Source: Corallococcus sp. AS-1-6 (GTDB lineage Bacteria > Myxococcota > Myxococcia > Myxococcales > Myxococcaceae). Taken from it: a DNA stretch of 64,000 bases. This document shows, piece by piece, positions 1 to 64,000 of this stretch. How positions within the stretch are numbered: position 1 is the first letter of the stretch; each line of letters begins with the position of its first letter. The stretch covers positions 51,886 to 115,885 of the forward strand of contig NZ_JAIQDE010000007.1 of NCBI RefSeq assembly GCF_020037015.1, read 5' to 3'. The position numbers and the translations under genes were made by a program. The notes below the pieces were generated by a model that was not told the origin of the DNA, ran no database searches, and was given only the letters and a program-made list of their open reading frames with translations.

Positions 1-2
1 TG

Positions 3-344
3 TTGCTGCTGCAGAACTCCTACAAGCAGGCCTTCTCGTTGCCGGGCGGCGGCCGGCACCGCGGCGAGTCTCCGGAAGAGACGGGCGCCCGGGAGCTGCG
101 CGAGGAGGTGGGGCTGCACGTGCCGGCCTCGAGTCTGCGCGTCGTGTGCGAGCTGCGTCACACGGACGAGTTCAAGCGGGACCTGTGCCACTTCGTCGAG
201 CTGGAGCTCGCCGCGGAGCCCCGGCTCGTGCTCGACCAGCGCGAGGTGGTGTGGGCCCGGTGGCTCGACGTGGAGACCGCGCTGCGCCTGCCGCTCATGC
301 CCGTGGTGCGCGCCTACCTGGAGGATGCCGCGCGGCGGAGGTGA
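3..344 (+). CDS. Nudix hydrolase (5'-truncated at window edge)
   Basis: Perfect Nudix box GX5EX7REUXEEXGU in 'GGRHRGESPEETGARELREEVGL'. The ORF runs into the window start and stops at TGA 342-344. Confidence 0.75.
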   Translation: MLLQNSYKQAFSLPGGGRHRGESPEETGARELREEVGLHVPASSLRVVCELRHTDEFKRDLCHFVELELAAEPRLVLDQREVVWARWLDVETALRLPLMPVVRAYLEDAARRR

Positions 345-523
345 TTCGTGCCCTCTCGCCCGTCCCCCTGGCGTGGAGGCGGCCTCACCCCTGTCTTGCA
401 CCCGCCAGTTCGCCACCCCACCTTTCGGTGATTGGGATTGAACCGGGACGGAGGCGGACCGTGCTTCAGGAAGCCAGGACGACACCTTTGCAGAACGTGG
501 GGCGCGGCGTGTTGGGCTCGTTC

Positions 524-871
524 ATGGTCGGGGCCGGCGCGGGGCATCTCTCCTTCGCGCGCGGACCATTCCAGGCGCAGGTGCCGGACTGGGTGCCCAT
601 GGACAAGGACCTCGTCGTCCTGCTCTCCGGCGTGGTGGAGATCGGCCTCGGGCTGTCGCTGCTCTTCGACAAGCGCCACCGGGTTCCCCTGGGGCTGAGA
701 CTGGCGGCCTTCTTCGCGGCGGTCTTCCCCGGCAACCTGCATCAGTACGACAAGCGCCTCTCCGCGTTCGGTCTGGATACGGACCGCAAGCGCCTGGCGC
801 GGCTGTTCTTCCAGCCCGTGCTGATGGCCTGGGCGCTCTGGTCCACCGGTGCCCGGAAGGCGTTGCGGTAA
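524..871 (+). CDS. small integral membrane protein (DoxX-like?)
   Basis: ATG at 524 inside the longer GTG-initiated ORF 146..871. Hydrophobic stretches (VVLLSGVVEIGLGLSLLF, LRLAAFFAAVF, PVLMAWALW) and high GC3. The upstream part of the ORF is Arg/Pro-rich and probably not coding. Confidence 0.4.
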   Translation: MVGAGAGHLSFARGPFQAQVPDWVPMDKDLVVLLSGVVEIGLGLSLLFDKRHRVPLGLRLAAFFAAVFPGNLHQYDKRLSAFGLDTDRKRLARLFFQPVLMAWALWSTGARKALR

Positions 872-898
872 AGACAGACGCTCGCGGAGGACGGCGGA

Positions 899-1795
899 CT
901 ACTTCGCTTCGCCCATGACTTCCATGGTGTGCTTGAGCCGCTCCAGGCCCAGGCGCACCAGCGCGCCGCGCAGGTCGGGCTGGCCCAGGAAGGCCTTCCT
1001 GAACACCTCGCGCTCCAGCTTGAGCAGCGTGCAGGGCGTCACGGTGCGCACGGTGGCGGTGGCCAGCCGGCTGCGCAGCAGGGAGATCTCCCCGAACAGG
1101 GCGCCTTCCTCCAGCTTGGGATAGGCGGACTGGCGGCCGTCGCTGTGCGTGTGGAAGACCTCGCACTGGCCCCGGATGAGGACGTAGAGCGCGTCCCCTG
1201 GCTGGCCTCGGGTGAGCAGCGTCTCACCGGCGGGGACGGTGCAGGGGACGAACGAGTCTCCCAGCTCGTGCTGCACCTCCGGGGGCAGGGCGGCGATGAG
1301 CGGGTTGCTGCGCAGCGCGTCCGCGAGCAGGCGCTCCCGGGCGGCGACCTGCATCTGTTCGCCCTTCACGCCGTAGTCCTTGCCCAGCTCCCGGACGCCG
1401 GCCTGGGTGAGCTCCAGCAGCACGGCGTCCTCCACCGTCACGATGGTCGCGGTGCGCTGCGTGCCGGTGAGCAGCGCCAGCTCCCCGAAGAACTCGCCGG
1501 CCCCCAGGCGGCCGACCTCCGTGTTGCCGCCGGGTTCGCCGCCGCGAAGCACCGCGACGCGGCCCTCCAGCACCACGAACATGGAGTGTCCCGGGTCGCC
1601 CTCGCGCACCACCACCTGGCCCGCGGGCAGGTAGCGTGTGCAGACGGGCGGCGGCGCGGGGGCGCCTTCCGCCTCCGCCTGGGCGCCGGTCGCCACCGGG
1701 TGCGCCGAGGAGGCCGCGGGCGACTGTCCGGCCGCCGGAGCCGGGGCGGACGGGTGGGCGGACAGCAGGGCCTGCAGGCGCGCGAACAGGGACAT
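899..1795 (-). CDS. tandem cyclic-nucleotide-binding (cNMP/CAP effector) domain protein
   Basis: Two CAP-type cNMP-binding signatures: 'GEFFGELALLTGTQRTATIVTVEDAVLLEL' and 'GALFGEISLLRSRLATATVRTVTPCTLLKLERE'. Confidence 0.8.
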   Translation of the reverse strand: MSLFARLQALLSAHPSAPAPAAGQSPAASSAHPVATGAQAEAEGAPAPPPVCTRYLPAGQVVVREGDPGHSMFVVLEGRVAVLRGGEPGGNTEVGRLGAGEFFGELALLTGTQRTATIVTVEDAVLLELTQAGVRELGKDYGVKGEQMQVAARERLLADALRSNPLIAALPPEVQHELGDSFVPCTVPAGETLLTRGQPGDALYVLIRGQCEVFHTHSDGRQSAYPKLEEGALFGEISLLRSRLATATVRTVTPCTLLKLEREVFRKAFLGQPDLRGALVRLGLERLKHTMEVMGEAK

Positions 1796-2008
1796 GGTGC
1801 GCGAATGCTACCGGCCCGTCCTCGCGGAAACTGTGAAGCGCTTCACAGGCGGCGTGGAGGCGGCCTGAAAGACAGCCAGGCGGCCAGGAGGAGTCATTGA
1901 ACAGGGATTGACGGACGTTCGCCACGTCTGTGTTCATCCCACCCGCCACGGCGGGGTGGACGCCGGGGATGGCGTGGCCGGACCGGTACGCCCTACAGTC
2001 CCGGGCCC

Positions 2009-3004
2009 ATGGGAGACACGCTGGACGTCGTGGTGGACCTGGGGGACGTGGGAGAGACGGCCGCGGACGCCGTGCTGCTGAAGTACGCGCAGGGCTTCCA
2101 CGGGGCGGACGGCGCGGTGGCGCGCCGGCTGGAGGCAGCGGGCGTGGCCATGGACGCCTTCGACCTGCTCCCGGGGGACCACCGCTTCATCGAGTCGCGC
2201 CGGACTCTGGGCGCCCCGTGGGTGCTCTTCCTGGGCACGGTGCGCCTGAGACAGTTCGGCTACCACGAGATCCGCCAGTTCGCCGTGCGCGCGCTCCAAC
2301 TGCTGGAGCCACGGCATGAGGTGCGTCACCTCGCGTGCACGGTGCACGGTCCCAACTACGGGCTGGACGAGGACGAGGCCGTGCTGGCCCTGGTGGGTGG
2401 TTTCGTGGACGCGTTCCAGCGGGGCAGCGGCCCTCGCGACCTGGAGCGCATCACGGTGGTGGAGCTGAACCCCAAGCGGGTGGAGCGGCTGCGAAAGGCA
2501 TTGGCGCTGGGGCTGGGGCTCACGCCGGGAGTGGAGCCGCTGATGGGGGCCACGGGCTTCCGCGTGCGGCGGACGTCGCGCTTCGTCCAGGCGCCGTCCA
2601 TGGCTTCCGCGGGCGCGAACTCCCAAGAGAAGCCCCATGCGTTCGTGGCGATGCCCTTCGCGCAGGAGCTGGAGGACACCTACCACTACGGCATCCTTCA
2701 CCCCGTGAAGGCGGCGGGGCTCCTGTGCGAGCGGGTGGACCAGGCCGTCTTCGACGGGCCCATCATCCAGCGCATCCGGGACCGCATCGACACCGCGAAG
2801 GTCGTCATCGCGGACCTGTCGCTGGCGAACCCCAATGTCTATCTGGAGGTGGGCTATGCCTGGGGACGCGGCAAGCCCACCCTGATGCTGGTGCGCGACG
2901 TGAAGGAATTGCGCTTCGACGTGTCCAGCTACCGGTGCCTCGTCTACCGGAACATCCGGCACCTGGAGGAGCTGCTCACGCAGGAGTTGAAGCGCATCCC
3001 CTGA
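2009..3004 (+). CDS. two-domain protein: N-terminal macro-like domain + C-terminal TIR-like / nucleoside 2-deoxyribosyltransferase-like domain
   Basis: N-term 'VVVDLGDVGETAADAVLLKYAQGFHGADGAVARRLEAAG' resembles the macro-domain motif GDIT..DAIVNAAN..LGGGGVDGAIHRAAG. C-term 'AFVAMPFAQELEDTYHYGI...VVIADLSLANPNVYLEVGYAWGRGKPTLML' matches the FxAMPF ... E.GyA.gxGKP signature of the NDT/TIR-like fold. GC3 bias is good. Confidence 0.5.
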   Translation: MGDTLDVVVDLGDVGETAADAVLLKYAQGFHGADGAVARRLEAAGVAMDAFDLLPGDHRFIESRRTLGAPWVLFLGTVRLRQFGYHEIRQFAVRALQLLEPRHEVRHLACTVHGPNYGLDEDEAVLALVGGFVDAFQRGSGPRDLERITVVELNPKRVERLRKALALGLGLTPGVEPLMGATGFRVRRTSRFVQAPSMASAGANSQEKPHAFVAMPFAQELEDTYHYGILHPVKAAGLLCERVDQAVFDGPIIQRIRDRIDTAKVVIADLSLANPNVYLEVGYAWGRGKPTLMLVRDVKELRFDVSSYRCLVYRNIRHLEELLTQELKRIP

Positions 3005-3017
3005 GCGTGTGGCGCGG

Positions 3018-4187
3018 TCAGTAGGGGGCGCAGGTGACGCCCTCGCAGTTGCCGGCGCCGTTGTTCCGCGCGACGTTGCCGCCCCCGTCGAAGGCGGTAG
3101 GCGCGTGGATGCCCCAGCCCGTGTTGCCCAGGGCCACGTTGCCCAGCACCGTGGGCGTACTGGCCGGGAGGACGCGGAGGCCGTCACCGTTGTTCCGGAG
3201 GAACCGGTTGGCGCGGACGATGCCGGTCTGCGGGAGGCTGACGATGGGCGTGTCTTCCAGGGTCAGCCCGCCCGCATTGTCCCAGAAGGTGTTGCCCTGG
3301 ATGTAGACCTGGAATGAGCCGGCTGTCAGCCCATTGTCATTGCCCACGATCCAGTTGTTGATCATGTCGAGCTGGACCACGTTCCAGATGGGCGTCTCCG
3401 TGGGAGCGAACGACGCGTTGTTCGCGATGAGCGTGTTCTCGAAGCGGAACCGTTCGCAGATATCCCGGCCCCCGATGGGCACGGTCGTGGAAGCGACGGC
3501 GTCATTCCGCGCGAAGACGCTCGACCGGACGCGGGCACTGCCGGCGAAGCAGTAGATGCCGACTTTGTTCCCCGTGAAGGTTGAATCGAGGACGTCGGCC
3601 GCATGGGTATCCAGGTAGATGCCGAGGCGGTTGTTCTCGAAGTGGCTCGACCTCACGTCGAACGAACCGAGGGATGCGTCGATCTCGCTTCCGAGCCCGA
3701 CGTCATTGCCGATGAACCGCGAATTCGTGACGAGGAAGGAGGTGGTGGAGAAGAAGTTGTAGATGGCGGTGCCGTTGACCGCGAACGTGAGCTTGTGCAC
3801 CCGCAGGGAGTCGACTCCCTCGGTCTGGATGCCTCTTGCGAACCCGCGAATCGTGCCGTTGCGCACCATGCTGGTGCCGGTGACCACGATGCCCAGGGTG
3901 TCTTGCCGGACCGGACTCGAGCGGCGCACGGTGTGGCCACCCAGGTCGAGGACGATGCCATCCCCTTCGATGCGGAGTGCGGGCTCGTCCGTGCCCGGGC
4001 AGGAGAGGTCATGCGTGAGCTTCGTGTGCTGGGTGATGACGTCGCCACACTGGACGTCGCATTCGACCGGCTTCGCTTGCTGGAGCCGGGCGTCGAGCGC
4101 CTCCCTGTCCGACGCGAGCGCCGCGGGTGCTCCCAGGAACAATGCGCCGATGGCCGCCGTGACAGAAAAGCCCTTTGCCTTATGCAT
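3018..4187 (-). CDS. secreted right-handed parallel beta-helix repeat protein
   Basis: N-terminal signal peptide MHKAKGFSVTAAIGALFLGAPAALA. Repeated short N/G/T-rich beta-helix-like segments (e.g. FIGNDVGLG, FTGNKVGIY, IVGNDNGL, VLGNVALGNTGWGI). Confidence 0.6.
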   Translation of the reverse strand: MHKAKGFSVTAAIGALFLGAPAALASDREALDARLQQAKPVECDVQCGDVITQHTKLTHDLSCPGTDEPALRIEGDGIVLDLGGHTVRRSSPVRQDTLGIVVTGTSMVRNGTIRGFARGIQTEGVDSLRVHKLTFAVNGTAIYNFFSTTSFLVTNSRFIGNDVGLGSEIDASLGSFDVRSSHFENNRLGIYLDTHAADVLDSTFTGNKVGIYCFAGSARVRSSVFARNDAVASTTVPIGGRDICERFRFENTLIANNASFAPTETPIWNVVQLDMINNWIVGNDNGLTAGSFQVYIQGNTFWDNAGGLTLEDTPIVSLPQTGIVRANRFLRNNGDGLRVLPASTPTVLGNVALGNTGWGIHAPTAFDGGGNVARNNGAGNCEGVTCAPY

Positions 4188-4324
4188 GCCGCCTCCCCGC
4201 CGGAAGTCGTTCCGGCGACCGGCGAAATGCTAGACATGGCACCGTCAGCGGCATCCCCTCTGCCAGTGGCAGCGCGCGGACCAGTGGATGACAACCTGGC
4301 TGCACGCTGGGGCGGTACGGCCTG

Positions 4325-5419
4325 TCACCAGCCCCGCGCTGTGACCTCCCATGTCGCCACCTGCGTGTCACCCCGCACGACGTGCAGTCGCGGATGCTGG
4401 GGGACGGAAACACAGACATGGTTGGGCACCACACGCACCCGCTCGCCGATGCGCGGGCGCCACGTCGTGCCGGACACGTCCAAGAGGCCGTGCTCCTCCG
4501 ACAGGTTCTTCACCACGACCTCCGGCCGGTCCAGCACGACGCCATAGCCCGGCGCCAGCCCTTCCTCCTTCACCAGCGCCTTGGCTCCCGCGTCGATGAC
4601 CACCTGGCCCGGCACGGCCGTGCTCACGACGGTGGCCAGTACGGAGTAGGCGCACTCCGTCCAATCACACGCGCCGATGACCGCGGCGTTGCGGTCGTTC
4701 AGCGCGTTGAGGCCGGGGCGGATCTCCGTGAGGCCCTTCACCGTATGGGATTGCCAGAGCGTCGGCGTGGAGCCGCCACTGACCACCTCCGGCGGCAGAC
4801 CCGCGGCCTTCAACGCGTCCACGAACGTCGTGACCGCATCGGACTGCGCCTGCATCACGGCGGGCAGCTCCGCCTGCGGGACGCGGATGTGGCCCGCGTA
4901 GAAGGTCAGCCCGCGAAACGCAACCCCAGACATGGACGCCGCCGCGCGCGCCAGGGCCAAGGCTTCATCCGGCGTGCGCAGCCCCACGCGGCGCATGCCC
5001 AGGTCCACCTCCACGAGCACGCCCACGGTGCGCCCGGCATCCCGCGCCGCTCGCGCCAGCCCCTCCAGCACTTCAAGGGAGTCGAGCGCCACGGTGAGCC
5101 TCATGCGCGAGGGCAGGGCCATCAGCCGCGCCAGCTTGCGCGCGCCCACCGGCGGATACGCGAGCAACACGTCGTCGGACACGGACGCCATGACCTCGGC
5201 TTCCAGGAGGGTGGCCACCGTGACGCCGGAGGCTCCCGCCGCGACCTGCATCGCGCCCAGCTCCGCCGTCTTGTGCGTCTTCGTGTGGGGACGCCAGCGC
5301 AGGCCGTGCTCGCGCGCATAGGTCGCGACGCGCTGGAGGTTCCGCTCCACGCGGTCCAGGTCCACGATGGCGGCGGGCGTGTCGAGGGAGTCGAAGAGGG
5401 GCGAGGACATACGGCGCAT
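4325..5419 (-). CDS. PLP-dependent alanine-racemase-domain enzyme (D-serine dehydratase / D-threonine aldolase-like)
   Basis: N-term 'AAIVDLDRVERNLQRVATYAREHGLRWRPHTKTHKTAELGA' is typical of the alanine racemase N-terminal (PLP-lysine) domain of the DSD1/D-TA family. Confidence 0.7.
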   Translation of the reverse strand: MRRMSSPLFDSLDTPAAIVDLDRVERNLQRVATYAREHGLRWRPHTKTHKTAELGAMQVAAGASGVTVATLLEAEVMASVSDDVLLAYPPVGARKLARLMALPSRMRLTVALDSLEVLEGLARAARDAGRTVGVLVEVDLGMRRVGLRTPDEALALARAAASMSGVAFRGLTFYAGHIRVPQAELPAVMQAQSDAVTTFVDALKAAGLPPEVVSGGSTPTLWQSHTVKGLTEIRPGLNALNDRNAAVIGACDWTECAYSVLATVVSTAVPGQVVIDAGAKALVKEEGLAPGYGVVLDRPEVVVKNLSEEHGLLDVSGTTWRPRIGERVRVVPNHVCVSVPQHPRLHVVRGDTQVATWEVTARGW

Positions 5420-5475
5420 GCTGGCACTGCGCTCCTCGCCCCGTCATCCGAATCGCCGGCCTTGCGTTCGCGGGG

Positions 5476-5898
5476 CTACGCCGCCGGTTCGAAGCTCACC
5501 GTGGGCCGCTGCCAGCTCCAGCCGCCGCCCTTCAACGCTTCCGTCGCCTGCGCATCCAGCACGCGCAGCGCAGCGAGCACGTCCGCGGGCGGGCGGGGCG
5601 CTCCCGGCGCGCTCTCCACCTCGAAGCGCGGGGGGATGCCGGCGGCGTCACGGCCGCCCATCACCACGCGGATGCGGCAGTTCTGCGGGGACAGCTCCGT
5701 CTCCCCGGACCAGGACACGTCCTGGACGAAGAGGTCCACCGCGCCCGGGGCCTTCTGCCCGCGCAGCCGCGTCACCACCGCGTCCAGCGACCCCTTCGCG
5801 CGCGCGTTCCGCTTCTTGCCAAGGCGGGTGAGCGACCACCAGACCAGGCCGCCCGCGACGATGGGCGACAGAACGAAGTAGGGGATGAGCGGGCTCAT
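5476..5898 (-). CDS. hypothetical membrane-anchored protein
   Basis: ORF with an N-terminal hydrophobic segment MSPLIPYFVLSPIVAGGLVWWSL. No recognisable domain. Confidence 0.3.
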   Translation of the reverse strand: MSPLIPYFVLSPIVAGGLVWWSLTRLGKKRNARAKGSLDAVVTRLRGQKAPGAVDLFVQDVSWSGETELSPQNCRIRVVMGGRDAAGIPPRFEVESAPGAPRPPADVLAALRVLDAQATEALKGGGWSWQRPTVSFEPAA

Positions 5899-5986
5899 GG
5901 GGCGGCAGGCTGCCACGAAACGCGGAAGAAGAAACGCCCGTCTCCAGGCCTCGGGGCTCCGGAGACGGGCGTGAAGAGAAGCACGG

Positions 5987-8167
5987 CTACTGCGGCGAGG
6001 GCGCGGAGACCTTCTTCGTCGCGTTGGGCTTGTACGTCATGCCCAGCTCGTTGAAGACGAAGGAGTAGACGTCCACCTCCTCCTCGATGCGCGCGGACAG
6101 CGGCGTGCCCATGCCGTGGCCCGTCTCCGCGTTGGCGCGCAGCAGGATGGGCTTGGGGGACGCCGACGCCGCCTGCATCCGGGCCACCATCTTGCGCGAG
6201 TGGAACGGATCCACGCGCGGGTCATTGGCCCCGGAGGTGAAGAGCACCGGCGGGTACTTCGTCCCGTCCTTCACGCGGTGCACCGGCGAATAGCCATACA
6301 GCGCCTTGAACTGCTCCGGGTCCTTCACCGAGCCGTACTCCGTGACGTTGAACTGGCCGTTGGGCGTCAGCTCCGTGCGCAGCATGTCGTAGATGCCCAC
6401 GCGCGCCACCACCGCGCCGTACTGCTCCGGGTGCTGCGTCAGGGCCGCGCCCATCAGCAGGCCGCCGTTGCTGCCGCCCTGGATGGCCAGCTTCTTCGGC
6501 TGCGTGTACTTCTGGGCCACCAGCAGCTTCGCGCACGCGTAGAAGTCGTCGAACACGTTCTGCTTGTTCGTGAGCGAGCCGGCCTTGTGCCACTCCTCGC
6601 CGAACTCGGAACCGCCGCGCAGGTTCGCCACCGCGAACACGCCGCCCTGCTCCAGCCACATGCCCGTCAGCGGGCTGTAGCCCGGGTTGATGGACACGTT
6701 GAAGCCGCCGTAGCCGGTGAGCAGCGTGGGGTTGTTCCCGTTCAGCTTCGTGCCCTTCTTCTTCAGGATGGTGAGCGGCACCTTGGTGCCGTCCTTCGAA
6801 GTGGCCTCCGTGCGCACCACCTCCACGTCGCTCATGTCGATGGGCGCCGTGCGCGCCAGCGCCGTCTTCGTGAGCTTGTTGTCCGCCGCCGAGTAGCGGA
6901 ACCACGCGGCCGGCTGGGTGAAGCTCCCGTTGACGATGAGCAGGTCGTCCGCGCCCTGGCGCACCAGGCCGCCCACCGCCGACACCGGCAGCGTGGGCAC
7001 CAGCCCCAGCTCCTTGCCCGTCAGGTCCACCATGCGCAACTGCGAGGGGCCCCCCAACTGCTCCAGCAGGTACAGGCGGCTCTTCGTCGGCACCACGGCC
7101 TGCACCGTCGCCTTGCCCTCGGGGACGACCACGGTCGCCTTGTCCAGCGTGGGCGTGGCCAGCGGCAGGCGCAGCACCTTGCCGCGCGACGCGTCCTTGC
7201 GGCTGAGCAGGTACGCCGCGCCGTCGCTGCCGAAGCGCGCCGCCACCACCTTGTCCGCGTACTTCGCCACCTGCGTCCACGTGCCCTTGGGGCCGTGCAG
7301 GTACAGGTCGAACTCGCCGCCGTCGCCGTTGGCCACGCGCGCGAAGGTGTACTGACCGTCGTCGCTGGACTCCAGGTCCGTCATCGCGATGCGCGGGAAG
7401 TCCTTGCCCAGCGCGTACGTGTCCTTCTCCGTGGGCGTGCCCAGCGCGTGGAAGTACACCTGCTGGTACACCTCGCGGTCCACCGGTGGGCGCTCCTCGC
7501 CGCGCGGATAGCGCGTGTAGAAGAAGCCCGTGCCCTGCGCGTTCCACGCCAGGCTGCCGCCCGCCGTGCCGCCGTTGACGCGGGGGACCAGCTCGTTGGG
7601 CATCGCCTTCGCGGACGCCACGTCCCACACCGTCACGTCACCGCTCTCCGTGCCGCCCTTGGACATGGACACGGCGACCTTCTTGCCGTCGTGCGACAAC
7701 TGGAACCAGTCGATGGTCGTCTTGCCGGACGTGTCCACGACCGTGGGGTCCACCAGCACGCGCTCCTTCGACGTGTCGTCCAGCGAACCCACCACGATGA
7801 GCGTGGGCTGCTGCTTGGGCGGCTGGAACTTCAGCCCCAGGAGCGTGCCGCCCTGTTCGTCCAGGCCGCCGTAGGAGGGCGACTTCCAGGACAGGAGCTC
7901 CGTGATGCGCTGGCGCAGGGGCTCGCGGCCCGGGAGCTTGTCCAGGTACGCGCGCGTGAACGCGTTCTGCGCGTCGGTCCACTGCTGCACCTGGGGGTCG
8001 GTCGCGGACTCCATCCACTGGTACGGGTCCGTCACGGTGGTGCCGTGGTAGGTGGCCTCCACGGGCTTCTTCTCCGCGGCGGCGGGCTTCGCGGGCGCCT
8101 TGCCCGCCGCTCCGGACACGAGCGGCAACAGCAGCGCGGCGGTCGTCACTGCGATTCTGGACTTCAT
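5987..8167 (-). CDS. prolyl oligopeptidase (S9A family serine peptidase), secreted
   Basis: Signal peptide MKSRIAVTTAALLLPLVSGAAG. Active-site serine motif 'GGSNGGLL'. The long N-terminal beta-propeller plus C-terminal alpha/beta hydrolase layout is typical of prolyl endopeptidases. Confidence 0.9.
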   Translation of the reverse strand: MKSRIAVTTAALLLPLVSGAAGKAPAKPAAAEKKPVEATYHGTTVTDPYQWMESATDPQVQQWTDAQNAFTRAYLDKLPGREPLRQRITELLSWKSPSYGGLDEQGGTLLGLKFQPPKQQPTLIVVGSLDDTSKERVLVDPTVVDTSGKTTIDWFQLSHDGKKVAVSMSKGGTESGDVTVWDVASAKAMPNELVPRVNGGTAGGSLAWNAQGTGFFYTRYPRGEERPPVDREVYQQVYFHALGTPTEKDTYALGKDFPRIAMTDLESSDDGQYTFARVANGDGGEFDLYLHGPKGTWTQVAKYADKVVAARFGSDGAAYLLSRKDASRGKVLRLPLATPTLDKATVVVPEGKATVQAVVPTKSRLYLLEQLGGPSQLRMVDLTGKELGLVPTLPVSAVGGLVRQGADDLLIVNGSFTQPAAWFRYSAADNKLTKTALARTAPIDMSDVEVVRTEATSKDGTKVPLTILKKKGTKLNGNNPTLLTGYGGFNVSINPGYSPLTGMWLEQGGVFAVANLRGGSEFGEEWHKAGSLTNKQNVFDDFYACAKLLVAQKYTQPKKLAIQGGSNGGLLMGAALTQHPEQYGAVVARVGIYDMLRTELTPNGQFNVTEYGSVKDPEQFKALYGYSPVHRVKDGTKYPPVLFTSGANDPRVDPFHSRKMVARMQAASASPKPILLRANAETGHGMGTPLSARIEEEVDVYSFVFNELGMTYKPNATKKVSAPSPQ

Positions 8168-8204
8168 GGTTCACCTCGCATGCGGGTGGTTCCCTGCGGG
8201 ACGC

Positions 8205-9692
8205 TCAGCGCAGGGGCAGCTCCACCAGGGCGGTGGAGAAGGTGTCGAAGGTCTCGTTGGCGTTGGGCTTGGTGCCCTCGTCCATGTTGCCGAGCATCAG
8301 CGCGAAGACGACGCGCGGGTGCTCCGTGTCGTTCGGCCGCTCCGCCACGCCCACGAAGCACTTCTGGCCCGTGAGCGTGCCCGTCTTCGCGCGGAGGCGG
8401 CCCGCGGTGGACGCCGTCGTCTTGCGGCCCGCCAGCGTCCCGTCCACGCCCAGCACCGGCAGGCTGTCCACCAGCGCGGCGCCATACGGCTCCTGGAGGC
8501 TGGTGAGCAGCACGCGCGCCATGCCCCGGGGCGTGGCCAGGTTGTAGCGGGACAGGCCGCTGCCATCCACCGGACGCAGGTCCTTGGTGGGCACGCCCCG
8601 GCGCGCCAGCTCCGCCACCAGGGCCGTGCGCAGCGCGGTGTAGCCCTCCTGGCCGGTGCGCTCGCGGGCGAAGCGCATGCCCAGCCGCTCCGCGTACAGG
8701 TTGAGGCTCTCCTTGTTGGTCGCGCGCACCAGCTCCGACAGGGGCGGGCTGATCAGCTCCACCAGCGGTGACGGCATGGGGGGCAGGGGCGGGGTGGGGG
8801 CCTCCAGGGACAGCGGCAGCCGCGTGACTCCGTGCCGCGCCAGCGCGTCGTCCACGCACGCGGCGAAGAGGGCCTCCGGCGCGTCCACGGACAGCTTCAC
8901 GGCGGCGGACTGCGGGCAGGGCCCGCCCGTGGGGGAACGCCACGTGCAGCGCACGCCGCCGCCTCCGCGCACGCAGGCCAGGTTCGCGCGCTCGGCGTTG
9001 ACGTCCACGTTCACCACCGCGGACAGCGTGGCGAAGGCGGGGGTCCACTGCACGGAGGGCGCGTCCGCGCAGGTGGCGCCGGGGGCGCGCGCCAGCGCCA
9101 GGTCCACCACGTTCTCGCGGAAGACGAAGGGCGTGGGCGGCGCGCTGTAGGCGTACGCCGCGTCATCCCAGGCCCAGCCCGGCCCCATGCCGCCGTCCAG
9201 GCCGTCCGTGCCGGAGATGCGCACGTTGCCGCGCCACTGGTGGATGCCGCGCGCCTGGAAGGCCTCCGCGATGCGGTCGCACGCGAGCGCCGTCTCCGGG
9301 AAGCGCCACGAGCCCAGCGACGGGTCCCCGGACGCCTGCGCCACCACGTCGCCCAGGAACAGGCCTCCTGTCTGCGAGCCCTCCAGGAACACCGGCGTCG
9401 TGAAGCGGAAGTCCGCCCCCAGCGCGGACAGCGCGGCGGAGGTGGACACCACCTTCATGGTGGACGCGGGCAGAAGCCGCACGTTCTCGCGGTGGGTGAA
9501 GAGGGGCTCGCCGGTGCGCGCGTCCACCACGTACGCGCCCGCGAGCGCGCCGTCCGCCTCCAGGGTCTCCAGCAGGGCCTTCGTCACCCCGGGCAGGGTG
9601 TCGCGCGGGGCGCCGCCCGGCGTGGCGGGCGTGTGGGTGCAGGCGGACAGGAGGAGGGCAACGACGCTGGCGGGCAGGAGGGCGCGGCGCAT
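8205..9692 (-). CDS. dacB: D-alanyl-D-alanine carboxypeptidase/endopeptidase (PBP4, peptidase S13)
   Basis: SxxK motif 'STMKV' and KTG motif 'KTGTLTG'. Lipoprotein-like signal MRRALLPASVVALLLSAC, with start at the ATG whose reverse complement is at 9690-9692. Confidence 0.85.
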   Translation of the reverse strand: MRRALLPASVVALLLSACTHTPATPGGAPRDTLPGVTKALLETLEADGALAGAYVVDARTGEPLFTHRENVRLLPASTMKVVSTSAALSALGADFRFTTPVFLEGSQTGGLFLGDVVAQASGDPSLGSWRFPETALACDRIAEAFQARGIHQWRGNVRISGTDGLDGGMGPGWAWDDAAYAYSAPPTPFVFRENVVDLALARAPGATCADAPSVQWTPAFATLSAVVNVDVNAERANLACVRGGGGVRCTWRSPTGGPCPQSAAVKLSVDAPEALFAACVDDALARHGVTRLPLSLEAPTPPLPPMPSPLVELISPPLSELVRATNKESLNLYAERLGMRFARERTGQEGYTALRTALVAELARRGVPTKDLRPVDGSGLSRYNLATPRGMARVLLTSLQEPYGAALVDSLPVLGVDGTLAGRKTTASTAGRLRAKTGTLTGQKCFVGVAERPNDTEHPRVVFALMLGNMDEGTKPNANETFDTFSTALVELPLR

Positions 9693-9883
9693 GGCGGCGG
9701 CCACCGTATGTCGCGTGCCAGGGAGTGTCATGGATTCCCGCCAGCGGGGTGGGGCGGAAGAAGTGCACGGTTGGACGGCGCCCGGGCAAACGGCTTCTGG
9801 CGCGGCCTATTCCCGGCGCTTCGCGTCCAGCCACACCGAGTGCCTTGACGCGGCGTCACAGGCCCCCCATCCTGCCGCGCCCC

Positions 9884-10534
9884 ATGCCTGTCCTACGTGG
9901 TGCCGTGACCTTTTCGCGCTTCCGGACCGAGCCGGCCAAGGATGCGCCGTCCGACGTCAAGCGCTGGATGACCAAGGGACTCAAGTCCCATGCGTTCGAG
10001 CCCATCGACCGCCGCTCCGAGGAGGAGCGCGCCGCGGGGTTTGTCGAGCTGGAGAACCCGGAGTCCTCCGAGTTCGCCACCGGCAACCTCTTCTATGGCG
10101 AGTACGCCCTCTTCGCCTTCCGCATCGACACGCTGAAGGTGCCCGCGTCGATGATGAAGTCGGAGCTGGACAAGTGGTCCGCCGCCTTCGCCAAGGAGAA
10201 CGGCCGGCCGCCCGCGCGCGCGGAGAAGAACAAGCAGCGCGCGGAGCTCAAGCAGCTCCTGCGTCAGCGCGCGGTGCCGCGCACCAGCACGCTGGACGTG
10301 ACGTGGAACCTGAAGACGCACACGGTGCAGGTCTGGGCCGCGTCGCGCAAGACGGTGGATGAGATCTGCGTGGCGCTGGAAGGCGCCCTGGCGGTGAAGG
10401 TGATTGGCATCACGCCCGCGTCCATGGCGCAGCGCGCGGGCATCGACGAGAAGGCCCTGGGCCCCACGGCGGAGCTCATTGGCATGGACCTGCCGGCGAC
10501 GGCTTCGGTGGAGGGCGCCCATGGCGAGGCGTGA
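9884..10534 (+). CDS. RdgC-like recombination-associated protein, N-terminal part
   Basis: Block similarity to E. coli RdgC: VTFSRFR ~ MVYRLSR, LKSHAFEP ~ LASMAFTP, and a lysine/glutamate-rich helix. Ends at TGA 10532-10534 and overlaps the next ORF in another frame. Confidence 0.4.
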   Translation: MPVLRGAVTFSRFRTEPAKDAPSDVKRWMTKGLKSHAFEPIDRRSEEERAAGFVELENPESSEFATGNLFYGEYALFAFRIDTLKVPASMMKSELDKWSAAFAKENGRPPARAEKNKQRAELKQLLRQRAVPRTSTLDVTWNLKTHTVQVWAASRKTVDEICVALEGALAVKVIGITPASMAQRAGIDEKALGPTAELIGMDLPATASVEGAHGEA

Positions 10535-11210
10535 GCAGGCGAGGGAAGAGGCGGCGTTCGCGCGGGGCGATGTCGGCGTGGACGGCGCCGCCACGGAAGA
10601 GGAGAAGGACGAAGCCGAAGTCGAAAAAGGCAAGGCGCGCGAACAGCTCCTGCGCGGCCGGGCCTACCTGGGCCGCGAGTTCATGACGTGGCTGTTGTGG
10701 CGCTCGGAGTCGGGCGACCCGCTGGTCGAGCACGACGGCGCGGGCGTCGTCGTCCTCTTCCTGGGCAAGGTGGTGCTGCGGGGCGTGGCGGGCGACGTCA
10801 CGGAGATGAGCGCCAAGGGAACGCTGGCGCCGTATTCGGAGAACGTGCGCCACTCGCTGGACCGGGGCCTGCTGGTATCGCAGGCGCGGCTGCGCCTGTC
10901 GCACGGCGAGCGCGAGTACGAAGTCACGCTGGATTCGGAGTTCCTGGACATCCGCGCCGCCAAGCTGCCCGCGCTCATGACGGAGGAAGAGGATGATCAG
11001 CTCTCCGAGCGTCTGGAGTTGACCGAGCAGCTCTCCGCCATCGTGGACGCGCTGGTGCAGGACTTCCTGGCCGTGCGCGCCGGCCGCGCCTGGAGCAAGC
11101 AGGTGGTGCCCGCGATGAAGGAATGGATGAAGGGCGAGGAGAAGGGGAGCGACCTGCTCTCCAAGGCCGCCCGAGCCCGGGGCCGTGACGCCCGCGCCGC
11201 CCGGGGCTGA
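10521..11210 (+). CDS. RdgC-like protein, C-terminal part (second frame); its 3' end carries the island attachment repeat
   Basis: ATG 10521 overlaps the previous stop. 'REFMTWLLWRSESGDP' ~ RdgC 'ELTLTEWVRSGSAAQG', and the C-terminal helix LELTEQLSAIVDALVQDFL ~ FILMTGELAALIQNLIEGL. The last ~25 codons are duplicated at 29608-29681. Confidence 0.4.
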   Translation: MARREQAREEAAFARGDVGVDGAATEEEKDEAEVEKGKAREQLLRGRAYLGREFMTWLLWRSESGDPLVEHDGAGVVVLFLGKVVLRGVAGDVTEMSAKGTLAPYSENVRHSLDRGLLVSQARLRLSHGEREYEVTLDSEFLDIRAAKLPALMTEEEDDQLSERLELTEQLSAIVDALVQDFLAVRAGRAWSKQVVPAMKEWMKGEEKGSDLLSKAARARGRDARAARG

Positions 11211-11213
11211 GCG
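11131..11213. repeat. left copy of imperfect direct repeat (putative attL) covering the 3' end and stop of the rdgC-like gene
   Basis: 'agggcgaggagaaggggagcgacctgctctccaaggccgcccgagcccggggccgtgacgcccg(cgcgccgcc)cggggctga' compared with 29608-29681. Identical except gag/cac (2 nt) and a 9-nt indel. Confidence 0.8.
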
Positions 11214-11226
11214 CCTCCTGTTTGTC

Positions 11227-11254
11227 CTGTGCTCCTTTCCCTGAAGGAGCACAG
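11227..11254 (+). terminator. stem-loop (9-bp perfect stem ctgtgctcc/ggagcacag) just downstream of the rdgC-like stop
   Basis: Inverted repeat read directly from the sequence. There is no clear U-tract, so the terminator function is inferred. Confidence 0.3.
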
Positions 11255-11467
11255 TGCGGCATTCGCGGTTCAACAGGGGGGCGCACACGACGCCCTCCGA
11301 CCCAGATTCAGCCGCGCAATACCCCTTCTCCGCTGATGACGCTTCTGGTCGGGCACACTCAGCGTGCGGCCTGCCATGGCTCGAATCCAGTCTTCTGCAT
11401 TTGACTGCTGGGCGGCCTTCATGGCGAGCGATAGCCTCCAGGGGCTCTTGAGGGGAGACTGGGACGC

Positions 11468-14400
11468 ATGGACGTTTTCGCGCTGCGGGACAGCGTCATC
11501 GGCGAGTACGAGCGGTTCGCCACATCATTCACCACGATTCGCGCCGCGGACCTGCGCACGAAGCTCAAGGCCTTCTATGCGGCAGGGACCTACTGGCCGG
11601 AGCCCCTGATCCAGCTGAACCCGCACTACCAGGAAGGCCGCACGCAGGCTGAACTGGTCAAGGGCGATGTCCTGCACCCGAAGTGCCCCGACCTGTTCCG
11701 CTCGACTGCGGGCCATCCTCTTCCGCTGCACAAGCACCAGGAACTCGCGGCGATCCTGGCCACGACGGGGGCGAGCTACGTCGTCACCACCGGCACAGGC
11801 TCAGGTAAATCCCTGTGCTTCTTCGTGCCCATCGTCAGCGCCGTGCTGAAGGAGCGTGACGCCGGGGCTCCTCGCAGAACACGCGCCATCATCATCTACC
11901 CGATGAACGCCCTGGCCAACTCGCAGCTCGAGGAACTTGAGAAGTATCTGGGCAAGTCCGGCGATGCGCCGGTCACCTACGCTCGCTATACCGGCACGGA
12001 AAAGCAGCAGGAGCGGGAAGCCATTGCGCGCAATCCACCCGATATCCTCCTGACGAACTTCATGATGCTTGAGCTGCTGATGACGCGGCAGGATCCCGTC
12101 GATCGGCAGGTGATGGCGAACTGCGAGGGGTTGCGCTTTCTCGTCCTCGATGAACTCCATACCTACCGTGGACGCCAGGGGGCGGATGTGGCGCTCCTCG
12201 TTCGACGCGTTCGGGAACGCCTCGCTCCGCAAGGGCTTCAGTGCATCGGTACGTCAGCCACGATGGCGAGCGCGGACTCCCTGCAGCAGGGCAGGAGTAC
12301 CAGCTCCGTCGTGAGCCGAGTCGCCTCACAGCTCTTCGGCGCGCAGGTGCCGGAGACGCACGTCATCACCGAGTGGCTGCGTCGCCAGACGACGGGCCCC
12401 CATCAGGTGGCAGCGCTGATGCCCTCACTCGCGAAGGCGCTCGAGCAGCCACTCGCGCGTGACGTGCGTGACTCGGTGTTGACCTCCCATCCGCTCTCCA
12501 TCTGGGTGGAGACCCGCCTTGGCATTACAGTCAACCCCGACGACCAGACATGGCGCCGCGCGAGGCCCCTCTCCGTCAGCGCCGCGGTCCAGCTCCTGGC
12601 CCAGGAGTCAGGCTGCCCGGAGAGCCTCTGTCGCGAGCGCCTGCGCCACTTCCTCCTCCTGAGCAGTCAGCCGGAGAAGGATCGTCGCGGCGACAAGACG
12701 GGGGCGACGAATCCCTTCTTCGCCTTCAAACTCCACCAGTTCATCTCAGGTGCCTCGAACGCATACGCGACCCTTGAGCCGCCTGGCGCCCGGGCAGTAA
12801 CGGTCGATGCGCAGAAGTTCCTCCCTGGGGCGGAGCAGAAGCGGCTCTATGCGGTCCATTTCTGCCGCCAGTGCGGCCATGAGTATCACCCGGTAAAGCT
12901 CAAGACGGACGGGCTGGCGCTCGAGTTCATCGACCGCTCCATCGATGATGCTCCTCCTGGCCGTGACGACGACGAGGAAGAGGAGACGTCCGCCGCCGAA
13001 AATGAAGAAGGAGAGCGGTTCGGATTCCTGACACGGGATGCGACGGAAGACCCCGAGTGGGACTTCAAGGGCAAGGATGAGACCTATCCAGAGTCGTGGC
13101 TGGATGGCAAGAACGCGCTCAAGGCTTCTCGTCGGCATCGGAGGCTTGAGCTCCATCGCGTCACGCCTACCGGCAAGACGGGATCCGAAGGGCAGCCCAT
13201 GTGGTTCCTCCCCGGCCGCTTCGGCTTCTGCGTCGTGTGCAAGGAGGTCCATGGGGGTACCTCGCGCGACCGCACGCGGCTGGCATCGCTGACAGCGGAA
13301 GGGCGCAGCTCCGCGACGACGGTGTTGACGTTGAGCTCCCTGCGATGGATGCACGGAGCTGGATCGGGCCTGGATGTATTTACCCGGAAGATGCTCGGCT
13401 TCTCTGATAACCGGCAGGACGCCGCGCTACAGGCAGGCCATTTCAACGACTTCCTCTTCGTCTGCATCTTGCGCGCGGGCTTTCTCGGTGCGCTCGCAGC
13501 CGCAGGCGAAAAGGGCCTCTCGAGCGCGGAACTCGGGGAGGCGCAGCAGCGCGCGCTGGGCTTCCATCGCCTCGACGACAGAGGGTTGCGCGGCGAATGG
13601 ATGAAGGATCCTGAAGCGAAGCCTTTCGCCCGGCTGTCGGCGGAGAAGTCCCTGCGCGAGGTCCTCGCCTACCGTGTGTGGTTCGACCAACGGCGCGGCT
13701 GGCGGTACACCAATCCCAACCTCGAGCAGCTCCGCCTGGTTGAAGTCGAATACGAGCACCTGGATGAGATCGTCTCGGACGAGTCTGCCTTCGCCCATGC
13801 GCCGGCCTTGCTCCGCGAGGCCACGCCCGACGTGCGCCGAGGCGTCTACCGTGTGCTGTTTGATCACATGCGTCAGTGGATGGCCGTCGAATCGTCGGTG
13901 CTGAACGCCACCTCGGTGGAGCAGCTTCGGGCCAATGCATTCTCCCAGCTCCGGACTCCCTGGGCCTTCGGGAGCGACGAGAAGACGCGGCCCTCCCGCT
14001 GGCTGATGGTGTCCGCACCATCCCGCAAAGGGCTGACCATGCGCGACGAGGACCTCGTCGTACGTGGTGGCAGCCGCAGCGCGTTGGGAAAGGCGCTCCG
14101 GTCGAGCCGGCATTGGGGGGGAGATGCGCGTGCCCGCACGCAGAGCGCCGCCGACCTGGAGCAGATCATCCAGGTACTGCTCGTCGCCGCCCGTGGCCTG
14201 GTCATTGAAGAGCCTACGCCCTTCGATGGGCACATGGGTTGGCGGCTGAAGGACGCCCACGTGCGTTTCAAGCTGGGCAGCGGGGAGGACCCGGAACGGC
14301 CTGATCGGATCAACCGCTTTTTCCGCGACCTCTACCGGTCCCTGGCGAAGCTGCTCGCATCCCCCTCGCACCCGCTGTTCGGGTTCGAAGCGCGCGAACA

Positions 14401-16726
14401 CACCGCCCAGGTCGAGGACGCCCGCCGGATCATCCGGGAGAAACGCTTTCGTTACGGTGACAAGGAGCGGCAGGAGCTTGCCGCCGACGCCGTGACGCTT
14501 GCCCAGCTCGACGAACCGAAGGAATTCCTTCCCGTCCTCTTCTGCAGCCCGACGATGGAGCTGGGGGTCGACATCTCGCAGTTGAACACCGTCTATCTGC
14601 GCAACGTGCCGCCGACGCCTGCCAATTACGCCCAGCGCAGCGGTCGCGCCGGGCGCAGCGGGCAGGCGGCCCTGGTGCTCACCTACTGTGCGGCCCAGAG
14701 CCCACATGACCAGTACTTCTTCCGGGACCCGCCGGGCATGGTGCATGGCGTCGTGCGGCCCCCGATGCTGGAGCTGGCGAACCAGGACCTTGTCGAAAGC
14801 CACCTGCACGCCATCTGGCTCGCCAACACGGCGCGTCCGCTTGATGACTCCATTGCGAAGCTCGTGAGGCTCGAACAGCGCCCGGAGTGGCCGCTCCAGG
14901 CCGACCTGACCCAGGCCCTCTCCGCGCCCGAAGTGACGGCGCGAAGCGCGGAGGCCATGACGCGCTTCTTGTCCATGCTGGAGGACGAACTCACCCCCGA
15001 AGCCGCGCCCTGGTTCGACGGTATCGAAGCGCTGGCCCGGCGCACGGCGTCGAACGCGTTCAAGCGCTTCGACGAGGCCTTCCGCCGCTGGAGGGGCCTC
15101 TACGAGGCGGCACACCTCCAGAAAGAGGAGTCACGCCGCGTCATTGATGCGCATACCAGCCGGGCGACAGAGAGGCGGGCCGCCGAACGAAGACACGGCG
15201 AGGCCGTCAACCAGCTCAACCTGTTGGATCAGGGGACGGACTCCGGACGCAGCGACTTCTACACGTACCGCTACCTCGCGACGGAGGGTTTCCTTCCCGG
15301 GTACAACTTCCCGCGATTGCCGCTCATGGCGTACGTGCCGGCGACCGAAGATGGGCGGGGCCGGCAGACCTATCTCCAGAGACCGCGCTTCCTGGCGCTG
15401 TCGGAGTTCGGTCCCCGCAGCCTCATCTACCACGAGGGGCGTGCCTATCGTGTCGTGCGGGCGCTGCTCTCGCTCTCCCATCCGACGGGTGGTGCGGACG
15501 CCAGGTTGCCCACGCTGTCGGTAAGGCTCTGCCGCGGCTGTGGGGCAGGGCACTTCTCCGTGGACCCATCGGTCTGCCATGCGTGCCGTCAGCCGTTGGG
15601 GGACGCCCTTCACGTGCGCGAGGTCTTCCGTATCGACAATGTCGGTACGAAGCGCGCTGAACGCATCACCGCCAATGACGAGGAGCGGCAGCGGCAAGGG
15701 TTCGATTTGCAGACCACCTTCGCCTGGGCCGACCGTGAGGGGCGCCCGGACGTGCGCGAGGGCGTGGCCAGGCATGCGTCCGGCGGGTTGCTGTGGCTGA
15801 CGTACGGCCCCAGCGCCACCATCACCCGGTTGAACCTCGGGCTGCGCCGGCGTGCTCGGCGCAGCGAGCACGGCTTCACCATCGATCCCGTGAGCGGTGA
15901 TTGGGAGAAGGGGGGGGACGAAGAGAAGGATGGAAACGACGTCGGCAACCCCCGCCAGCGCATCGTGCCAATGGTGCAGGACCGGAAGAACGCGCTGCTC
16001 GTGCGGCCCGCCGCCGCGCTGGACGAGCGGTCGATGGCGACGCTCCAGTACGCGCTCCTCCGTGGCTTGCAGGCGCACTTCCAACTTGAGGAGGCGGAGG
16101 TGCTCGGCGAGCCCATGCCAAACCGTGACGACCGGCGCGGCATCTTCTTCTACGAGGCGACCGAGGGCGGGGCAGGCGTGCTGACGCAGGTGCTCGCCCA
16201 GCCCGAGGCGCTCGCAGTGGTGGCCCGGCGAGCGCTGGAGGTCATGCACTTCGACCTTGAGCAGGGGGTTCCGGCGGCGGCGGCGGAGCTGAAGGACAAG
16301 GCGGGCACGCACTGCGTCGCGGCCTGCTATCGCTGTCTCATGTCCTATTACAACCAGCCGGACCATGAGCAGATCGACCGCCGTGACGTTCCCGTCCGAG
16401 AGCTGCTCCTGCGTCTGGCCCGTGGCGTGACCGAGCTTCGCGAGCCGATTCCGGTCACGCCCGCCGAACTCCTCGGCGGGGGCCCCCGCGTGCGGTTCCT
16501 GCATCGCCTCGACAGGAAGGGGCTGCCGCGGCCCGAGGCCACGGACTGGGAGGGCGCCGATTTCGTATGGAAACAGGATCGGGTCGTCGTGTGTCTTGGA
16601 GCACCAGCACCCTCCTTGTTGGAGCGCTTTGATGCCCTGTCATTGACGTCCCTGGTCTTCGGCGATGAGGAGCAAGAGTGGGCGGGGCGCTTCGTCGAGC
16701 TGTCGAAGGCACTGGGCAAGGGCTGA
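11468..16726 (+). CDS. SF2 DEXH-box helicase fused to a C-terminal Cys4 zinc-finger domain resembling DUF1998/MrfA (DISARM DrmA+DrmB-like / Druantia DruE-like)
   Basis: Walker A 'TTGTGSGKSLCF', motif Ia 'YPMNALANSQ', motif II 'LVLDELHTYRG', motif VI 'QRSGRAGRSGQ'. C-terminal cysteine cluster 'CRGCG...CHACRQ' and 'CVAACYRCLMSYYNQPDHEQ', typical of DUF1998. Confidence 0.8.
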   Translation: MDVFALRDSVIGEYERFATSFTTIRAADLRTKLKAFYAAGTYWPEPLIQLNPHYQEGRTQAELVKGDVLHPKCPDLFRSTAGHPLPLHKHQELAAILATTGASYVVTTGTGSGKSLCFFVPIVSAVLKERDAGAPRRTRAIIIYPMNALANSQLEELEKYLGKSGDAPVTYARYTGTEKQQEREAIARNPPDILLTNFMMLELLMTRQDPVDRQVMANCEGLRFLVLDELHTYRGRQGADVALLVRRVRERLAPQGLQCIGTSATMASADSLQQGRSTSSVVSRVASQLFGAQVPETHVITEWLRRQTTGPHQVAALMPSLAKALEQPLARDVRDSVLTSHPLSIWVETRLGITVNPDDQTWRRARPLSVSAAVQLLAQESGCPESLCRERLRHFLLLSSQPEKDRRGDKTGATNPFFAFKLHQFISGASNAYATLEPPGARAVTVDAQKFLPGAEQKRLYAVHFCRQCGHEYHPVKLKTDGLALEFIDRSIDDAPPGRDDDEEEETSAAENEEGERFGFLTRDATEDPEWDFKGKDETYPESWLDGKNALKASRRHRRLELHRVTPTGKTGSEGQPMWFLPGRFGFCVVCKEVHGGTSRDRTRLASLTAEGRSSATTVLTLSSLRWMHGAGSGLDVFTRKMLGFSDNRQDAALQAGHFNDFLFVCILRAGFLGALAAAGEKGLSSAELGEAQQRALGFHRLDDRGLRGEWMKDPEAKPFARLSAEKSLREVLAYRVWFDQRRGWRYTNPNLEQLRLVEVEYEHLDEIVSDESAFAHAPALLREATPDVRRGVYRVLFDHMRQWMAVESSVLNATSVEQLRANAFSQLRTPWAFGSDEKTRPSRWLMVSAPSRKGLTMRDEDLVVRGGSRSALGKALRSSRHWGGDARARTQSAADLEQIIQVLLVAARGLVIEEPTPFDGHMGWRLKDAHVRFKLGSGEDPERPDRINRFFRDLYRSLAKLLASPSHPLFGFEAREHTAQVEDARRIIREKRFRYGDKERQELAADAVTLAQLDEPKEFLPVLFCSPTMELGVDISQLNTVYLRNVPPTPANYAQRSGRAGRSGQAALVLTYCAAQSPHDQYFFRDPPGMVHGVVRPPMLELANQDLVESHLHAIWLANTARPLDDSIAKLVRLEQRPEWPLQADLTQALSAPEVTARSAEAMTRFLSMLEDELTPEAAPWFDGIEALARRTASNAFKRFDEAFRRWRGLYEAAHLQKEESRRVIDAHTSRATERRAAERRHGEAVNQLNLLDQGTDSGRSDFYTYRYLATEGFLPGYNFPRLPLMAYVPATEDGRGRQTYLQRPRFLALSEFGPRSLIYHEGRAYRVVRALLSLSHPTGGADARLPTLSVRLCRGCGAGHFSVDPSVCHACRQPLGDALHVREVFRIDNVGTKRAERITANDEERQRQGFDLQTTFAWADREGRPDVREGVARHASGGLLWLTYGPSATITRLNLGLRRRARRSEHGFTIDPVSGDWEKGGDEEKDGNDVGNPRQRIVPMVQDRKNALLVRPAAALDERSMATLQYALLRGLQAHFQLEEAEVLGEPMPNRDDRRGIFFYEATEGGAGVLTQVLAQPEALAVVARRALEVMHFDLEQGVPAAAAELKDKAGTHCVAACYRCLMSYYNQPDHEQIDRRDVPVRELLLRLARGVTELREPIPVTPAELLGGGPRVRFLHRLDRKGLPRPEATDWEGADFVWKQDRVVVCLGAPAPSLLERFDALSLTSLVFGDEEQEWAGRFVELSKALGKG

Positions 16727-16747
16727 CCGGCGGGGTACCACCACACC

Positions 16748-19531
16748 ATGAACACCATCACCTGGAGCCCGGGGAGCCTCGTACGGGCTCGTGGCCGGGA
16801 GTGGATCGTCCTCAACGGCGGCAGTGCGGAGACCCTCCGGGTCCGGCCGGTGGCTGGCAGCGAGGACGACGCCATCCTCATTCACCTCCCGCTGGAGGCG
16901 GAGCCGGTGTCGGACGCCGCCTTCCCCCCGCCGACGCTGGCCCAGCGCGCGAGCCAGGATGGGGCGCAGTTGCTGCGTGACGCGCTCACGCTCTCGATGC
17001 GACGGGGCGCGGGTCCCTTCCGCGGCTTCGGGCAGATCTCCATCCAGCCCCGCGCCTACCAGCTCGTGCCGCTGATGATGGCCTTGCGGCAGGAGACGGT
17101 GCGCCTGCTGGTGGCTGACGACGTTGGTGTTGGCAAGACCATCGAGGCGGCGCTCATCGTCCGCGAACTGCTGGACCGCGGCGACGTGGACCGGTTCAGC
17201 GTGCTGTGTCCGCCACACCTCGTGGAGCAGTGGGTGCATGAGCTGGACGTGGGCTTCCACCTGCGTGCGGTCGCCGTCACGGCGGCCAATGCGTCGCGCC
17301 TGGAAAAGGCAATCCCCCAGACGACGAGCCTCTTCGAGGTACATCCCTTCACCGTCGTCAGCCTCGACTACATCAAGAGCCAGAACCGCCGGGACGAGTT
17401 CCTCCGCAGTTGCCCCGGCTTCGTCATCGTGGACGAGGCGCACACCTGCGCGGCGACGGGTCAGGGACGGCATCAGCGCTATGAGCTTCTGCGCGCCCTC
17501 TCGCAGCGCGCGGACCGTCACCTCGTGCTGTTGACGGCCACGCCCCACAGCGGTGACGAGGCGGGCTTCTACCGGCTGCTCGGCTTGCTCGACCCTGCGT
17601 TCCAACGGCTGGAAGTGGTGCAGGGGGACGAGCGCAACGCATTGCGCGAGCGCCTGGCCCGGCACTTCGTGCAGCGGCGACGCCCGGATCTCGACGAGTG
17701 GCGAGAGGGAGAACTCTTCCCGGACCGGCAGACCCGGGAGCTGACGTACACCCTCTCTGGCGCCTGGGAGCGCTTCTTCGACGCGGTGCTCGACTACTGC
17801 GCCACCGTCATCGAGTCGGCCAGCGGGGATGCCCGGCGCCAGCGCCTGAATTTCTGGGGCACGCTGGCCCTCATGCGCTGCGTGGCGTCGAGCCCACGGG
17901 CCGCGGTGCAGGCCCTGCGGACCCACGCGACGCCAGGAGAAGAGGCTGAAGCGGAGCTGGAGGAGCGGCTCTTCGACGGAGGCGACGACGCCCTCCCGGA
18001 GGATGATCTTGAGCCCCCGGCGGCGACTGGAGACGCGGACCTCCAGAAGCTCATCGCCCAGGCCGAGGAGCTCAGCGGGCAGTCGGGAGATCCGAAGCTC
18101 AAGACCCTCGTGGGGCATGTGAAGGAGCTGCTCGGGGAGGACTTCGCGCCCGTCGTCTTCTGCCGCTACATCGCCACGGCGCATTACCTGGGCGCCCACC
18201 TCGCGAAGCAGTTCCCGGACGTGATGATCAAGGTGGTGACGGGCGAGCTGACGCAGGACGAGCGCAGGGAGGCCGTGGCGGCGCTGCGGGCTGAGGAAGG
18301 CAAGGTCCTCCTCATCGCGACCGATTGCCTCTCCGAGGGCGTCAACCTGCAGGAGTCCTTCAACGCGGTCATCCACTACGACCTCTCGTGGAATCCGATG
18401 CGGCATGAGCAGCGGGAAGGCCGCGTGGACCGCTACCTCCAGAGCCGGCCAGTCGTCCGGGCGACGCTCCTCTACGGTCAGAACAACCCCGTCGATGGCG
18501 CGGTGCTCGAGGTCATCCTGCGAAAGGCAGAGCGGATCCGCCGGGAACTCGGGGTGCCGGTGCCGCTCCCCGACGAGGGCCACTCGTTGACGCAGACGCT
18601 GATGCGCGCGGTGCTGCTGAAGCATCGGAAGCCTGGCAGACAGGCGATGCTCGACTTCGGGGGAGACGCGGCGGCCACCATCGAGGCCACGTGGCAGAGC
18701 GCGGCCGAACGGGCCCAGAAGAACCGCACCGTCTTCGCGCAGAAGCGCCTGCGGCCCGGCGACGTCCTGCCCGAGTACGAGCGCGTGCGTCAGGCCATCG
18801 GCGGGCGGGAGGACGTCGAGCGCTTCGTCTCACGGGCCATGGCCCGGCTTGGCGCCGCGCCGGAGCGCCTCAAGCGCGGCGTGCGTCTACAGCTCGCCGC
18901 GCTTCCGGCCGAGGTTCGCGAGCGGCTGGAGAATGAAGGGCTGGCAGGCTCGCTGCTGGTGGATTTCGAGCCTCCCGGTGGCGAGCACCGCCGACTTGTT
19001 CAGCGGGCCCATCCCCTCGTGGCGGTGCTGGCCGAGACCTTGCTCGAGCGGACCCTGACCTCCGCCGGAGACGGCACCTCGACCGACCCTTCCGTCCTGG
19101 GCCGCCTCGGGTGCTGGGAGTCCTCCGGCGTCACGGAGCGCACGACGGTGGTGCTCCTGCATCCGCGTCACCAGCTCACCACGGTGAAGGGCTCGCGGAC
19201 CCACACGCTGCTGGTCGAGGAGTCGACGGCCGTCTCATGGGGCGCGAGCGGCCCGCCTCGTGAAGGGGCGGAGGCGTTGGCGCTCCTTGCGCTCCCTCCC
19301 GCAGGGGATCCCCCTGCGCACGTGCGTGACCGCGAGCTCACCCGGGCGCTCGCGTTGGTGGAGTCGTCGCGAGAGCAGCTCGCCGCCGTGGCGGAGGGCC
19401 GGGCCCAGGCCCTGCTCGCGGACCACCGGCGCGTCCGGGAGGCGGCAGGCGACCGGGGAAGCTACTCGGTCAAGGCGCTGCTCCCGGTGGATGTCATCGG
19501 TGTCTTCGTGCTGCTCCCGGAGGTGAAGTGA
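16748..19531 (+). CDS. SNF2-family helicase (DISARM DrmD-like)
   Basis: '[19 protein letters not shown]' (motif I), '[12 protein letters not shown]' (DEAH), '[11 protein letters not shown]' (motif III), and the helicase-C region '[14 protein letters not shown] ... [11 protein letters not shown]'. Starts 22 nt after the helicase stop. Confidence 0.85.
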
Positions 19532-22500
19532 TGGCGTCGAGACGTCTCCGCCGCGAGTCGCGGCTCGCCTTCGATGCGCTCGCCATCGAGGGCGGCCTCC
19601 TGTCTCCCGAGTGGCTCGCGAAGGTGGCGCAGCTCGAGGCGCCCCGGCAGGCGCCCGCGGACTACGACATCGAAAAGGGGTTGCAGATCCGCGACGAGAT
19701 TGGCCGGTATTGGCGCATCGCGGAGCCGAAGTGGCGGGACTTCGTGGCCGCGCGGGCCGCGGGCGGTGACTCGCGGGCCGCCGCCGAGGACTTCGTCACC
19801 GGGCTGCTGTCCAAGGTGTTCGGGTTCGGGTCATTGAAGCAGGTGGGCACCGTCACCTCCGGCGAGCGCTCGTACCCCCTCGGGTGGGCGGCGCTCGATG
19901 GAAGAGTGCCTGTGGTCATCGCCGGGCCGCTGCCACCCGGCGCGAAGGAGAGCGCGCTCGACAAGCTCTCGGCCAGTTTTGGCGAGGAGTCCCGGCGGCG
20001 GACGCCCTTCGGCCTGTGTCAGGAGTTCCTCAACGCCAACGACGGCGCGATGTGGGGGCTCGTCACGGACGGGCTGACGCTGCGCGTGCTCCGCGACAAT
20101 GTCAGCCTCACCCGGCCCGCATGGCTGGAGGTGGACCTGCAGGCCATCTTCACGGGCGGCCGGTTCGCGGACTTCGCCGCGCTCTGGCTGCTCATGCACC
20201 AGACGCGCTTTGGCCGGTCAGGACAGGCATCTTCGGAATGCCCGCTCGAGCAATGGCGCGCCCTTGGACGGGAGGAAGGGACGCGGGCCCGGGAGCAGCT
20301 CCGCGATGGCGTCGAGGCGGCGCTGCGGTCGCTGGGGCAGGGGTTCCTCGCCCACCGTGACAACCAGGCGCTGCGTCAGGCGCTCGACCAGGGGACGGTG
20401 ACGGAGCACGACTACTTCCAGCAGCTCCTGCGGCTCGTCTACCGGCTGATCTTCCTGTTGACCGTGGAGGAGCGTGGGCTCTTGCATCCGGAGGGCACCC
20501 CGGATGAGGCGAAGGCGCTCTATGCCGGCGGCTACTCGCTCCAGGGAATGCGGGAGCGGGTGGTGCGCCGCAGCGCGCATGATCGCCACCACGACGCCTG
20601 GGAGGCAGTGAAGGTCTCCTTCCGGGGGCTGGCCACGGGACAGCCGGCACTCGGGCTGCCGGCGCTCGCGGGCATCTTCGCGCCCGCGCGGTGCCGGGAC
20701 CTGGACGCGGGCCGCATCGAGAACCGCTTCTTCCTTCATGCGCTCTATCGTTTGTCCTGGCTGCAGGAGGCCGGCGGGCTGGCCCGCGTGAACTGGCGCG
20801 ACATGGGCCCGGAGGAACTGGGGAGCGTCTACGAGAGCCTTCTCGAACTCACCCCGCGCGTCGTGAACGGGGGCCGTGAGTTCACCTTCGCCGAGGGCGC
20901 GGAGGGCAAGGGGCACGCCCGGAAGACGACGGGGAGCTACTACACGCCGGACAGCCTCGTGCAGGTGCTGCTCGACTCGGCCCTCACGCCGGTCATGGAG
21001 CGCGCGGAGGCCGCGCGTCCGGACGCGAAGGCAGAGGCGCTGCTGGGGCTGACGGTGGTGGATCCCGCGTGCGGGAGTGGTCACTTCCTGCTCGCGGCGG
21101 CGCGGCGGCTGGCTGCACGGGTGGCCCAACACGAAGCGAAGGGCACCGCATCACCGAAGCAGTACCAGCATGCCCTGCGCCAGGTCGTGAGCCGCTGCAT
21201 CTTCGGCGTCGACCTGAACCCTCTCGCGGTGGAACTCTGCAAGGTGGGCTTGTGGATGGAGGCCGTCGAGCCCGGCCTTCCCCTCTCGTTCCTGGACTCC
21301 CACGTCCAGTGCGGCAACGCGCTGCTGGGCACCCTGCCGGGGCTCATGGACGGCGGCATCCCCGACGAGGCCTGGGCGCCTATTGGCGAAGATGACCGGA
21401 AGACGTCCAGCGCGCTGAAGAAGCGCAACAAGGTGGCGAAGAAGCAAGCCCCGTTGCCGCTTGGGGTGGCCCGCGAGGAGTCACTGGTGCTGGAGAAGGC
21501 CGTGGTGGCCCTCGATTCGGCGCAGGACCTGGACGTCACGGCCCTGGCGAAGAAGGAGGCGGACTGGGCGGCGCTGCGAGGGTCAAAGGAGTTCGCCCAC
21601 CTGAAGCTCGTCGCGGACACCTGGTGCTCGACCTTCGTGTGGCCGAAGCCCGCGCCGACGGCGAAGGTGGTGGAGGTTGCCCCGACGGAGGATGGATGGC
21701 GGCTGCTGCGGGACGGGGAGGTCGAACCGTCCCCTCTGATGGTCGAGACGGTGCGAGGGCTCACTCGGCGGTATGGCTTCTTCCACTGGCAGCTCGCGTT
21801 CCCGCAGGTCTTCGCTCGTGGCGGTTTCGACGTCGTGTTGGGCAACCCGCCCTGGGAGCGGGTGAAGTTGCAGGAGCAGGAGTTCTTCGCGTCGCGCAGT
21901 GCGGCCATTGCGTCCGCAGAGAACGCGGCGGTGAGGAAGAAGCTCATCGCGAAGCTGCCGGAGGAAGACCCCCGCTTGTGGGAGGAGTGGAGCCAGGCCA
22001 GCCGGGAGGCGGAGGGACAAAGCCACTTCGTGCGGCAGTCGGGCCGGTTCCCTCTGTGCGGCAAGGGTGACGTGAACACCTATGCGCTGTTCGCGGAGCA
22101 CAACCGAACCGTAACTGCCCGAAATGGGCGTGCCGGCTTTATCGTGCCCACGGGGCTTGCCACTGACGATACGACCAAGGAGTACTTCGGTACGTTGATC
22201 TCCGGACGTGAACTTGCGTCATTCTTCGGCTTCGAGAACGAGGAGTTCGTCTTTCCCGGCGTCCACCACGCATTCAAGTTCGCGCTGCTGACCATCGACC
22301 GTGGCGGTGGTACTGAAAACGCCGATCTCGTGTTCTTCGCGCGGCAGGTGTTGGCATTGGCCGATACATCAAGGCACTTCACGCTTTCCTCCGCTGACTT
22401 TGAACTCCTCAATCCGAACACGAAGACCTGTCCGACGTTCCGCTCGCAGCGGGACGCGGAGCTGAATCTGCGCATGTATTGGCGCGCAGGCGTATTGTGG

Positions 22501-23529
22501 CGTGAGGACGACGCGGCCGGAGGAAATCCCTGGGGTTTGCGCTTCATGGCCATGATTCATATGGCGAACGATTCAGCCCTGTTCTGGTCTCGCGATCGTC
22601 TTGAGGCTGCTGGATTCACCCTGCACGGCAACCACTTCAAGAAGGAGCTGGAGACCTGGCTCCCGCTCATGGAGGCCAAGATGGTCCACCAGTTCGACCA
22701 TCGGTTCGGCACGTATGAGGGGCAGACCCAGGCGCAGGAGAATCAGGGGAAACTGCCAGAGTTCGATGACGCGGCGCACGCCGAACCAGAGCGACTCACG
22801 CACCCGTACTACTGGGTCGCCGCCACGGAGGTCCATGAACGCGTGAAGGGTGTTTGGGCCCAGGATTGGTTCATCGGCTGGCGGGACATCTGCCGGAGCA
22901 CGGATCAGAGGACTGTGATTGGTGCAATCTTCCCCAGGGCCGCAATTGGTCATACGACTCCTCTCCTGTTCACCAAGCAGCCGCCGAGTATGGCTGCTGC
23001 CCTCTACGCGAACCTCATGGCGTTTGTTTTCGACTATGCCGCGCGTCAGAAGGTGGGGGGGACACACCTGACCTACGCATACTTCAAGCAGCTTCCCGCA
23101 CTAAAGCCTGAGCAGTTCACTGCTGGATGCGCCTGGTCGAAGGAGGTCGGTGTTGCTGAGTGGATCGCTCCCCGTGTCGTTGAGCTGACCTACACGGCCT
23201 GGGACCTTGAAGGCTTCGGGACCGACGTGGGCTTCGAAGGGCCGCCGTTCCGCTGGGATCCCGAGCGCCGTGCGCTCCTGCGTGCCGAACTCGACGCCGC
23301 CTTCTTCCACCTCTATGGCCTCTCGCGCGACGACACGGACTACATTCTCGAAACGTTCCCGATCGTGAAACGGAACGACGAGAAGAAGCATGGCGAGTAC
23401 CGCACGAAGCGCCTCATCCTCGAGCGCTATGATGCGCTGGCCGCCGCCAGCCGGACCGGCGCATACGAATCCCCGCTCGTCCCGCCGCCAGCGCATGCTT
23501 CGCAGCGCCATCCCTCGCGTTCCCGATGA
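19531..23529 (+). CDS. large N6-adenine DNA methyltransferase, gamma-class / Eco57I-like (DISARM DrmMI-like)
   Basis: Motif I 'VVDPACGSGHFLLAAARRL' precedes motif IV 'VLGNPPWERV' (NPPW). The GTG/ATG start overlaps the SNF2 stop (GTGATG). The N-terminal ~450 aa has no recognisable motif and the C-terminal region is long, as in DrmMI-like proteins. Confidence 0.85.
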   Translation: MASRRLRRESRLAFDALAIEGGLLSPEWLAKVAQLEAPRQAPADYDIEKGLQIRDEIGRYWRIAEPKWRDFVAARAAGGDSRAAAEDFVTGLLSKVFGFGSLKQVGTVTSGERSYPLGWAALDGRVPVVIAGPLPPGAKESALDKLSASFGEESRRRTPFGLCQEFLNANDGAMWGLVTDGLTLRVLRDNVSLTRPAWLEVDLQAIFTGGRFADFAALWLLMHQTRFGRSGQASSECPLEQWRALGREEGTRAREQLRDGVEAALRSLGQGFLAHRDNQALRQALDQGTVTEHDYFQQLLRLVYRLIFLLTVEERGLLHPEGTPDEAKALYAGGYSLQGMRERVVRRSAHDRHHDAWEAVKVSFRGLATGQPALGLPALAGIFAPARCRDLDAGRIENRFFLHALYRLSWLQEAGGLARVNWRDMGPEELGSVYESLLELTPRVVNGGREFTFAEGAEGKGHARKTTGSYYTPDSLVQVLLDSALTPVMERAEAARPDAKAEALLGLTVVDPACGSGHFLLAAARRLAARVAQHEAKGTASPKQYQHALRQVVSRCIFGVDLNPLAVELCKVGLWMEAVEPGLPLSFLDSHVQCGNALLGTLPGLMDGGIPDEAWAPIGEDDRKTSSALKKRNKVAKKQAPLPLGVAREESLVLEKAVVALDSAQDLDVTALAKKEADWAALRGSKEFAHLKLVADTWCSTFVWPKPAPTAKVVEVAPTEDGWRLLRDGEVEPSPLMVETVRGLTRRYGFFHWQLAFPQVFARGGFDVVLGNPPWERVKLQEQEFFASRSAAIASAENAAVRKKLIAKLPEEDPRLWEEWSQASREAEGQSHFVRQSGRFPLCGKGDVNTYALFAEHNRTVTARNGRAGFIVPTGLATDDTTKEYFGTLISGRELASFFGFENEEFVFPGVHHAFKFALLTIDRGGGTENADLVFFARQVLALADTSRHFTLSSADFELLNPNTKTCPTFRSQRDAELNLRMYWRAGVLWREDDAAGGNPWGLRFMAMIHMANDSALFWSRDRLEAAGFTLHGNHFKKELETWLPLMEAKMVHQFDHRFGTYEGQTQAQENQGKLPEFDDAAHAEPERLTHPYYWVAATEVHERVKGVWAQDWFIGWRDICRSTDQRTVIGAIFPRAAIGHTTPLLFTKQPPSMAAALYANLMAFVFDYAARQKVGGTHLTYAYFKQLPALKPEQFTAGCAWSKEVGVAEWIAPRVVELTYTAWDLEGFGTDVGFEGPPFRWDPERRALLRAELDAAFFHLYGLSRDDTDYILETFPIVKRNDEKKHGEYRTKRLILERYDALAAASRTGAYESPLVPPPAHASQRHPSRSR

Positions 23530-24314
23530 CGCTCACCCTGGTCCAAAGGTCGCTGCTGGAGAAGGTCGCCCAGGACAACGGCTTTGACGTCCCGGAGACG
23601 GCCGTGGACCCGTGGCTGTCCTTTGCGAGTACCCAGGTCCCGTTGCGGCTGTGGCTGGGCGCCATGGATGATGCGTGGCTCGTCGCGTTTTCACAGCCAG
23701 CCGTCGCGGCCGAACTGCTTCCGTTGACCGGCGAGACCTCCGCCGCGTTGCCTTCAGGGGCCGCGGCGGCCGGGCGGGTCGCGGACCTCATGCAGCTTCA
23801 CCGCGTGGTCCGACGCGCGTACCAACTCTCGGGCACGTTGCCCGACGAGCTGTTCCACCTGTTCGAGCGCGTCACGAAGGACCTGCCTCAGACGACCGAA
23901 GTCGAGCGCCTCACGGTGCAGCGGGTGGGGCAGGACCTCTTCCGGGAGGGACTTCTGCGCTATTGGGAGGGCCGCTGCGCGGTCACCGGACTCTCCGAGC
24001 CCGAACTCCTGCGCGCCAGCCACATCAGACCGTGGGCGAAGTGTGAGACCGCCCAGGAGCGCCTCAACGTGTTCAACGGCATCCTGCTGGCGGTCCACCT
24101 CGACGCCGCGTTCGACCGCGGGTTCATCACTTTCGAGGACGGGGGACGAATGGTCATCTCCTCGGCCCTGTCCCCGGAGGACTCCCAGCGGTTGGGCTTG
24201 AATCCCGGACTCTCGTTGACGCGGATTGACCCACTGCACCGCACGGCGCTGGCGTGGCACCGGGCGAACTGTTTCCGAGGGCGTGTGAGCAAGGCGGATG
24301 ACCTTCGCGGATGA
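23526..24314 (+). CDS. HNH nuclease (HNH_2-type) with an uncharacterised N-terminal domain
   Basis: 'WEGRCAVTGLSEPELLRASHIRPWAKC...NGILLAVHLDAAFDRGFITFEDGG' matches the HNH_2 pattern (C..tG...aHIkPw...N.i.L....H..FD.g). Its ATG overlaps the methyltransferase stop (ATGA). Confidence 0.7.
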   Translation: MTLTLVQRSLLEKVAQDNGFDVPETAVDPWLSFASTQVPLRLWLGAMDDAWLVAFSQPAVAAELLPLTGETSAALPSGAAAAGRVADLMQLHRVVRRAYQLSGTLPDELFHLFERVTKDLPQTTEVERLTVQRVGQDLFREGLLRYWEGRCAVTGLSEPELLRASHIRPWAKCETAQERLNVFNGILLAVHLDAAFDRGFITFEDGGRMVISSALSPEDSQRLGLNPGLSLTRIDPLHRTALAWHRANCFRGRVSKADDLRG

Positions 24315-24623
24315 AGCACCACCCAGGCCGTGGGATATCGAGAAGCAAGGCCTCCCATGAGGCTCATATCCCTGCCACTCGGATGACGGGAGCGCGGCTC
24401 GGGCAAGCTACGGGCATGGGCGGCAGGAGGCTGCCTGCTCCGCCTGCTGGTTCCGGATCCAGACAGGAATCGTGGCATGACACATCTGCCCATGGGCCGT
24501 CGTGGCCCCGGGTGGCTGGTGGCGCGCCCTCCGTGCAATGCATTGGCCCGCGCTCCGCGGCCCTGTCGGACCGAATGGGAAGACTCGGTCCTTTTCCCGG
24601 CTGGGCCTTCCAAGGAGACGCCG

Positions 24624-26066
24624 ATGTTCATGCGCTGGAGTTGGGTCATCGTGCTGTTGCTGTTACCCGGCGCGGGAGGGGCGCAGGAGGTTGCCGTCCC
24701 AGAGGACCTTGACGCGACCGTGCGCAGGCTGGAGGAGGCGATTTCGGCCGAGTTTTTCGGCGAGGAAGAAGAGGGATCGGCACCTCCCGAAGAGGAGGCT
24801 TCACCGTCCGCCACGTCCGACTCGATGGCGCCATGGACGAACCTGCTGCGCATGGACGCGGCGACGTTGACGTTGCTGCCCCGAAGGGGAGCGGGTACCG
24901 CAGAAGGCTTCGTACAGGTGGAGCCCATGGTTGCCTTGGGGAAGGGGGAGTCGTCGCGCCTCATCCTCGGGGCGCCCGTGCGGCTTCGGCTGTGGGGTGG
25001 AGGGGAAGGGGCGGGCCTCGTGCGGAAGGAGGACTGGGACACGCTGTCCGACTGGGGGCAGGTGGTGCGCCTCTTCATGGTGGGTGGGGACACGCCCGAC
25101 TCGGTGTGGTTGGGGATGATGGAGGGCTACTCCCTCTTGTCCGGGCACCTGGTGCGGCGCTACGGCAACCGCGTCAACCCCGACTCCCACCCTGCCGGCG
25201 TCATCGCGACGGGAACGCTGGGGCCCGTGTACGCGGAAGCCTTCGCCTCGGACGTGCTGAGCGCTCGCCTGATGGGAGCGGAGGTCGCCCTGGACGTGCA
25301 GCACATCCTCTTCGGCCGCCCCTCTGTCCCGGGACGCTACACGCTGGCGCTGTCGGCGGTGCATGACTGGGGGCGGGGAGGCGGTACTCCGAGGCCCAGG
25401 ACGCTGGCGCACCTGGACGTCACCGCCGTGGTGCTGCGGCGCGGGGGCAAGGGCCAGAGGCTGGAGGCGCACCTGCTGGGCGGGTGGGGCGGCCGCCCGG
25501 CCGAGGGCGGAGCGTGGGGCGCGGTAGCGGGCGTGGGCGTGGATGCGTTGACGCCGACGGTGGACCTGCGGGCGCGTCTGGAAGGGCGCCTGCAGCGCGG
25601 AGGCTTCCGTCAGGGGGTCTTCGGCCCGGACCATGAGCTGGCGCGCTTCCAGGTGGCGGGCCCGGCCTCCGTGCCGCTCGCGGAGGCGTCCTTCCCAGAG
25701 GGGACTTCCGTCTACGGGGAGGTGATTCTCGGCTGGGACGCGGTGCGGCTGAGTGGCATGCGCCAGCGTCACCTCTTCCTTTCCCTGGGCGTGGAAGCCT
25801 TCTCCTGGGGCCGCGTGGACATGGACGGGCGGGTGGAGGCGCAACTCTTCCACCGGAACTTCAGCCTGGGGGTCGGCGGACTGGCGACGGCCATGGGCCA
25901 GTCCGGAGCGCGCTACCTCGTTTCGGGGGAGGCCCGGTGGCGCTTGCTGGGCGGCAACCTCTACGCGTTGGGGCAGGGCGGCACGCTGCTGTTCCCCTCG
26001 CCGGAGGGGACACTGCGGCCGGGGGCCTTCGCGGCCTTGGGGCTGGGGGTGGACAATGCGCGCTGA
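24624..26066 (+). CDS. secreted hypothetical protein, Gly/Arg-rich, possible outer-membrane beta-barrel (SitB-like position)
   Basis: Signal peptide MFMRWSWVIVLLLLPGAGGAQE. Alternating hydrophobic pattern toward the C-terminus. High GC3. Confidence 0.45.
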   Translation: MFMRWSWVIVLLLLPGAGGAQEVAVPEDLDATVRRLEEAISAEFFGEEEEGSAPPEEEASPSATSDSMAPWTNLLRMDAATLTLLPRRGAGTAEGFVQVEPMVALGKGESSRLILGAPVRLRLWGGGEGAGLVRKEDWDTLSDWGQVVRLFMVGGDTPDSVWLGMMEGYSLLSGHLVRRYGNRVNPDSHPAGVIATGTLGPVYAEAFASDVLSARLMGAEVALDVQHILFGRPSVPGRYTLALSAVHDWGRGGGTPRPRTLAHLDVTAVVLRRGGKGQRLEAHLLGGWGGRPAEGGAWGAVAGVGVDALTPTVDLRARLEGRLQRGGFRQGVFGPDHELARFQVAGPASVPLAEASFPEGTSVYGEVILGWDAVRLSGMRQRHLFLSLGVEAFSWGRVDMDGRVEAQLFHRNFSLGVGGLATAMGQSGARYLVSGEARWRLLGGNLYALGQGGTLLFPSPEGTLRPGAFAALGLGVDNAR

Positions 26067-28245
26067 GCGACCGCCGCGCGGCGGAGCGGGCCTGGTGCTG
26101 ACCCTGGCGCTCCTCACGGCGGGGTGTGCCTCGCTGCCCGCTGGGGCGGGCCGTGGAGGCACCCTGGCTGCCGTCTCGGGCTCGACGCCCATGGCGGCCC
26201 TGGAGCGGAGTGCCATCGCGAGTCTCCCCGAGGACGACGCACTCGAGGACTTCGATGACGAGGAGGCCGAGGGCGGAACGCTCCTGCACCGTCGCCGGGC
26301 CACGCCGTCCCCTCCGGGGCCCGGCGGAGGTGAGACGACGCCCCTTCGAGTGGCGGGTGCGTGCGGGGATGTCCCTTCGGGCTGGCCGCACCTGGACTCG
26401 TCAGAGGAGGAGGTGCTGGCGCCCTTCCTGGAGTGCACCACGCCAGCGGCCTTCCTGGCCTTGCAGCGCCAGGTGGACATGCCCCGGCTGGTGGAGGCCC
26501 TCTCGGACTGGAATGCCGTCCGGCTGGGCGCCCTGGGGCCCCTGGAGGCCGACGCCACCCGCGTCCTCCTCGAAAAACGCGCGGCCTTCCTCTCCACCGC
26601 CATCGAGAAGCACGGCCTGGCCAGGGCGGAGGTTCTGGCCCTCTTCGTCCTGCACACCACCCACGACGACGAGGTTCGGCAGCTCCTGCGTCTGCTGGCC
26701 GAGGACAAGCTGCTCACGCGCGCCCTGGGGGCCATGGAGATCGTGCGCGATGAGCTGAAACAGCGGGGCCTGCCCCTCACCGACTTCCCGGAGAGGGACT
26801 TCCGCGCGGGTGACATCGCGCGCGGGCTGGGCCGGGCCGCGGATGACGTCGCGGCCTCCATTCCCCTCGTCGGTGGAAGCCGGAGCGCGGACGCATCCGC
26901 GCTTCCCCTGCGGCTCCCTCCGCCCTACCGCGCCGCCTACGAGGAGGTAGAGAAGGCGCAGTACCTGGGAGCCTTCGCGCCGGGCAACGTGGCCCTGGCG
27001 TCCTTCGACCACCTCACCTTCGGTGTGCCGCTGGGTTTCTATCACCTGACGGCGGGGACAGCGCGGGGCGGGGTCTCCCTCGCCAAGGGGGAGTACGAGG
27101 AGGCCACGCGGCAGTTGGCGCCCGCGGCCCTCATGGTGGGCCTGTACGCGGGAGGAAAGGGGGCGCGCGCATTCTGTGAAGCCGGCCTCTCCCGACAGGA
27201 GGGAGCCCTGCTTCAAGCGGTGGTGCCCCGCGTGGAGGCGCTGAAGGCGGTGCTGGCGAGGTTGGAGGCGCGACTTGGAAAGAGCGCCGTAGGGGAGGTG
27301 GCCCGTCACCTCCAGCGGAACCGGGAGGCAGCCCTCCTCGTGGGGGAGTGGGGCGAGGCGGGTGCTCTGGCGCTGCACGAGGCGCGAGGCAATATCGCCC
27401 AGGCACAGGCCGCGTTGGCGGTGCGGCACCGCGAGCCCCCGGGTGCTGGGGGCACCAGCGGGGGCTCAGGGGGAAGGGGCGGTCCCCGGCTCCCCGTGCC
27501 CTCCGAGGCGGCCGGACTCCCGGCGGAGGTGGCGGAGGCGAAGTTCAAGCAGTGGGAGGCGGAGTTCCCGGGAGCGCGCCTGCCGATGAATGTGGATGCG
27601 CTGACGCGGCACCGCCAGGCCCTGCGAGAAGCTGCTCCTGCCGAGCTCAAGACGGATCCACTCTGGGCCGACTACGTGGCGTACCTGGAGACGCGGGCCG
27701 CTGAAATCAAGCAGGGGATCGCGGAGAAGGGGCCGCTGAAGTGGGCGGGCTACCGGCTCGTCCGCGATAGGTATGCCCGGGGCCTGGACTTCGAGAGAAG
27801 GATGATCGCCCTGCTGGAGGCGGACGCGGCCCTGCCGCGGGCGAATCGGCGGTGGCTCATGGACTTCGACCAGCCGCGCATCGAAACGCACGTGGGAGTG
27901 GCGAAGGCGGACCTTCGCTTCGCGGATGTGCTCGTCATCGAAGAGGGGCCCGCTGCTGGCCCGACGCCCCGGGTGGAGACGTTCAGCTTCAAGAGCCGGG
28001 ACCTCCGCTTCTTGGAGCAGAGGGAGTTGGCTACACAAATGGCAGCGGACGCCTCCGCGGCCCTACGGTATTACGGTGAGACGGTGCGCATCCGCCGAGC
28101 TGGGCTCCGACTCAAGGTGAAGGTTCAAAGGGTCCGCCTCGTCTATGAAGGTAATCCGCTCAAGCCCAAGAAGGTGGGAGCGTTGGAGGCGGCCCTGGAC
28201 GCTGTCATGGAGGAAGTCGATGGGGTGGAGGTGGTGGTCCAATGA
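26056..28245 (+). CDS. large lipoprotein of unknown function (candidate SitA-like polymorphic toxin)
   Basis: Lipobox 'LALLTAGC'. The start ATG at 26056 overlaps the upstream stop (ATGCGCGCTGA). No known catalytic motif identified. Confidence 0.45.
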   Translation: MRAERPPRGGAGLVLTLALLTAGCASLPAGAGRGGTLAAVSGSTPMAALERSAIASLPEDDALEDFDDEEAEGGTLLHRRRATPSPPGPGGGETTPLRVAGACGDVPSGWPHLDSSEEEVLAPFLECTTPAAFLALQRQVDMPRLVEALSDWNAVRLGALGPLEADATRVLLEKRAAFLSTAIEKHGLARAEVLALFVLHTTHDDEVRQLLRLLAEDKLLTRALGAMEIVRDELKQRGLPLTDFPERDFRAGDIARGLGRAADDVAASIPLVGGSRSADASALPLRLPPPYRAAYEEVEKAQYLGAFAPGNVALASFDHLTFGVPLGFYHLTAGTARGGVSLAKGEYEEATRQLAPAALMVGLYAGGKGARAFCEAGLSRQEGALLQAVVPRVEALKAVLARLEARLGKSAVGEVARHLQRNREAALLVGEWGEAGALALHEARGNIAQAQAALAVRHREPPGAGGTSGGSGGRGGPRLPVPSEAAGLPAEVAEAKFKQWEAEFPGARLPMNVDALTRHRQALREAAPAELKTDPLWADYVAYLETRAAEIKQGIAEKGPLKWAGYRLVRDRYARGLDFERRMIALLEADAALPRANRRWLMDFDQPRIETHVGVAKADLRFADVLVIEEGPAAGPTPRVETFSFKSRDLRFLEQRELATQMAADASAALRYYGETVRIRRAGLRLKVKVQRVRLVYEGNPLKPKKVGALEAALDAVMEEVDGVEVVVQ

Positions 28246-36369: not shown

Positions 36370-37965
36370 CTACGCGTGCGCCGCCTCGCGCCGGGAGGGC
36401 GCCTCGCCGCGCAGCTCCGCGACCTCCGCGCGCAAGAGCCAGTCGGAGGGGAAGTCCGTGCTCGCCCGGGCGATCTGCTCCAGCCGCTCGGGGGCCAGTT
36501 GCCCCGTCTCGCGGATGCGGCGCACCTCCGTGTAGAGGGCGGCCAGCGACGGGGGCAGGGCCTGCGCCTTGCGCTCGCGCGCCTGGGCCTCGCCGTCGCC
36601 CGCGGTGAAGGCGTCCAGCTCCCCGAACCACTCGTCCCACGTGCCCGGGTCGGCGGGGCCGCCCGCCACGGACGGCAGCCGCTCCGTCAGGTACAGGCGC
36701 GCCATGGACGGCAGCGTCAGCTCGCGGCCGGCCAGCGTGCCACGCAGGGCAATCACCTCGCCGCCGCCCACCGCGAAGCCCTCCAGCACCAGCCCGCTGT
36801 CGAGCGCGAGCTGGAAGTTCCCGCGCTCCGGCATCGCGCCCTGGCCAAAGGCGACCAGCGCCGCGCCGCTGAACGGCTTGTCCACGGCGTGGCCGTTCAC
36901 GGACGTGAGGATGGGGCCCTCCAGCCGGGCCAGCGCGGTGGACAGGCCGGGGGCCACGTCCTTCGCGGCGGGCAGCAGCTCCACCACCTTGCCCGTCACC
37001 TCGCGGCCATCCGCGAGCACCAGGTGGTTGACCGTGCGCGCGCGCAGGGCCTCGTTCAGGCCGTGGTCCCCGCCGCGCTTCCACGCGAGCGTGGACTCGA
37101 ACTCGGCCAGGACCTCGAAGAGGTGCTCGAAGTCGCGCGCCACGAAGAGCTGCGGCTGCATGCGGGTGATGTCGTAGTCCGTGTCCGCGCACGCCACGCC
37201 CAGGGGCAGCTTGTGCACGGCGGACGTCAGGCAGTGCCGGGCCTCGCCGATGCTGGACAGCAGGCCCGCGCCGTAGATGCGCGGGTGCTTCAGGTCGCCA
37301 ATCAGCCCGTACTCCGCGGTCCACCAGTACAGGCGGCTCGCGCGGGTGCTCTCGCTGATGTAGCGGTGGCTGGCGTTGGCGGCCTCCAGGCGGGCCTGGG
37401 CGTGGGCGATCTCCTCTTCCGTCGCCGTGGGGTCCTCCTTCACCACGGAGAGGTTGCGGATGGCCTCGAAGACGGCCTGGTCCTCCACGCTGGCGATGGC
37501 CTTGAAGCCCACCAGCCCCACGGCCTTGAGGTACTGCGCATAGCGCGCGTTCGCGATGATGGGCGCGTGGCCCGCGCTCTCATGGACGATGTCCGGCGCG
37601 GGCGTGTACTGGATGTGCTCGTGCGTGCGGATGTCCGCCGCGATGGCGAGCACGCCCAGCGCCTGGAGCTCCGTGAAGACGGCCGGCGGGATGAAGCCGC
37701 GCACCGCCACGCAGGCCCAGCCCAGCTTGGACAGCTTCTCGTTCATCTCGTCCAGGCTGGGGATGGCCTCCGCGCCAATGCCCGTGGCCTCCAGGCCCTC
37801 CAGGTAGACGGGGTGCGCCTTGTCGCTCAGGTGCTCCCGCAACTGCCCCAGGATGTGCCGCCACACCGCCTGATCCCTGGGCGTGTACGCCGCGTAGTCC
37901 TGGCTCACCACGTAGCGGCGCAGGTGGGCGGGAAGGCGGGCAATGGTCCTCTCCGTGGGCGTCAT
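36370..37965 (-). CDS. phhA: aromatic amino acid hydroxylase (phenylalanine 4-monooxygenase-like) with ~250-aa C-terminal extension
   Basis: 'QDYAAYTPRDQAVWRHIL' and 'PAPDIVHESAGHAPII' match the PAH catalytic domain (the His residues are iron ligands). The ORF extends to 38022, but the ATG at 37963-65 (MTPTERT...) fits the domain start. Confidence 0.8.
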   Translation of the reverse strand: MTPTERTIARLPAHLRRYVVSQDYAAYTPRDQAVWRHILGQLREHLSDKAHPVYLEGLEATGIGAEAIPSLDEMNEKLSKLGWACVAVRGFIPPAVFTELQALGVLAIAADIRTHEHIQYTPAPDIVHESAGHAPIIANARYAQYLKAVGLVGFKAIASVEDQAVFEAIRNLSVVKEDPTATEEEIAHAQARLEAANASHRYISESTRASRLYWWTAEYGLIGDLKHPRIYGAGLLSSIGEARHCLTSAVHKLPLGVACADTDYDITRMQPQLFVARDFEHLFEVLAEFESTLAWKRGGDHGLNEALRARTVNHLVLADGREVTGKVVELLPAAKDVAPGLSTALARLEGPILTSVNGHAVDKPFSGAALVAFGQGAMPERGNFQLALDSGLVLEGFAVGGGEVIALRGTLAGRELTLPSMARLYLTERLPSVAGGPADPGTWDEWFGELDAFTAGDGEAQARERKAQALPPSLAALYTEVRRIRETGQLAPERLEQIARASTDFPSDWLLRAEVAELRGEAPSRREAAHA

Positions 37966-38058
37966 CGCGAGCGGCTCCTTCAAGAGAAACAGGACCCCTG
38001 AAGAATACGCACCGGACTGCAAGACGGAAATCCGGCAGAATTCGACGTCTTCGTCGGA

Positions 38059-38979
38059 TTATCGCCGTTTGTTCAGGCGGCGACGCAGCCCGTCAAGGAT
38101 GGATTGGACGGCGGGGCTGAGGCCGCCGGAGGGCCAGACGGCCACGACCTCCACGACCTGGGGCTCCTGTTCGCGCAGGGGCCAGACGTGGAGGTCCGAG
38201 GGGAACGGCTGGGTGGGGCGCACGTCCGGGGCGATGGTGCACGCCTTGTAGGCGCGCAGCAGCTCGTAGAGGTGGAGGAAGCTCTCCACGCGGCCCACCT
38301 CCGTGACGGAGACGCCGTGCGCGGCGAAGCGCGCGCTGTTGGCGCCGCCGTAGGGGTCGTCCCGCAGCCAGTCCACGAAGCGCTGGTCCTGGAGGTCCTT
38401 CACGTCCAGGGAGCGGCGCGAGGCGTGCGTCCGGGCGAGCGCGGAGTCCGGGCCCGCGATGACGACGAAGGACATGCGCAGCAGGGACTCGGTGTCCACG
38501 CCCTCGTGCGGAGGGAGCGGGGTGAAGTCGAGCGCCAGGTCCTGCTGCCGCGTCTGCACCTGCCGCATGAGCTCGTGCGAGCCGCCGAAGCCCACCACCA
38601 GCTTGAGGTCGGCGGCGGCGGCGTCCTGCGCGATGCCGCCCAGCAGCGACATGGACAGCGTGGGGTTGAGGCCCAGGCGCAGGGTGGGCTCCACGCGGGC
38701 CAGGTCCATCAGCCGCTTCACGTCCAGTTGGTGCAGCGGCGTCTGGGTGCCCGCGTAGAGGCGCTCTCCTCGCGCGGACAGTTGCAGGCGCCGGCCGGGC
38801 CCCCGCTCCAGCAGGGCGGCGCCATCCGCGAGCGCTTCTTCCAGGGCGCGGATGTGCTCGCTCACGACGGAGCGGGCGACGCCCAGGTGCTCCGCGGCGG
38901 CTTCGATGCTGCCGGCCTCCACGGCGGCGGTGAAGGACTCGAGCCAGACCAGGTGTCGCTGGAGCTTGCGCGGGGGCAT
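38059..38979 (-). CDS. LysR-family transcriptional regulator
   Basis: N-terminal HTH 'LQRHLVWLESFTAAVEAGSIEAAAEHLGVARSVVSEHIRALEEAL' followed by a LysR substrate-binding-like domain. Confidence 0.85.
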   Translation of the reverse strand: MPPRKLQRHLVWLESFTAAVEAGSIEAAAEHLGVARSVVSEHIRALEEALADGAALLERGPGRRLQLSARGERLYAGTQTPLHQLDVKRLMDLARVEPTLRLGLNPTLSMSLLGGIAQDAAAADLKLVVGFGGSHELMRQVQTRQQDLALDFTPLPPHEGVDTESLLRMSFVVIAGPDSALARTHASRRSLDVKDLQDQRFVDWLRDDPYGGANSARFAAHGVSVTEVGRVESFLHLYELLRAYKACTIAPDVRPTQPFPSDLHVWPLREQEPQVVEVVAVWPSGGLSPAVQSILDGLRRRLNKRR

Positions 38980-38994
38980 GGGGCCAAAGGCGCG

Positions 38995-39825
38995 CTAGAG
39001 GAAGAAGTCGGGCAGCAGCTCCGCGCCGGGGACGGACTGGTACGCGTCGAAGTTGGTGACGCCGGCGGCGCGCAGGACTTCCTCGTCGATGCAGAAGTTC
39101 CCGGTGAAGGAGCGGCTGGGCTTGGTGAGGATGGCGTACGCGGCGTCCGCCATGATCTCCGGCTTGCGGCTGCCCTTGATGGTGTCGTCGCCGCCCAGCA
39201 GGTTCTGTACGGCGGCGGTGGCGATGACGGTGCGGGGCCACAGCGTGTTGACGGCGATGCCGTCGTCCTTGAGCTCCTCCGCCATGCCCAGGGCGCACAG
39301 GCTCATGCCGTACTTCGCGATGGTGTAGGCCACGTGGGGGCCGAACCAGCGGGGCTCCATGTTGAGCGGCGGCGAGTTGTTGAGGATGTGCGGGTTGGAG
39401 GACTTCTTGAGGTACGGGATGCACGCCTGCGAGCACGCGAAGGTGCCGCGCGTGTTGATGCCGTGCATCAGGTCGAAGCGCTTGAGCGGCGTGTCCAGGG
39501 TGCCGGTGAGGCTGATGGCGCTGGCGTTGTTCACCAGGATGTCGATGCCGCCGAAGGTCTCCACGGCCTTGGCGACAGCGGCGTGGATCTGCGCCTCGTC
39601 GCGGATGTCCACCACGCAGGGGAGCGCCTTGCCGCCGGCCTCTTCAATCTCCTTCGCCGCCGAGTAGATGGTGCCGGGCAGCTTGGGGTGCGGGTCCGTC
39701 GTCTTCGCGGCGATGACGATGTTGGCGCCGTCGCGGGCCGCGCGCAGCGCGATGGCCTTGCCGATGCCGCGGCTGGCGCCGGTGATGAAGAGGGTCTTGC
39801 CTTGGAGGTTGGACATGGGCCGCAT
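38995..39825 (-). CDS. short-chain dehydrogenase/reductase (SDR)
   Basis: 'LFITGASRGIGKAIALR' (TGxxxGIG) and the catalytic 'YTIAKYGM' (YxxxK). Confidence 0.9.
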   Translation of the reverse strand: MRPMSNLQGKTLFITGASRGIGKAIALRAARDGANIVIAAKTTDPHPKLPGTIYSAAKEIEEAGGKALPCVVDIRDEAQIHAAVAKAVETFGGIDILVNNASAISLTGTLDTPLKRFDLMHGINTRGTFACSQACIPYLKKSSNPHILNNSPPLNMEPRWFGPHVAYTIAKYGMSLCALGMAEELKDDGIAVNTLWPRTVIATAAVQNLLGGDDTIKGSRKPEIMADAAYAILTKPSRSFTGNFCIDEEVLRAAGVTNFDAYQSVPGAELLPDFFL

Positions 39826-39912
39826 CCTCGCTCAATCGCGCGGCGCCGCAATGCCCTGAGCGGCCGGACCGGGGTGGATCCGGCCGCTGTTCAACGGAGT
39901 CTCAGGGGGACT

Positions 39913-42258
39913 TCAGGGGCTCGCGGGCGTGTAGACGAGCACGGCGCTGACGCTCGCAGGGGTGTCCCGGTCCCAACCGCCGATGAAGAGCACCTTGCCG
40001 TCGGGCAGCACGGTGGTGGCCATCAGGTAGCGGTTGGACGCCATGCTGGTGGAGAACGAGGACGTGCCGGTCGCCAGGTCGAAGAGCTCCGTCGTCAGGC
40101 CCACCGTGGAGTTGCCCCCCGCGAGCAACAGCCGCCCGGAGTTCAACTGGACCAGCGAGGCGTTGGCGCGCTCGTAGGTGAAGTGGCCCAGCGTGGCCTG
40201 CACGTTCAGCACCGGGTCGTATGTCGCGACCAGCGTCCCGTCCACCAGCACGAGCTTGCCGGATGGCTGGAGGAAGGCGTCCGTGAAGGTCCGCGTCGTC
40301 AGGCCGGTGGCGACGCTCCAGGTGTTGTTGGACGGATCGTAGAACTCCGACGGCAGGTTGCCGCCCACGGTGAGCACCTTGCCCGTCGGCAGCAGCACCG
40401 CGCGGTGGTTGGACCGGGCGTAGGTCGGGCTCGCCACGGGCAGCCAGGTGTTCGTGGAGGGGTCATAGAGTTCGGTGGCGCGGTTGCTGACGGTGTCCCC
40501 CGTGGTGACGCCGCCGATGACCAGGACCTTGCCGTTGGGCAGCAGCGTCGAGGTGTGTGCGCCGCGCGCGAAGGCCATCTGCGGGCCGGCCGTCCAGGTG
40601 TTGGTCGCGGGGTCGTAGAACTCCACGGCGCGCAGCGGCGTGGTGGCCGGGTACGCCGCGAAGCCGCCCGTGACCATGACCTTGCCAGACGGCAGCAGGA
40701 TCACCGCGGGGTTGTAGCGCGCGGTCCCCAGCGTTCCAGCGGAAGACCAGGTCCCCGCCGCCGGATCGTAGAACTCCGCCGTGCCCAGGACGGGGTTGGA
40801 GGTCACCGACCCGCCGAAGGCGAGGATCTTCCCGGAGGCCAGGGGGATGACGCTCGCGCCGAAGCGGCGCTGCGTCAGGCTGGCCGTGAGGTCCCACCGG
40901 GCGACCGTCGTGGGCGGCGTGCACGACGGGGCGTTCTGCACCGCGACGGTGAAGGCCTGGGACGCGGAGAAGCCCTGGGCGTTGGTGACGGTGGCGGTGA
41001 TGGTCGCGTTCCCGCCGGTGGGCGCGCAGGTGGGGGCCTTCCAGGAGACCTCGCTGGAGGTGAAGCCGGACGTGGGCGTCGCGAGCGTGCCCGTGCTCGA
41101 GGCCCAGTTGAAGGTGAGGGCGCCGCCGTTGCCGTCCTCGGCGAGGACGCGGAACGTCACGGCGCTGTCGCCCATCACGGACGCGCTGCTCTGGTGCGCG
41201 AGGACGATGCGCGGCGGGACGTTGGCGCTCGCGCCTTCACCCACGCAGATGCGCAGGGTGCCCTGCGTCTGGCCGCCCTTCGGGTCCTTCACGGTGACGG
41301 TGAGCGCGCAGTTGCCGCACGCGTCGCCCGCGGGAATGGCGGTCGGGGTGAAGGAGGCGATGTTGGAGGTGTCATCCGTCCAGGTGCCCGCGCAGGACGC
41401 GGCCCACTGGTAGGTCAGCGCGTCGCCGTCCGGATCCGTCACGTCCGCGGTGACGGTGGTGCTCTGGCCCACGGGCACGGGGGACCGGGACGCGGTGACG
41501 CGGGTGACCGCGGGGGAGATGTTGAACGTGACGGACACCTCGGCGGTGCCGGCCGTGGTGCCGCCGTCCTTGGAGACGACGGTGATGTCGATGCGGATGG
41601 TCGCCGTGGCGCCGCGCGAGTCGGTGACCGTCAGCGTCAGCGCGTACACGCCCGGCGTCGCGGGCGCGGTCCAGGTCGTCGACGTGAGCGTGGGCGAACC
41701 GAAGGTGCCATCCGCCGCCGTCCAGGCGTACGTGAGGGAGTCGGACGCATCCGGATCATGCGCGGTGGCCTGGAGGGAGATGGTGCCCCCGGGGAGGACG
41801 GTGCTCGCCGAGGCCACGAGCGAGTCGATGCACGGGGCCGAGTTGTCGAACGGGCCCGGGACATCCAGCGCCTGGAGGGTGATGGCCACGATGGAGGTCG
41901 TGCCCGCGGTGATGGTGACGTCCGAGGCCACGCCCCGGTAGCGCAGGGCGCCGTCCGCGGCGAAGGCCTCCGCGGTGAAGGTGCGCTGGGGACCGGCGGG
42001 CACCTGGTACATGGTGCCGCTCCACCCATCCGTCCCCCGGGTGAGCACGGTGGTGGCGGAAGGCACGCCGGAGGCCGTCAGGGTGACGGTCACGCGGGTG
42101 ATCTCATCGCCCGCGAGCGCCTGGGGCACCGCGCTGACGAACCGGACGTTGCCGGTCTCCCGCTCCGGTTCGCCCCCCGTGTCGCAGGCCGTGACAGACA
42201 TGACTGCGCTGATCAATGCGCAAAGCAGAACGCGAGACAGGGTGGCTTGTCGACGCAT
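39913..42258 (-). CDS. lipoprotein with Ig-like/PKD-like repeats and C-terminal Kelch-type beta-propeller
   Basis: Lipobox 'ALISAVMSVTAC' after the ATG whose reverse complement is at 42256-58 (GGAAGGTG SD upstream). Repeated 'LPSGKVMVTGG / LPNGKVLVIGG / YDP.TNTW' Kelch motifs. The ORF as listed extends to 42351. Confidence 0.6.
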   Translation of the reverse strand: MRRQATLSRVLLCALISAVMSVTACDTGGEPERETGNVRFVSAVPQALAGDEITRVTVTLTASGVPSATTVLTRGTDGWSGTMYQVPAGPQRTFTAEAFAADGALRYRGVASDVTITAGTTSIVAITLQALDVPGPFDNSAPCIDSLVASASTVLPGGTISLQATAHDPDASDSLTYAWTAADGTFGSPTLTSTTWTAPATPGVYALTLTVTDSRGATATIRIDITVVSKDGGTTAGTAEVSVTFNISPAVTRVTASRSPVPVGQSTTVTADVTDPDGDALTYQWAASCAGTWTDDTSNIASFTPTAIPAGDACGNCALTVTVKDPKGGQTQGTLRICVGEGASANVPPRIVLAHQSSASVMGDSAVTFRVLAEDGNGGALTFNWASSTGTLATPTSGFTSSEVSWKAPTCAPTGGNATITATVTNAQGFSASQAFTVAVQNAPSCTPPTTVARWDLTASLTQRRFGASVIPLASGKILAFGGSVTSNPVLGTAEFYDPAAGTWSSAGTLGTARYNPAVILLPSGKVMVTGGFAAYPATTPLRAVEFYDPATNTWTAGPQMAFARGAHTSTLLPNGKVLVIGGVTTGDTVSNRATELYDPSTNTWLPVASPTYARSNHRAVLLPTGKVLTVGGNLPSEFYDPSNNTWSVATGLTTRTFTDAFLQPSGKLVLVDGTLVATYDPVLNVQATLGHFTYERANASLVQLNSGRLLLAGGNSTVGLTTELFDLATGTSSFSTSMASNRYLMATTVLPDGKVLFIGGWDRDTPASVSAVLVYTPASP

Positions 42259-42417
42259 CGCACCTTCCTGGAGGAATGAGTGGAAGGTGCGATCTATCAG
42301 GTCGGGAGGATGAAGACAGACATGTTGTGAGGGGTTGCGGTGTCTATCCAAACCCGAACGGGTCTGTGAGTACCCTGCGGAGAGGAGCCGCGTGGGCTCC
42401 CCTCGTCCCTGCGGGGG

Positions 42418-43308
42418 CTACTGGGTGATGCAGGTGACGGTTTCGATCATCGTCACGTTGGAGTTGCCGGTGGTGTTCCAGCTACCGACGCCGTTCGTGC
42501 CCACGATGTACGTGTACGCGGTGCCGCGGATGGCGGTGGTGAAGCTGCTCACGTCGACGTGGCCCTGGTCCAGGCAGAAGCGGCGGGCGGTCGCCGCCGG
42601 GGTGCTGAAGTTGCCGGTGGGGTAGTTGGGCTGGATGGTGCCGATCTGGTAGCCGTTCACCTTCGGCGTCGCGTAGGTGAGGACCGGCGCGTTGAAGCAG
42701 GTGATGGTCTCCAGCATGGTCACGTTGGAGTTGCCGGTGGTGTTCCAGGCGCCGACGCCGTTCGTTCCGACGATGTACGTGTACGCGGAGCCCCGGATGG
42801 CGGTGGTGAAGGTGCGAGCGCCGGTGTGGCCCTGGTCCAGGCAGAAGCGGCGGGCGGTGTCGGCGGGCGTGCTGTAATTGCCGGTCGGGTAGTTGGGCTG
42901 GATGGTGCCGACCTGGTAGCCGTTGACGGTGGGCGTCGTGTACGTGACGTCAGAGCTGGAATTGAAGCAGATGATGCTTTCAATCATCGTCACGTTGGAG
43001 TTGCCGGTCGTGTTCCAGGGGCCCACGCCGTTCGTGCCGACGATGTACGTATACGCGGAGCCCCGGATGGCGGTGGTGAAGCTTTGCGCGCCGCTGTGGC
43101 CCTGGTCCTGACAGAAGCGGCGGGCCGTGTCGGCGGCGCTGCTGAAGTTCCCGGTGGGCTGGTTGGGCAGGTAGGTGCCAATCTGATAGCCATTGACCGT
43201 GGGCGTCACATAGGTCTGGTAGGTGTCGGCATTGGCTGACGACGCGAAGCCCACGACGAGAAGCAGGGACACGAAGAGGGTGGGGAGACCACTGCTGCGA
43301 CGAAACAT
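42418..43308 (-). CDS. secreted protein composed of three tandem 89-aa repeats (unknown function)
   Basis: Signal peptide MFRRSSGLPTLFVSLLLVVGFASSANA. Three near-identical repeats '...TPTVNGYQ.GT.QPNYPTGN.STPADTARRFCLDQGH.G...FTTAIRGSAYTYIVGTNGVG.WNTTGNSNVTM.E.I.CF'. The 792-aa ORF upstream of 43308 is antisense to the aminopeptidase gene and judged spurious. Confidence 0.6.
   Translation of the reverse strand: MFRRSSGLPTLFVSLLLVVGFASSANADTYQTYVTPTVNGYQIGTYLPNQPTGNFSSAADTARRFCQDQGHSGAQSFTTAIRGSAYTYIVGTNGVGPWNTTGNSNVTMIESIICFNSSSDVTYTTPTVNGYQVGTIQPNYPTGNYSTPADTARRFCLDQGHTGARTFTTAIRGSAYTYIVGTNGVGAWNTTGNSNVTMLETITCFNAPVLTYATPKVNGYQIGTIQPNYPTGNFSTPAATARRFCLDQGHVDVSSFTTAIRGTAYTYIVGTNGVGSWNTTGNSNVTMIETVTCITQ
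42421..43230. repeat. 3 x 267-bp tandem DNA repeat (encodes the 89-aa protein repeats)
   Basis: 'atcatcgtcacgttggagttgccggt(g/c)gtgttccag' recurs at ~42443, ~42710 and ~42977. Confidence 0.7.
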
Positions 43309-43455
43309 GTTTTTCCTCGGCTTGTGGCTGATGCGGGGGAAGCAGGACCGTAGCGGCTCCCGGGGTTGAGCGCACTGGAGACATTTCGGGACTGTGATGG
43401 GCGTTTCGTCGCGAAGACCGCCAGTGGACGTTGTTTGGTCTACGCTGCGGCCCTC

Positions 43456-46128
43456 ATGCGACTGCTTCCACTCCTTGTGTTGGTGGTGTTGACCGTCCGC
43501 TGTGCCCACGCGCCGACTGCCTCCGCTCCGCCCACCGTCTCCTGGCCGGAGGCCCTGCCTCCCGCGCTGCGGTTGCCGGACACAGTGCGGCCCGTGCACT
43601 ACGCGCTGGACCTGAAGCTCGTGCCCTCGGAGGACGTCTACCCGGGCAGCGTCACCATCGACGTGGAGGTCCGTGAGCCTGTTCGCCAGGTGTGGCTGCA
43701 TGCTCAGGACGTGGAGGTGACGCGGGCTCACGTCACCGTGGGGAGCCGCACTTTCGACGCGAAGCCTGTCACCGCGCCTGAGGGACGTCTGGGATTGCTC
43801 CTGCCGGAGGAGTTGCCCGTTGGGAAGGCCCAGCTCGTGCTCGACTTCACCGGCAAGGTGGACCGCGAGCGCAGCCAGGGCATCTATGGCGTGGAGGAGG
43901 GCGGTGAGCCGTACCTCTACACGTTCTTCGAGCCCATCGACGCGCGTCGCGCCTTCCCTTGCTTCGACGAGCCGACGTTCAAGGTTCCGTGGCGCCTGCG
44001 CTTCACCGTGAAGGCCGGACACGTGGCGCTGGCCAATCATCCCGTCGTGTCCCGTGAGCCCCTGGCGGACGGCCTGGAGCGCGTCACCTTCGCGGAGAGC
44101 AAGCCGATGCCCAGCTACCTCGTGGCCTTCATGGTGGGGCCCTTCGACGTGGTGGAGGCCGGCACCGTGGGACGCACGAACGTGCCGCTGCGCTTCGTCG
44201 TCCCCAAGGGCCGGGGCTCGGAGACGCGCTACGCCGCGAGCATCACGCCTCGCATCGTGAAGGGTCTGGAGGACTTCTTCGACCAGCCGTATCCCTACGA
44301 GAAGCTCGATGTCGCGGTCGTGCCCCGGTACTGGGGCACCATGGAGCACCCCGGCCTCGTCGCGCTCGGGCAGCCGCTCACGCTCATTCCCCCCGGAGAG
44401 GAGACGCTGGCCCGCCGCAAGTCGTACGCCGTCATCGCCAACCATGAGCTGGGTCACTACTGGTTCGGTGACGTCGTCACCTGCTCCTGGTGGAACGACA
44501 TCTGGCTGAATGAGTCCTTCACCGCGTGGCTGGACCGCCAGACGGTGGACCGGCTGGAGCCGTCCTGGGACTACCAGCAGGAGCGCGCCATGTCCGCGAC
44601 CCGCTCCGCCCTGGCGTCGGATGAGCTGGCGTCGGCGCTGCCCGTGCGCAAGCCGGTGGAGAGCAATGACGACATCGTGGGCTCGTTCGACAACGGGACG
44701 ACCTATGACAAGGGCTCGTCCGTCATCGCCATGTACGAGGCCTGGCTGGGACCGGAGCGCTTCCGCGACATCCTCCGGGGCTATGTCCGCAAGCACGCCT
44801 GGAAGGTCGCGACGATGGAGGACTTCCTCGCGGACCTCTCCCAGGCGGCGGGGCCGGAGGTGACGCAGTCCTTCGGCGGGTTCATCGAGCGGAGCGGGGC
44901 GCCTCGGATCACCGCGCGGCTGTCGTGCCCGGCGGGCGGCGCTCCGTCCGTGACGCTGTCGCAGGAGCGCTACCTTCCCCTGGGCTCCAAGGCGGACTCG
45001 AAGCAGGAATGGCAGGTGCCCGTGTGTCTTCGCGTGGGCACGGGCGCGCAGTCGTCGCGGGTGTGCTCGATGGTGCAGGGACCTTCGACGGAGGTCGCGC
45101 TGCCCACGAAGCAGTGCCCGGCGTGGGTGCTCCTCAACGCGGGCGGCGCGGGTTACTACCGCAGCGGGTACACCCGCGAGCAGTTGGCGAAGCTGCTCGC
45201 GACTCCGGCCGCCGCCTTCACTCCCGCGGAGCAGGTGGCGCTCTGGGCGGATGTGGACGCGGCGGTGGTCCGGGGCGACCTGCCGCTGGGCGAGGCGCTG
45301 AAGGCGGTGCCTGCCTCCGCGAAATCGACGAACCGGCTCGTGGTGCAGAGCGGCGCCACGCTGCTGGAACTCGTGCGCCTGGAGCAGCTCACGCCCGAGG
45401 AGCGCCAGCGCTTCCGCGCGTGGGTGGCGTCGCTCTACTCGGCGCGCGCCCAGGCCATGGGCTGGGTGCCGAAGCCGGGCGAGGACGACTCCGTGAAGGA
45501 CTCACGCTCCCTGTTCCTCCGGCTGGCCGGCGGTCTGGGGGATGATCCGCGACTGGTGAAGGAGGCGCTGCCCCTGGTGCGCGCCTGGCTGGCGGACCGG
45601 AAGTCGGTGGATCCGGAGGCGTTCGGTGCCGCGCTGCCCCGCGCGGCGACGCACGGCGACGCGGCGCTGTTCGACGCGCTGCTGGAGGCGGCGAAGAAGG
45701 AGCAGGACCGCACCGAGCGTTCCCGGCTGCTGACGTCCCTGGCGTACTTCCGGAACTCGGAGCTGCTGTGGCGGGCGCTGGGGCTCGTGGTGTCGCCGGA
45801 CTTCGACGTGCGGGACTCGCAGGTCATCCTCCGGATGGCGTTGATGTCGCCGGAGTCGCAGTCGCTGGCGTGGGACTTCTATCAGGCGCACTTCGATGCG
45901 CTGACCCAGCGGCTGCGTTCGGATGAGCTGGGCCGGCTGATTGGCCAGACGGGGAGCCTCTGCGATGACATCCACCTGACGCAGGTGGAGACGTTCTTCG
46001 CGTCCCGCGTGGACAGGATTGAAGGGGGGCCGCGCGCGCTCGCCCGGGCCCTGGAGTCCATCCGCCTGTGCATCGAGTCCCAGAAGCTCCAGTCCCCGAG
46101 CGTCAAGGCGTTCCTCCGCGCCCGGTGA
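43456..46128 (+). CDS. pepN: aminopeptidase N (M1 family zinc metallopeptidase), secreted
   Basis: 'WGTMEHPGL' (GAMEN-like), 'HELGHYWFGD' (HExxH) and the downstream 'WLNESFTAW' glutamate. Signal peptide MRLLPLLVLVVLTV from the ATG at 43456. Confidence 0.9.
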   Translation: MRLLPLLVLVVLTVRCAHAPTASAPPTVSWPEALPPALRLPDTVRPVHYALDLKLVPSEDVYPGSVTIDVEVREPVRQVWLHAQDVEVTRAHVTVGSRTFDAKPVTAPEGRLGLLLPEELPVGKAQLVLDFTGKVDRERSQGIYGVEEGGEPYLYTFFEPIDARRAFPCFDEPTFKVPWRLRFTVKAGHVALANHPVVSREPLADGLERVTFAESKPMPSYLVAFMVGPFDVVEAGTVGRTNVPLRFVVPKGRGSETRYAASITPRIVKGLEDFFDQPYPYEKLDVAVVPRYWGTMEHPGLVALGQPLTLIPPGEETLARRKSYAVIANHELGHYWFGDVVTCSWWNDIWLNESFTAWLDRQTVDRLEPSWDYQQERAMSATRSALASDELASALPVRKPVESNDDIVGSFDNGTTYDKGSSVIAMYEAWLGPERFRDILRGYVRKHAWKVATMEDFLADLSQAAGPEVTQSFGGFIERSGAPRITARLSCPAGGAPSVTLSQERYLPLGSKADSKQEWQVPVCLRVGTGAQSSRVCSMVQGPSTEVALPTKQCPAWVLLNAGGAGYYRSGYTREQLAKLLATPAAAFTPAEQVALWADVDAAVVRGDLPLGEALKAVPASAKSTNRLVVQSGATLLELVRLEQLTPEERQRFRAWVASLYSARAQAMGWVPKPGEDDSVKDSRSLFLRLAGGLGDDPRLVKEALPLVRAWLADRKSVDPEAFGAALPRAATHGDAALFDALLEAAKKEQDRTERSRLLTSLAYFRNSELLWRALGLVVSPDFDVRDSQVILRMALMSPESQSLAWDFYQAHFDALTQRLRSDELGRLIGQTGSLCDDIHLTQVETFFASRVDRIEGGPRALARALESIRLCIESQKLQSPSVKAFLRAR

Positions 46129-46146
46129 GCCCGCGGGCCTGAAGCC

Positions 46147-46542
46147 TCACGGACCGTAGGGACACAACTGCATCGTCTCCGCGATGGGCGGGCGGCAGAG
46201 TTGCAGGAGCTGTGTCTCGTCCAGGAACGACGAGGCCCGCGCCTTGAGGAAGCAGGACGCGGGATCGTCCTCGGGCTGTGCGTACTGGCAGAGCTGGAGC
46301 GCCTGGGGGTCGGAGAGGAAGGCTTTCTCCTGGACCCGGTGGAAGCACCGCGCCGGGGTGTCGGAACGGGCACCCTGGCAGAGCTGCGCCGCGACGGTCT
46401 CCGTCACCGAGCCGCCCTGGCGCGCCGCTTCGAAGCAGGAGTATTGCGGCGCACCTTCGAGCGGTTCCAGTTGCGCCGCCGCTGGAAGCCCGAGCAGCGC
46501 GGCAGCCAGCCCCCAGACACCTCTCCAATGGCCTCGCTTCAT
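46147..46542 (-). CDS. small secreted cysteine-repeat protein
   Basis: Signal peptide MKRGHWRGVWGLAAALLGLPAAAQ. Four ~28-aa units of the form 'SCF...(13)...QLCQ'. Confidence 0.45.
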   Translation of the reverse strand: MKRGHWRGVWGLAAALLGLPAAAQLEPLEGAPQYSCFEAARQGGSVTETVAAQLCQGARSDTPARCFHRVQEKAFLSDPQALQLCQYAQPEDDPASCFLKARASSFLDETQLLQLCRPPIAETMQLCPYGP

Positions 46543-46625
46543 CGTTCACCCCTCACAGAAGGTGGGGGAGTCATGGCCCTCGTGGGAGGGACGGGCCGGA
46601 AGACAGCCGCCGTGCGCCGGCCGCT

Positions 46626-46970
46626 TCAGCCGTGCACGGTGCGACTGTCGGCGGGCACGGCCGCCCGGTCCTCCAGGCCGTAATCCCTCACGACGTGCGC
46701 CACCCGCAGGCGGTAGTCGCTGAACACGCCTCCCCGGCCTTCGCGCTGGGCTTCACGGTGGGCCTCCTTGCGCCGCCACTCCGCCACCGCTGCCTCGTCG
46801 CGCCAGTAGGAAAGGGACAGCAGCTTGCCCGGTGCGCTGAGGCTCTGGAACCGCTCGATGGAGATGAAGCCGTCGATGTCCGCGAGCAGAGGCCGCAGCT
46901 CCGCCGCGAGGTCCAGGTACCGCTGCCGATGCGACTCGTGTGTCCAGACCTCGAAGATGACAGCGATCAT
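46626..46970 (-). CDS. antibiotic-biosynthesis-monooxygenase (ABM) domain protein
   Basis: 'MIAVIFEVWTHESHRQRYLDLAAELRPLLADIDGFISIERFQS...LSLSYWRDEAAVAEW' gives a ~110-aa ABM fold pattern. Start overlaps the P450 stop (ATGA). Confidence 0.6.
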   Translation of the reverse strand: MIAVIFEVWTHESHRQRYLDLAAELRPLLADIDGFISIERFQSLSAPGKLLSLSYWRDEAAVAEWRRKEAHREAQREGRGGVFSDYRLRVAHVVRDYGLEDRAAVPADSRTVHG

Positions 46971-48088
46971 TCCAGTCCTCCCAGGACGCGGGTGTTGGTC
47001 GAAGCACGCCAGGTGACGGGGCCCGCCAGGGGTGACAGGTCCAGGCCGCTCGCGAGCACGCGCTCCGCCGCCGCCGTGGTCATCGCCGTCGCGAGCAAGG
47101 CCCCGGGGCAGCCATGCGAGCCCAGGCCGAAGGTGAAGGTCTGACGCCCCTCGCGCCGTGGCAGGAAGGCATCGGGCTGGGGGTTGTCGCGCGGATCCCG
47201 GTTCGCGGCGGCGAGCACGACGACCACGGTCTCGCCGGCCTCCAGCGGCTGACCCGCGACGGTCGCCGCGGCGTGGGTGAAGCGTCGCGTGTTCTGGACC
47301 GGAGCGTCGTGGCGGGCCGCCTCCTGGACCACGTCGCCCACCGTGCACGCGCCTTGTGAAAGCGGTTCACGCAGCTCGGGCATGCGAGCGAAGGCCCGCA
47401 GCGTCGCGCTCAAAAGCCCGGCCGTCGCTTCATACGCCTGGGTGAGCAGGCCCACGGCATTGGGGATGCGCAGCTCGTCCGGGCCCTGGCCTTCCATGAG
47501 CCGGGCCGTGAACGCGGTCCTCGCGGTGGACTGGAAACAGGCCGCCACGCGTTCGTTCAGCCTGGCCACACCCTCTCTACCCACAGGGGGCCCGGCGACC
47601 GAGCGGACATAGGCATCCACGTCCCGCACGGCTGCCTCCAGCGTGTCTTCCGGGAAGCCCAGCAGCGAGCCCAGCACGAACACGGGGAACTGGAGGGCGG
47701 CGTCCGGCAGCCGTGACAGCGAGGGCGTCGCGAACAGGCGCTCCGCCCAGCGGCGGCTCTCCGCTTCGACCTCCCGCTGCGCCTCCAGCAGCGCGCGTGA
47801 GAGCGTCTGCTTCACGGCGGGGTAGGGGCCTCCGTCGTTCATCCGCACCAGCCGTCCAAAGAGCGCGCCTCCGGTGGTGCCCACCAGATGCGACGGCACC
47901 GGCTCCGACCGTGGCCGGACCCGGCAGTGCTCGCTCGTGAGCACCGCGCGGACGGTGGCCGCGTCCGCCGCGATCCATGGCCCGAAGCCGGGGACGCGGT
48001 GCAGTCCGCCCCGGGCTCGGAGCGTCGCGTAATAGGGGTACGGGTCGGGGTGGGTGACGGCCTGATAGGGGTCGGTGGGCGGTGTCAT
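46967..48088 (-). CDS. cytochrome P450
   Basis: Haem-binding 'FGLGSHGCPG' (FxxGxHxCxG) near the C-terminus. Start taken at MTPPTDPYQAV; the ORF as listed extends to 48316. Confidence 0.8.
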   Translation of the reverse strand: MTPPTDPYQAVTHPDPYPYYATLRARGGLHRVPGFGPWIAADAATVRAVLTSEHCRVRPRSEPVPSHLVGTTGGALFGRLVRMNDGGPYPAVKQTLSRALLEAQREVEAESRRWAERLFATPSLSRLPDAALQFPVFVLGSLLGFPEDTLEAAVRDVDAYVRSVAGPPVGREGVARLNERVAACFQSTARTAFTARLMEGQGPDELRIPNAVGLLTQAYEATAGLLSATLRAFARMPELREPLSQGACTVGDVVQEAARHDAPVQNTRRFTHAAATVAGQPLEAGETVVVVLAAANRDPRDNPQPDAFLPRREGRQTFTFGLGSHGCPGALLATAMTTAAAERVLASGLDLSPLAGPVTWRASTNTRVLGGLE

Positions 48089-48151
48089 CGGTCCTCGTTG
48101 CCCGGCACTCTGCTGCCATCGACGTGTCGGCGTGCTAGGAAATGGTTCGTC

Positions 48152-48835
48152 ATGGACCGAACGATGAATGCAGGACCGGACCTCACGACGCTGGCCTCGG
48201 CCGTGGGGGACGCCACGCGGATCCGGATGCTGGAGCTGCTCATGGAGGGCCGGGCGCTCGTCGCGAAGGAACTCGCGTTCGGCACGGGCGTCAGCCCCGC
48301 CACGGCGACCGCGCACCTCCAGCGGTTGGAGCAGGCCCGGCTGGTCCGCGCCACCCGGCAGGGGCGCAACAAGGTGTTCCGGATCGCCACGCCCACCGTG
48401 GCGCGGATGGTGGAAGCGCTGATGACCGTGGCGGTCCGGGGACCCCGTGCGTCAGCGACTCCGGAACCCCTGCGGGCCGCGCGCTACTGCTACGACCATC
48501 TGGCGGGCCGGCTGGGCATGGGCATCACCGATGCGCTCCTGCGGGCCGGGCACCTTGCCCTTCGCAAGCGCGCGCTCGCGCTCACGCCGAGCGGCGAGGC
48601 GTGGTTCCAGGAGTTCGGCATCGACCTGGCGCCCGTGCGCGAGCAGCGGCGCCACTTCGCCCACCGTTGCCTGGACTGGAGCGAGCGGCGCGACCACCTC
48701 GCGGGGGCGCTGGGCGCGGCGCTCGCCGCCCGGGTGTTCTCATTGGGGTGGGTGGAGCGTCAGCCCGACTCTCGCGGCCTCATCGTCACGCCGGGAGGCC
48801 AGCGCGGACTCAAGCGTCACTTCGGCGTGCTGTAG
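48152..48835 (+). CDS. ArsR/SmtB-family HTH transcriptional regulator with C-terminal extension
   Basis: 'IRMLELLMEGRALVAKELAFGTGVSPATATAHLQRLEQARLVRATRQGRNKVFRI' is a winged-HTH ArsR pattern. Divergent from the P450/ABM pair. Confidence 0.7.
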   Translation: MDRTMNAGPDLTTLASAVGDATRIRMLELLMEGRALVAKELAFGTGVSPATATAHLQRLEQARLVRATRQGRNKVFRIATPTVARMVEALMTVAVRGPRASATPEPLRAARYCYDHLAGRLGMGITDALLRAGHLALRKRALALTPSGEAWFQEFGIDLAPVREQRRHFAHRCLDWSERRDHLAGALGAALAARVFSLGWVERQPDSRGLIVTPGGQRGLKRHFGVL

Positions 48836-49668
48836 GCCGCGGCGTTCGCGTCCGCGCGCTCACGGGTGCGCTGGATGGCGACGGAGACCGCTTCACCCAC
48901 GACGCGCGGGAGGCCATGGGCGTCCATTGCGGTGAGCCCCGCCTCTGTGATGCCTCCCGGGGTCGCTATCTCCGTGATGAGCCGAGGGGTGGTGGCGCCG
49001 GGTTCGGCCAGCAGCTTCGCCGCTCCAATGAGCGTCTCCTTCGCGAGCACCGCCGCTTCCGCCGCGTCCATCCCGTGCGCCATCGCGGCCTGGGCCAGGG
49101 TCTCCACGAAGCGGAAGACATACGCGGGGCCCGTGCCGCACACGCCCGTGCAGACCGTGAGCGCTTCCTCGGTCATCCACAGCGGCCGTCCCGTCGCGGC
49201 GAAGAGGGACTCGGCGGCCTGCCTCGCGGTCTCCGTCGCCCGGGTCCCGGCCGTCAGGGGCGTCACGCCCGCTCCCACGCGCACGGGGGTATGGGGCAGG
49301 GCGCGGATGACCGAGACGCTGGAGGGCAACGCCGCTTCCAACTGAGCGATTCGCACATCCGCGGAGAGCGACACCACGGTCTGCCCCGGTTCCAGGGCCG
49401 GCGAGATGACCGCCATCAGGTCCCGCAGTTGTGCCTGCCGCACCGCCAGCAGGATCACCCCGGCGCCCCGCACCGCCCGCGCGTTGTCCAGGAGGACGTC
49501 CACGCCATGCCGGGAGCGCAGCTCCTCTCCGCGCTCGGGCCGGCGCACCGTGACGCGAAGGTCCGACGGACGCACGTGGCCAGAGCGCAGCAGTCCCAGG
49601 ATGAGGGCTTCGGCGATCTTGCCGCCTCCCAGGAGCACGACGGGGGCGGGGATGGGATGGGACGCCAT
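48817..49668 (-). CDS. proC: pyrroline-5-carboxylate reductase
   Basis: N-terminal Rossmann 'VVLLGGGKIAEALILGLL' and the P5CR C-terminal dimerisation region 'IRALPHTPVRVGAGVTPL...MDAAEAAVLAKETLIGAAKLL'. Confidence 0.85.
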   Translation of the reverse strand: MASHPIPAPVVLLGGGKIAEALILGLLRSGHVRPSDLRVTVRRPERGEELRSRHGVDVLLDNARAVRGAGVILLAVRQAQLRDLMAVISPALEPGQTVVSLSADVRIAQLEAALPSSVSVIRALPHTPVRVGAGVTPLTAGTRATETARQAAESLFAATGRPLWMTEEALTVCTGVCGTGPAYVFRFVETLAQAAMAHGMDAAEAAVLAKETLIGAAKLLAEPGATTPRLITEIATPGGITEAGLTAMDAHGLPRVVGEAVSVAIQRTRERADANAAAYSTPK

Positions 49669-49724
49669 GGCTGAAGCCTACCCTCAAGCGGGCCGCCCGG
49701 GGCCGTGCTCGCCCGCTGCGGACC

Positions 49725-50501
49725 TCAAAGCTTCACACCCACCGTGGTGCGCAGTTGCGTGTCCAGCGGCGGCACCGTCGCGGGCGGCGCGCTGTCGTAG
49801 GTGAGGTTGAAGCCGATGCCCACCGTGACGCGGGGATTGGGCGTCACCGCGAAGAGCGTCTCGTTGAGCACGCGCAGGTCGGAGGGGCGGGTGACTCGCG
49901 GCTGGAAGTAGACCGTCTCCACGAGGTGGATGTTCTCCATCAGCTTCACCCGGCCCAGCAGGTAGCTGGAGACGCGCGGGTCCGTGTAGCGGTCTCCCGC
50001 GTCCACCTCGCCGTCGTTGCGCAGCCGTTCGTACTCGAACATCAGCGCCACCCCGAAGGTGAGCCCCAGCTTGTCCTCGTTGAGCAGGAGGAAGCGTGGA
50101 CCCGCGCCCAGCAGGGCCCGGAACTGGAGCCGGCGGAACTCGTTGTATTCGTGCTGGGCGAAGACTTCTCCCGAGACCCAATCCGAGAACTGGCGCCGGT
50201 AGCGCACGTGCTCCAGCACCTGGCTGACGATGCGCTCGCCACTGGCGAAGGAATACTCACCCCGGATGACGCCCAGCCAGACGTCGCGCTCGGAGCGCAC
50301 CTGGCCCACCAGGGAGCCGCGGATGGAGAACAGCTCCGTGCTGCCCGTGCGCCAGTCGCCGCCCAGCTCGATGGCCGCGGCGGGCCCCAGCTCCGCCTTC
50401 TCGTCGAAGAGCGCCTGGACGTTGACGATCTGTGCCGCCGCGCCGCTCGCGTGGAGCAACACCCCCAGCACCACCCACCGGCCTGCCTTCAGGAGATCCA
50501 T
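49725..50501 (-). CDS. outer-membrane beta-barrel protein (DUF481/YdiY-like)
   Basis: Signal peptide MDLLKAGRWVVLGVLLHASGAAAQ. Amphipathic beta-strand pattern ending in a C-terminal aromatic/aliphatic residue (GVKL). Confidence 0.55.
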   Translation of the reverse strand: MDLLKAGRWVVLGVLLHASGAAAQIVNVQALFDEKAELGPAAAIELGGDWRTGSTELFSIRGSLVGQVRSERDVWLGVIRGEYSFASGERIVSQVLEHVRYRRQFSDWVSGEVFAQHEYNEFRRLQFRALLGAGPRFLLLNEDKLGLTFGVALMFEYERLRNDGEVDAGDRYTDPRVSSYLLGRVKLMENIHLVETVYFQPRVTRPSDLRVLNETLFAVTPNPRVTVGIGFNLTYDSAPPATVPPLDTQLRTTVGVKL

Positions 50502-50631
50502 GCCTCCTTGCTGTGCCTGCTCGGGCGCTCCCGTTCAACCCTGTTGTGGGGCCTCCGGCGCTTGACGCCAACGGGGGAGCGGAGCATGCCTGCAGGGTTT
50601 CCAGGCCCCTTGCCCTGTCCGGAGCGCGCCC

Positions 50632-51519
50632 ATGCAGGTCCACATCATCGATGCCTTCACTCGCACCGCGGGTGCGGGAAACCGCGCGGGCGTGGTGCTC
50701 GACGCCTCGGCGCTGGATGTCCCCACGATGCAGCGGACCGCCGCGGCCGTGAGCGCGTCGGAGACCGCGTTCCTCCTGTCCCGGCCCGGCGACGCCACCG
50801 TGCGCCTGCGCTACTTCACGCCCGTGGATGAGATTCCGTTCTGCGGCCACGCCACGGTGGCCACCTTCCACCTGCTCGCGGAGAAGGGGCTCCTGCGCGG
50901 CCCGGGGACGTACACGCTGGAGTGCCCCGGCGGGACGTTCGGCATCGAGCTGGAGCCTCGGGGGGCGCACGGGACGCGGGTGTGGATCACCACGCCTCCA
51001 CCGCCCATGCAGCCGAACCCCGTGGAGCTGGAGGCGCTGATGGCCACGCTGGGGGGGACGGCGGCGCAGGTGGATCCGTCGCTGCCGGTGATCCGCCAGG
51101 GCCACCGGCTGGTGGTGCCCCTCCGGCGGCTCGCGGACCTGGAGGCCCTGACGCCGCGAGGCGCGGCGATGAACGCGCTGCTGATGCCGCACGGCCTGCG
51201 CGGCGTCTACCTCTTCACCCGCGAAGCGAAGGAGGAGGGGAGCGTGGCCCAGGCGCGCTACTTCGTCCCGGGCTTCGGCATCCTGGAGGACCCCGTGACG
51301 GGCTCCGCCGCGGGACCGCTCGCGGCCTGGCTCGCCGAGCACGGGAGCCTTCGCCTCCCCGAGCACGGCGGCACGGTGTCGAGCCGCATCGAACAGGGCG
51401 ACACGCTCGGCAAGCCGGGCCGCATCGACATCCAGGTTACCGGCCGGCCAGGCCACATCGAGCGCGCCCGCGTCGGCGGCGTGGCCCTCACCGTGATGGA
51501 CGCCACGCTGCTCGCGTAG
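50632..51519 (+). CDS. PhzF-family isomerase-like protein
   Basis: 'MQVHIIDAFTRTAGAGNRAGVVLD...VRLRYFTPVDEIPFCGHATVATFHLL' matches the PhzF/DAP-epimerase-like fold signature. Confidence 0.85.
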   Translation: MQVHIIDAFTRTAGAGNRAGVVLDASALDVPTMQRTAAAVSASETAFLLSRPGDATVRLRYFTPVDEIPFCGHATVATFHLLAEKGLLRGPGTYTLECPGGTFGIELEPRGAHGTRVWITTPPPPMQPNPVELEALMATLGGTAAQVDPSLPVIRQGHRLVVPLRRLADLEALTPRGAAMNALLMPHGLRGVYLFTREAKEEGSVAQARYFVPGFGILEDPVTGSAAGPLAAWLAEHGSLRLPEHGGTVSSRIEQGDTLGKPGRIDIQVTGRPGHIERARVGGVALTVMDATLLA

Positions 51520-51682
51520 CGAGGCCGCCGCGAATGACGCCCCCGGGGCCCGGCGGCCTGGCGGCCCTTGATGGCCCCGCCGCGCGCCTCCACGTTTGGG
51601 GTTGGGATGCTTCCATCCCCGCTTGAGTGACCGGTGCGGTCCGGCGGCCGGGCGCCAGCCGGCTCCACCGGGGGAGGACGTC

Positions 51683-52348
51683 ATGGCAACGGACAACAGG
51701 AATGCAGGCGCGCAGGAGGGGTCCTCCTCGCCCGCCGTGAAGAACGCCCAGGCCGACGCGCCGAGCGCCACGTCTCAGGGACAGGCCCCCAGGACGGGCG
51801 CTGGCATCGCCCGCCGCGAGTCCCAGGCCCCCGCCATCAGCAGGGAGGCCGCACCCCTGAGCCCGTTCGGGCTGCTGCGCCGGGTGATGGAGGACATGGA
51901 CCAGCTCTTCATGGGCTTCGGAGGACGGGGCCTCGCTGCCCGGAGCGACGTGCTGGACGAGGGCCTCTGGTCACCGCAGATGGACGTGGTGGAGCGGAAC
52001 GGGAACCTCATCGTGAAGGCCGACCTGCCGGGGATGAAGCTGGAGGACATCCACGTCGAGCTGCTGAATGACCTGCTCATCATCGAAGGCGAACGCACCT
52101 TCGAGCTGGAGGAGGAAGAGGAGGCCGAAGGCGTCTGGAGCCTGGAGCGCAGCAGCGGTCTGTTCCGCCGCGCCATTCCGCTTCCGGAAGGCATCGACAC
52201 GGAGTCGGTCCATGCGAACTTCGAGAACGGCGTCCTGGAGATCTCCCTGAAGCTCCCGGTGACGGTGCCCCAGGGCAAGCGCATCGAGGTGAAGGGAGGC
52301 TCGCGCGAGCAGGCCCGCCGGCTGACGCGCGGGAAGCCCATCCACTGA
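51683..52348 (+). CDS. small heat-shock protein (Hsp20/alpha-crystallin) with disordered N-terminal region
   Basis: Alpha-crystallin domain 'WSPQMDVVERNGNLIVKADLPGMKLEDIHVELLNDLLIIEGER...GVLEISLKLP'. Confidence 0.8.
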   Translation: MATDNRNAGAQEGSSSPAVKNAQADAPSATSQGQAPRTGAGIARRESQAPAISREAAPLSPFGLLRRVMEDMDQLFMGFGGRGLAARSDVLDEGLWSPQMDVVERNGNLIVKADLPGMKLEDIHVELLNDLLIIEGERTFELEEEEEAEGVWSLERSSGLFRRAIPLPEGIDTESVHANFENGVLEISLKLPVTVPQGKRIEVKGGSREQARRLTRGKPIH

Positions 52349-52367
52349 GGGTGAGGCGCCTTCCGGG

Positions 52368-53063
52368 TCAATGCGTGTGCCGGCGGCCCTCGTCCTCCAC
52401 GACGGCCGCCGCCACCTGCTCCGCCGAACCGCGCAGCTCCTCGGTGGACGGCGAGTGCCAGGACTCGAAGGCGAACAGCTTCCGCATCAGCTTCCCGGCC
52501 TGATAGCCCGGGCGCAGCCCGATGGCGTCGAACATCCAGGCCAGCGCCTCGTCCGCGAAGGTGGACCAGGACTCCTCGCAGCCCGTGGCGTCCATGGTGA
52601 GGTTCATCGTGGTGACGATTGCATCCGCCAGGGCCAGCGTGCGGATGTCATTGTCGTCAGGGCCCGAGGGCAGGTCCCGCTTCAGCGCCTGGAAGTGGGC
52701 ATCCAGCTTGAACAGCCATTCGCGCGACCGCTCCAGCGCGTCGAGGATGAGCTGGATGTTGTATTCCACGCTCATGTTCGGGGTGGGCTTCTGTCTGAAG
52801 AAGCGGTGGCACCAGCAGTAGCCGCCGAAGCTCTCATTGCCCAGAGACAGCCCCGTCTCCGTGTACCAGGGCCCCAGGTTCTGTTGGAGCATCCGCTGGA
52901 GGTGTTTCGCCATCGTGTCGTGCTGCTCGTCCGTGAGCTTGCGCGTCCCCGGGGGCACACGCGGCGTCAGGTATTCGCGCAGCATCCGGAGGAGCTTCTC
53001 CGGCTCATACCCATCCAGGCTGTCGCGGATGCGCCGCCAGTGCCCCAGGGCCGGTCTGCTCAT
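52368..53063 (-). CDS. hypothetical protein, paralogue A of a two-member family (contains GGYCWCH motif)
   Basis: Shares 'WRRI.DSLD.Y...LGPWY.E.GL.LGNE..GGYCWCH.FF.Q.P....D.IQL.L.AL' with the upstream ORF. ATG overlaps the stop of paralogue B. Confidence 0.5.
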   Translation of the reverse strand: MSRPALGHWRRIRDSLDGYEPEKLLRMLREYLTPRVPPGTRKLTDEQHDTMAKHLQRMLQQNLGPWYTETGLSLGNESFGGYCWCHRFFRQKPTPNMSVEYNIQLILDALERSREWLFKLDAHFQALKRDLPSGPDDNDIRTLALADAIVTTMNLTMDATGCEESWSTFADEALAWMFDAIGLRPGYQAGKLMRKLFAFESWHSPSTEELRGSAEQVAAAVVEDEGRRHTH

Positions 53064-53485
53064 ACGGCCACCTCCGCCACCCGCGCCGCCGCGTCCCGGA
53101 GGGCCCTGTCGCCGGCCGCCGCGTCGAGCTGACGGCGCGAGGCCTGATACACGCCGTCCAGCGCGGCCAGCATGAGCTGGATGTCCTCATCCACATCCAT
53201 CGTCCGGTGTGGCGGGTTCTGGTTGAAGAACGAGTGACACCAGCAATAGCCCCCCAGCACTTCATTGCCCAGGGGCAGGCCGCTCTCGAGGTACCAGGGC
53301 CCCAGCTCGGCCTGGAGCAGGTCCTGCACGGCGTTCTTCGCCTGCTTGAGCCGGCTGGCGTGGATGCTTCCGGTCCGCAAGGGAGCCAGGGCCTCCCTCA
53401 GCCGGGACGCCAGCGATTGCGATGAGTAGGCATCCAGGCTGTCGTGGATGCGGCGCCACGTGAAGGCCGACGCGTTGTTGTTCAT
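53060..53485 (-). CDS. hypothetical protein, paralogue B (141 aa)
   Basis: Start at MNNNASAFTWRRIHDSLD. ATG overlaps the Fic-gene stop (ATGA). The ORF as listed extends to 53701. Confidence 0.5.
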   Translation of the reverse strand: MNNNASAFTWRRIHDSLDAYSSQSLASRLREALAPLRTGSIHASRLKQAKNAVQDLLQAELGPWYLESGLPLGNEVLGGYCWCHSFFNQNPPHRTMDVDEDIQLMLAALDGVYQASRRQLDAAAGDRALRDAAARVAEVAV

Positions 53486-54219
53486 TCGGGCACCTCGTTG
53501 CGGCACGGGGCGTCCGGCCCCGCGATGGTCCGGGCCAGCAGCCTCGCCAGCCGCGTGTAGTTCGCCGCGTCTCCCGGACGCTTGGGCCACAGCACCACGG
53601 GCGCCAGCGGCGGCGTGGGCAGCCGGCCCCGGCGCAGCATGTATTCCAGCCACAGCCGCGCCGCGCGGGCGTTGCCGTCCGGGAAGGGGTGGAAGAAACA
53701 CAGGTCCAGGTACAACCGCGTGGCATGTGCCACCGGGTGGCGCTCCTCCCGCGCGTCCGCCTCCACCTTGTCGCGGAAGGCGGCCTCCAGGCCGGGCCCG
53801 TGCGCGTAGCGGTGGGCGCCCCCTCGCGCGAAGGCGTCCCCGGTGCGGAAGCCCGTGGGTCCGCCCAGAAGCTCCGACTGAACTTCCACCATCCGGGGGA
53901 AGGTCAGCGGCTCGCCCGCGTCCGCGAGCCGCCGCACCCGGGCCAGGGCCCGCTCGAAGCGCTCCGTGCGCGCCGGCCCCTGGACTTCATGGGCCGGTGC
54001 GTCATGCCGGTGCAGGAAGTCCTCCTGGGCGCCCGTCTCCCGGAAGGGCTGCCGCGCCGCCGCCGCCAGGTCCGCCCGGAGCGCGGGCAGCGCCCAGTCC
54101 AGGGCGCGCGTGGCCTCCCGGTGGGGCGCGAGCTGCTCGGTGGCGGACGGGGCCTTCACTCGGGGTCCAGGGCAAAAGGGGGGGGCGGGGAGCCCAGCAT
54201 GGACGGGGCCGGGTGACAA
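53482..54219 (-). CDS. Fic/Doc-family (fido) domain protein
   Basis: Fic motif 'HPFPDGNARAARLWLEYML' (HxFx(D/E)GNxRxxR). N-terminal extent uncertain. Confidence 0.65.
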   Translation of the reverse strand: MSPGPVHAGLPAPPFCPGPRVKAPSATEQLAPHREATRALDWALPALRADLAAAARQPFRETGAQEDFLHRHDAPAHEVQGPARTERFERALARVRRLADAGEPLTFPRMVEVQSELLGGPTGFRTGDAFARGGAHRYAHGPGLEAAFRDKVEADAREERHPVAHATRLYLDLCFFHPFPDGNARAARLWLEYMLRRGRLPTPPLAPVVLWPKRPGDAANYTRLARLLARTIAGPDAPCRNEVPE

Positions 54220-54317
54220 ACACCCCGGGCGATGTGGCCCTCCCGTGGGTCACGGAGTGGAGCCCCGGCGCACAATTGCGTAAACAGGCCGTTCTGGCAG
54301 CAGGGAGAAGGCACTGA

Positions 54318-55238
54318 ATGAAGACGTTCCTCGTGGTCAACCCGCGCAGCGCCAACGGGCAGACGGGGAAGCGATGGGTGGAGATCTCCGCGCAGGTGGG
54401 CAAGGTGCTCGGTGACTTCGGGTACGGCTTCACCAGCGGCGGCATGGATGCGGCGCGTCTGGCGCGGCAGGCCATCGATGACGGTTATGAATGCATCGTC
54501 GCGGTGGGCGGCGACGGCACCCTCAACGAGGTCACCAACGGCTTCTTCCGCGACGGGCAGGTCATCAACCCCCGGGCCACGCTGGGGCTGTTGCCCCGAG
54601 GCACCGGCGGCGACTTCCGCCGCACCTTCGGGTGGGACCTGGAGCTGACGTCCGCGCTGGAGCGGCTGCGCACGGAGACGACGGAGCCCTTCGACGTGGG
54701 GCGGCTGGAGTTCACCGACAACGACGGCAAGCCGGCCTCGCGCTTCTTCGCCAACATCGCCTCGTTCGGCGTGAGCGCGGTGGTGGCCCGCGAGGTGAAC
54801 CAGGGCAGCAAGGCGCTGGGCGGCCACCTGAGCTTCATGTGGGGCACCGTGAAGGGGCTCCTGAAGTACCAGGAGCAGCAGGTGCGCCTCACGGTGGACG
54901 GCGGCGAGCCGGAGACGGTGAGCGTCACCGCGGTGGCCGTGGCCAACGGCCGCTACTTCGGCAGCGGCATGTTCGTGGCGCCGGAGGCGGTGACGCACGA
55001 CGGCCTCTTCGACGTCACCATCTGGTCCAACTACGGCCTGTCCGACTTCGTCCTCAAGTCCAAGGGCGTCTACAACGGCGACCACGTCACCTGGAAGGGC
55101 ACGCGGCGGCTGCGCTGCCGCACGCTCCACGCGGAGGCGCTGACGGGCGACGTGTTCCTGGACGTGGACGGCGAGACGCCGGGCCGGCTGCCCTGCACCA
55201 TGACGCTCCTGCCGGGCGCCATCCGCCTCAAGGTGTAG
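54318..55238 (+). CDS. diacylglycerol-kinase catalytic-domain lipid kinase (YegS/DgkA-like)
   Basis: 'ECIVAVGGDGTLNEVTNG' (GGDGT) with a preceding 'LVVNPRSANG' ATP-binding loop. Confidence 0.85.
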   Translation: MKTFLVVNPRSANGQTGKRWVEISAQVGKVLGDFGYGFTSGGMDAARLARQAIDDGYECIVAVGGDGTLNEVTNGFFRDGQVINPRATLGLLPRGTGGDFRRTFGWDLELTSALERLRTETTEPFDVGRLEFTDNDGKPASRFFANIASFGVSAVVAREVNQGSKALGGHLSFMWGTVKGLLKYQEQQVRLTVDGGEPETVSVTAVAVANGRYFGSGMFVAPEAVTHDGLFDVTIWSNYGLSDFVLKSKGVYNGDHVTWKGTRRLRCRTLHAEALTGDVFLDVDGETPGRLPCTMTLLPGAIRLKV

Positions 55239-56118
55239 CGCCGGAGCGGGGCGCTCGCGGCGCGTCCGCCACGGACGCGCCGGCGCCGGGCGAGGCGGGC
55301 GTGGGGCGGTACCAGCTCGTCTGGCCAATCAGGTGCCGCGTGAAGCCGTCCTCCACCAGGGGCGAGGACTCCGCGGCGCCCAGCACCAGGTAGCCGTCCG
55401 CGTGGAGCATCCGCCGCACGCGGGCGAGCACCGCGCGCCGGGTGGGCACGTCCCAGTAGATCATCACGTTGCGCAGGAACACGAGGTCCACGGGCGCCTC
55501 CAGCGGGAAGTCGTCCATCAGGTTGAGCGGCCGGAACTCCACCGGCCTGCGCACGTGCTCGTTCAGGCGCCACCCGTCGCGCTCCTGGCGGAAGTAGCGC
55601 TGGCGCAGCTCGGGCGTCAGGCCCCGGTGGATCTCCTTCGCGTCGTAGCGGGCCTCGCTGGCCCGCACGAGCGCGCGGGTGCTGAAGTCGGTGGCGAGGA
55701 TGCGCACGGTCCAGCCGGTGATGAGCAGCCCGGCCTCGGCCAGGGTCATCGCGATGCTGTAGGGCTCCTGACCGTAGGCGCACGCCGCGCACCAGACGCG
55801 CAGCGTCCGCGTGCGGACGCGCTTCGCCAGCAGGCCCGGCAGCACGGTGGCGCGCAGGGCCTCGAAGACGGGCGCGTCGCGGAAGAAGGCCGTCTCGTGG
55901 TTGGCCAGCGCCTCCGCCAGCCGCTGGTGCAACGGACTTCCCTCCGGTTGCGTGCGCAGCCGCGCGACCAGGGCGGAGAGGTCCGGCAGCCGCTCCTCGC
56001 GCATGAGGGGCGTGAGCCGCGTCTCCACCAGCGCGTACGTGTCGGGCTCCAGCACGAGCCCGGAGCGGCGCAGCACGCGCTGCCGCAGGTACGCGAAGTC
56101 GTCGGGAAGCAGGGACAT
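55228..56118 (-). CDS. cheR: chemotaxis protein methyltransferase CheR
   Basis: 'ETAFFRDAPVFEAL...RVWCAACAYGQEPYSIAMTL' (SAM-binding region) plus '...VFLRNVMIYWD'. Start at MSLLPDDFAYL. Confidence 0.9.
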   Translation of the reverse strand: MSLLPDDFAYLRQRVLRRSGLVLEPDTYALVETRLTPLMREERLPDLSALVARLRTQPEGSPLHQRLAEALANHETAFFRDAPVFEALRATVLPGLLAKRVRTRTLRVWCAACAYGQEPYSIAMTLAEAGLLITGWTVRILATDFSTRALVRASEARYDAKEIHRGLTPELRQRYFRQERDGWRLNEHVRRPVEFRPLNLMDDFPLEAPVDLVFLRNVMIYWDVPTRRAVLARVRRMLHADGYLVLGAAESSPLVEDGFTRHLIGQTSWYRPTPASPGAGASVADAPRAPRSGATP

Positions 56119-56120
56119 GC

Positions 56121-57185
56121 TCAGGTCCTCCGTCCGCGCGCATCCACGCGCCGCGCCAGCTCCGGGGCCAGCACCTCCAGGGGCACCACGGCATCCGCGA
56201 GCCCCGCCTGTTCCACCGCGCCCGGCATGCTGCCGGCGACGCAGCTTGCCTGGTCCTGCACCACCACCTGTCCGCCCGCCTCGTTCACGCGCCGGCAGCC
56301 GCGCAGCCCGTCCTGGCCCATGCCGGTGAGCACCACCGCCAGCACCCCCGCGCCGTACACCTCCGCCGCGGAGCGGAAGAGCAGGTCCACCGCCGGGCGG
56401 CACGCGTTCTCCGCCGGCCCCTGGTGGGTGAGCAGCCGCACGCCCGCGGCATCCCGGCACACGGCCAGGTGGAAGTCGCCGGGAGCGACCCACACCTCGC
56501 CCGCGTTCACGGATGCGCCCGGCACCGCCTCGCGCACGGTGAGCGGCGTCACCCCCTGCAACCGCTCCGCGAGCAGCCGGGTGAAGACGGGAGGCATGTG
56601 CTGCACGATGAACACCGGCACCGGCAGGTCCGCGGGCAGCGCGGACACCAGGCGCACCAGCGCGCCCGGGCCCCCGGTGGACGCGCCGACGACGATGGCC
56701 TCCACCCGAGCGGGCATCCTCGGCCGGAGCGGGAGCTCGCGCGTCACCGGTGACAGTGGAGACGCGGCGGAGGGCGTGCGCACGTTCAGCGCCTTGAGCT
56801 TGCGCACCAGTTCGTCGCGCACGGCCTCCAGGGGGATGTTCATCCCGCCCGCGGACGTGGGCTTCGTCACGTAGTCGCGGGCCCCCAGCGCGAGCGCCTC
56901 CAGGGTCAACAGGCCCGCGCGTTCGGTGAGCGCGCTGAACATCACCACGGGCAGCTCCGGGGCGCGCTGGCGCAGGAGCTTCAGCGTCTCCAGTCCGTCC
57001 AGCTCCGGCATCTCCAGGTCCAACAGCACGACGTCGGGTTGGAACTGCTCCACCTTCGCCAGGGCGATGCGGCCATTGGGCGCGGTGGCGACGACCTCCA
57101 GTCCCGGCGCCGCGCCCAGCAGCAGCGACACCTGGCGCCGCACCACGGCCGCGTCGTCCACCACCAGCACCCGGATGGCGTTCAT
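56121..57185 (-). CDS. cheB: chemotaxis response regulator protein-glutamate methylesterase CheB
   Basis: Receiver domain 'IRVLVVDDAAVVRR...DVVLLDLEMPELDG' and methylesterase domain 'IVVGASTGGPGAL...VQHMPPVFT...VLTGMGQDG'. Confidence 0.9.
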   Translation of the reverse strand: MNAIRVLVVDDAAVVRRQVSLLLGAAPGLEVVATAPNGRIALAKVEQFQPDVVLLDLEMPELDGLETLKLLRQRAPELPVVMFSALTERAGLLTLEALALGARDYVTKPTSAGGMNIPLEAVRDELVRKLKALNVRTPSAASPLSPVTRELPLRPRMPARVEAIVVGASTGGPGALVRLVSALPADLPVPVFIVQHMPPVFTRLLAERLQGVTPLTVREAVPGASVNAGEVWVAPGDFHLAVCRDAAGVRLLTHQGPAENACRPAVDLLFRSAAEVYGAGVLAVVLTGMGQDGLRGCRRVNEAGGQVVVQDQASCVAGSMPGAVEQAGLADAVVPLEVLAPELARRVDARGRRT

Positions 57186-57196
57186 TCGCACCCGCG

Positions 57197-57532
57197 TCAC
57201 CGCACCGCGTGCGCGACCGGGCAGCGGCCCGCGGGGGGGCTGGAGGCCCTCTCGCCATACACCTCGTGGCGCGGCCGGCTCGCGAGGATGGCGCTGGCGC
57301 CCCAGTCCGTCACGCGGTGGAAGGCCTCGGACGCGATGAAGGCGTCGAAGCCCTCGCGGCTGTGCCACTCGGAGACGATGAGGTAGCGCCCCGGCGCCCC
57401 CACGCTCTTGAACAGCTCCGTGTTCACGTGCGCCGGCAGCTCGCGCATCGCCTCCTGCACGAGCGCGAACTTCCGCTCGAAGGCCTCCGCCTTGCCCTCG
57501 CGCACCTCGTAGTTCATGCCGATGGTGACCAT
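57197..57532 (-). CDS. ABM-like / dimeric alpha-beta barrel small protein
   Basis: 111 aa with 'MVTIGMNYEVREGKAEAFERKF...YLIVSEWHSREGFDAFIASEAF'. Confidence 0.45.
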   Translation of the reverse strand: MVTIGMNYEVREGKAEAFERKFALVQEAMRELPAHVNTELFKSVGAPGRYLIVSEWHSREGFDAFIASEAFHRVTDWGASAILASRPRHEVYGERASSPPAGRCPVAHAVR

Positions 57533-57554
57533 CCGTCACCTCCTTGTCCGTGTG

Positions 57555-59084
57555 TCATTCGAGCCAGACCCGGACACGCCGCTGGCCCTCGTCCAGGTGG
57601 AACAACTCCGATGGCCGCAGCCCCGCCGCGACCGCCGCGGTCCCCATGGCCACCGGATCCAGGCCCCGCGCCGCCAGCTTTCGAGGCAGGTCCTCCGGCA
57701 GCAGGTCCTCCAGGTGCGCCGTCACGTCCGCGCGGAAGGTCAGCGCGACGCGCGTGTGCCCTCCCTCCGTCACCTGGACCTTCAGGTAGCGCGCGGCGCC
57801 CTCCGCCCGGACTTCCGGCGGTGACGGAGGAGGCGGCAGCGACGGGGCGCGGGCCTCGTCCAGCAGCGGCCCCCAGGCGATGGGCGCATCCAGCACGTCC
57901 AGGTGGCGGACCAGCCCGTGGAACGCGCGCAGGACGAACAGGAGCGATGCGGGCCCCGCCGCGCGGAAGTTCCAGCGGTGCGGCCCCAGCGCCTCGGTGA
58001 GCCGCGCGCCCAGCCGCCAGCTTCGCGCGTGGAAGGGGCGGTCCAGGAGGAAGGGCTCCAGCAGCACGCGGCTGACGGCGGGCAGCGCCTCCGCCATGGG
58101 CTCCAGCAGCTCCGGCGCGAAGCCCAGCATCACCCACGCGGACAGGAGCTGCTCGGGGCGCGGCGGAGTGCCCGGACCCTTGAGGAGCGCAATCAACCGT
58201 CCCAGCCCCACGGCCAGCTCCGGGGGCAATGGCTTCACACAACCGAAGTCGAGCACCCCCAGCACGGGCTTGCCGTCCGGGCCCCGTGACACGCGGTAGT
58301 TGCCCGGGTGAGGATCCGCGTGGAGCGCGCTCCACGTGAAGCAGCCGTGGAGGAACAGCCGCACCAGCGTCGTGGACAGCGCGCGGCGATCCGCTTCGCT
58401 CCAGCGCCAGCCCTCCGCCAGCGACGTGCCCTCCACCCAGGTCATCACCAGCAGGTCTTCCCGCGTGAGCGCGTCCACCGGCTCGGGGATGACGACGCCG
58501 GGCACGTCCGCCATGCGCGTGCCCGCGTCCCGCAGGGACTGGGCTTCGTGGTGATAGTCCAGCTCGCCCTGGAGCATGCGGGCCAGCTCGTGGCGGTAGG
58601 CGGAAAGGTCCAGCTTCCCGCGCCAGCCTCCCACCGGCGCGGCCAGCCACCCCAGCGCGCGCAGATCCTCCCGCACGGCCTCCGCGATGCCCGGGTGCCG
58701 CAGCTTCACGGCCACGGCGCGGCCGTCATGCAGCACGCCCCGGTGCACCTGGCCCAGGGACGCGGCGATGCCCACGCCCTCCAGCGACTGGAACACCTCC
58801 CGCCACGGACGGCCCATCCGGCGGGACACCTCCGCCAGCGCGGCCTCCGGCGCGAGCGGGGAGGGCGCCTCCGCGAGCGAACCGAACCCCGGTGTCTCCG
58901 CGCCCAGCTCCGCGAGCGTGAGCACCTGGCCCACCTTCTGGGGCAGCCCGCGCAGGCCCAACAGCCGCTGGGCCAGCTCATGCCGAGCCTCTTCCACGTC
59001 CAGGGGCCGGGACACCCGCTTCATGCGCGTGGAGGCACGGGCCACCTGGCCCAGCGCCCACCATCGCTTCAGTCCGGTTCGCAT
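57555..59084 (-). CDS. ABC1/UbiB-family atypical protein kinase
   Basis: 'LPQKVGQVLTLAELGAE' and 'AAPVAASLGQVHRGVLHDGRAVAVKLRHPGI' are typical of the ABC1 (aarF) kinase family. Confidence 0.8.
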   Translation of the reverse strand: MRTGLKRWWALGQVARASTRMKRVSRPLDVEEARHELAQRLLGLRGLPQKVGQVLTLAELGAETPGFGSLAEAPSPLAPEAALAEVSRRMGRPWREVFQSLEGVGIAASLGQVHRGVLHDGRAVAVKLRHPGIAEAVREDLRALGWLAAPVGGWRGKLDLSAYRHELARMLQGELDYHHEAQSLRDAGTRMADVPGVVIPEPVDALTREDLLVMTWVEGTSLAEGWRWSEADRRALSTTLVRLFLHGCFTWSALHADPHPGNYRVSRGPDGKPVLGVLDFGCVKPLPPELAVGLGRLIALLKGPGTPPRPEQLLSAWVMLGFAPELLEPMAEALPAVSRVLLEPFLLDRPFHARSWRLGARLTEALGPHRWNFRAAGPASLLFVLRAFHGLVRHLDVLDAPIAWGPLLDEARAPSLPPPPSPPEVRAEGAARYLKVQVTEGGHTRVALTFRADVTAHLEDLLPEDLPRKLAARGLDPVAMGTAAVAAGLRPSELFHLDEGQRRVRVWLE

Positions 59085-59118
59085 GTGCCGTGGCTCCGTG
59101 GGCCTGACGCCGTCCGCG

Positions 59119-61221
59119 CTACTTCGTCCGCGCCTGCTTGTCGGTCGTGTCCACCTGCACGACCAGCCGTTGCAGCGACTGCGCCATGTGGGCCAGCTCC
59201 ACCGCCGAACGCTGCGTGCTGCCCGCGCCCTCGGTGGTGCTGCGCGCGGCCTCCGCCACGGCGGCCATGTTCTCGGAGATCTGCTGGCTGCCCTTGGCGG
59301 CCTCGCCCACGTTGCGCAGGATTTCTCCCGCGGTGGCCGTCTGCTCCTCCACGGAGGAGGCGATGGACGTCTGCAGCTCGTTGATGCGGCCGATGGTGGC
59401 GCCGATCTCCAGGATGGCGTTGACCACCTCCTCGGTGTCGCCCTGGATGCTGCCGATCTTCTGGCCGATGTCCTCCGTGGCGCGGGCCGTCTCGCGCGCC
59501 AACTCCTTCACCTCGTTGGCCACCACCGCGAAGCCCCGGCCCGCCTCACCGGCGCGCGCGGCCTCGATGGTCGCGTTGAGCGCCAGCAGGTTCGTCTGCT
59601 GCGCGATGGAGGTGATGACCTTGATGACCTTGCCGATCTCCTGGCTGCTCGTCCCCAGCTTGCCGACGACGCTGGACGTGGAGTCCGCGAGCTTCACCGC
59701 GGACGCGGCCACCTTGGCGGCGGTGCTCGCGTTGCGCGCCACCTCGCGGATGTTCGCGTTGACCTCCTCCATGCCGGACGCGACGCTCTGCACGTTGCGG
59801 CTGACCTGTTCGGCGCCGGCGGACACCTGGGTGGCCTGCGCCGCGGTCTCCTGCGCGTTGCTCACCATCTGCTGGCTCACGCTGGACAGCTCCTGCGACG
59901 ACGCGGCGAGCGTCTGCGAGTGCTGCGTCACCTCCTGGAAGATGCCGCGCAGGGTGGCGTCCAGCTCCTTCTCGCGCTGCTGCACCGCGAGCTTCTCCGT
60001 GATGAGCTCCCACGTCACCATGGGGCCCAGGTAGCGGCCCTGGCCGTCGTACACCGCCGTCACCAACAGGTCCGCGGTCTCCGGGCCAATGGGGATGTTC
60101 GCGCGCACCGGCAGGTTCTTGTCGTTGGCCAGGATCTTCCGCTGGTACGTCGAGTCGCGGTGGAAGATGTCGATGCTGGACCCCAGCACCCGGTCCGCCG
60201 TGACGGGCAGGTGCTTCTCCACGCGCTGCAACAGCCGGCGCGAGGCGGGGTTCAGGTAGACGATCTTCAGGTCCACGTCCGCCACCATCACGCAGGTGGG
60301 CGCGTTCTCCAGCATGGCCCTGAGGCGAGCCATCTCCGTGTCCGCGCGCTGCTGGTCCGTGATGTCCGTCCACGTCACCACGTAGCCGGTGAGCGCGCCG
60401 CCCCGGCCCTCGATGCCGTCGATGCGCGCCTTGAGCAGGGTGGGGCCCACCGCGAAGTGGGTCTCGTGCGGCAGCGACGACGGGTCGCTCAGCCGCTCCT
60501 CCTCCAGCCGCAACTGGTGCTCGAAGTGGGCGAGGAAGTCGCTGCCTCCGTCCCCCCCGCCGTCGCGGAAGGCGGCCGTCTGGCTGATGCGCTCGATGGC
60601 CTCCGACGCGGACGCGTTCGAGAAGACGATGGCCAGGTCCGCGTCCAGGACGAACAGGTTGACCCGCGCCGCGTCCAGTACGGCCTCGCTCAGCGCCCCT
60701 TCGAGCGGCGTGGCCGTGCGGCGTCGCGAGGACCGGCCCGCGGGCGCGGACGCCACGGCGACCCGGCGTCCCTCCGTCCGGGAGGCGCGCGCCGGAGCAC
60801 GCTTCACGGCGGCGGTCCGCGAGGCGGCCTTCGCCACGGGCCTGCCCACGCCGGCATCCCGCGACGAGCCCGCGGCCGCCAGCACCTCGCGGGCGACGGG
60901 GCCCGGCACGTCCAGCTCATCCAGCACGCTGGCCAGGTGCTCGGTGACGCGCTCGAAGTGATGGGGCTTGAGCTCCAGGCGCGCGTGCAGGTCGCGCATG
61001 GACGGGCCCTTGTAGACGGCCGTTCCGCCCAGGAACCGGGTGAGGAACGCGACCATCTGGCGCTGAATCTCGACCAGGTCCTCGCGGCGGAAGTAGGGCT
61101 TGAGCAGCGCGTCCGTCATGACCCGCGCGTAGAGCCTCTGCACGGCGGCCGTCAGGGGGGCCTTGCCGCCCAGGCGCTGGAAGGGAGTGGTTTTCACGGC
61201 GGGCGCGGTCGGGCGGGCCAT
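59119..61221 (-). CDS. methyl-accepting chemotaxis protein with N-terminal truncated (2/2) haemoglobin and PAS regions
   Basis: N-term '[31 protein letters not shown]...[15 protein letters not shown]' is a trHb signature (F.RLGG, H..HF). C-term MCP signalling domain '[31 protein letters not shown]'. Start at MARPTAPAV; the ORF as listed extends upstream to 61716 in an Arg/Pro-rich frame. Confidence 0.8.
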
Positions 61222-61709
61222 CAGCGGGGCTCCTGGGCAAGCACGGGGAAGGAAGGGGAGGCGGGAGCGCTGGACGCGGGCGAGAGCCCGTCCACCACCG
61301 CGTCCGCGGACAACACGAGCAGCAGCCGGTCCGGCAGCGCGTGGACCCCCAGCAGCAGCGAGCGCAGCGGCCCGCGCAGGTTGTCCGGCAGCGGCGCCAG
61401 GTCCGACTGCTCGAAGGGCAGGATGTCGCCAATGGCATCCACGCGAAGGCTCACCGCGCCCTCGTCGCCGCGCAGGACGACGTGGGGCGCGTCCGCGGGG
61501 GCGGTGCCTTCGGGCAGGTCCAGGCGGCGGCGCAGGTCGATGGCGGGGACGATCTGCCCGCGCAGGTTGAGCAGCCCCGCCACCTCCGGCGGCGCGCCGG
61601 GGACGCGCGTGAGCGGCGGCGGCAGCAGGATCTCCTGCACGCGCTCGATGTCCAGGCCGAACAGGTGCTCGCCCACCTGGAACGAGCACAGTTGGCGGAG
61701 GCCGCTCAT
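61221..61709 (-). CDS. cheW: chemotaxis coupling protein CheW
   Basis: '[19 protein letters not shown]...[16 protein letters not shown]' is a CheW-like domain of 162 aa. Start overlaps the CheA stop. Confidence 0.85.
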
Positions 61710-63844
61710 GGCGCACCGCCTGTCAGCAGCTCCGGGTGCACGGCGCGCACGGTGCCCTCCACGTCCAGGAACTCGGTGGCCCGGGCCTGCACCACCATGG
61801 AGCCCAGCACGCCCGGACGGCGCGTCTCCCGCTGGAGCGCGAGCTCCACCTCCGCGACGTCGAGGATGGCGTCCACCACCAGCCCCACGCGCGCGTCCGC
61901 GTGCTGGGTGACGACGACGGACAGCGACTCGCCCGGGGCGGCCTGGAGCTGCCGTGCCATCCGCTCCGTCGCGCCGGGCGTCGCCTCCAGCACGGACGCC
62001 ACGCGCACCAGCGGCAGCAGTTGCCCGTGGTAGCGCGCCATCTCCATGCCGCCGCTCAGCCGCTCCACGTCCGAGGAGGGCAGCTCCTCCAGCCGGGCCA
62101 CGCGCGACAGGGGAATCGCCACGCGGCCCTCCGCGCCATGGCGGCACAGCAGCACCCGCTCGCGTGTCTCCTCCGGCGCCGGTGCCTCCACGGCGGCCTC
62201 CGGGATGACGACCTGGGCCTGTGCCTCGTTGACGGTGCCCACGCGGCGGCCCAGGCCCATGGCGTCCAGGATGAGCGCCACGCGCCCGTCGCCCAGCACC
62301 GTCGCGCCCGCGTAGCAGGCCAGCCCCTTCAGGTGCTTCCACAGCGGCTTGACGACGATCTCCTCCGTGTCATGGATGGCGTCCACCCACAGCCCGAAGG
62401 CGCGCTCGCCGGCCTGGAGCACGACGACGGTGGCGCCCTCGTCCAGGTCCGGCATCGCCGGCCCCACGCCCAGCTCGGCGGCGAGCACGACCAGCGGCAG
62501 CAGCTCCCCGCGCAGCCGCAGCACGCACGCGCCCTGGAGGCGGGTGATGTCCCTGCGCGCCTGGGCCGGCTCCAGGAACACCACCTCCCGCAGGGAGGCC
62601 TGCGGCAGCGCGTAGCGGTCTCCCCGGCAGGTGACGAGCAGCGCCGGGATGATGGCCAGCGTGAGGGGAATCTTCAGGGTGAACGTGGTGCCCTGGCCGG
62701 GCCGGCTGTGCACCTCCACGGTGCCGCCAATGCGCTCCACCTGCGTGCGCACCACGTCCATGCCCACGCCCCGGCCGGACAAGGACGTGACGCGCTCCGC
62801 GGTGCTGAAGCCCGGCATGAAGATGAGCATCAGCGCGTCCGCGTCCGGCAGCCGCGCCGCCTGGTCGGCCGTGAGCAGGCCCCGCTGCACCGCGACCTGC
62901 CGCACGCGCTGCACGTCGATGCCCGCGCCATCGTCAGACATGCCCAGGTGCACGAGCCCGCCCTCGTGCGACGCGCTCAGCGTCAGACACCCCACGGGCG
63001 GCTTGCCGGCGGCGCGGCGCTGCTCGGGCGTCTCCACGCCGTGGTCCACGGCGTTGCGCAGCAGGTGGGTGAGCGGATCATGCAGCGCCTCCACCAGCGT
63101 CTTGTCCAGCTCCGTGTCCGCGCCCTGCAATTGCAGCCGCACCTGCTTGCCGCACCCGTGCGCCAGCTCGCGCACCAGCCGGGGGAAGCGGTTCCACACC
63201 TGCCCCACCGGCTGGAGCCGCGTCTTCATCACCACCTGCTGCACCTGCGTGGTGACGACGTCCAGCCGCTGCGACGCGGTCGTCAAATCCGCGCCCGGCG
63301 TGGGCGAGGCCGCGCACTGGAGGATGCGGTTGCGCGCCAGCACCAGCTCGCCCATCAGGTTCATCAACCGGTCCAGCAGCGCCACGTCCACGCGCAGCTT
63401 GGAGTCCACCCCGGTCGCGGCGCCGCGCCAGGGCAGGGCGCCCGGAGGCGCCAGGGGCTCGGACACCTCCAGCGGCGCGGAGCCCGCCGCCGCGCCCGCC
63501 ATGCGCGCGAGCAGCGCGGAGTGGTCCACCGCGGGCTCCAGCCCCGTCGCCTCGATGTGCTCCAGCGTCCCGCGCGCCGCGTCCGCCAGCGCCAGCAGCG
63601 TGGACACGCGCTCGCGGTCCAGCACCAGGCGCCGGTCGCGCGCCAGCCCGAGCATCTCCTCGGCGGCGTGCATCAGCGCCTCCAGGCGGCTGAAGCCCAG
63701 GAAGCCGCAGGTGCCCTTCACCGTGTGCAGGGCCCGGAACAACTGCGCCAGCAACGGCTGCGAGCCCGGCTGCGCCTCCAGCTCCAGCACCGTCGCCTCG
63801 ATGGCCTGCACGTGCTCGCGGGACTCCAGGAGGAACTCCCGCAT
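61706..63844 (-). CDS. cheA: chemotaxis histidine kinase CheA
   Basis: HPt domain '[16 protein letters not shown]'. Dimerisation region. HATPase '[12 protein letters not shown] ... DDGAGID ... [10 protein letters not shown]'. C-terminal CheW-like domain. Confidence 0.9.
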
Positions 63845-64000
63845 CACGTCATCCCAGCCCGGAGTGTCACCCACGGACAGGCGCCCTCTGGACGGAAGTC
63901 CACGCGGACTGTATGTCTTTGATGATACGGCTTTGACCGGCGCTGCCCATGGGCAACGGCCCCCCCGACCCACAGGACTCCGGAGTCGAAATCACAGCAT

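What the first reader, a model, noticed from the sequence alone, without database searches (positions are those of the whole stretch)
3..3004. Macro-like + TIR/NDT-like two-domain protein clustered with a Nudix hydrolase and a tandem cNMP-binding protein
The N-terminus (GDVGETAADAVLLKYAQGFHGADGAVARRLEAAG) mimics the ADP-ribose-binding macro-domain motif. The C-terminus (FVAMPF ... NPNVYLEVGYAWGRGKP) matches the nucleoside 2-deoxyribosyltransferase/TIR-like Rossmann signature found in NAD+-cleaving defence and signalling proteins. Adjacent genes encode a Nudix hydrolase, whose family includes ADP-ribose pyrophosphatases, and a double cNMP-binding-domain protein. Together these suggest an NAD+/ADP-ribose-derived nucleotide signalling or defence module, and this particular domain combination is not one I recognise as a characterised system.
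Basis: inference. Interest (0 to 1): 0.55.

Follow-up and report, generated by a model that had tools for sequence, protein, structure and literature searches.

The report
Stand-alone macro-like plus TIR/NDT-like enzyme
The gene at 2009-3004 encodes an uncharacterised protein with a divergent ADP-ribose-type "macro" fold joined to a TIR/deoxyribosyltransferase-like N-glycosidase domain; the pair recurs in many bacteria, often fused to immune and cell-death domains, but it does not form a conserved unit with the neighbouring Nudix and cNMP genes.

Summary

The proposed three-gene module fails. In 80 related loci (±10 kb), a Nudix homologue lies near the gene in 2 and the cNMP orthologue in 11, all Corallococcus. 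No neighbour recurs beyond lineage-level synteny. A conserved CRP-type palindrome in the shared intergenic region stays with the cNMP gene, not with the target.

The window comes from Corallococcus coralloides. The gene is a vertically inherited, stand-alone backbone gene of Myxococcota (MXAN_3123 orthologue).

The macro-like + NDT-like cassette is a widespread family (747 clusters at 50% identity). About 30% of its members carry an N-terminal TIR domain, and others carry EAD1, EAD7, Death-like or CHAT domains.

My best reading is a ligand-controlled ribonucleotide/NAD+ N-glycosidase that works alone. The substrate and ligand are unknown. I rate it a new variant of a known kind, of moderate interest.

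The parts
2009..3004 (+). Target gene, 331 aa plus stop codon. It is the orthologue of M. xanthus MXAN_3123.
   Evidence: ORF. Full-length homologues (99% identity to C. coralloides KYC2213, 69% to MXAN_3123).
2009..2524 (+). N-terminal macro-fold domain (aa 1-172). Family signature: GD(13)...AD(20)V.LK(25)YAQ.F.G(32)AD(34) and T(111).H(113)G...G(118)LD(120)E(121).E(123).
2525..2623 (+). Beta-hairpin (aa 175-187) plus a low-confidence linker (aa 192-205). The linker holds a nearly invariant A199-S-A-G202 motif (2603..2614).
   Evidence: Secondary structure and pLDDT <50 at 192-197 and 201-205. Conservation.
2624..3001 (+). C-terminal DrHyd/NDT-TIR-like Rossmannoid domain (aa 206-331). Beta1 motif is AF(212)VAMPF. 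The catalytic-type motif is N(274)PNVYLE(280)VGYAWG.
2846..2848 (+). Codon of Glu280, the predicted catalytic nucleophile or oxocarbenium-stabilising residue.
   Evidence: It aligns with the Glu of MilB 'HVEIGWA'. The mutant entry 4ohb has Ala at that position. It aligns with human DNPH1 at the Glu I count as residue 104 (hhalign). It is invariant in 37 Myxococcota sequences. Coordinates.
2642..2644 (+). Codon of Phe212. It occupies the beta1 position where NDT and DNPH1 carry the Tyr that enforces 2'-deoxy specificity.
   Evidence: Invariant. The positional equivalence is by motif only. The Tyr versus Phe/Ala rule is from PMC11204291.
899..1795 (-). Neighbour: tandem cNMP-binding protein with no DNA-binding domain. 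I judge it not to be a functional partner.
   Evidence: Pfam. The orthologue lies next to the target only in Corallococcus (11 of 80 loci).
1832..1847 (.). Perfect CRP/FNR-type palindrome TGTGAAGCGCTTCACA in the divergent intergenic region. I assign it to the cNMP gene's promoter region.
   Evidence: It is the only match in 64 kb (expected 0.04). Across Corallococcus the half-sites are conserved and the spacer varies. The site stays ~37 nt from the cNMP gene start even where that gene sits ~0.7 kb further from the target.
3..344 (+). Neighbour: Nudix hydrolase, 5'-truncated by the window edge. I judge it not to be a functional partner.
   Evidence: Pfam NUDIX 7.5e-12. Present within 10 kb of the target in 2 of 80 loci.

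Best explanation
The gene encodes a self-contained two-domain enzyme that acts without a dedicated operon partner. The C-terminal domain is a DrHyd/NDT-TIR-superfamily N-glycosidase. Glu280 should attack or stabilise C1' of a ribose and release the base. Because Phe212 replaces the Tyr that makes NDT and DNPH1 deoxy-specific, the substrate is most likely a ribo-nucleotide. NAD(P)+ is the leading candidate, as for PycTIR/Cap12-type TIR effectors; a ribonucleoside monophosphate, as for MilB, is the alternative. The N-terminal domain is a strongly diverged macro fold whose two ligand loops carry an invariant charged constellation (K25, D34, H113, D120, E121, E123). I propose that it binds an adenine-containing, ADP-ribose-type small molecule and either gates the glycosidase or processes its product. 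In Myxococcota the cassette is fixed as a vertically inherited backbone gene. In other phyla the same cassette is attached to TIR, EAD1/EAD7, Death-like and CHAT domains, that is, to immune or cell-death machinery. What is shown: the folds, the motif conservation, the architectures and the lack of conserved neighbours. What is inferred: the substrate, the ligand and the direction of coupling between the domains.
Against: No biochemical data exist for any member; a search for MXAN_3123 found no paper. The macro domain lacks the NAAN motif, and the GGG diphosphate loop is replaced by G-A-D. An Asp there argues against canonical ADPr-diphosphate binding. Sequence-level similarity to macro domains is not significant (hhalign probability 12.7% to Af1521, 0.4% to TARG1). 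The N-domain's best sequence hit in PDB is the macro-like N-domain of leucine aminopeptidase (E=0.02), which is not known to bind ADPr. Two EAD-fused members with no other enzyme domain have lost the Glu (P0181, P0191), so the C-domain is not always catalytic. The Glu-loss statistic ignores phylogenetic non-independence. Strong vertical conservation (57-70% identity across Myxococcota families) and fixed synteny are unusual for a defence effector.
Confidence: 0.45

Rival explanations
1. A housekeeping nucleotide or ADPr-salvage enzyme with two catalytic domains acting in series. The macro-like domain would be a hydrolase using K25/D120/E121/E123 on an ADPr derivative such as O-acyl-ADPr or ADPr-1''-P. 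The NDT-like domain would then cleave a nucleotide N-glycosidic bond, in the manner of MilB or DNPH1. It would have no role in conflict or signalling in myxobacteria.
For: The gene is vertically inherited, single-locus and syntenic in Myxococcaceae, and slowly evolving. By sequence and structure, the nearest solved relatives of the C-domain are metabolic N-glycosidases, MilB and DNPH1. The invariant charged residues in the macro loops look like an active site, and a loop-2 'G-L-D' recalls the catalytic D125 motif of TARG1 (the TARG1 role is from my own knowledge). The gene lies in the conserved backbone, outside the strain-specific island that starts at ~11.2 kb.
Against: The TARG1 alignment is not significant (probability 0.4%). 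The canonical macro catalytic motifs are absent. The same cassette is repeatedly fused to TIR, EAD, Death-like and CHAT domains, which are hallmarks of conflict systems. The C-domain matches a defence 'Effector TIR' model at 2e-13. The 5'-phosphate-binding S-x-R-G-G loop of DNPH1 is not visible after beta1 (from the sequence and my own knowledge).
Confidence: 0.28
2. One reading: a three-gene NAD+/ADPr signalling or defence module. The macro-NDT protein, the Nudix hydrolase and the tandem cNMP-binding protein would work together, for example with the cNMP protein sensing cADPR isomers.
For: The genes lie within 2 kb of each other in this strain. The cNMP gene and the target share a 213-bp divergent intergenic region that contains a CRP-type palindrome. 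The cNMP domains resemble the sensor domains of Pycsar TIR effectors.
Against: A Nudix homologue is nearby in 2 of 80 loci and the cNMP orthologue in 11 of 80, all Corallococcus. A DLH-hydrolase gene separates the cNMP gene from the target in C. llansteffanensis (L005/L017), and three further loci have the same wider spacing. The CRP-type site tracks the cNMP gene, not the target. No partner is conserved in Myxococcus, Archangium, Kofleriaceae, Acidobacteriota, Chloroflexota and others. The PADLOC hits of the cNMP protein cover only the generic cNMP domain.
Confidence: 0.04
3. A non-enzymatic scaffold or sensor. The N-domain would be a LAP-N-like oligomerisation module and the C-domain a nucleotide-binding, non-catalytic Rossmannoid. 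The cassette would serve mainly to assemble or regulate other proteins.
Against: In the stand-alone clade to which the window protein belongs, the full catalytic-type constellation is invariant or nearly so (F212, E241, R242, D244, N274, N276, E280). That is hard to explain without catalysis or very specific ligand binding.
Confidence: 0.12

Closest known systems
MilB/BlsM CMP N-glycosidases and DNPH1 (Rcl), within the nucleoside 2-deoxyribosyltransferase (DrHyd) superfamily
   Different: Sequence similarity is marginal (Pfam 24.5 bits against a 28.8 cut-off; MilB E=0.005 with a family profile). No DNPH1-type phosphate loop is evident. The domain is fused to a macro-fold domain, which none of these enzymes has. 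Substrate and activity are untested.
Sensor-plus-TIR NADase effectors of nucleotide-signalling defence systems: PycTIR (Pycsar), Cap12/TIR-STING and TIR-SAVED (CBASS)
   Same: The logic is one polypeptide with a ligand-binding domain and a TIR-type catalytic domain carrying a conserved Glu. The C-domain matches PADLOC 'Effector TIR' PDLC00733 at 2.2e-13. A Cap12/PycTIR-annotated viral protein is the second-best BFVD hit.
   Different: The putative sensor is a macro fold rather than cNMP-binding, SAVED or STING. No cyclase, CD-NTase or TIR signal-generator gene is nearby. The gene is vertically inherited rather than carried on an island. Pfam TIR and CAP12-PCTIR_TIR are not among the target's hits at E<=1.
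Type II Thoeris ThsA (Macro-domain effector that senses His-ADPR)
   Same: A macro-fold domain is used as the small-molecule-sensing part of an effector (bioRxiv 10.1101/2024.01.03.573942, as summarised in 10.64898/2025.12.03.692087; PMC11204291).
   Different: The Thoeris effector output is a membrane-spanning module, not an NDT/TIR-like domain. It needs an adjacent ThsB TIR gene, which is absent here. The target's macro loops are non-canonical.
Canonical macro domains (Af1521, MacroD, YmdB, macroH2A, PARP9/14 macros; TARG1)
   Different: Pfam Macro is not among the hits at E<=1. The NAAN motif is deleted. The GGG loop is replaced by G32-A-D34. Loop 2 is one residue longer and is followed by an invariant D-E-x-E.
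N-terminal domain of M17 leucine aminopeptidases (Peptidase_M17_N, macro clan)
   Different: The match covers only aa 47-102. LAP N-domains lack the conserved charged loop residues and are attached to a metallopeptidase domain.

Membership tests
Macro domain (Pfam PF01661 / macro clan) | Three-layer alpha/beta/alpha macro fold | tested here: met
Macro domain (Pfam PF01661 / macro clan) | Significant match to the family's sequence profile | tested here: not met
   Pfam Macro is not among the hits at E<=1. No macro chain in PDB is found by phmmer or hmmsearch. hhalign to Af1521 gives probability 12.7% over 40 residues only.
Macro domain (Pfam PF01661 / macro clan) | ADPr-binding motifs: adenine-contacting Asp, N-x(6)-GGG loop 1, G-[IV]-[FY]-G loop 2 | tested here: inconclusive
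   Asp13 aligns with Af1521 Asp20, but NAAN is deleted and GGG is replaced by G-A-D. Loop 2 is H-G-x-x-x-G-L-D.
Macro domain (Pfam PF01661 / macro clan) | Binding or hydrolysis of ADP-ribose derivatives | not testable with these tools
   This needs ITC/DSF or enzymology on the isolated domain.
Nucleoside 2-deoxyribosyltransferase / DrHyd superfamily (PF05014) | Pfam gathering threshold | tested here: not met
   The window protein scores 24.5 bits against a 28.8 cut-off. Some relatives pass (P0137 29.5, P0139 30.2).
Nucleoside 2-deoxyribosyltransferase / DrHyd superfamily (PF05014) | Fold, and catalytic Glu in the E-x-G motif after beta4 | tested here: met
Nucleoside 2-deoxyribosyltransferase / DrHyd superfamily (PF05014) | Beta1 Tyr H-bonded to the catalytic Glu (2'-deoxy specificity of NDT and DNPH1) | tested here: not met
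   The motif is AF(212)VAMPF, with an invariant Phe. The rule is from PMC11204291. The positional equivalence is by motif, not by structural superposition.
TIR-domain NADases (TIR_2, ThsB_TIR, CAP12-PCTIR_TIR) | Match to a TIR-family profile | tested here: inconclusive
TIR-domain NADases (TIR_2, ThsB_TIR, CAP12-PCTIR_TIR) | NAD+ cleavage dependent on the conserved Glu, and activation by assembly | not testable with these tools
   This needs an enzyme assay and an E280 mutant.
Thoeris / Pycsar / CBASS two-gene signalling systems | An adjacent signal-generating gene (ThsB TIR, PycC cyclase or CD-NTase) | tested here: not met
   The genes within 9 kb are Nudix, a DoxX-like ORF, a cNMP-binding protein, a beta-helix protein, a D-Ser-dehydratase-like enzyme, and S9 and S13 peptidases. 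No neighbour recurs across 80 loci.

The most novel reading that the evidence does not exclude
The macro-like + DrHyd cassette would be a previously undescribed, widespread sensor-effector module of bacterial TIR/EAD/Death-domain immune and programmed-cell-death networks. Myxobacteria would have fixed a TIR-less copy as a core gene that responds in trans to an ADPr-derived second messenger made by other TIR proteins. On activation it would deplete NAD+ or a nucleotide pool, for example during phage infection or developmental lysis. Its remodelled macro pocket would recognise a non-canonical ligand.
Probability: 0.15. Interest if true: 0.75.

Novelty: new variant of a known kind. Interest (0 to 1): 0.48.

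Why it matters
If the proposed mechanism is right, three things follow.

- **A new sensor-effector pairing.** It would add macro-fold sensing joined to DrHyd/TIR-like N-glycosidase output to the set of ligand-gated NADase effectors (PycTIR, TIR-SAVED, TIR-STING, ThsA).
- **A new macro-fold family.** It would define a macro-fold family with a remodelled, acidic ligand pocket. No Pfam or NCBIfam model matched the N-terminal domain.
- **A tractable model.** An "immune-type" cassette is maintained here as a conserved chromosomal gene in social, developmentally lysing bacteria. M. xanthus MXAN_3123 is a genetically tractable orthologue.

The fused relatives (TIR, EAD, Death-like and CHAT fusions in Chloroflexota and elsewhere) give natural comparison points for asking which domain senses and which one kills.

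The negative result is also useful. The Nudix/cNMP neighbourhood should not be used to infer this protein's function.

Tried and rejected
- **Nudix/cNMP/target module.** Rejected by neighbourhood counts in 80 loci, by five annotated contigs and by de novo neighbour clustering.
- **CRP-type palindrome as a shared regulator of the target.** Rejected because the site stays with the cNMP gene where that gene sits further from the target, and it is absent upstream of the target elsewhere.
- **PlsC-like acyltransferase as a universal partner.** It follows the TIR-fused gene in 4 of 6 Chloroflexota loci. There is no tblastn hit in the 80 loci or in the window.
- **Assigning the N-domain to a macro subclass by sequence.** Pfam, NCBIfam and PDB phmmer/hmmsearch gave nothing significant. 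hhalign to Af1521 and to TARG1 was weak. The TARG1 'GLD' resemblance remains only a lead.
- **[quoted passage not shown]** Contradicted by EAD1-P0181 (Glu to Gly) and EAD7-P0191 (Glu to Leu).
- **Profile A2 against PDB.** It detected only the N-terminal TIR columns of fused relatives.
- **Literature.** No paper mentions MXAN_3123. Burroughs et al. 2015 (NAR) is not held. The eLife 2020 supplement held as text has no architecture table.
- **afdb50 Foldseek.** The library was unavailable.
- **Promoter and terminator scan of 1750-3100.** Nothing was found.
Full report
**1. What is in the sequence**

The left end of the window has about 70% G+C. It carries the following ORFs (Pfam):
- A Nudix ORF at 3..344 (+), cut by the window edge (NUDIX 7.5e-12).
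- A small membrane ORF at about 524..871 (+), with a weak DoxX-like match.
- A 298-aa protein with two cNMP_binding domains at 899..1795 (-) (1.9e-46). It has no DNA-binding domain.
- The 331-aa target at 2009..3004 (+).
- A secreted beta-helix/NosD-like protein at 3018..4187 (-).
- A D-Ser-dehydratase-like enzyme at 4325..5419 (-).
- A prolyl oligopeptidase at 5987..8167 (-).

The window is Corallococcus coralloides. It is 99.15% identical to strain KYC2213 over positions 1..11211.

**2. Domain identities**

By sequence the target gives only weak hits:
- Pfam Nuc_deoxyrib_tr at 3e-5 and 24.5 bits, below the 28.8-bit cut-off (aa 252-301).
- PADLOC model PDLC00733 "Effector, TIR" at 2.2e-13 (aa 245-321).
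- MilB CMP hydrolase in PDB at E=0.1.
- Nothing at all for the N-terminal half.

I built an AlphaFold2 model on an alignment of 37 homologues. It is confident (pLDDT 86.5, pTM 0.82). It has two domains joined by a low-confidence linker at aa 192-205.

Foldseek against PDB and against viral models agrees. In the viral library the best C-domain hits are a MilB-like phage protein and a Cap12/PycTIR-annotated protein.

**3. Fine structure of the C-domain**

A family profile of the C-domain finds MilB at E=0.005 and then Rcl/DNPH1. In those alignments Glu280 (NPNVYL-E-VGYAWG) lies on the Glu of MilB "HVEIGWA". The PDB entry 4ohb carries Ala at exactly that position. hhalign against human DNPH1, whose sequence I verified against PDB, aligns Glu280 with the Glu I count as DNPH1 residue 104 (probability 44%).

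Glu280 is invariant in Myxococcota. So are F212, E241, R242, D244, N274 and N276.

PMC11204291 states that NDT and DNPH1 carry a Tyr hydrogen-bonded to the catalytic Glu, which goes with 2'-deoxy specificity. NADase TIR domains usually have Phe or Ala at that position. In the beta1 motif AF(212)VAMPF the target has an invariant Phe. This equivalence is by motif only; I did not superpose structures. It argues for a ribo-substrate (NAD+, NMN or an NMP) and against a true deoxyribosyltransferase.

**4. Fine structure of the N-domain**

Secondary-structure order and motif positions match a macro domain. hhalign aligns aa 3-42 with Af1521 10-52, whose sequence I verified. The alignment puts Asp13 on Af1521 Asp20, deletes the NAAN motif, and replaces the GGG loop by G32-A-D34 (E=0.0023, but probability only 12.7%).

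Loop 2 reads T111-x-H113-G114-x-x-x-G118-L-D120-E121-x-E123. Across 128 diverse family representatives, D120 is invariant. D20, K25, A27, G32, D34, H113, G114, G118, E121 and E123 are each at least 90% conserved.

The loop-2 "GLD" recalls TARG1's catalytic Asp125 motif, but the alignment is not significant (probability 0.4%). The best sequence-level PDB match of the N-domain profile is the macro-like N-domain of a leucine aminopeptidase (E=0.02).

My conclusion is that this is a real macro fold with a conserved but non-canonical, acidic pocket. The ligand is unknown.

**5. Neighbourhood**

Annotated contigs show the following:
- M. xanthus (MXAN_3123) and two Corallococcus genomes share only a downstream synteny block: D-Ser-dehydratase-like gene, S9 peptidase and S13 peptidase.
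- Archangium and a Kofleriaceae MAG have entirely different neighbours.

In 80 loci from species-representative genomes, tblastn within ±10 kb gives these counts:
- The Nudix homologue in 2 loci.
- The cNMP orthologue in 11 loci, all Corallococcus. In four of them it lies about 0.7 kb further from the target, and in L005/L017 the extra DNA is a DLH-hydrolase gene.
- The D-Ser-dehydratase-like orthologue in 25 loci and the S9 peptidase orthologue in 24, all Myxococcaceae.

De novo clustering of neighbouring ORFs finds only lineage-specific synteny blocks and no partner shared across lineages.

The 213-bp divergent intergenic region contains a perfect CRP-type palindrome at 1832..1847. It is the only match to TGTGA-N6-TCACA in the 64-kb window (0.04 expected by chance). 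In Corallococcus the half-sites are conserved and the spacer varies. The site stays about 37 nt from the cNMP gene's start even where that gene sits further from the target. I therefore assign it to the cNMP gene.

**6. The wider family**

The N-domain alone finds 747 clusters at 50% identity, 527 of them at E≤1e-10. Pfam scans of 128 representatives give these N-terminal additions:
- TIR_2 in 38.
- EAD1 in 3.
- EAD7 in 3.
- bDLD1 in 1.
- CHAT in 1.
- HSP70 in 1.
- An HTH in 1.

Pfam Nuc_deoxyrib_tr matches 52 of the 128, mostly below Pfam's threshold. PADLOC PDLC00733 is hit by 82 of 128.

The TIR-fused clade is mostly Chloroflexota/Anaerolineae, where it is annotated "TIR domain-containing protein". 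The unfused form occurs in 334 genomes. These are mainly Myxococcota, plus Acidobacteriota, Binatia, Gemmatimonadota, Chloroflexota, Bacteroidota, Armatimonadota and a Methanosarcina MAG.

The Aravind-lab papers treat DrHyd, TIR and Macro domains as effector or NAD-ADPr-processing domains. They treat EADs and Death-like domains as adaptors in conflict systems of multicellular prokaryotes (PMC7159879, PMC8195603, PMC9503650). I found no description of this particular dyad and no paper on MXAN_3123.

**7. A test of which domain does the work**

Glu280 is retained in 50 of 56 stand-alone macro+NDT representatives. It is retained in only 15 of 35 N-terminally extended ones, where 13 have Gln (Fisher p=3e-6). 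N274, N276, D244, D304 and F217 decay in the same extended proteins. The macro-loop signature is kept in both classes.

This fits a catalytic C-domain in the stand-alone proteins, including the window's. It also fits relaxed constraint where a TIR domain is present.

There are two limits. Two EAD-fused proteins with no other enzyme domain have also lost the Glu, so the macro-like domain is the constant core of the family. The statistic is not corrected for phylogeny.

**8. Mechanism and verdict**

The most likely reading is a stand-alone, ligand-controlled ribonucleotide/NAD+ N-glycosidase (confidence 0.45):
- The macro-like domain binds an adenine/ADPr-type molecule.
- The DrHyd/TIR-like domain cleaves the N-glycosidic bond through Glu280.

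The rivals are:
- A two-step housekeeping ADPr or nucleotide salvage enzyme (0.28).
- A non-catalytic scaffold or sensor (0.12).
- The original three-gene module (0.04).

The folds, motifs, architectures and lack of partners are shown by the analyses above. The substrate, the ligand and the coupling between domains are inferred. I rate the finding a new variant of a known kind. It follows the logic of sensor-plus-TIR-like effectors, but uses an undescribed macro-fold family and a DrHyd-type output. In myxobacteria it is a core gene rather than an island gene.

Noticed in passing
window 1832..1847: A perfect CRP/FNR-type palindrome, TGTGAAGCGCTTCACA, is the only such site in 64 kb (0.04 expected). 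It lies 37 nt upstream of the start of the minus-strand tandem-cNMP gene. In Corallococcus genomes the half-sites are conserved and the spacer varies, and the site travels with the cNMP gene. It is a likely operator for a CRP-family regulator encoded elsewhere.
   Followed up: partly
window 11468..23529: A DISARM-like defence cluster of three ORFs: a 1752-aa DEAD helicase with an MZB/DUF1998 domain, a 927-aa SNF2/ResIII helicase, and a 1333-aa Eco57I/MmeI-type N6-methylase. Similarity to C. coralloides KYC2213 stops at window 11211. The helicase N-terminus has no hit in any of the 80 related loci. It therefore looks like a strain-specific island. G+C dips to 0.656 at 11-12 kb.
   Followed up: partly
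window 30815..33427 (+): An 870-aa bacterial homologue of the eukaryotic Major Vault Protein (MVP_shoulder 5.8e-45; Vault repeat domains down to 1.9e-31).
   Followed up: no
L006 7380..7982; L007 7416..8027; L008 7404..7994; L089 4416..5057: In 4 of 6 Chloroflexota loci, the TIR + macro-like + NDT-like gene is followed by a ~200-aa PlsC-type acyltransferase gene (PF01553, HTSNWD motif) with a 4-bp overlap. This is a conserved pair of unknown meaning; acyl-ADPr chemistry is one speculation. The pair is absent from the window and from all 80 unfused loci.
   Followed up: partly
window 2603..2614 (aa 199-202): An A-S-A-G motif in the inter-domain linker is nearly invariant across Myxococcota, although the model is disordered there (pLDDT <50). 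It could be a docking, hinge or processing site.
   Followed up: no
window 3..871 and 3018..4187: The Nudix + DoxX-like gene pair is present in only 2 of 80 related loci, and so is the secreted beta-helix/NosD-like gene. Both are recent, lineage-specific insertions flanking an otherwise syntenic Myxococcaceae backbone.
   Followed up: yes
family representatives P0181, P0191, P0192, P0201, P0246, P0130: Further architectures of the macro-like domain family exist: EAD1-, EAD7- and CHAT-macro-NDT, HSP70-macro, and HTH_3-macro (the last two may be truncated ORFs). The C-domain Glu is replaced by Gly in P0181 and by Leu in P0191.
   Followed up: partly
window 25753..29576, 38104..44796, 58687..61911: Several very long ORFs (444-1391 aa) have no Pfam hit at 1e-5. 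They may be spurious high-GC ORFs, reads on the wrong strand, or unannotated families.
   Followed up: no

Follow-up and report, generated by a model that had tools for sequence, protein, structure and literature searches.

Which known defence system, if any, accounts for four consecutive genes of Corallococcus sp. AS-1-6 that encode two helicases, a DNA methyltransferase and an HNH nuclease, and which of these proteins would cut DNA? A preliminary description of the locus, which lies in a 64,000-nucleotide stretch that was analysed as a whole (the window), had suggested an undescribed DISARM variant or a hybrid related to Druantia. We place the locus in ARMADA Type I, a published family, and consider it probable that it is an anti-phage system of this type with the order armC-like, armA-like, armB-like, drawn from a subclade in which a fourth, co-inherited HNH_2 gene provides the cleaving nuclease.

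A tightly packed operon of four genes

The four genes (g1 to g4) are co-directional on the + strand and tightly packed, spanning positions 11468 to 24314, and each occupies the reading frame whose third positions are GC-rich. The preliminary description had reported four consecutive, coupled genes in this interval, and both the ORF coordinates and the overlaps were confirmed: the g2/g3 junction reads GTGATG, with TGA overlapping ATG, and g3 and g4 share an ATGA overlap. Only the first gap needs correction, as the g1/g2 spacer measures 21 nt rather than 22 nt. The arrangement is far beyond chance: among approximately 160 related loci, each one of sufficient length shows the same order of genes.

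Neither neighbour of the operon was retained as part of the system. The upstream ORF (10404-11210) lacks homologues in the related loci and matches no family. It is followed by a terminator-like hairpin (11203..11217, + strand), found with a consensus scan, which is weak evidence for the 5′ boundary of the operon. The number of terminators equals the shuffled expectation and a sigma-70 promoter scan gave no match, and both of these results are uninformative for a myxobacterium. Downstream, g5 to g7 (24477-29576) are without homologues in related loci except for one homologue of g5. That single homologue sits upstream in its related locus (L020). With a signal peptide, a lipobox and an 11-nt overlap, g5 to g7 fit a myxobacterial sitBAI toxin cassette, judged by sequence features. 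No tRNA, integrase or transposase was found within the 64 kb, and therefore no island boundary can be defined.

Domain composition of the helicases and the methyltransferase

The domain calls of the preliminary description for all four proteins (a DExH helicase with DUF1998, an SNF2 helicase, an N6-adenine methyltransferase with NPPW and an HNH_2 nuclease) agree with Pfam. The first gene, g1 (11468..16726, + strand; 1752 aa; MBZ4372325.1 / WP_223762343.1), encodes an ArmC-like YprA-family DExH helicase with a fused OB-CON-DUF1998 module. Pfam matches DEAD at aa 90-267, Helicase_C at aa 1018-1065 and the MZB/DUF1998 zinc-binding domain (PF09369, E 3.4e-10) at aa 1526-1624 (16043..16339, + strand); the Walker A motif reads GSGKS, and DELH forms motif II. 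The C-terminal DUF1998-like domain proposed earlier is thus present, yet it is not the Cys4 domain it was taken for: the segment holds a CxxxCxxC cluster at aa 1616-1623 (C1616, C1620, C1623), and the clean Cys4 ribbons lie elsewhere in the protein, as inserted zinc modules (C466/C469/C588/C591 and C1355/C1358/C1370/C1373). The region around the CxxC pairs at aa 466-469 and 588-591 has no Pfam match, and the pairs are consistent with BrxA-like, zinc beta-barrel and MarR-like insertions between the RecA domains. The nearest solved relatives of g1 are 9tu7 and 9wae, both helicases of about 2000 aa, and MrfA/YprA (6znp).

Directly 3′ of g1 in the window and in all related loci is the SNF2 gene, g2 (16748..19531, + strand; 927 aa), with 56-67% identity in nearly all of them. 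It encodes an ArmA-like SNF2 helicase (BrxHII/RapA/DrmD-like) with Pfam SNF2-rel_dom and Helicase_C domains, a GVGKT Walker A motif and a DEAH box. The third gene, g3 (19531..23529, + strand), encodes 1332 aa from the ATG used by NCBI, or 1333 aa from an alternative GTG at 19528. Its product, an ArmB-like, PglX/DrmMI-like N6-adenine DNA methyltransferase, matches Eco57I / N6_Mtase in Pfam and belongs to the gamma class, since motif I (DPACGSG) precedes the NPPW motif at aa 773. The N-terminus of g3 has no match in Pfam, and a phmmer search of g3 against PDB returned nothing.

Assignment to ARMADA Type I

The text and tables of Bell et al. (2025, bioRxiv 10.1101/2025.09.15.676423) define ARMADA Type I by a YprA homologue, followed by a BrxHII-like helicase and then a PglX-like methyltransferase. 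Table S1 of that study lists MBZ4372325.1 from Corallococcus sp. AS-1-6 as an ‘ARMADA Type I helicase’, and this protein is g1 of the window. As the operon type is published and its helicase is catalogued, the locus is an ARMADA Type I locus and no longer an undescribed system. Its YprA-clade helicase is recognised by the Table S1 listing, by matches to DruE models and by its structural kinship to MrfA/YprA; PF09369 shares one polypeptide with DEAD and Helicase_C, as expected for OB-CON-DUF1998 fused to the helicase core; and the order of YprA, SNF2 and methyltransferase genes is the same in the window and in related loci. The preliminary description had combined a gene set like that of class 1 DISARM with a DruE-like helicase, a view that coincides exactly with the rationale in the text of Bell et al., where ARMADA is defined as a ‘missing link’ between DISARM and Druantia.

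The resemblance to ARMADA Type I extends to the Vsr fold at the C-terminus of the helicase. As published in text and tables, however, the type consists of three genes and its nuclease is the helicase Vsr domain (labelled ‘active?’), whereas g1 of the window has lost the catalytic core of its Vsr domain, and the operon closes with a fourth gene, encoding an HNH_2 nuclease, that co-evolves with the helicase. Related loci differ further from the published form in that other defence genes are inserted ahead of the HNH gene, after the methyltransferase. Within the text and tables of the ARMADA papers searched, the HNH gene goes unmentioned, and the figures of Bell et al. might depict one.

ARMADA Type II, the armABCD system of Escherichia coli, is the only ARMADA type with experimental phage protection in the published text and tables (Bell et al. 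2025; mBio 2026, PMC13463889). According to the same sources, its defence is non-abortive and needs all of its genes, including the NPPW motif of the methyltransferase. The window has the homologous trio of SNF2 ArmA, methyltransferase ArmB and YprA ArmC, but not the order armA-armB-armC-armD. ArmD, a RelE-like domain fused to a GajB/UvrD-like helicase, is absent from the window, and the published text describes Vsr and EEP domains in ArmC and no HNH for Type II. With the YprA gene first, an HNH gene after the methyltransferase and no UvrD-like gene nearby, the locus is not a Type II system.

A decayed Vsr core and a conserved HNH gene

A sequence search of the g1 C-terminus against Pfam found nothing, and fold comparison identifies it as a Vsr-type (PD-(D/E)xK) domain (16505..16723, + strand) in which the fold is kept and the catalytic core is lost. 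Residue D1698 is retained, L1710 stands where Vsr-intact relatives carry Asp, and no His follows G1711. Pfam DUF559/MTES_1575 matches are limited to the tails of loci without an HNH gene. From these residues, the Vsr-type domain in the g1 clade is probably a catalytically dead remnant.

The last gene, g4 (23526..24314, + strand; 262 aa), encodes an HNH_2 nuclease (Pfam, E 1e-12) with an N-terminal double-wing-like domain (aa 1-105), a helical linker and a VcaM4I-type HNH module (aa 124-253). While the N-terminus has no Pfam match in a sequence search, its fold is that of the MotA C-terminal domain or YjbR-like proteins in fold comparison and differs from modified-base readers of the PUA/EVE/SRA type. 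The C-terminal 130 residues are homologous to the HNH module of VcaM4I (E 6e-33). The catalytic residues are intact in g4; across the family four are invariant, and H191 is present in at least 90%. The HNH module is predicted to be active, given this conservation together with the homology to VcaM4I.

Of 57 loci, 42 carry a full-length g4 homologue 3′ of the methyltransferase, and 11 of the 15 loci without one have <3.2 kb of sequence past the methyltransferase. Homologues are also present where helicase identity is down to 43-48%, in Mesorhizobium, Croceicoccus and A. caldus plasmids. Pairwise distances of g4 track those of the helicase (Mantel r 0.93, compared with 0.97 for SNF2). By these sequence comparisons, a large ARMADA I subclade conserves the HNH gene at the 3′ end of the operon, and the gene co-evolves with the helicase. 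Among evaluable loci, the HNH gene occurs in none of the 27 with an intact Vsr/DUF559 core and in 45 of the 64 without it; in the other 19 of these 64, no HNH gene was detected. The associated Fisher p of 6e-11 is descriptive only, as the loci are phylogenetically non-independent; the anticorrelation is essentially a clade split and may represent one evolutionary event. We infer that the HNH protein acts as the effector nuclease. The preliminary description had put the HNH in the slot that the PLD nuclease DrmC occupies in DISARM: a nuclease role is supported by the loss of the Vsr core in the HNH clade, but the slot is not DrmC-like, as the nuclease of ARMADA is the Vsr domain fused to the helicase.

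Alternative roles of the HNH gene

The g4 protein could instead work on its own, as a Type IV (modification-dependent) restriction enzyme that merely travels with a three-gene ARMADA I system and covers phages with modified DNA, like Type IV enzymes in BREX loci. Such a complement would be useful, given that ARMADA II and Druantia III give no protection against hypermodified T-even phages (PMC13463889). The two-domain build of sensor and nuclease in VcaM4I- or TagI-type HNH enzymes is shared by g4, and a sensor-like N-domain joined to a VcaM4I-type HNH is an architecture typical of autonomous modification-dependent restriction enzymes. The reader of VcaM4I, however, is an EVE (PUA) domain, whereas g4 carries an unrelated double-wing-like domain, so that the PUA/EVE-type sensor fused to HNH that marks the VcaM4I family is lacking and the N-domain is not a modified-base reader of the PUA, EVE or SRA type; unlike VcaM4I, g4 is also operon-linked to a methyltransferase and two helicases. 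On two plasmids, proteins similar to g4 occur without ARMADA: the partner in P. versutus pBEN is an SMC/LmuB-like ATPase, next to DarTG, and the partner in Rhizobium SU303 is a TIR protein. Because of these, g4-type nucleases can, as far as gene context indicates, work outside ARMADA. In most related loci, moreover, other genes part g4 from the methyltransferase. Against autonomy, 15 plasmid records contain a full-length homologue, which in at least 11 of them lies in an ARMADA I context, and g4 is confined to the clade whose built-in nuclease is probably dead. Genes inserted ahead of the HNH gene differ between close relatives, as true cargo of the slot turns over, while g4 co-evolves with the helicase to the degree seen for a core gene. 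On balance, we regard an autonomous Type IV enzyme as somewhat unlikely.

A second alternative would make g3 and g4 a simple restriction-modification pair, with helicases that are accessory or separate, or would assign the locus to BREX or to the Type IIG/ISP systems. The ATGA coupling of g3 and g4 would suit such a pair, and PADLOC matches g3 with a Type IIG model (C-terminal region, 165 bits) and g4 with a ‘Type II restriction enzyme HNH’ model. Yet it is g1-g2-g3 that is always contiguous, with g3 and g4 separated in most related loci, and all helicases are essential in ARMADA II. No nuclease domain was detected in g3. Its matches to PglX are weak (56 bits against a cutoff of 400 in NCBIfam) and no PglZ, BrxC or BrxL is present. 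Membership in BREX and in Type IIG, tested with Pfam, NCBIfam and PADLOC, was rejected on the defining features of each. Two findings had been named in the preliminary description as ones that would count against its reading, a C-terminal region that is not DUF1998 and genes of a known restriction-modification or BREX family; in these searches the region does match DUF1998 and the genes are not of the BREX or Type IIG family. We consider this second alternative quite improbable.

Comparison with Dpd, Druantia and DISARM

PADLOC scores of g2 are 605 bits for the DpdE model PDLC02853 (end to end), 261 for DrmD and 171-199 for BrxHII, while in NCBIfam it scores below the cutoffs for DISARM_DrmD (304 bits, cutoff 610), DpdE (201, cutoff 500) and DpdJ (84, cutoff 800). 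With g2 alone matching DpdE and no other gene of the Dpd set (DpdA/B/C for modification, DpdD-K) at the locus, the 7-deazaguanine modification/restriction (Dpd) system was rejected.

The kinship of the locus to Druantia and class 1 DISARM is genuine. DruE models are the best PADLOC matches for g1 (286 bits, against at most 55 bits for DrmA models), and DruE is the closest known defence helicase, sharing inserted zinc modules, a fused DUF1998 and the C-terminal position of the nuclease. In Druantia III, however, DruE carries PLD nuclease domains and has no SNF2 or PglX-like methyltransferase partner, and PADLOC found no match to DruH (type III), DruA-D (type I) or DruM/F/G (type II) in 1-36 kb of the window. 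With class 1 DISARM (DrmD, DrmMI, DrmA, DrmB, DrmC) the locus shares an SNF2 protein, an N6-adenine methyltransferase, a YprA-type helicase, a DUF1998 module and, presumably, the ability to tell unmethylated DNA apart. DISARM encodes the helicase and DUF1998 in two genes, the window encodes them as one fused polypeptide of 1752 aa, and the order of the genes is not the same. The g1 protein resembles DruE/MrfA more than DrmA, and neither the locus nor its flanks contain a gene with a PLD domain (DrmC). The g2 and g3 proteins are homologous to DrmD and DrmMI (212 bits to g3 in PADLOC). A new class 1 DISARM variant or an undescribed DISARM/Druantia hybrid is therefore highly improbable: the gene set parallels DrmD, DrmMI and DrmA plus DrmB, and DruE, DrmMI and DrmD models match g1, g3 and g2, but this exact combination is published as ARMADA Type I with g1 catalogued, and the locus has no split DrmA/DrmB, no DrmC, a DrmD match below the NCBIfam cutoff and no Druantia partner gene.

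Proposed mode of action

For ARMADA Type I with an HNH effector, homology suggests that the methyltransferase would mark host DNA at N6-adenine within a specific motif. Unmodified DNA, whether incoming or replicating, would then be engaged by the SNF2 translocase and by the YprA helicase, a relative of MrfA, DrmA and DruE that translocates along ssDNA. Cleavage would not be carried out by the C-terminal Vsr-type domain of the helicase, as proposed for other ARMADA systems, with that domain apparently dead in this clade; by homology, the separate HNH protein would cut the DNA instead. The conserved double-wing-like domain of g4 may bind DNA or dock onto the complex, and defence would presumably act directly and non-abortively, in line with the measurements on ARMADA Type II.

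More tentatively, the HNH-bearing loci may form a distinct, undescribed subtype of ARMADA Type I, in which an HNH nuclease acting in trans, equipped with a novel double-wing-like domain for sensing or docking, would have taken over the function of a decayed Vsr nuclease in cis. The methyltransferase-HNH junction often hosts other defence genes (Septu-like, LmuB-like), and under the same proposal it would be a conserved landing pad for nested modules, among them Septu-like PtuAB, LmuB/SMC-like ATPases and YhcG nucleases, which may cooperate with the same HNH effector.

Implications for the ARMADA family

The main value of this analysis is the correct filing of the locus, which older tools would call DISARM-, Druantia- or even Dpd-like and which belongs to ARMADA Type I, named in 2025. 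In a large subclade that spans phyla, a separate HNH protein, and not the Vsr domain of the helicase, is probably the nuclease that acts as effector, and a three-gene clone of a system from the HNH subclade might therefore be inactive. The locus would also illustrate how, within a single defence family, one nuclease module is displaced by another, and how one site repeatedly takes up further defence genes.

Operon structure and classification

ORF calling recovered the four consecutive plus-strand genes at the positions given in the preliminary description, and Pfam agreed with each of its domain calls: DEAD, Helicase_C and MZB/DUF1998 in the YprA/DruE-like helicase g1 (11468-16726), SNF2 and Helicase_C in the second helicase g2 (16748-19531), Eco57I/N6_Mtase in the methyltransferase g3 (19528/19531-23529, NPPW at residue 773) and HNH_2 in the nuclease g4 (23526-24314). 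The GTGATG (TGA/ATG, g2/g3) and ATGA (g3/g4) overlaps were also as described, while the spacer between g1 and g2 measures 21 nt rather than 22. All four ORFs lie in the frame of high third-position GC in this 70% GC sequence, and the NCBI annotation of contig JAIQDE010000007.1 has the same genes (MBZ4372325.1 to MBZ4372328.1). Helicase g1 carries the motifs GSGKS (Walker A), DELH and QRSGRAGR.

With PADLOC, g1 scores 286 bits against DruE models versus 55 bits against DrmA, g2 matches DrmD- and BrxHII-type models, and g3 matches DrmMI; judged by these models, the scores pointed away from DISARM proper. The PADLOC v2 model PDLC02853 ‘DpdE’ also matches g2 end to end (605 bits), with no Dpd genes present beside it. 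Older model sets may mislabel ARMADA I loci as Dpd, DISARM or Druantia fragments. The gene order of ARMADA Type I described by Bell et al. (2025; PMC12458937), with a YprA helicase, a BrxHII-like helicase and a PglX-like methyltransferase, is exactly that of the operon, and their catalogue lists g1 itself (AS-1-6, JAIQDE010000007.1, K8612_11765, MBZ4372325.1). We assign the operon to ARMADA Type I with very high confidence. The kinship with DISARM and Druantia proposed earlier is sound; the idea of an undescribed system falls, since ARMADA is published and g1 catalogued. Both the operon type and this exact helicase are thus already in the literature, and as a variant inside a known family the operon is unsurprising to a specialist. 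ARMADA Type II, the sole type tested experimentally, is non-abortive and needs all four of its genes and the methyltransferase NPPW motif for defence (PMC12458937; PMC13463889).

Genomic surroundings

The operon lies in an ordinary chromosomal setting, preceded by PBP4 and prolyl oligopeptidase genes and followed at some distance by a chemotaxis cluster, and no tRNA, integrase or transposase was found in the 64-kb window. Directly 3′ is an unrelated sitBAI-like outer-membrane-exchange toxin cassette (24477-29576, plus strand). In its first gene, g5, a type I signal peptide is encoded from nt 24624. The product of g6 is a lipoprotein (Met at 26056, lipobox LTAGC), and this gene overlaps the stop of g5 by exactly 11 nt, the overlap reported for Myxococcus xanthus sitB/sitA (PMC5562445). 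A candidate immunity gene, g7, spans 28242-29576 with an ATGA overlap. Pfam, NCBIfam and PADLOC gave no match for any of these three genes. A myxobacterial DUF5953 gene (29738-30568, minus strand) follows, adjoining a gene (30815-33427, plus strand) for an 870-aa bacterial protein that is homologous to the eukaryotic major vault protein and has Vault repeat domains as well as the MVP shoulder domain (E 6e-45). The gene at 34633-36264 (plus strand), with an extremely high third-position GC of 0.99, fuses a LysM domain to a T6SS VgrG3-like C-terminal domain of peptidoglycan hydrolase type. Near the start of the window, a divergent pair (899-3004) could be a nucleotide-signal-controlled effector: one protein (899-1807, minus strand) has two cNMP-binding domains, and its 367-aa partner ends in a TIR/nucleoside 2-deoxyribosyltransferase-like region (PADLOC ‘Effector TIR’, 47.6 bits).

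A conserved HNH gene in an ARMADA I subclade

Scanning reference genomes with g1 gave 469 relatives, from which 80 loci were kept. Their hosts include Myxococcota, Acidobacteriota, Verrucomicrobiota, Gemmatimonadota and several proteobacterial classes, and by tblastn the order g1, g2, g3 is constant wherever the contig permits. A full-length g4 homologue, mostly 47-60% identical, lies downstream of the methyltransferase in 42 of the 57 loci with a complete methyltransferase; 11 of the other 15 are not evaluable because <3.2 kb of sequence follows the methyltransferase. Plasmid-borne relatives in Mesorhizobium, Croceicoccus and Acidithiobacillus caldus (43-48% helicase identity) also end with an HNH gene, and A. 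caldus SM-1 was included as ARMADA I by Bell et al. (PMC12458937). No HNH gene was found in the 35-39% identity relatives from Deinococcus, Rhodococcus, Chroococcidiopsis and Thermus; in Chroococcidiopsis and Thermus the gene order is reversed, as described for many cyanobacteria and archaea (PMC12458937). An ARMADA I subclade thus has the HNH gene as a conserved component.

Some relatives are interrupted. On the A. caldus SM-1 megaplasmid (L082, 16587-22362) an IS21 element splits the operon between the YprA and SNF2 genes, and a Phd/VapC toxin-antitoxin pair is nested between the SNF2 and methyltransferase genes; in D. radiodurans MP1 (L083) the methyltransferase is split and adjoins an IS630 element.

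Between methyltransferase and HNH gene, 35 of the 42 HNH-positive genome loci have a gap of 0.5-3 kb occupied by other defence genes on the same strand. The inserts are Septu-like PtuA and PtuB (22 loci), an LmuB/SMC-like ATPase (eight) or, in a few loci, YhcG/PDC-S02 nucleases, a second HNH or a nitrilase; ten loci have none, as in the window. Across 44 loci, pairwise distances of helicase and HNH correlate (Mantel r 0.93) almost as strongly as those of helicase and SNF2 (0.97). Cargo class is not clade-specific, being shared with the nearest helicase neighbour in only 24 of 44 cases. The helicases of Myxococcus sp. Y35 and Cystobacter fuscus, for instance, differ by just 6%, yet the former has its HNH gene adjacent and the latter carries a Septu-like insert. 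Inheritance of the HNH gene thus follows the core, whereas the cargo in front of it turns over.

Decay of the helicase Vsr-type domain

Bell et al. assigned the ARMADA nuclease to a Vsr-type domain at the helicase C-terminus, marking Type I "active?" in Table S2 (PMC12458937). Within the last 200 helicase residues, the Vsr-like Pfam family DUF559/MTES_1575 was matched in all four HNH-minus loci and in none of the four HNH-plus loci, window included. In the alignment HNH-minus tails retain "rPDFaf...aIFvDGp.HD", whose conserved Asp and His residues correspond to Asp51, His64 and His69 of E. coli Vsr. HNH-plus tails escape the Pfam match because the "DG..H" segment is missing, with a ~10-residue deletion; g1 keeps D1698, has L1710 at the Asp position and lacks a His after G1711.

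The sample was enlarged by a metagenome scan seeded with the Rhodococcus helicase, and all loci were scored. Among 91 evaluable loci, an intact Vsr core occurred in 27 without and 0 with an HNH gene, and an absent core in 45 with and 19 without. This pattern separates whole clades and may stem from few evolutionary events, which makes it suggestive rather than statistical proof. Of the 19, 13 are members of the window's clade in which sequence continues for only ~3.2 kb past the methyltransferase; the remaining six have a variant helicase tail. None of the 79 complete helicases in the window's clade has the core. These sequences suggest that in loci with an HNH gene the nuclease of the helicase itself is dead. 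A sub-group of the HNH-minus ARMADA I clade (metagenome loci L105, L107-L111 and L142) has the variant tail ‘RPDFAF...AVFVEES...’, with the first Asp kept and ‘DG..H’ replaced, and no HNH gene was detected in these loci.

Possible role of the HNH nuclease

The g4 family is large (3517 matches) and conserved along its full ~260 aa, with H166, N184, D193 and D197 invariant and H191 in at least 90% of sequences; g4 has all five catalytic residues. The family profile matches the HNH module of VcaM4I (E 6e-33), a modification-dependent enzyme that joins a sensor domain to HNH (PMC7897488). We infer a mechanism in which g3 would methylate host adenines, g1 would translocate on ssDNA, by analogy with MrfA, DrmA and DruE, g2 would act as a dsDNA translocase or remodeller, and g4 would cleave the DNA in place of the dead Vsr domain. 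For Druantia III, recent studies describe DruE as acting on replication intermediates that contain ssDNA. It is probable that g4 functions as part of the system, and there is about an even chance that it is the effector replacing Vsr.

Autonomous, Type IV-like action of g4 is a less likely but credible rival, and occurrences of the nuclease outside ARMADA argue against an integral role. When plasmids were searched from the HNH side, at least 11 of the 15 records with full-length homologues had an ARMADA I context, but two, Paracoccus versutus pBEN and Rhizobium sp. SU303, hold the nuclease outside ARMADA, and the g4-type nuclease is thus a portable module. In pBEN (L087, 12990-15759) an SMC/LmuB-like ATPase gene and an HNH gene have DarT-DarG and conjugation genes as neighbours, and no ARMADA gene occurs within 13 kb; in SU303 (L088, 14962-16871) the HNH gene adjoins a CAP12-type TIR protein and an Abi gene. 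Each pair may represent a small, so far undescribed defence module of two genes, with the nuclease in common.

Returning to g4 as a component of ARMADA I, the main text and supplementary tables of Bell et al. and the mBio 2026 text (PMC13463889) make no mention of an HNH partner. Relative to the text and tables of these papers, three features appear to be new: conservation of the HNH gene, its complementary relation to Vsr decay, and the slot that holds nested cargo. The findings on this subclade are useful to anyone testing ARMADA Type I.
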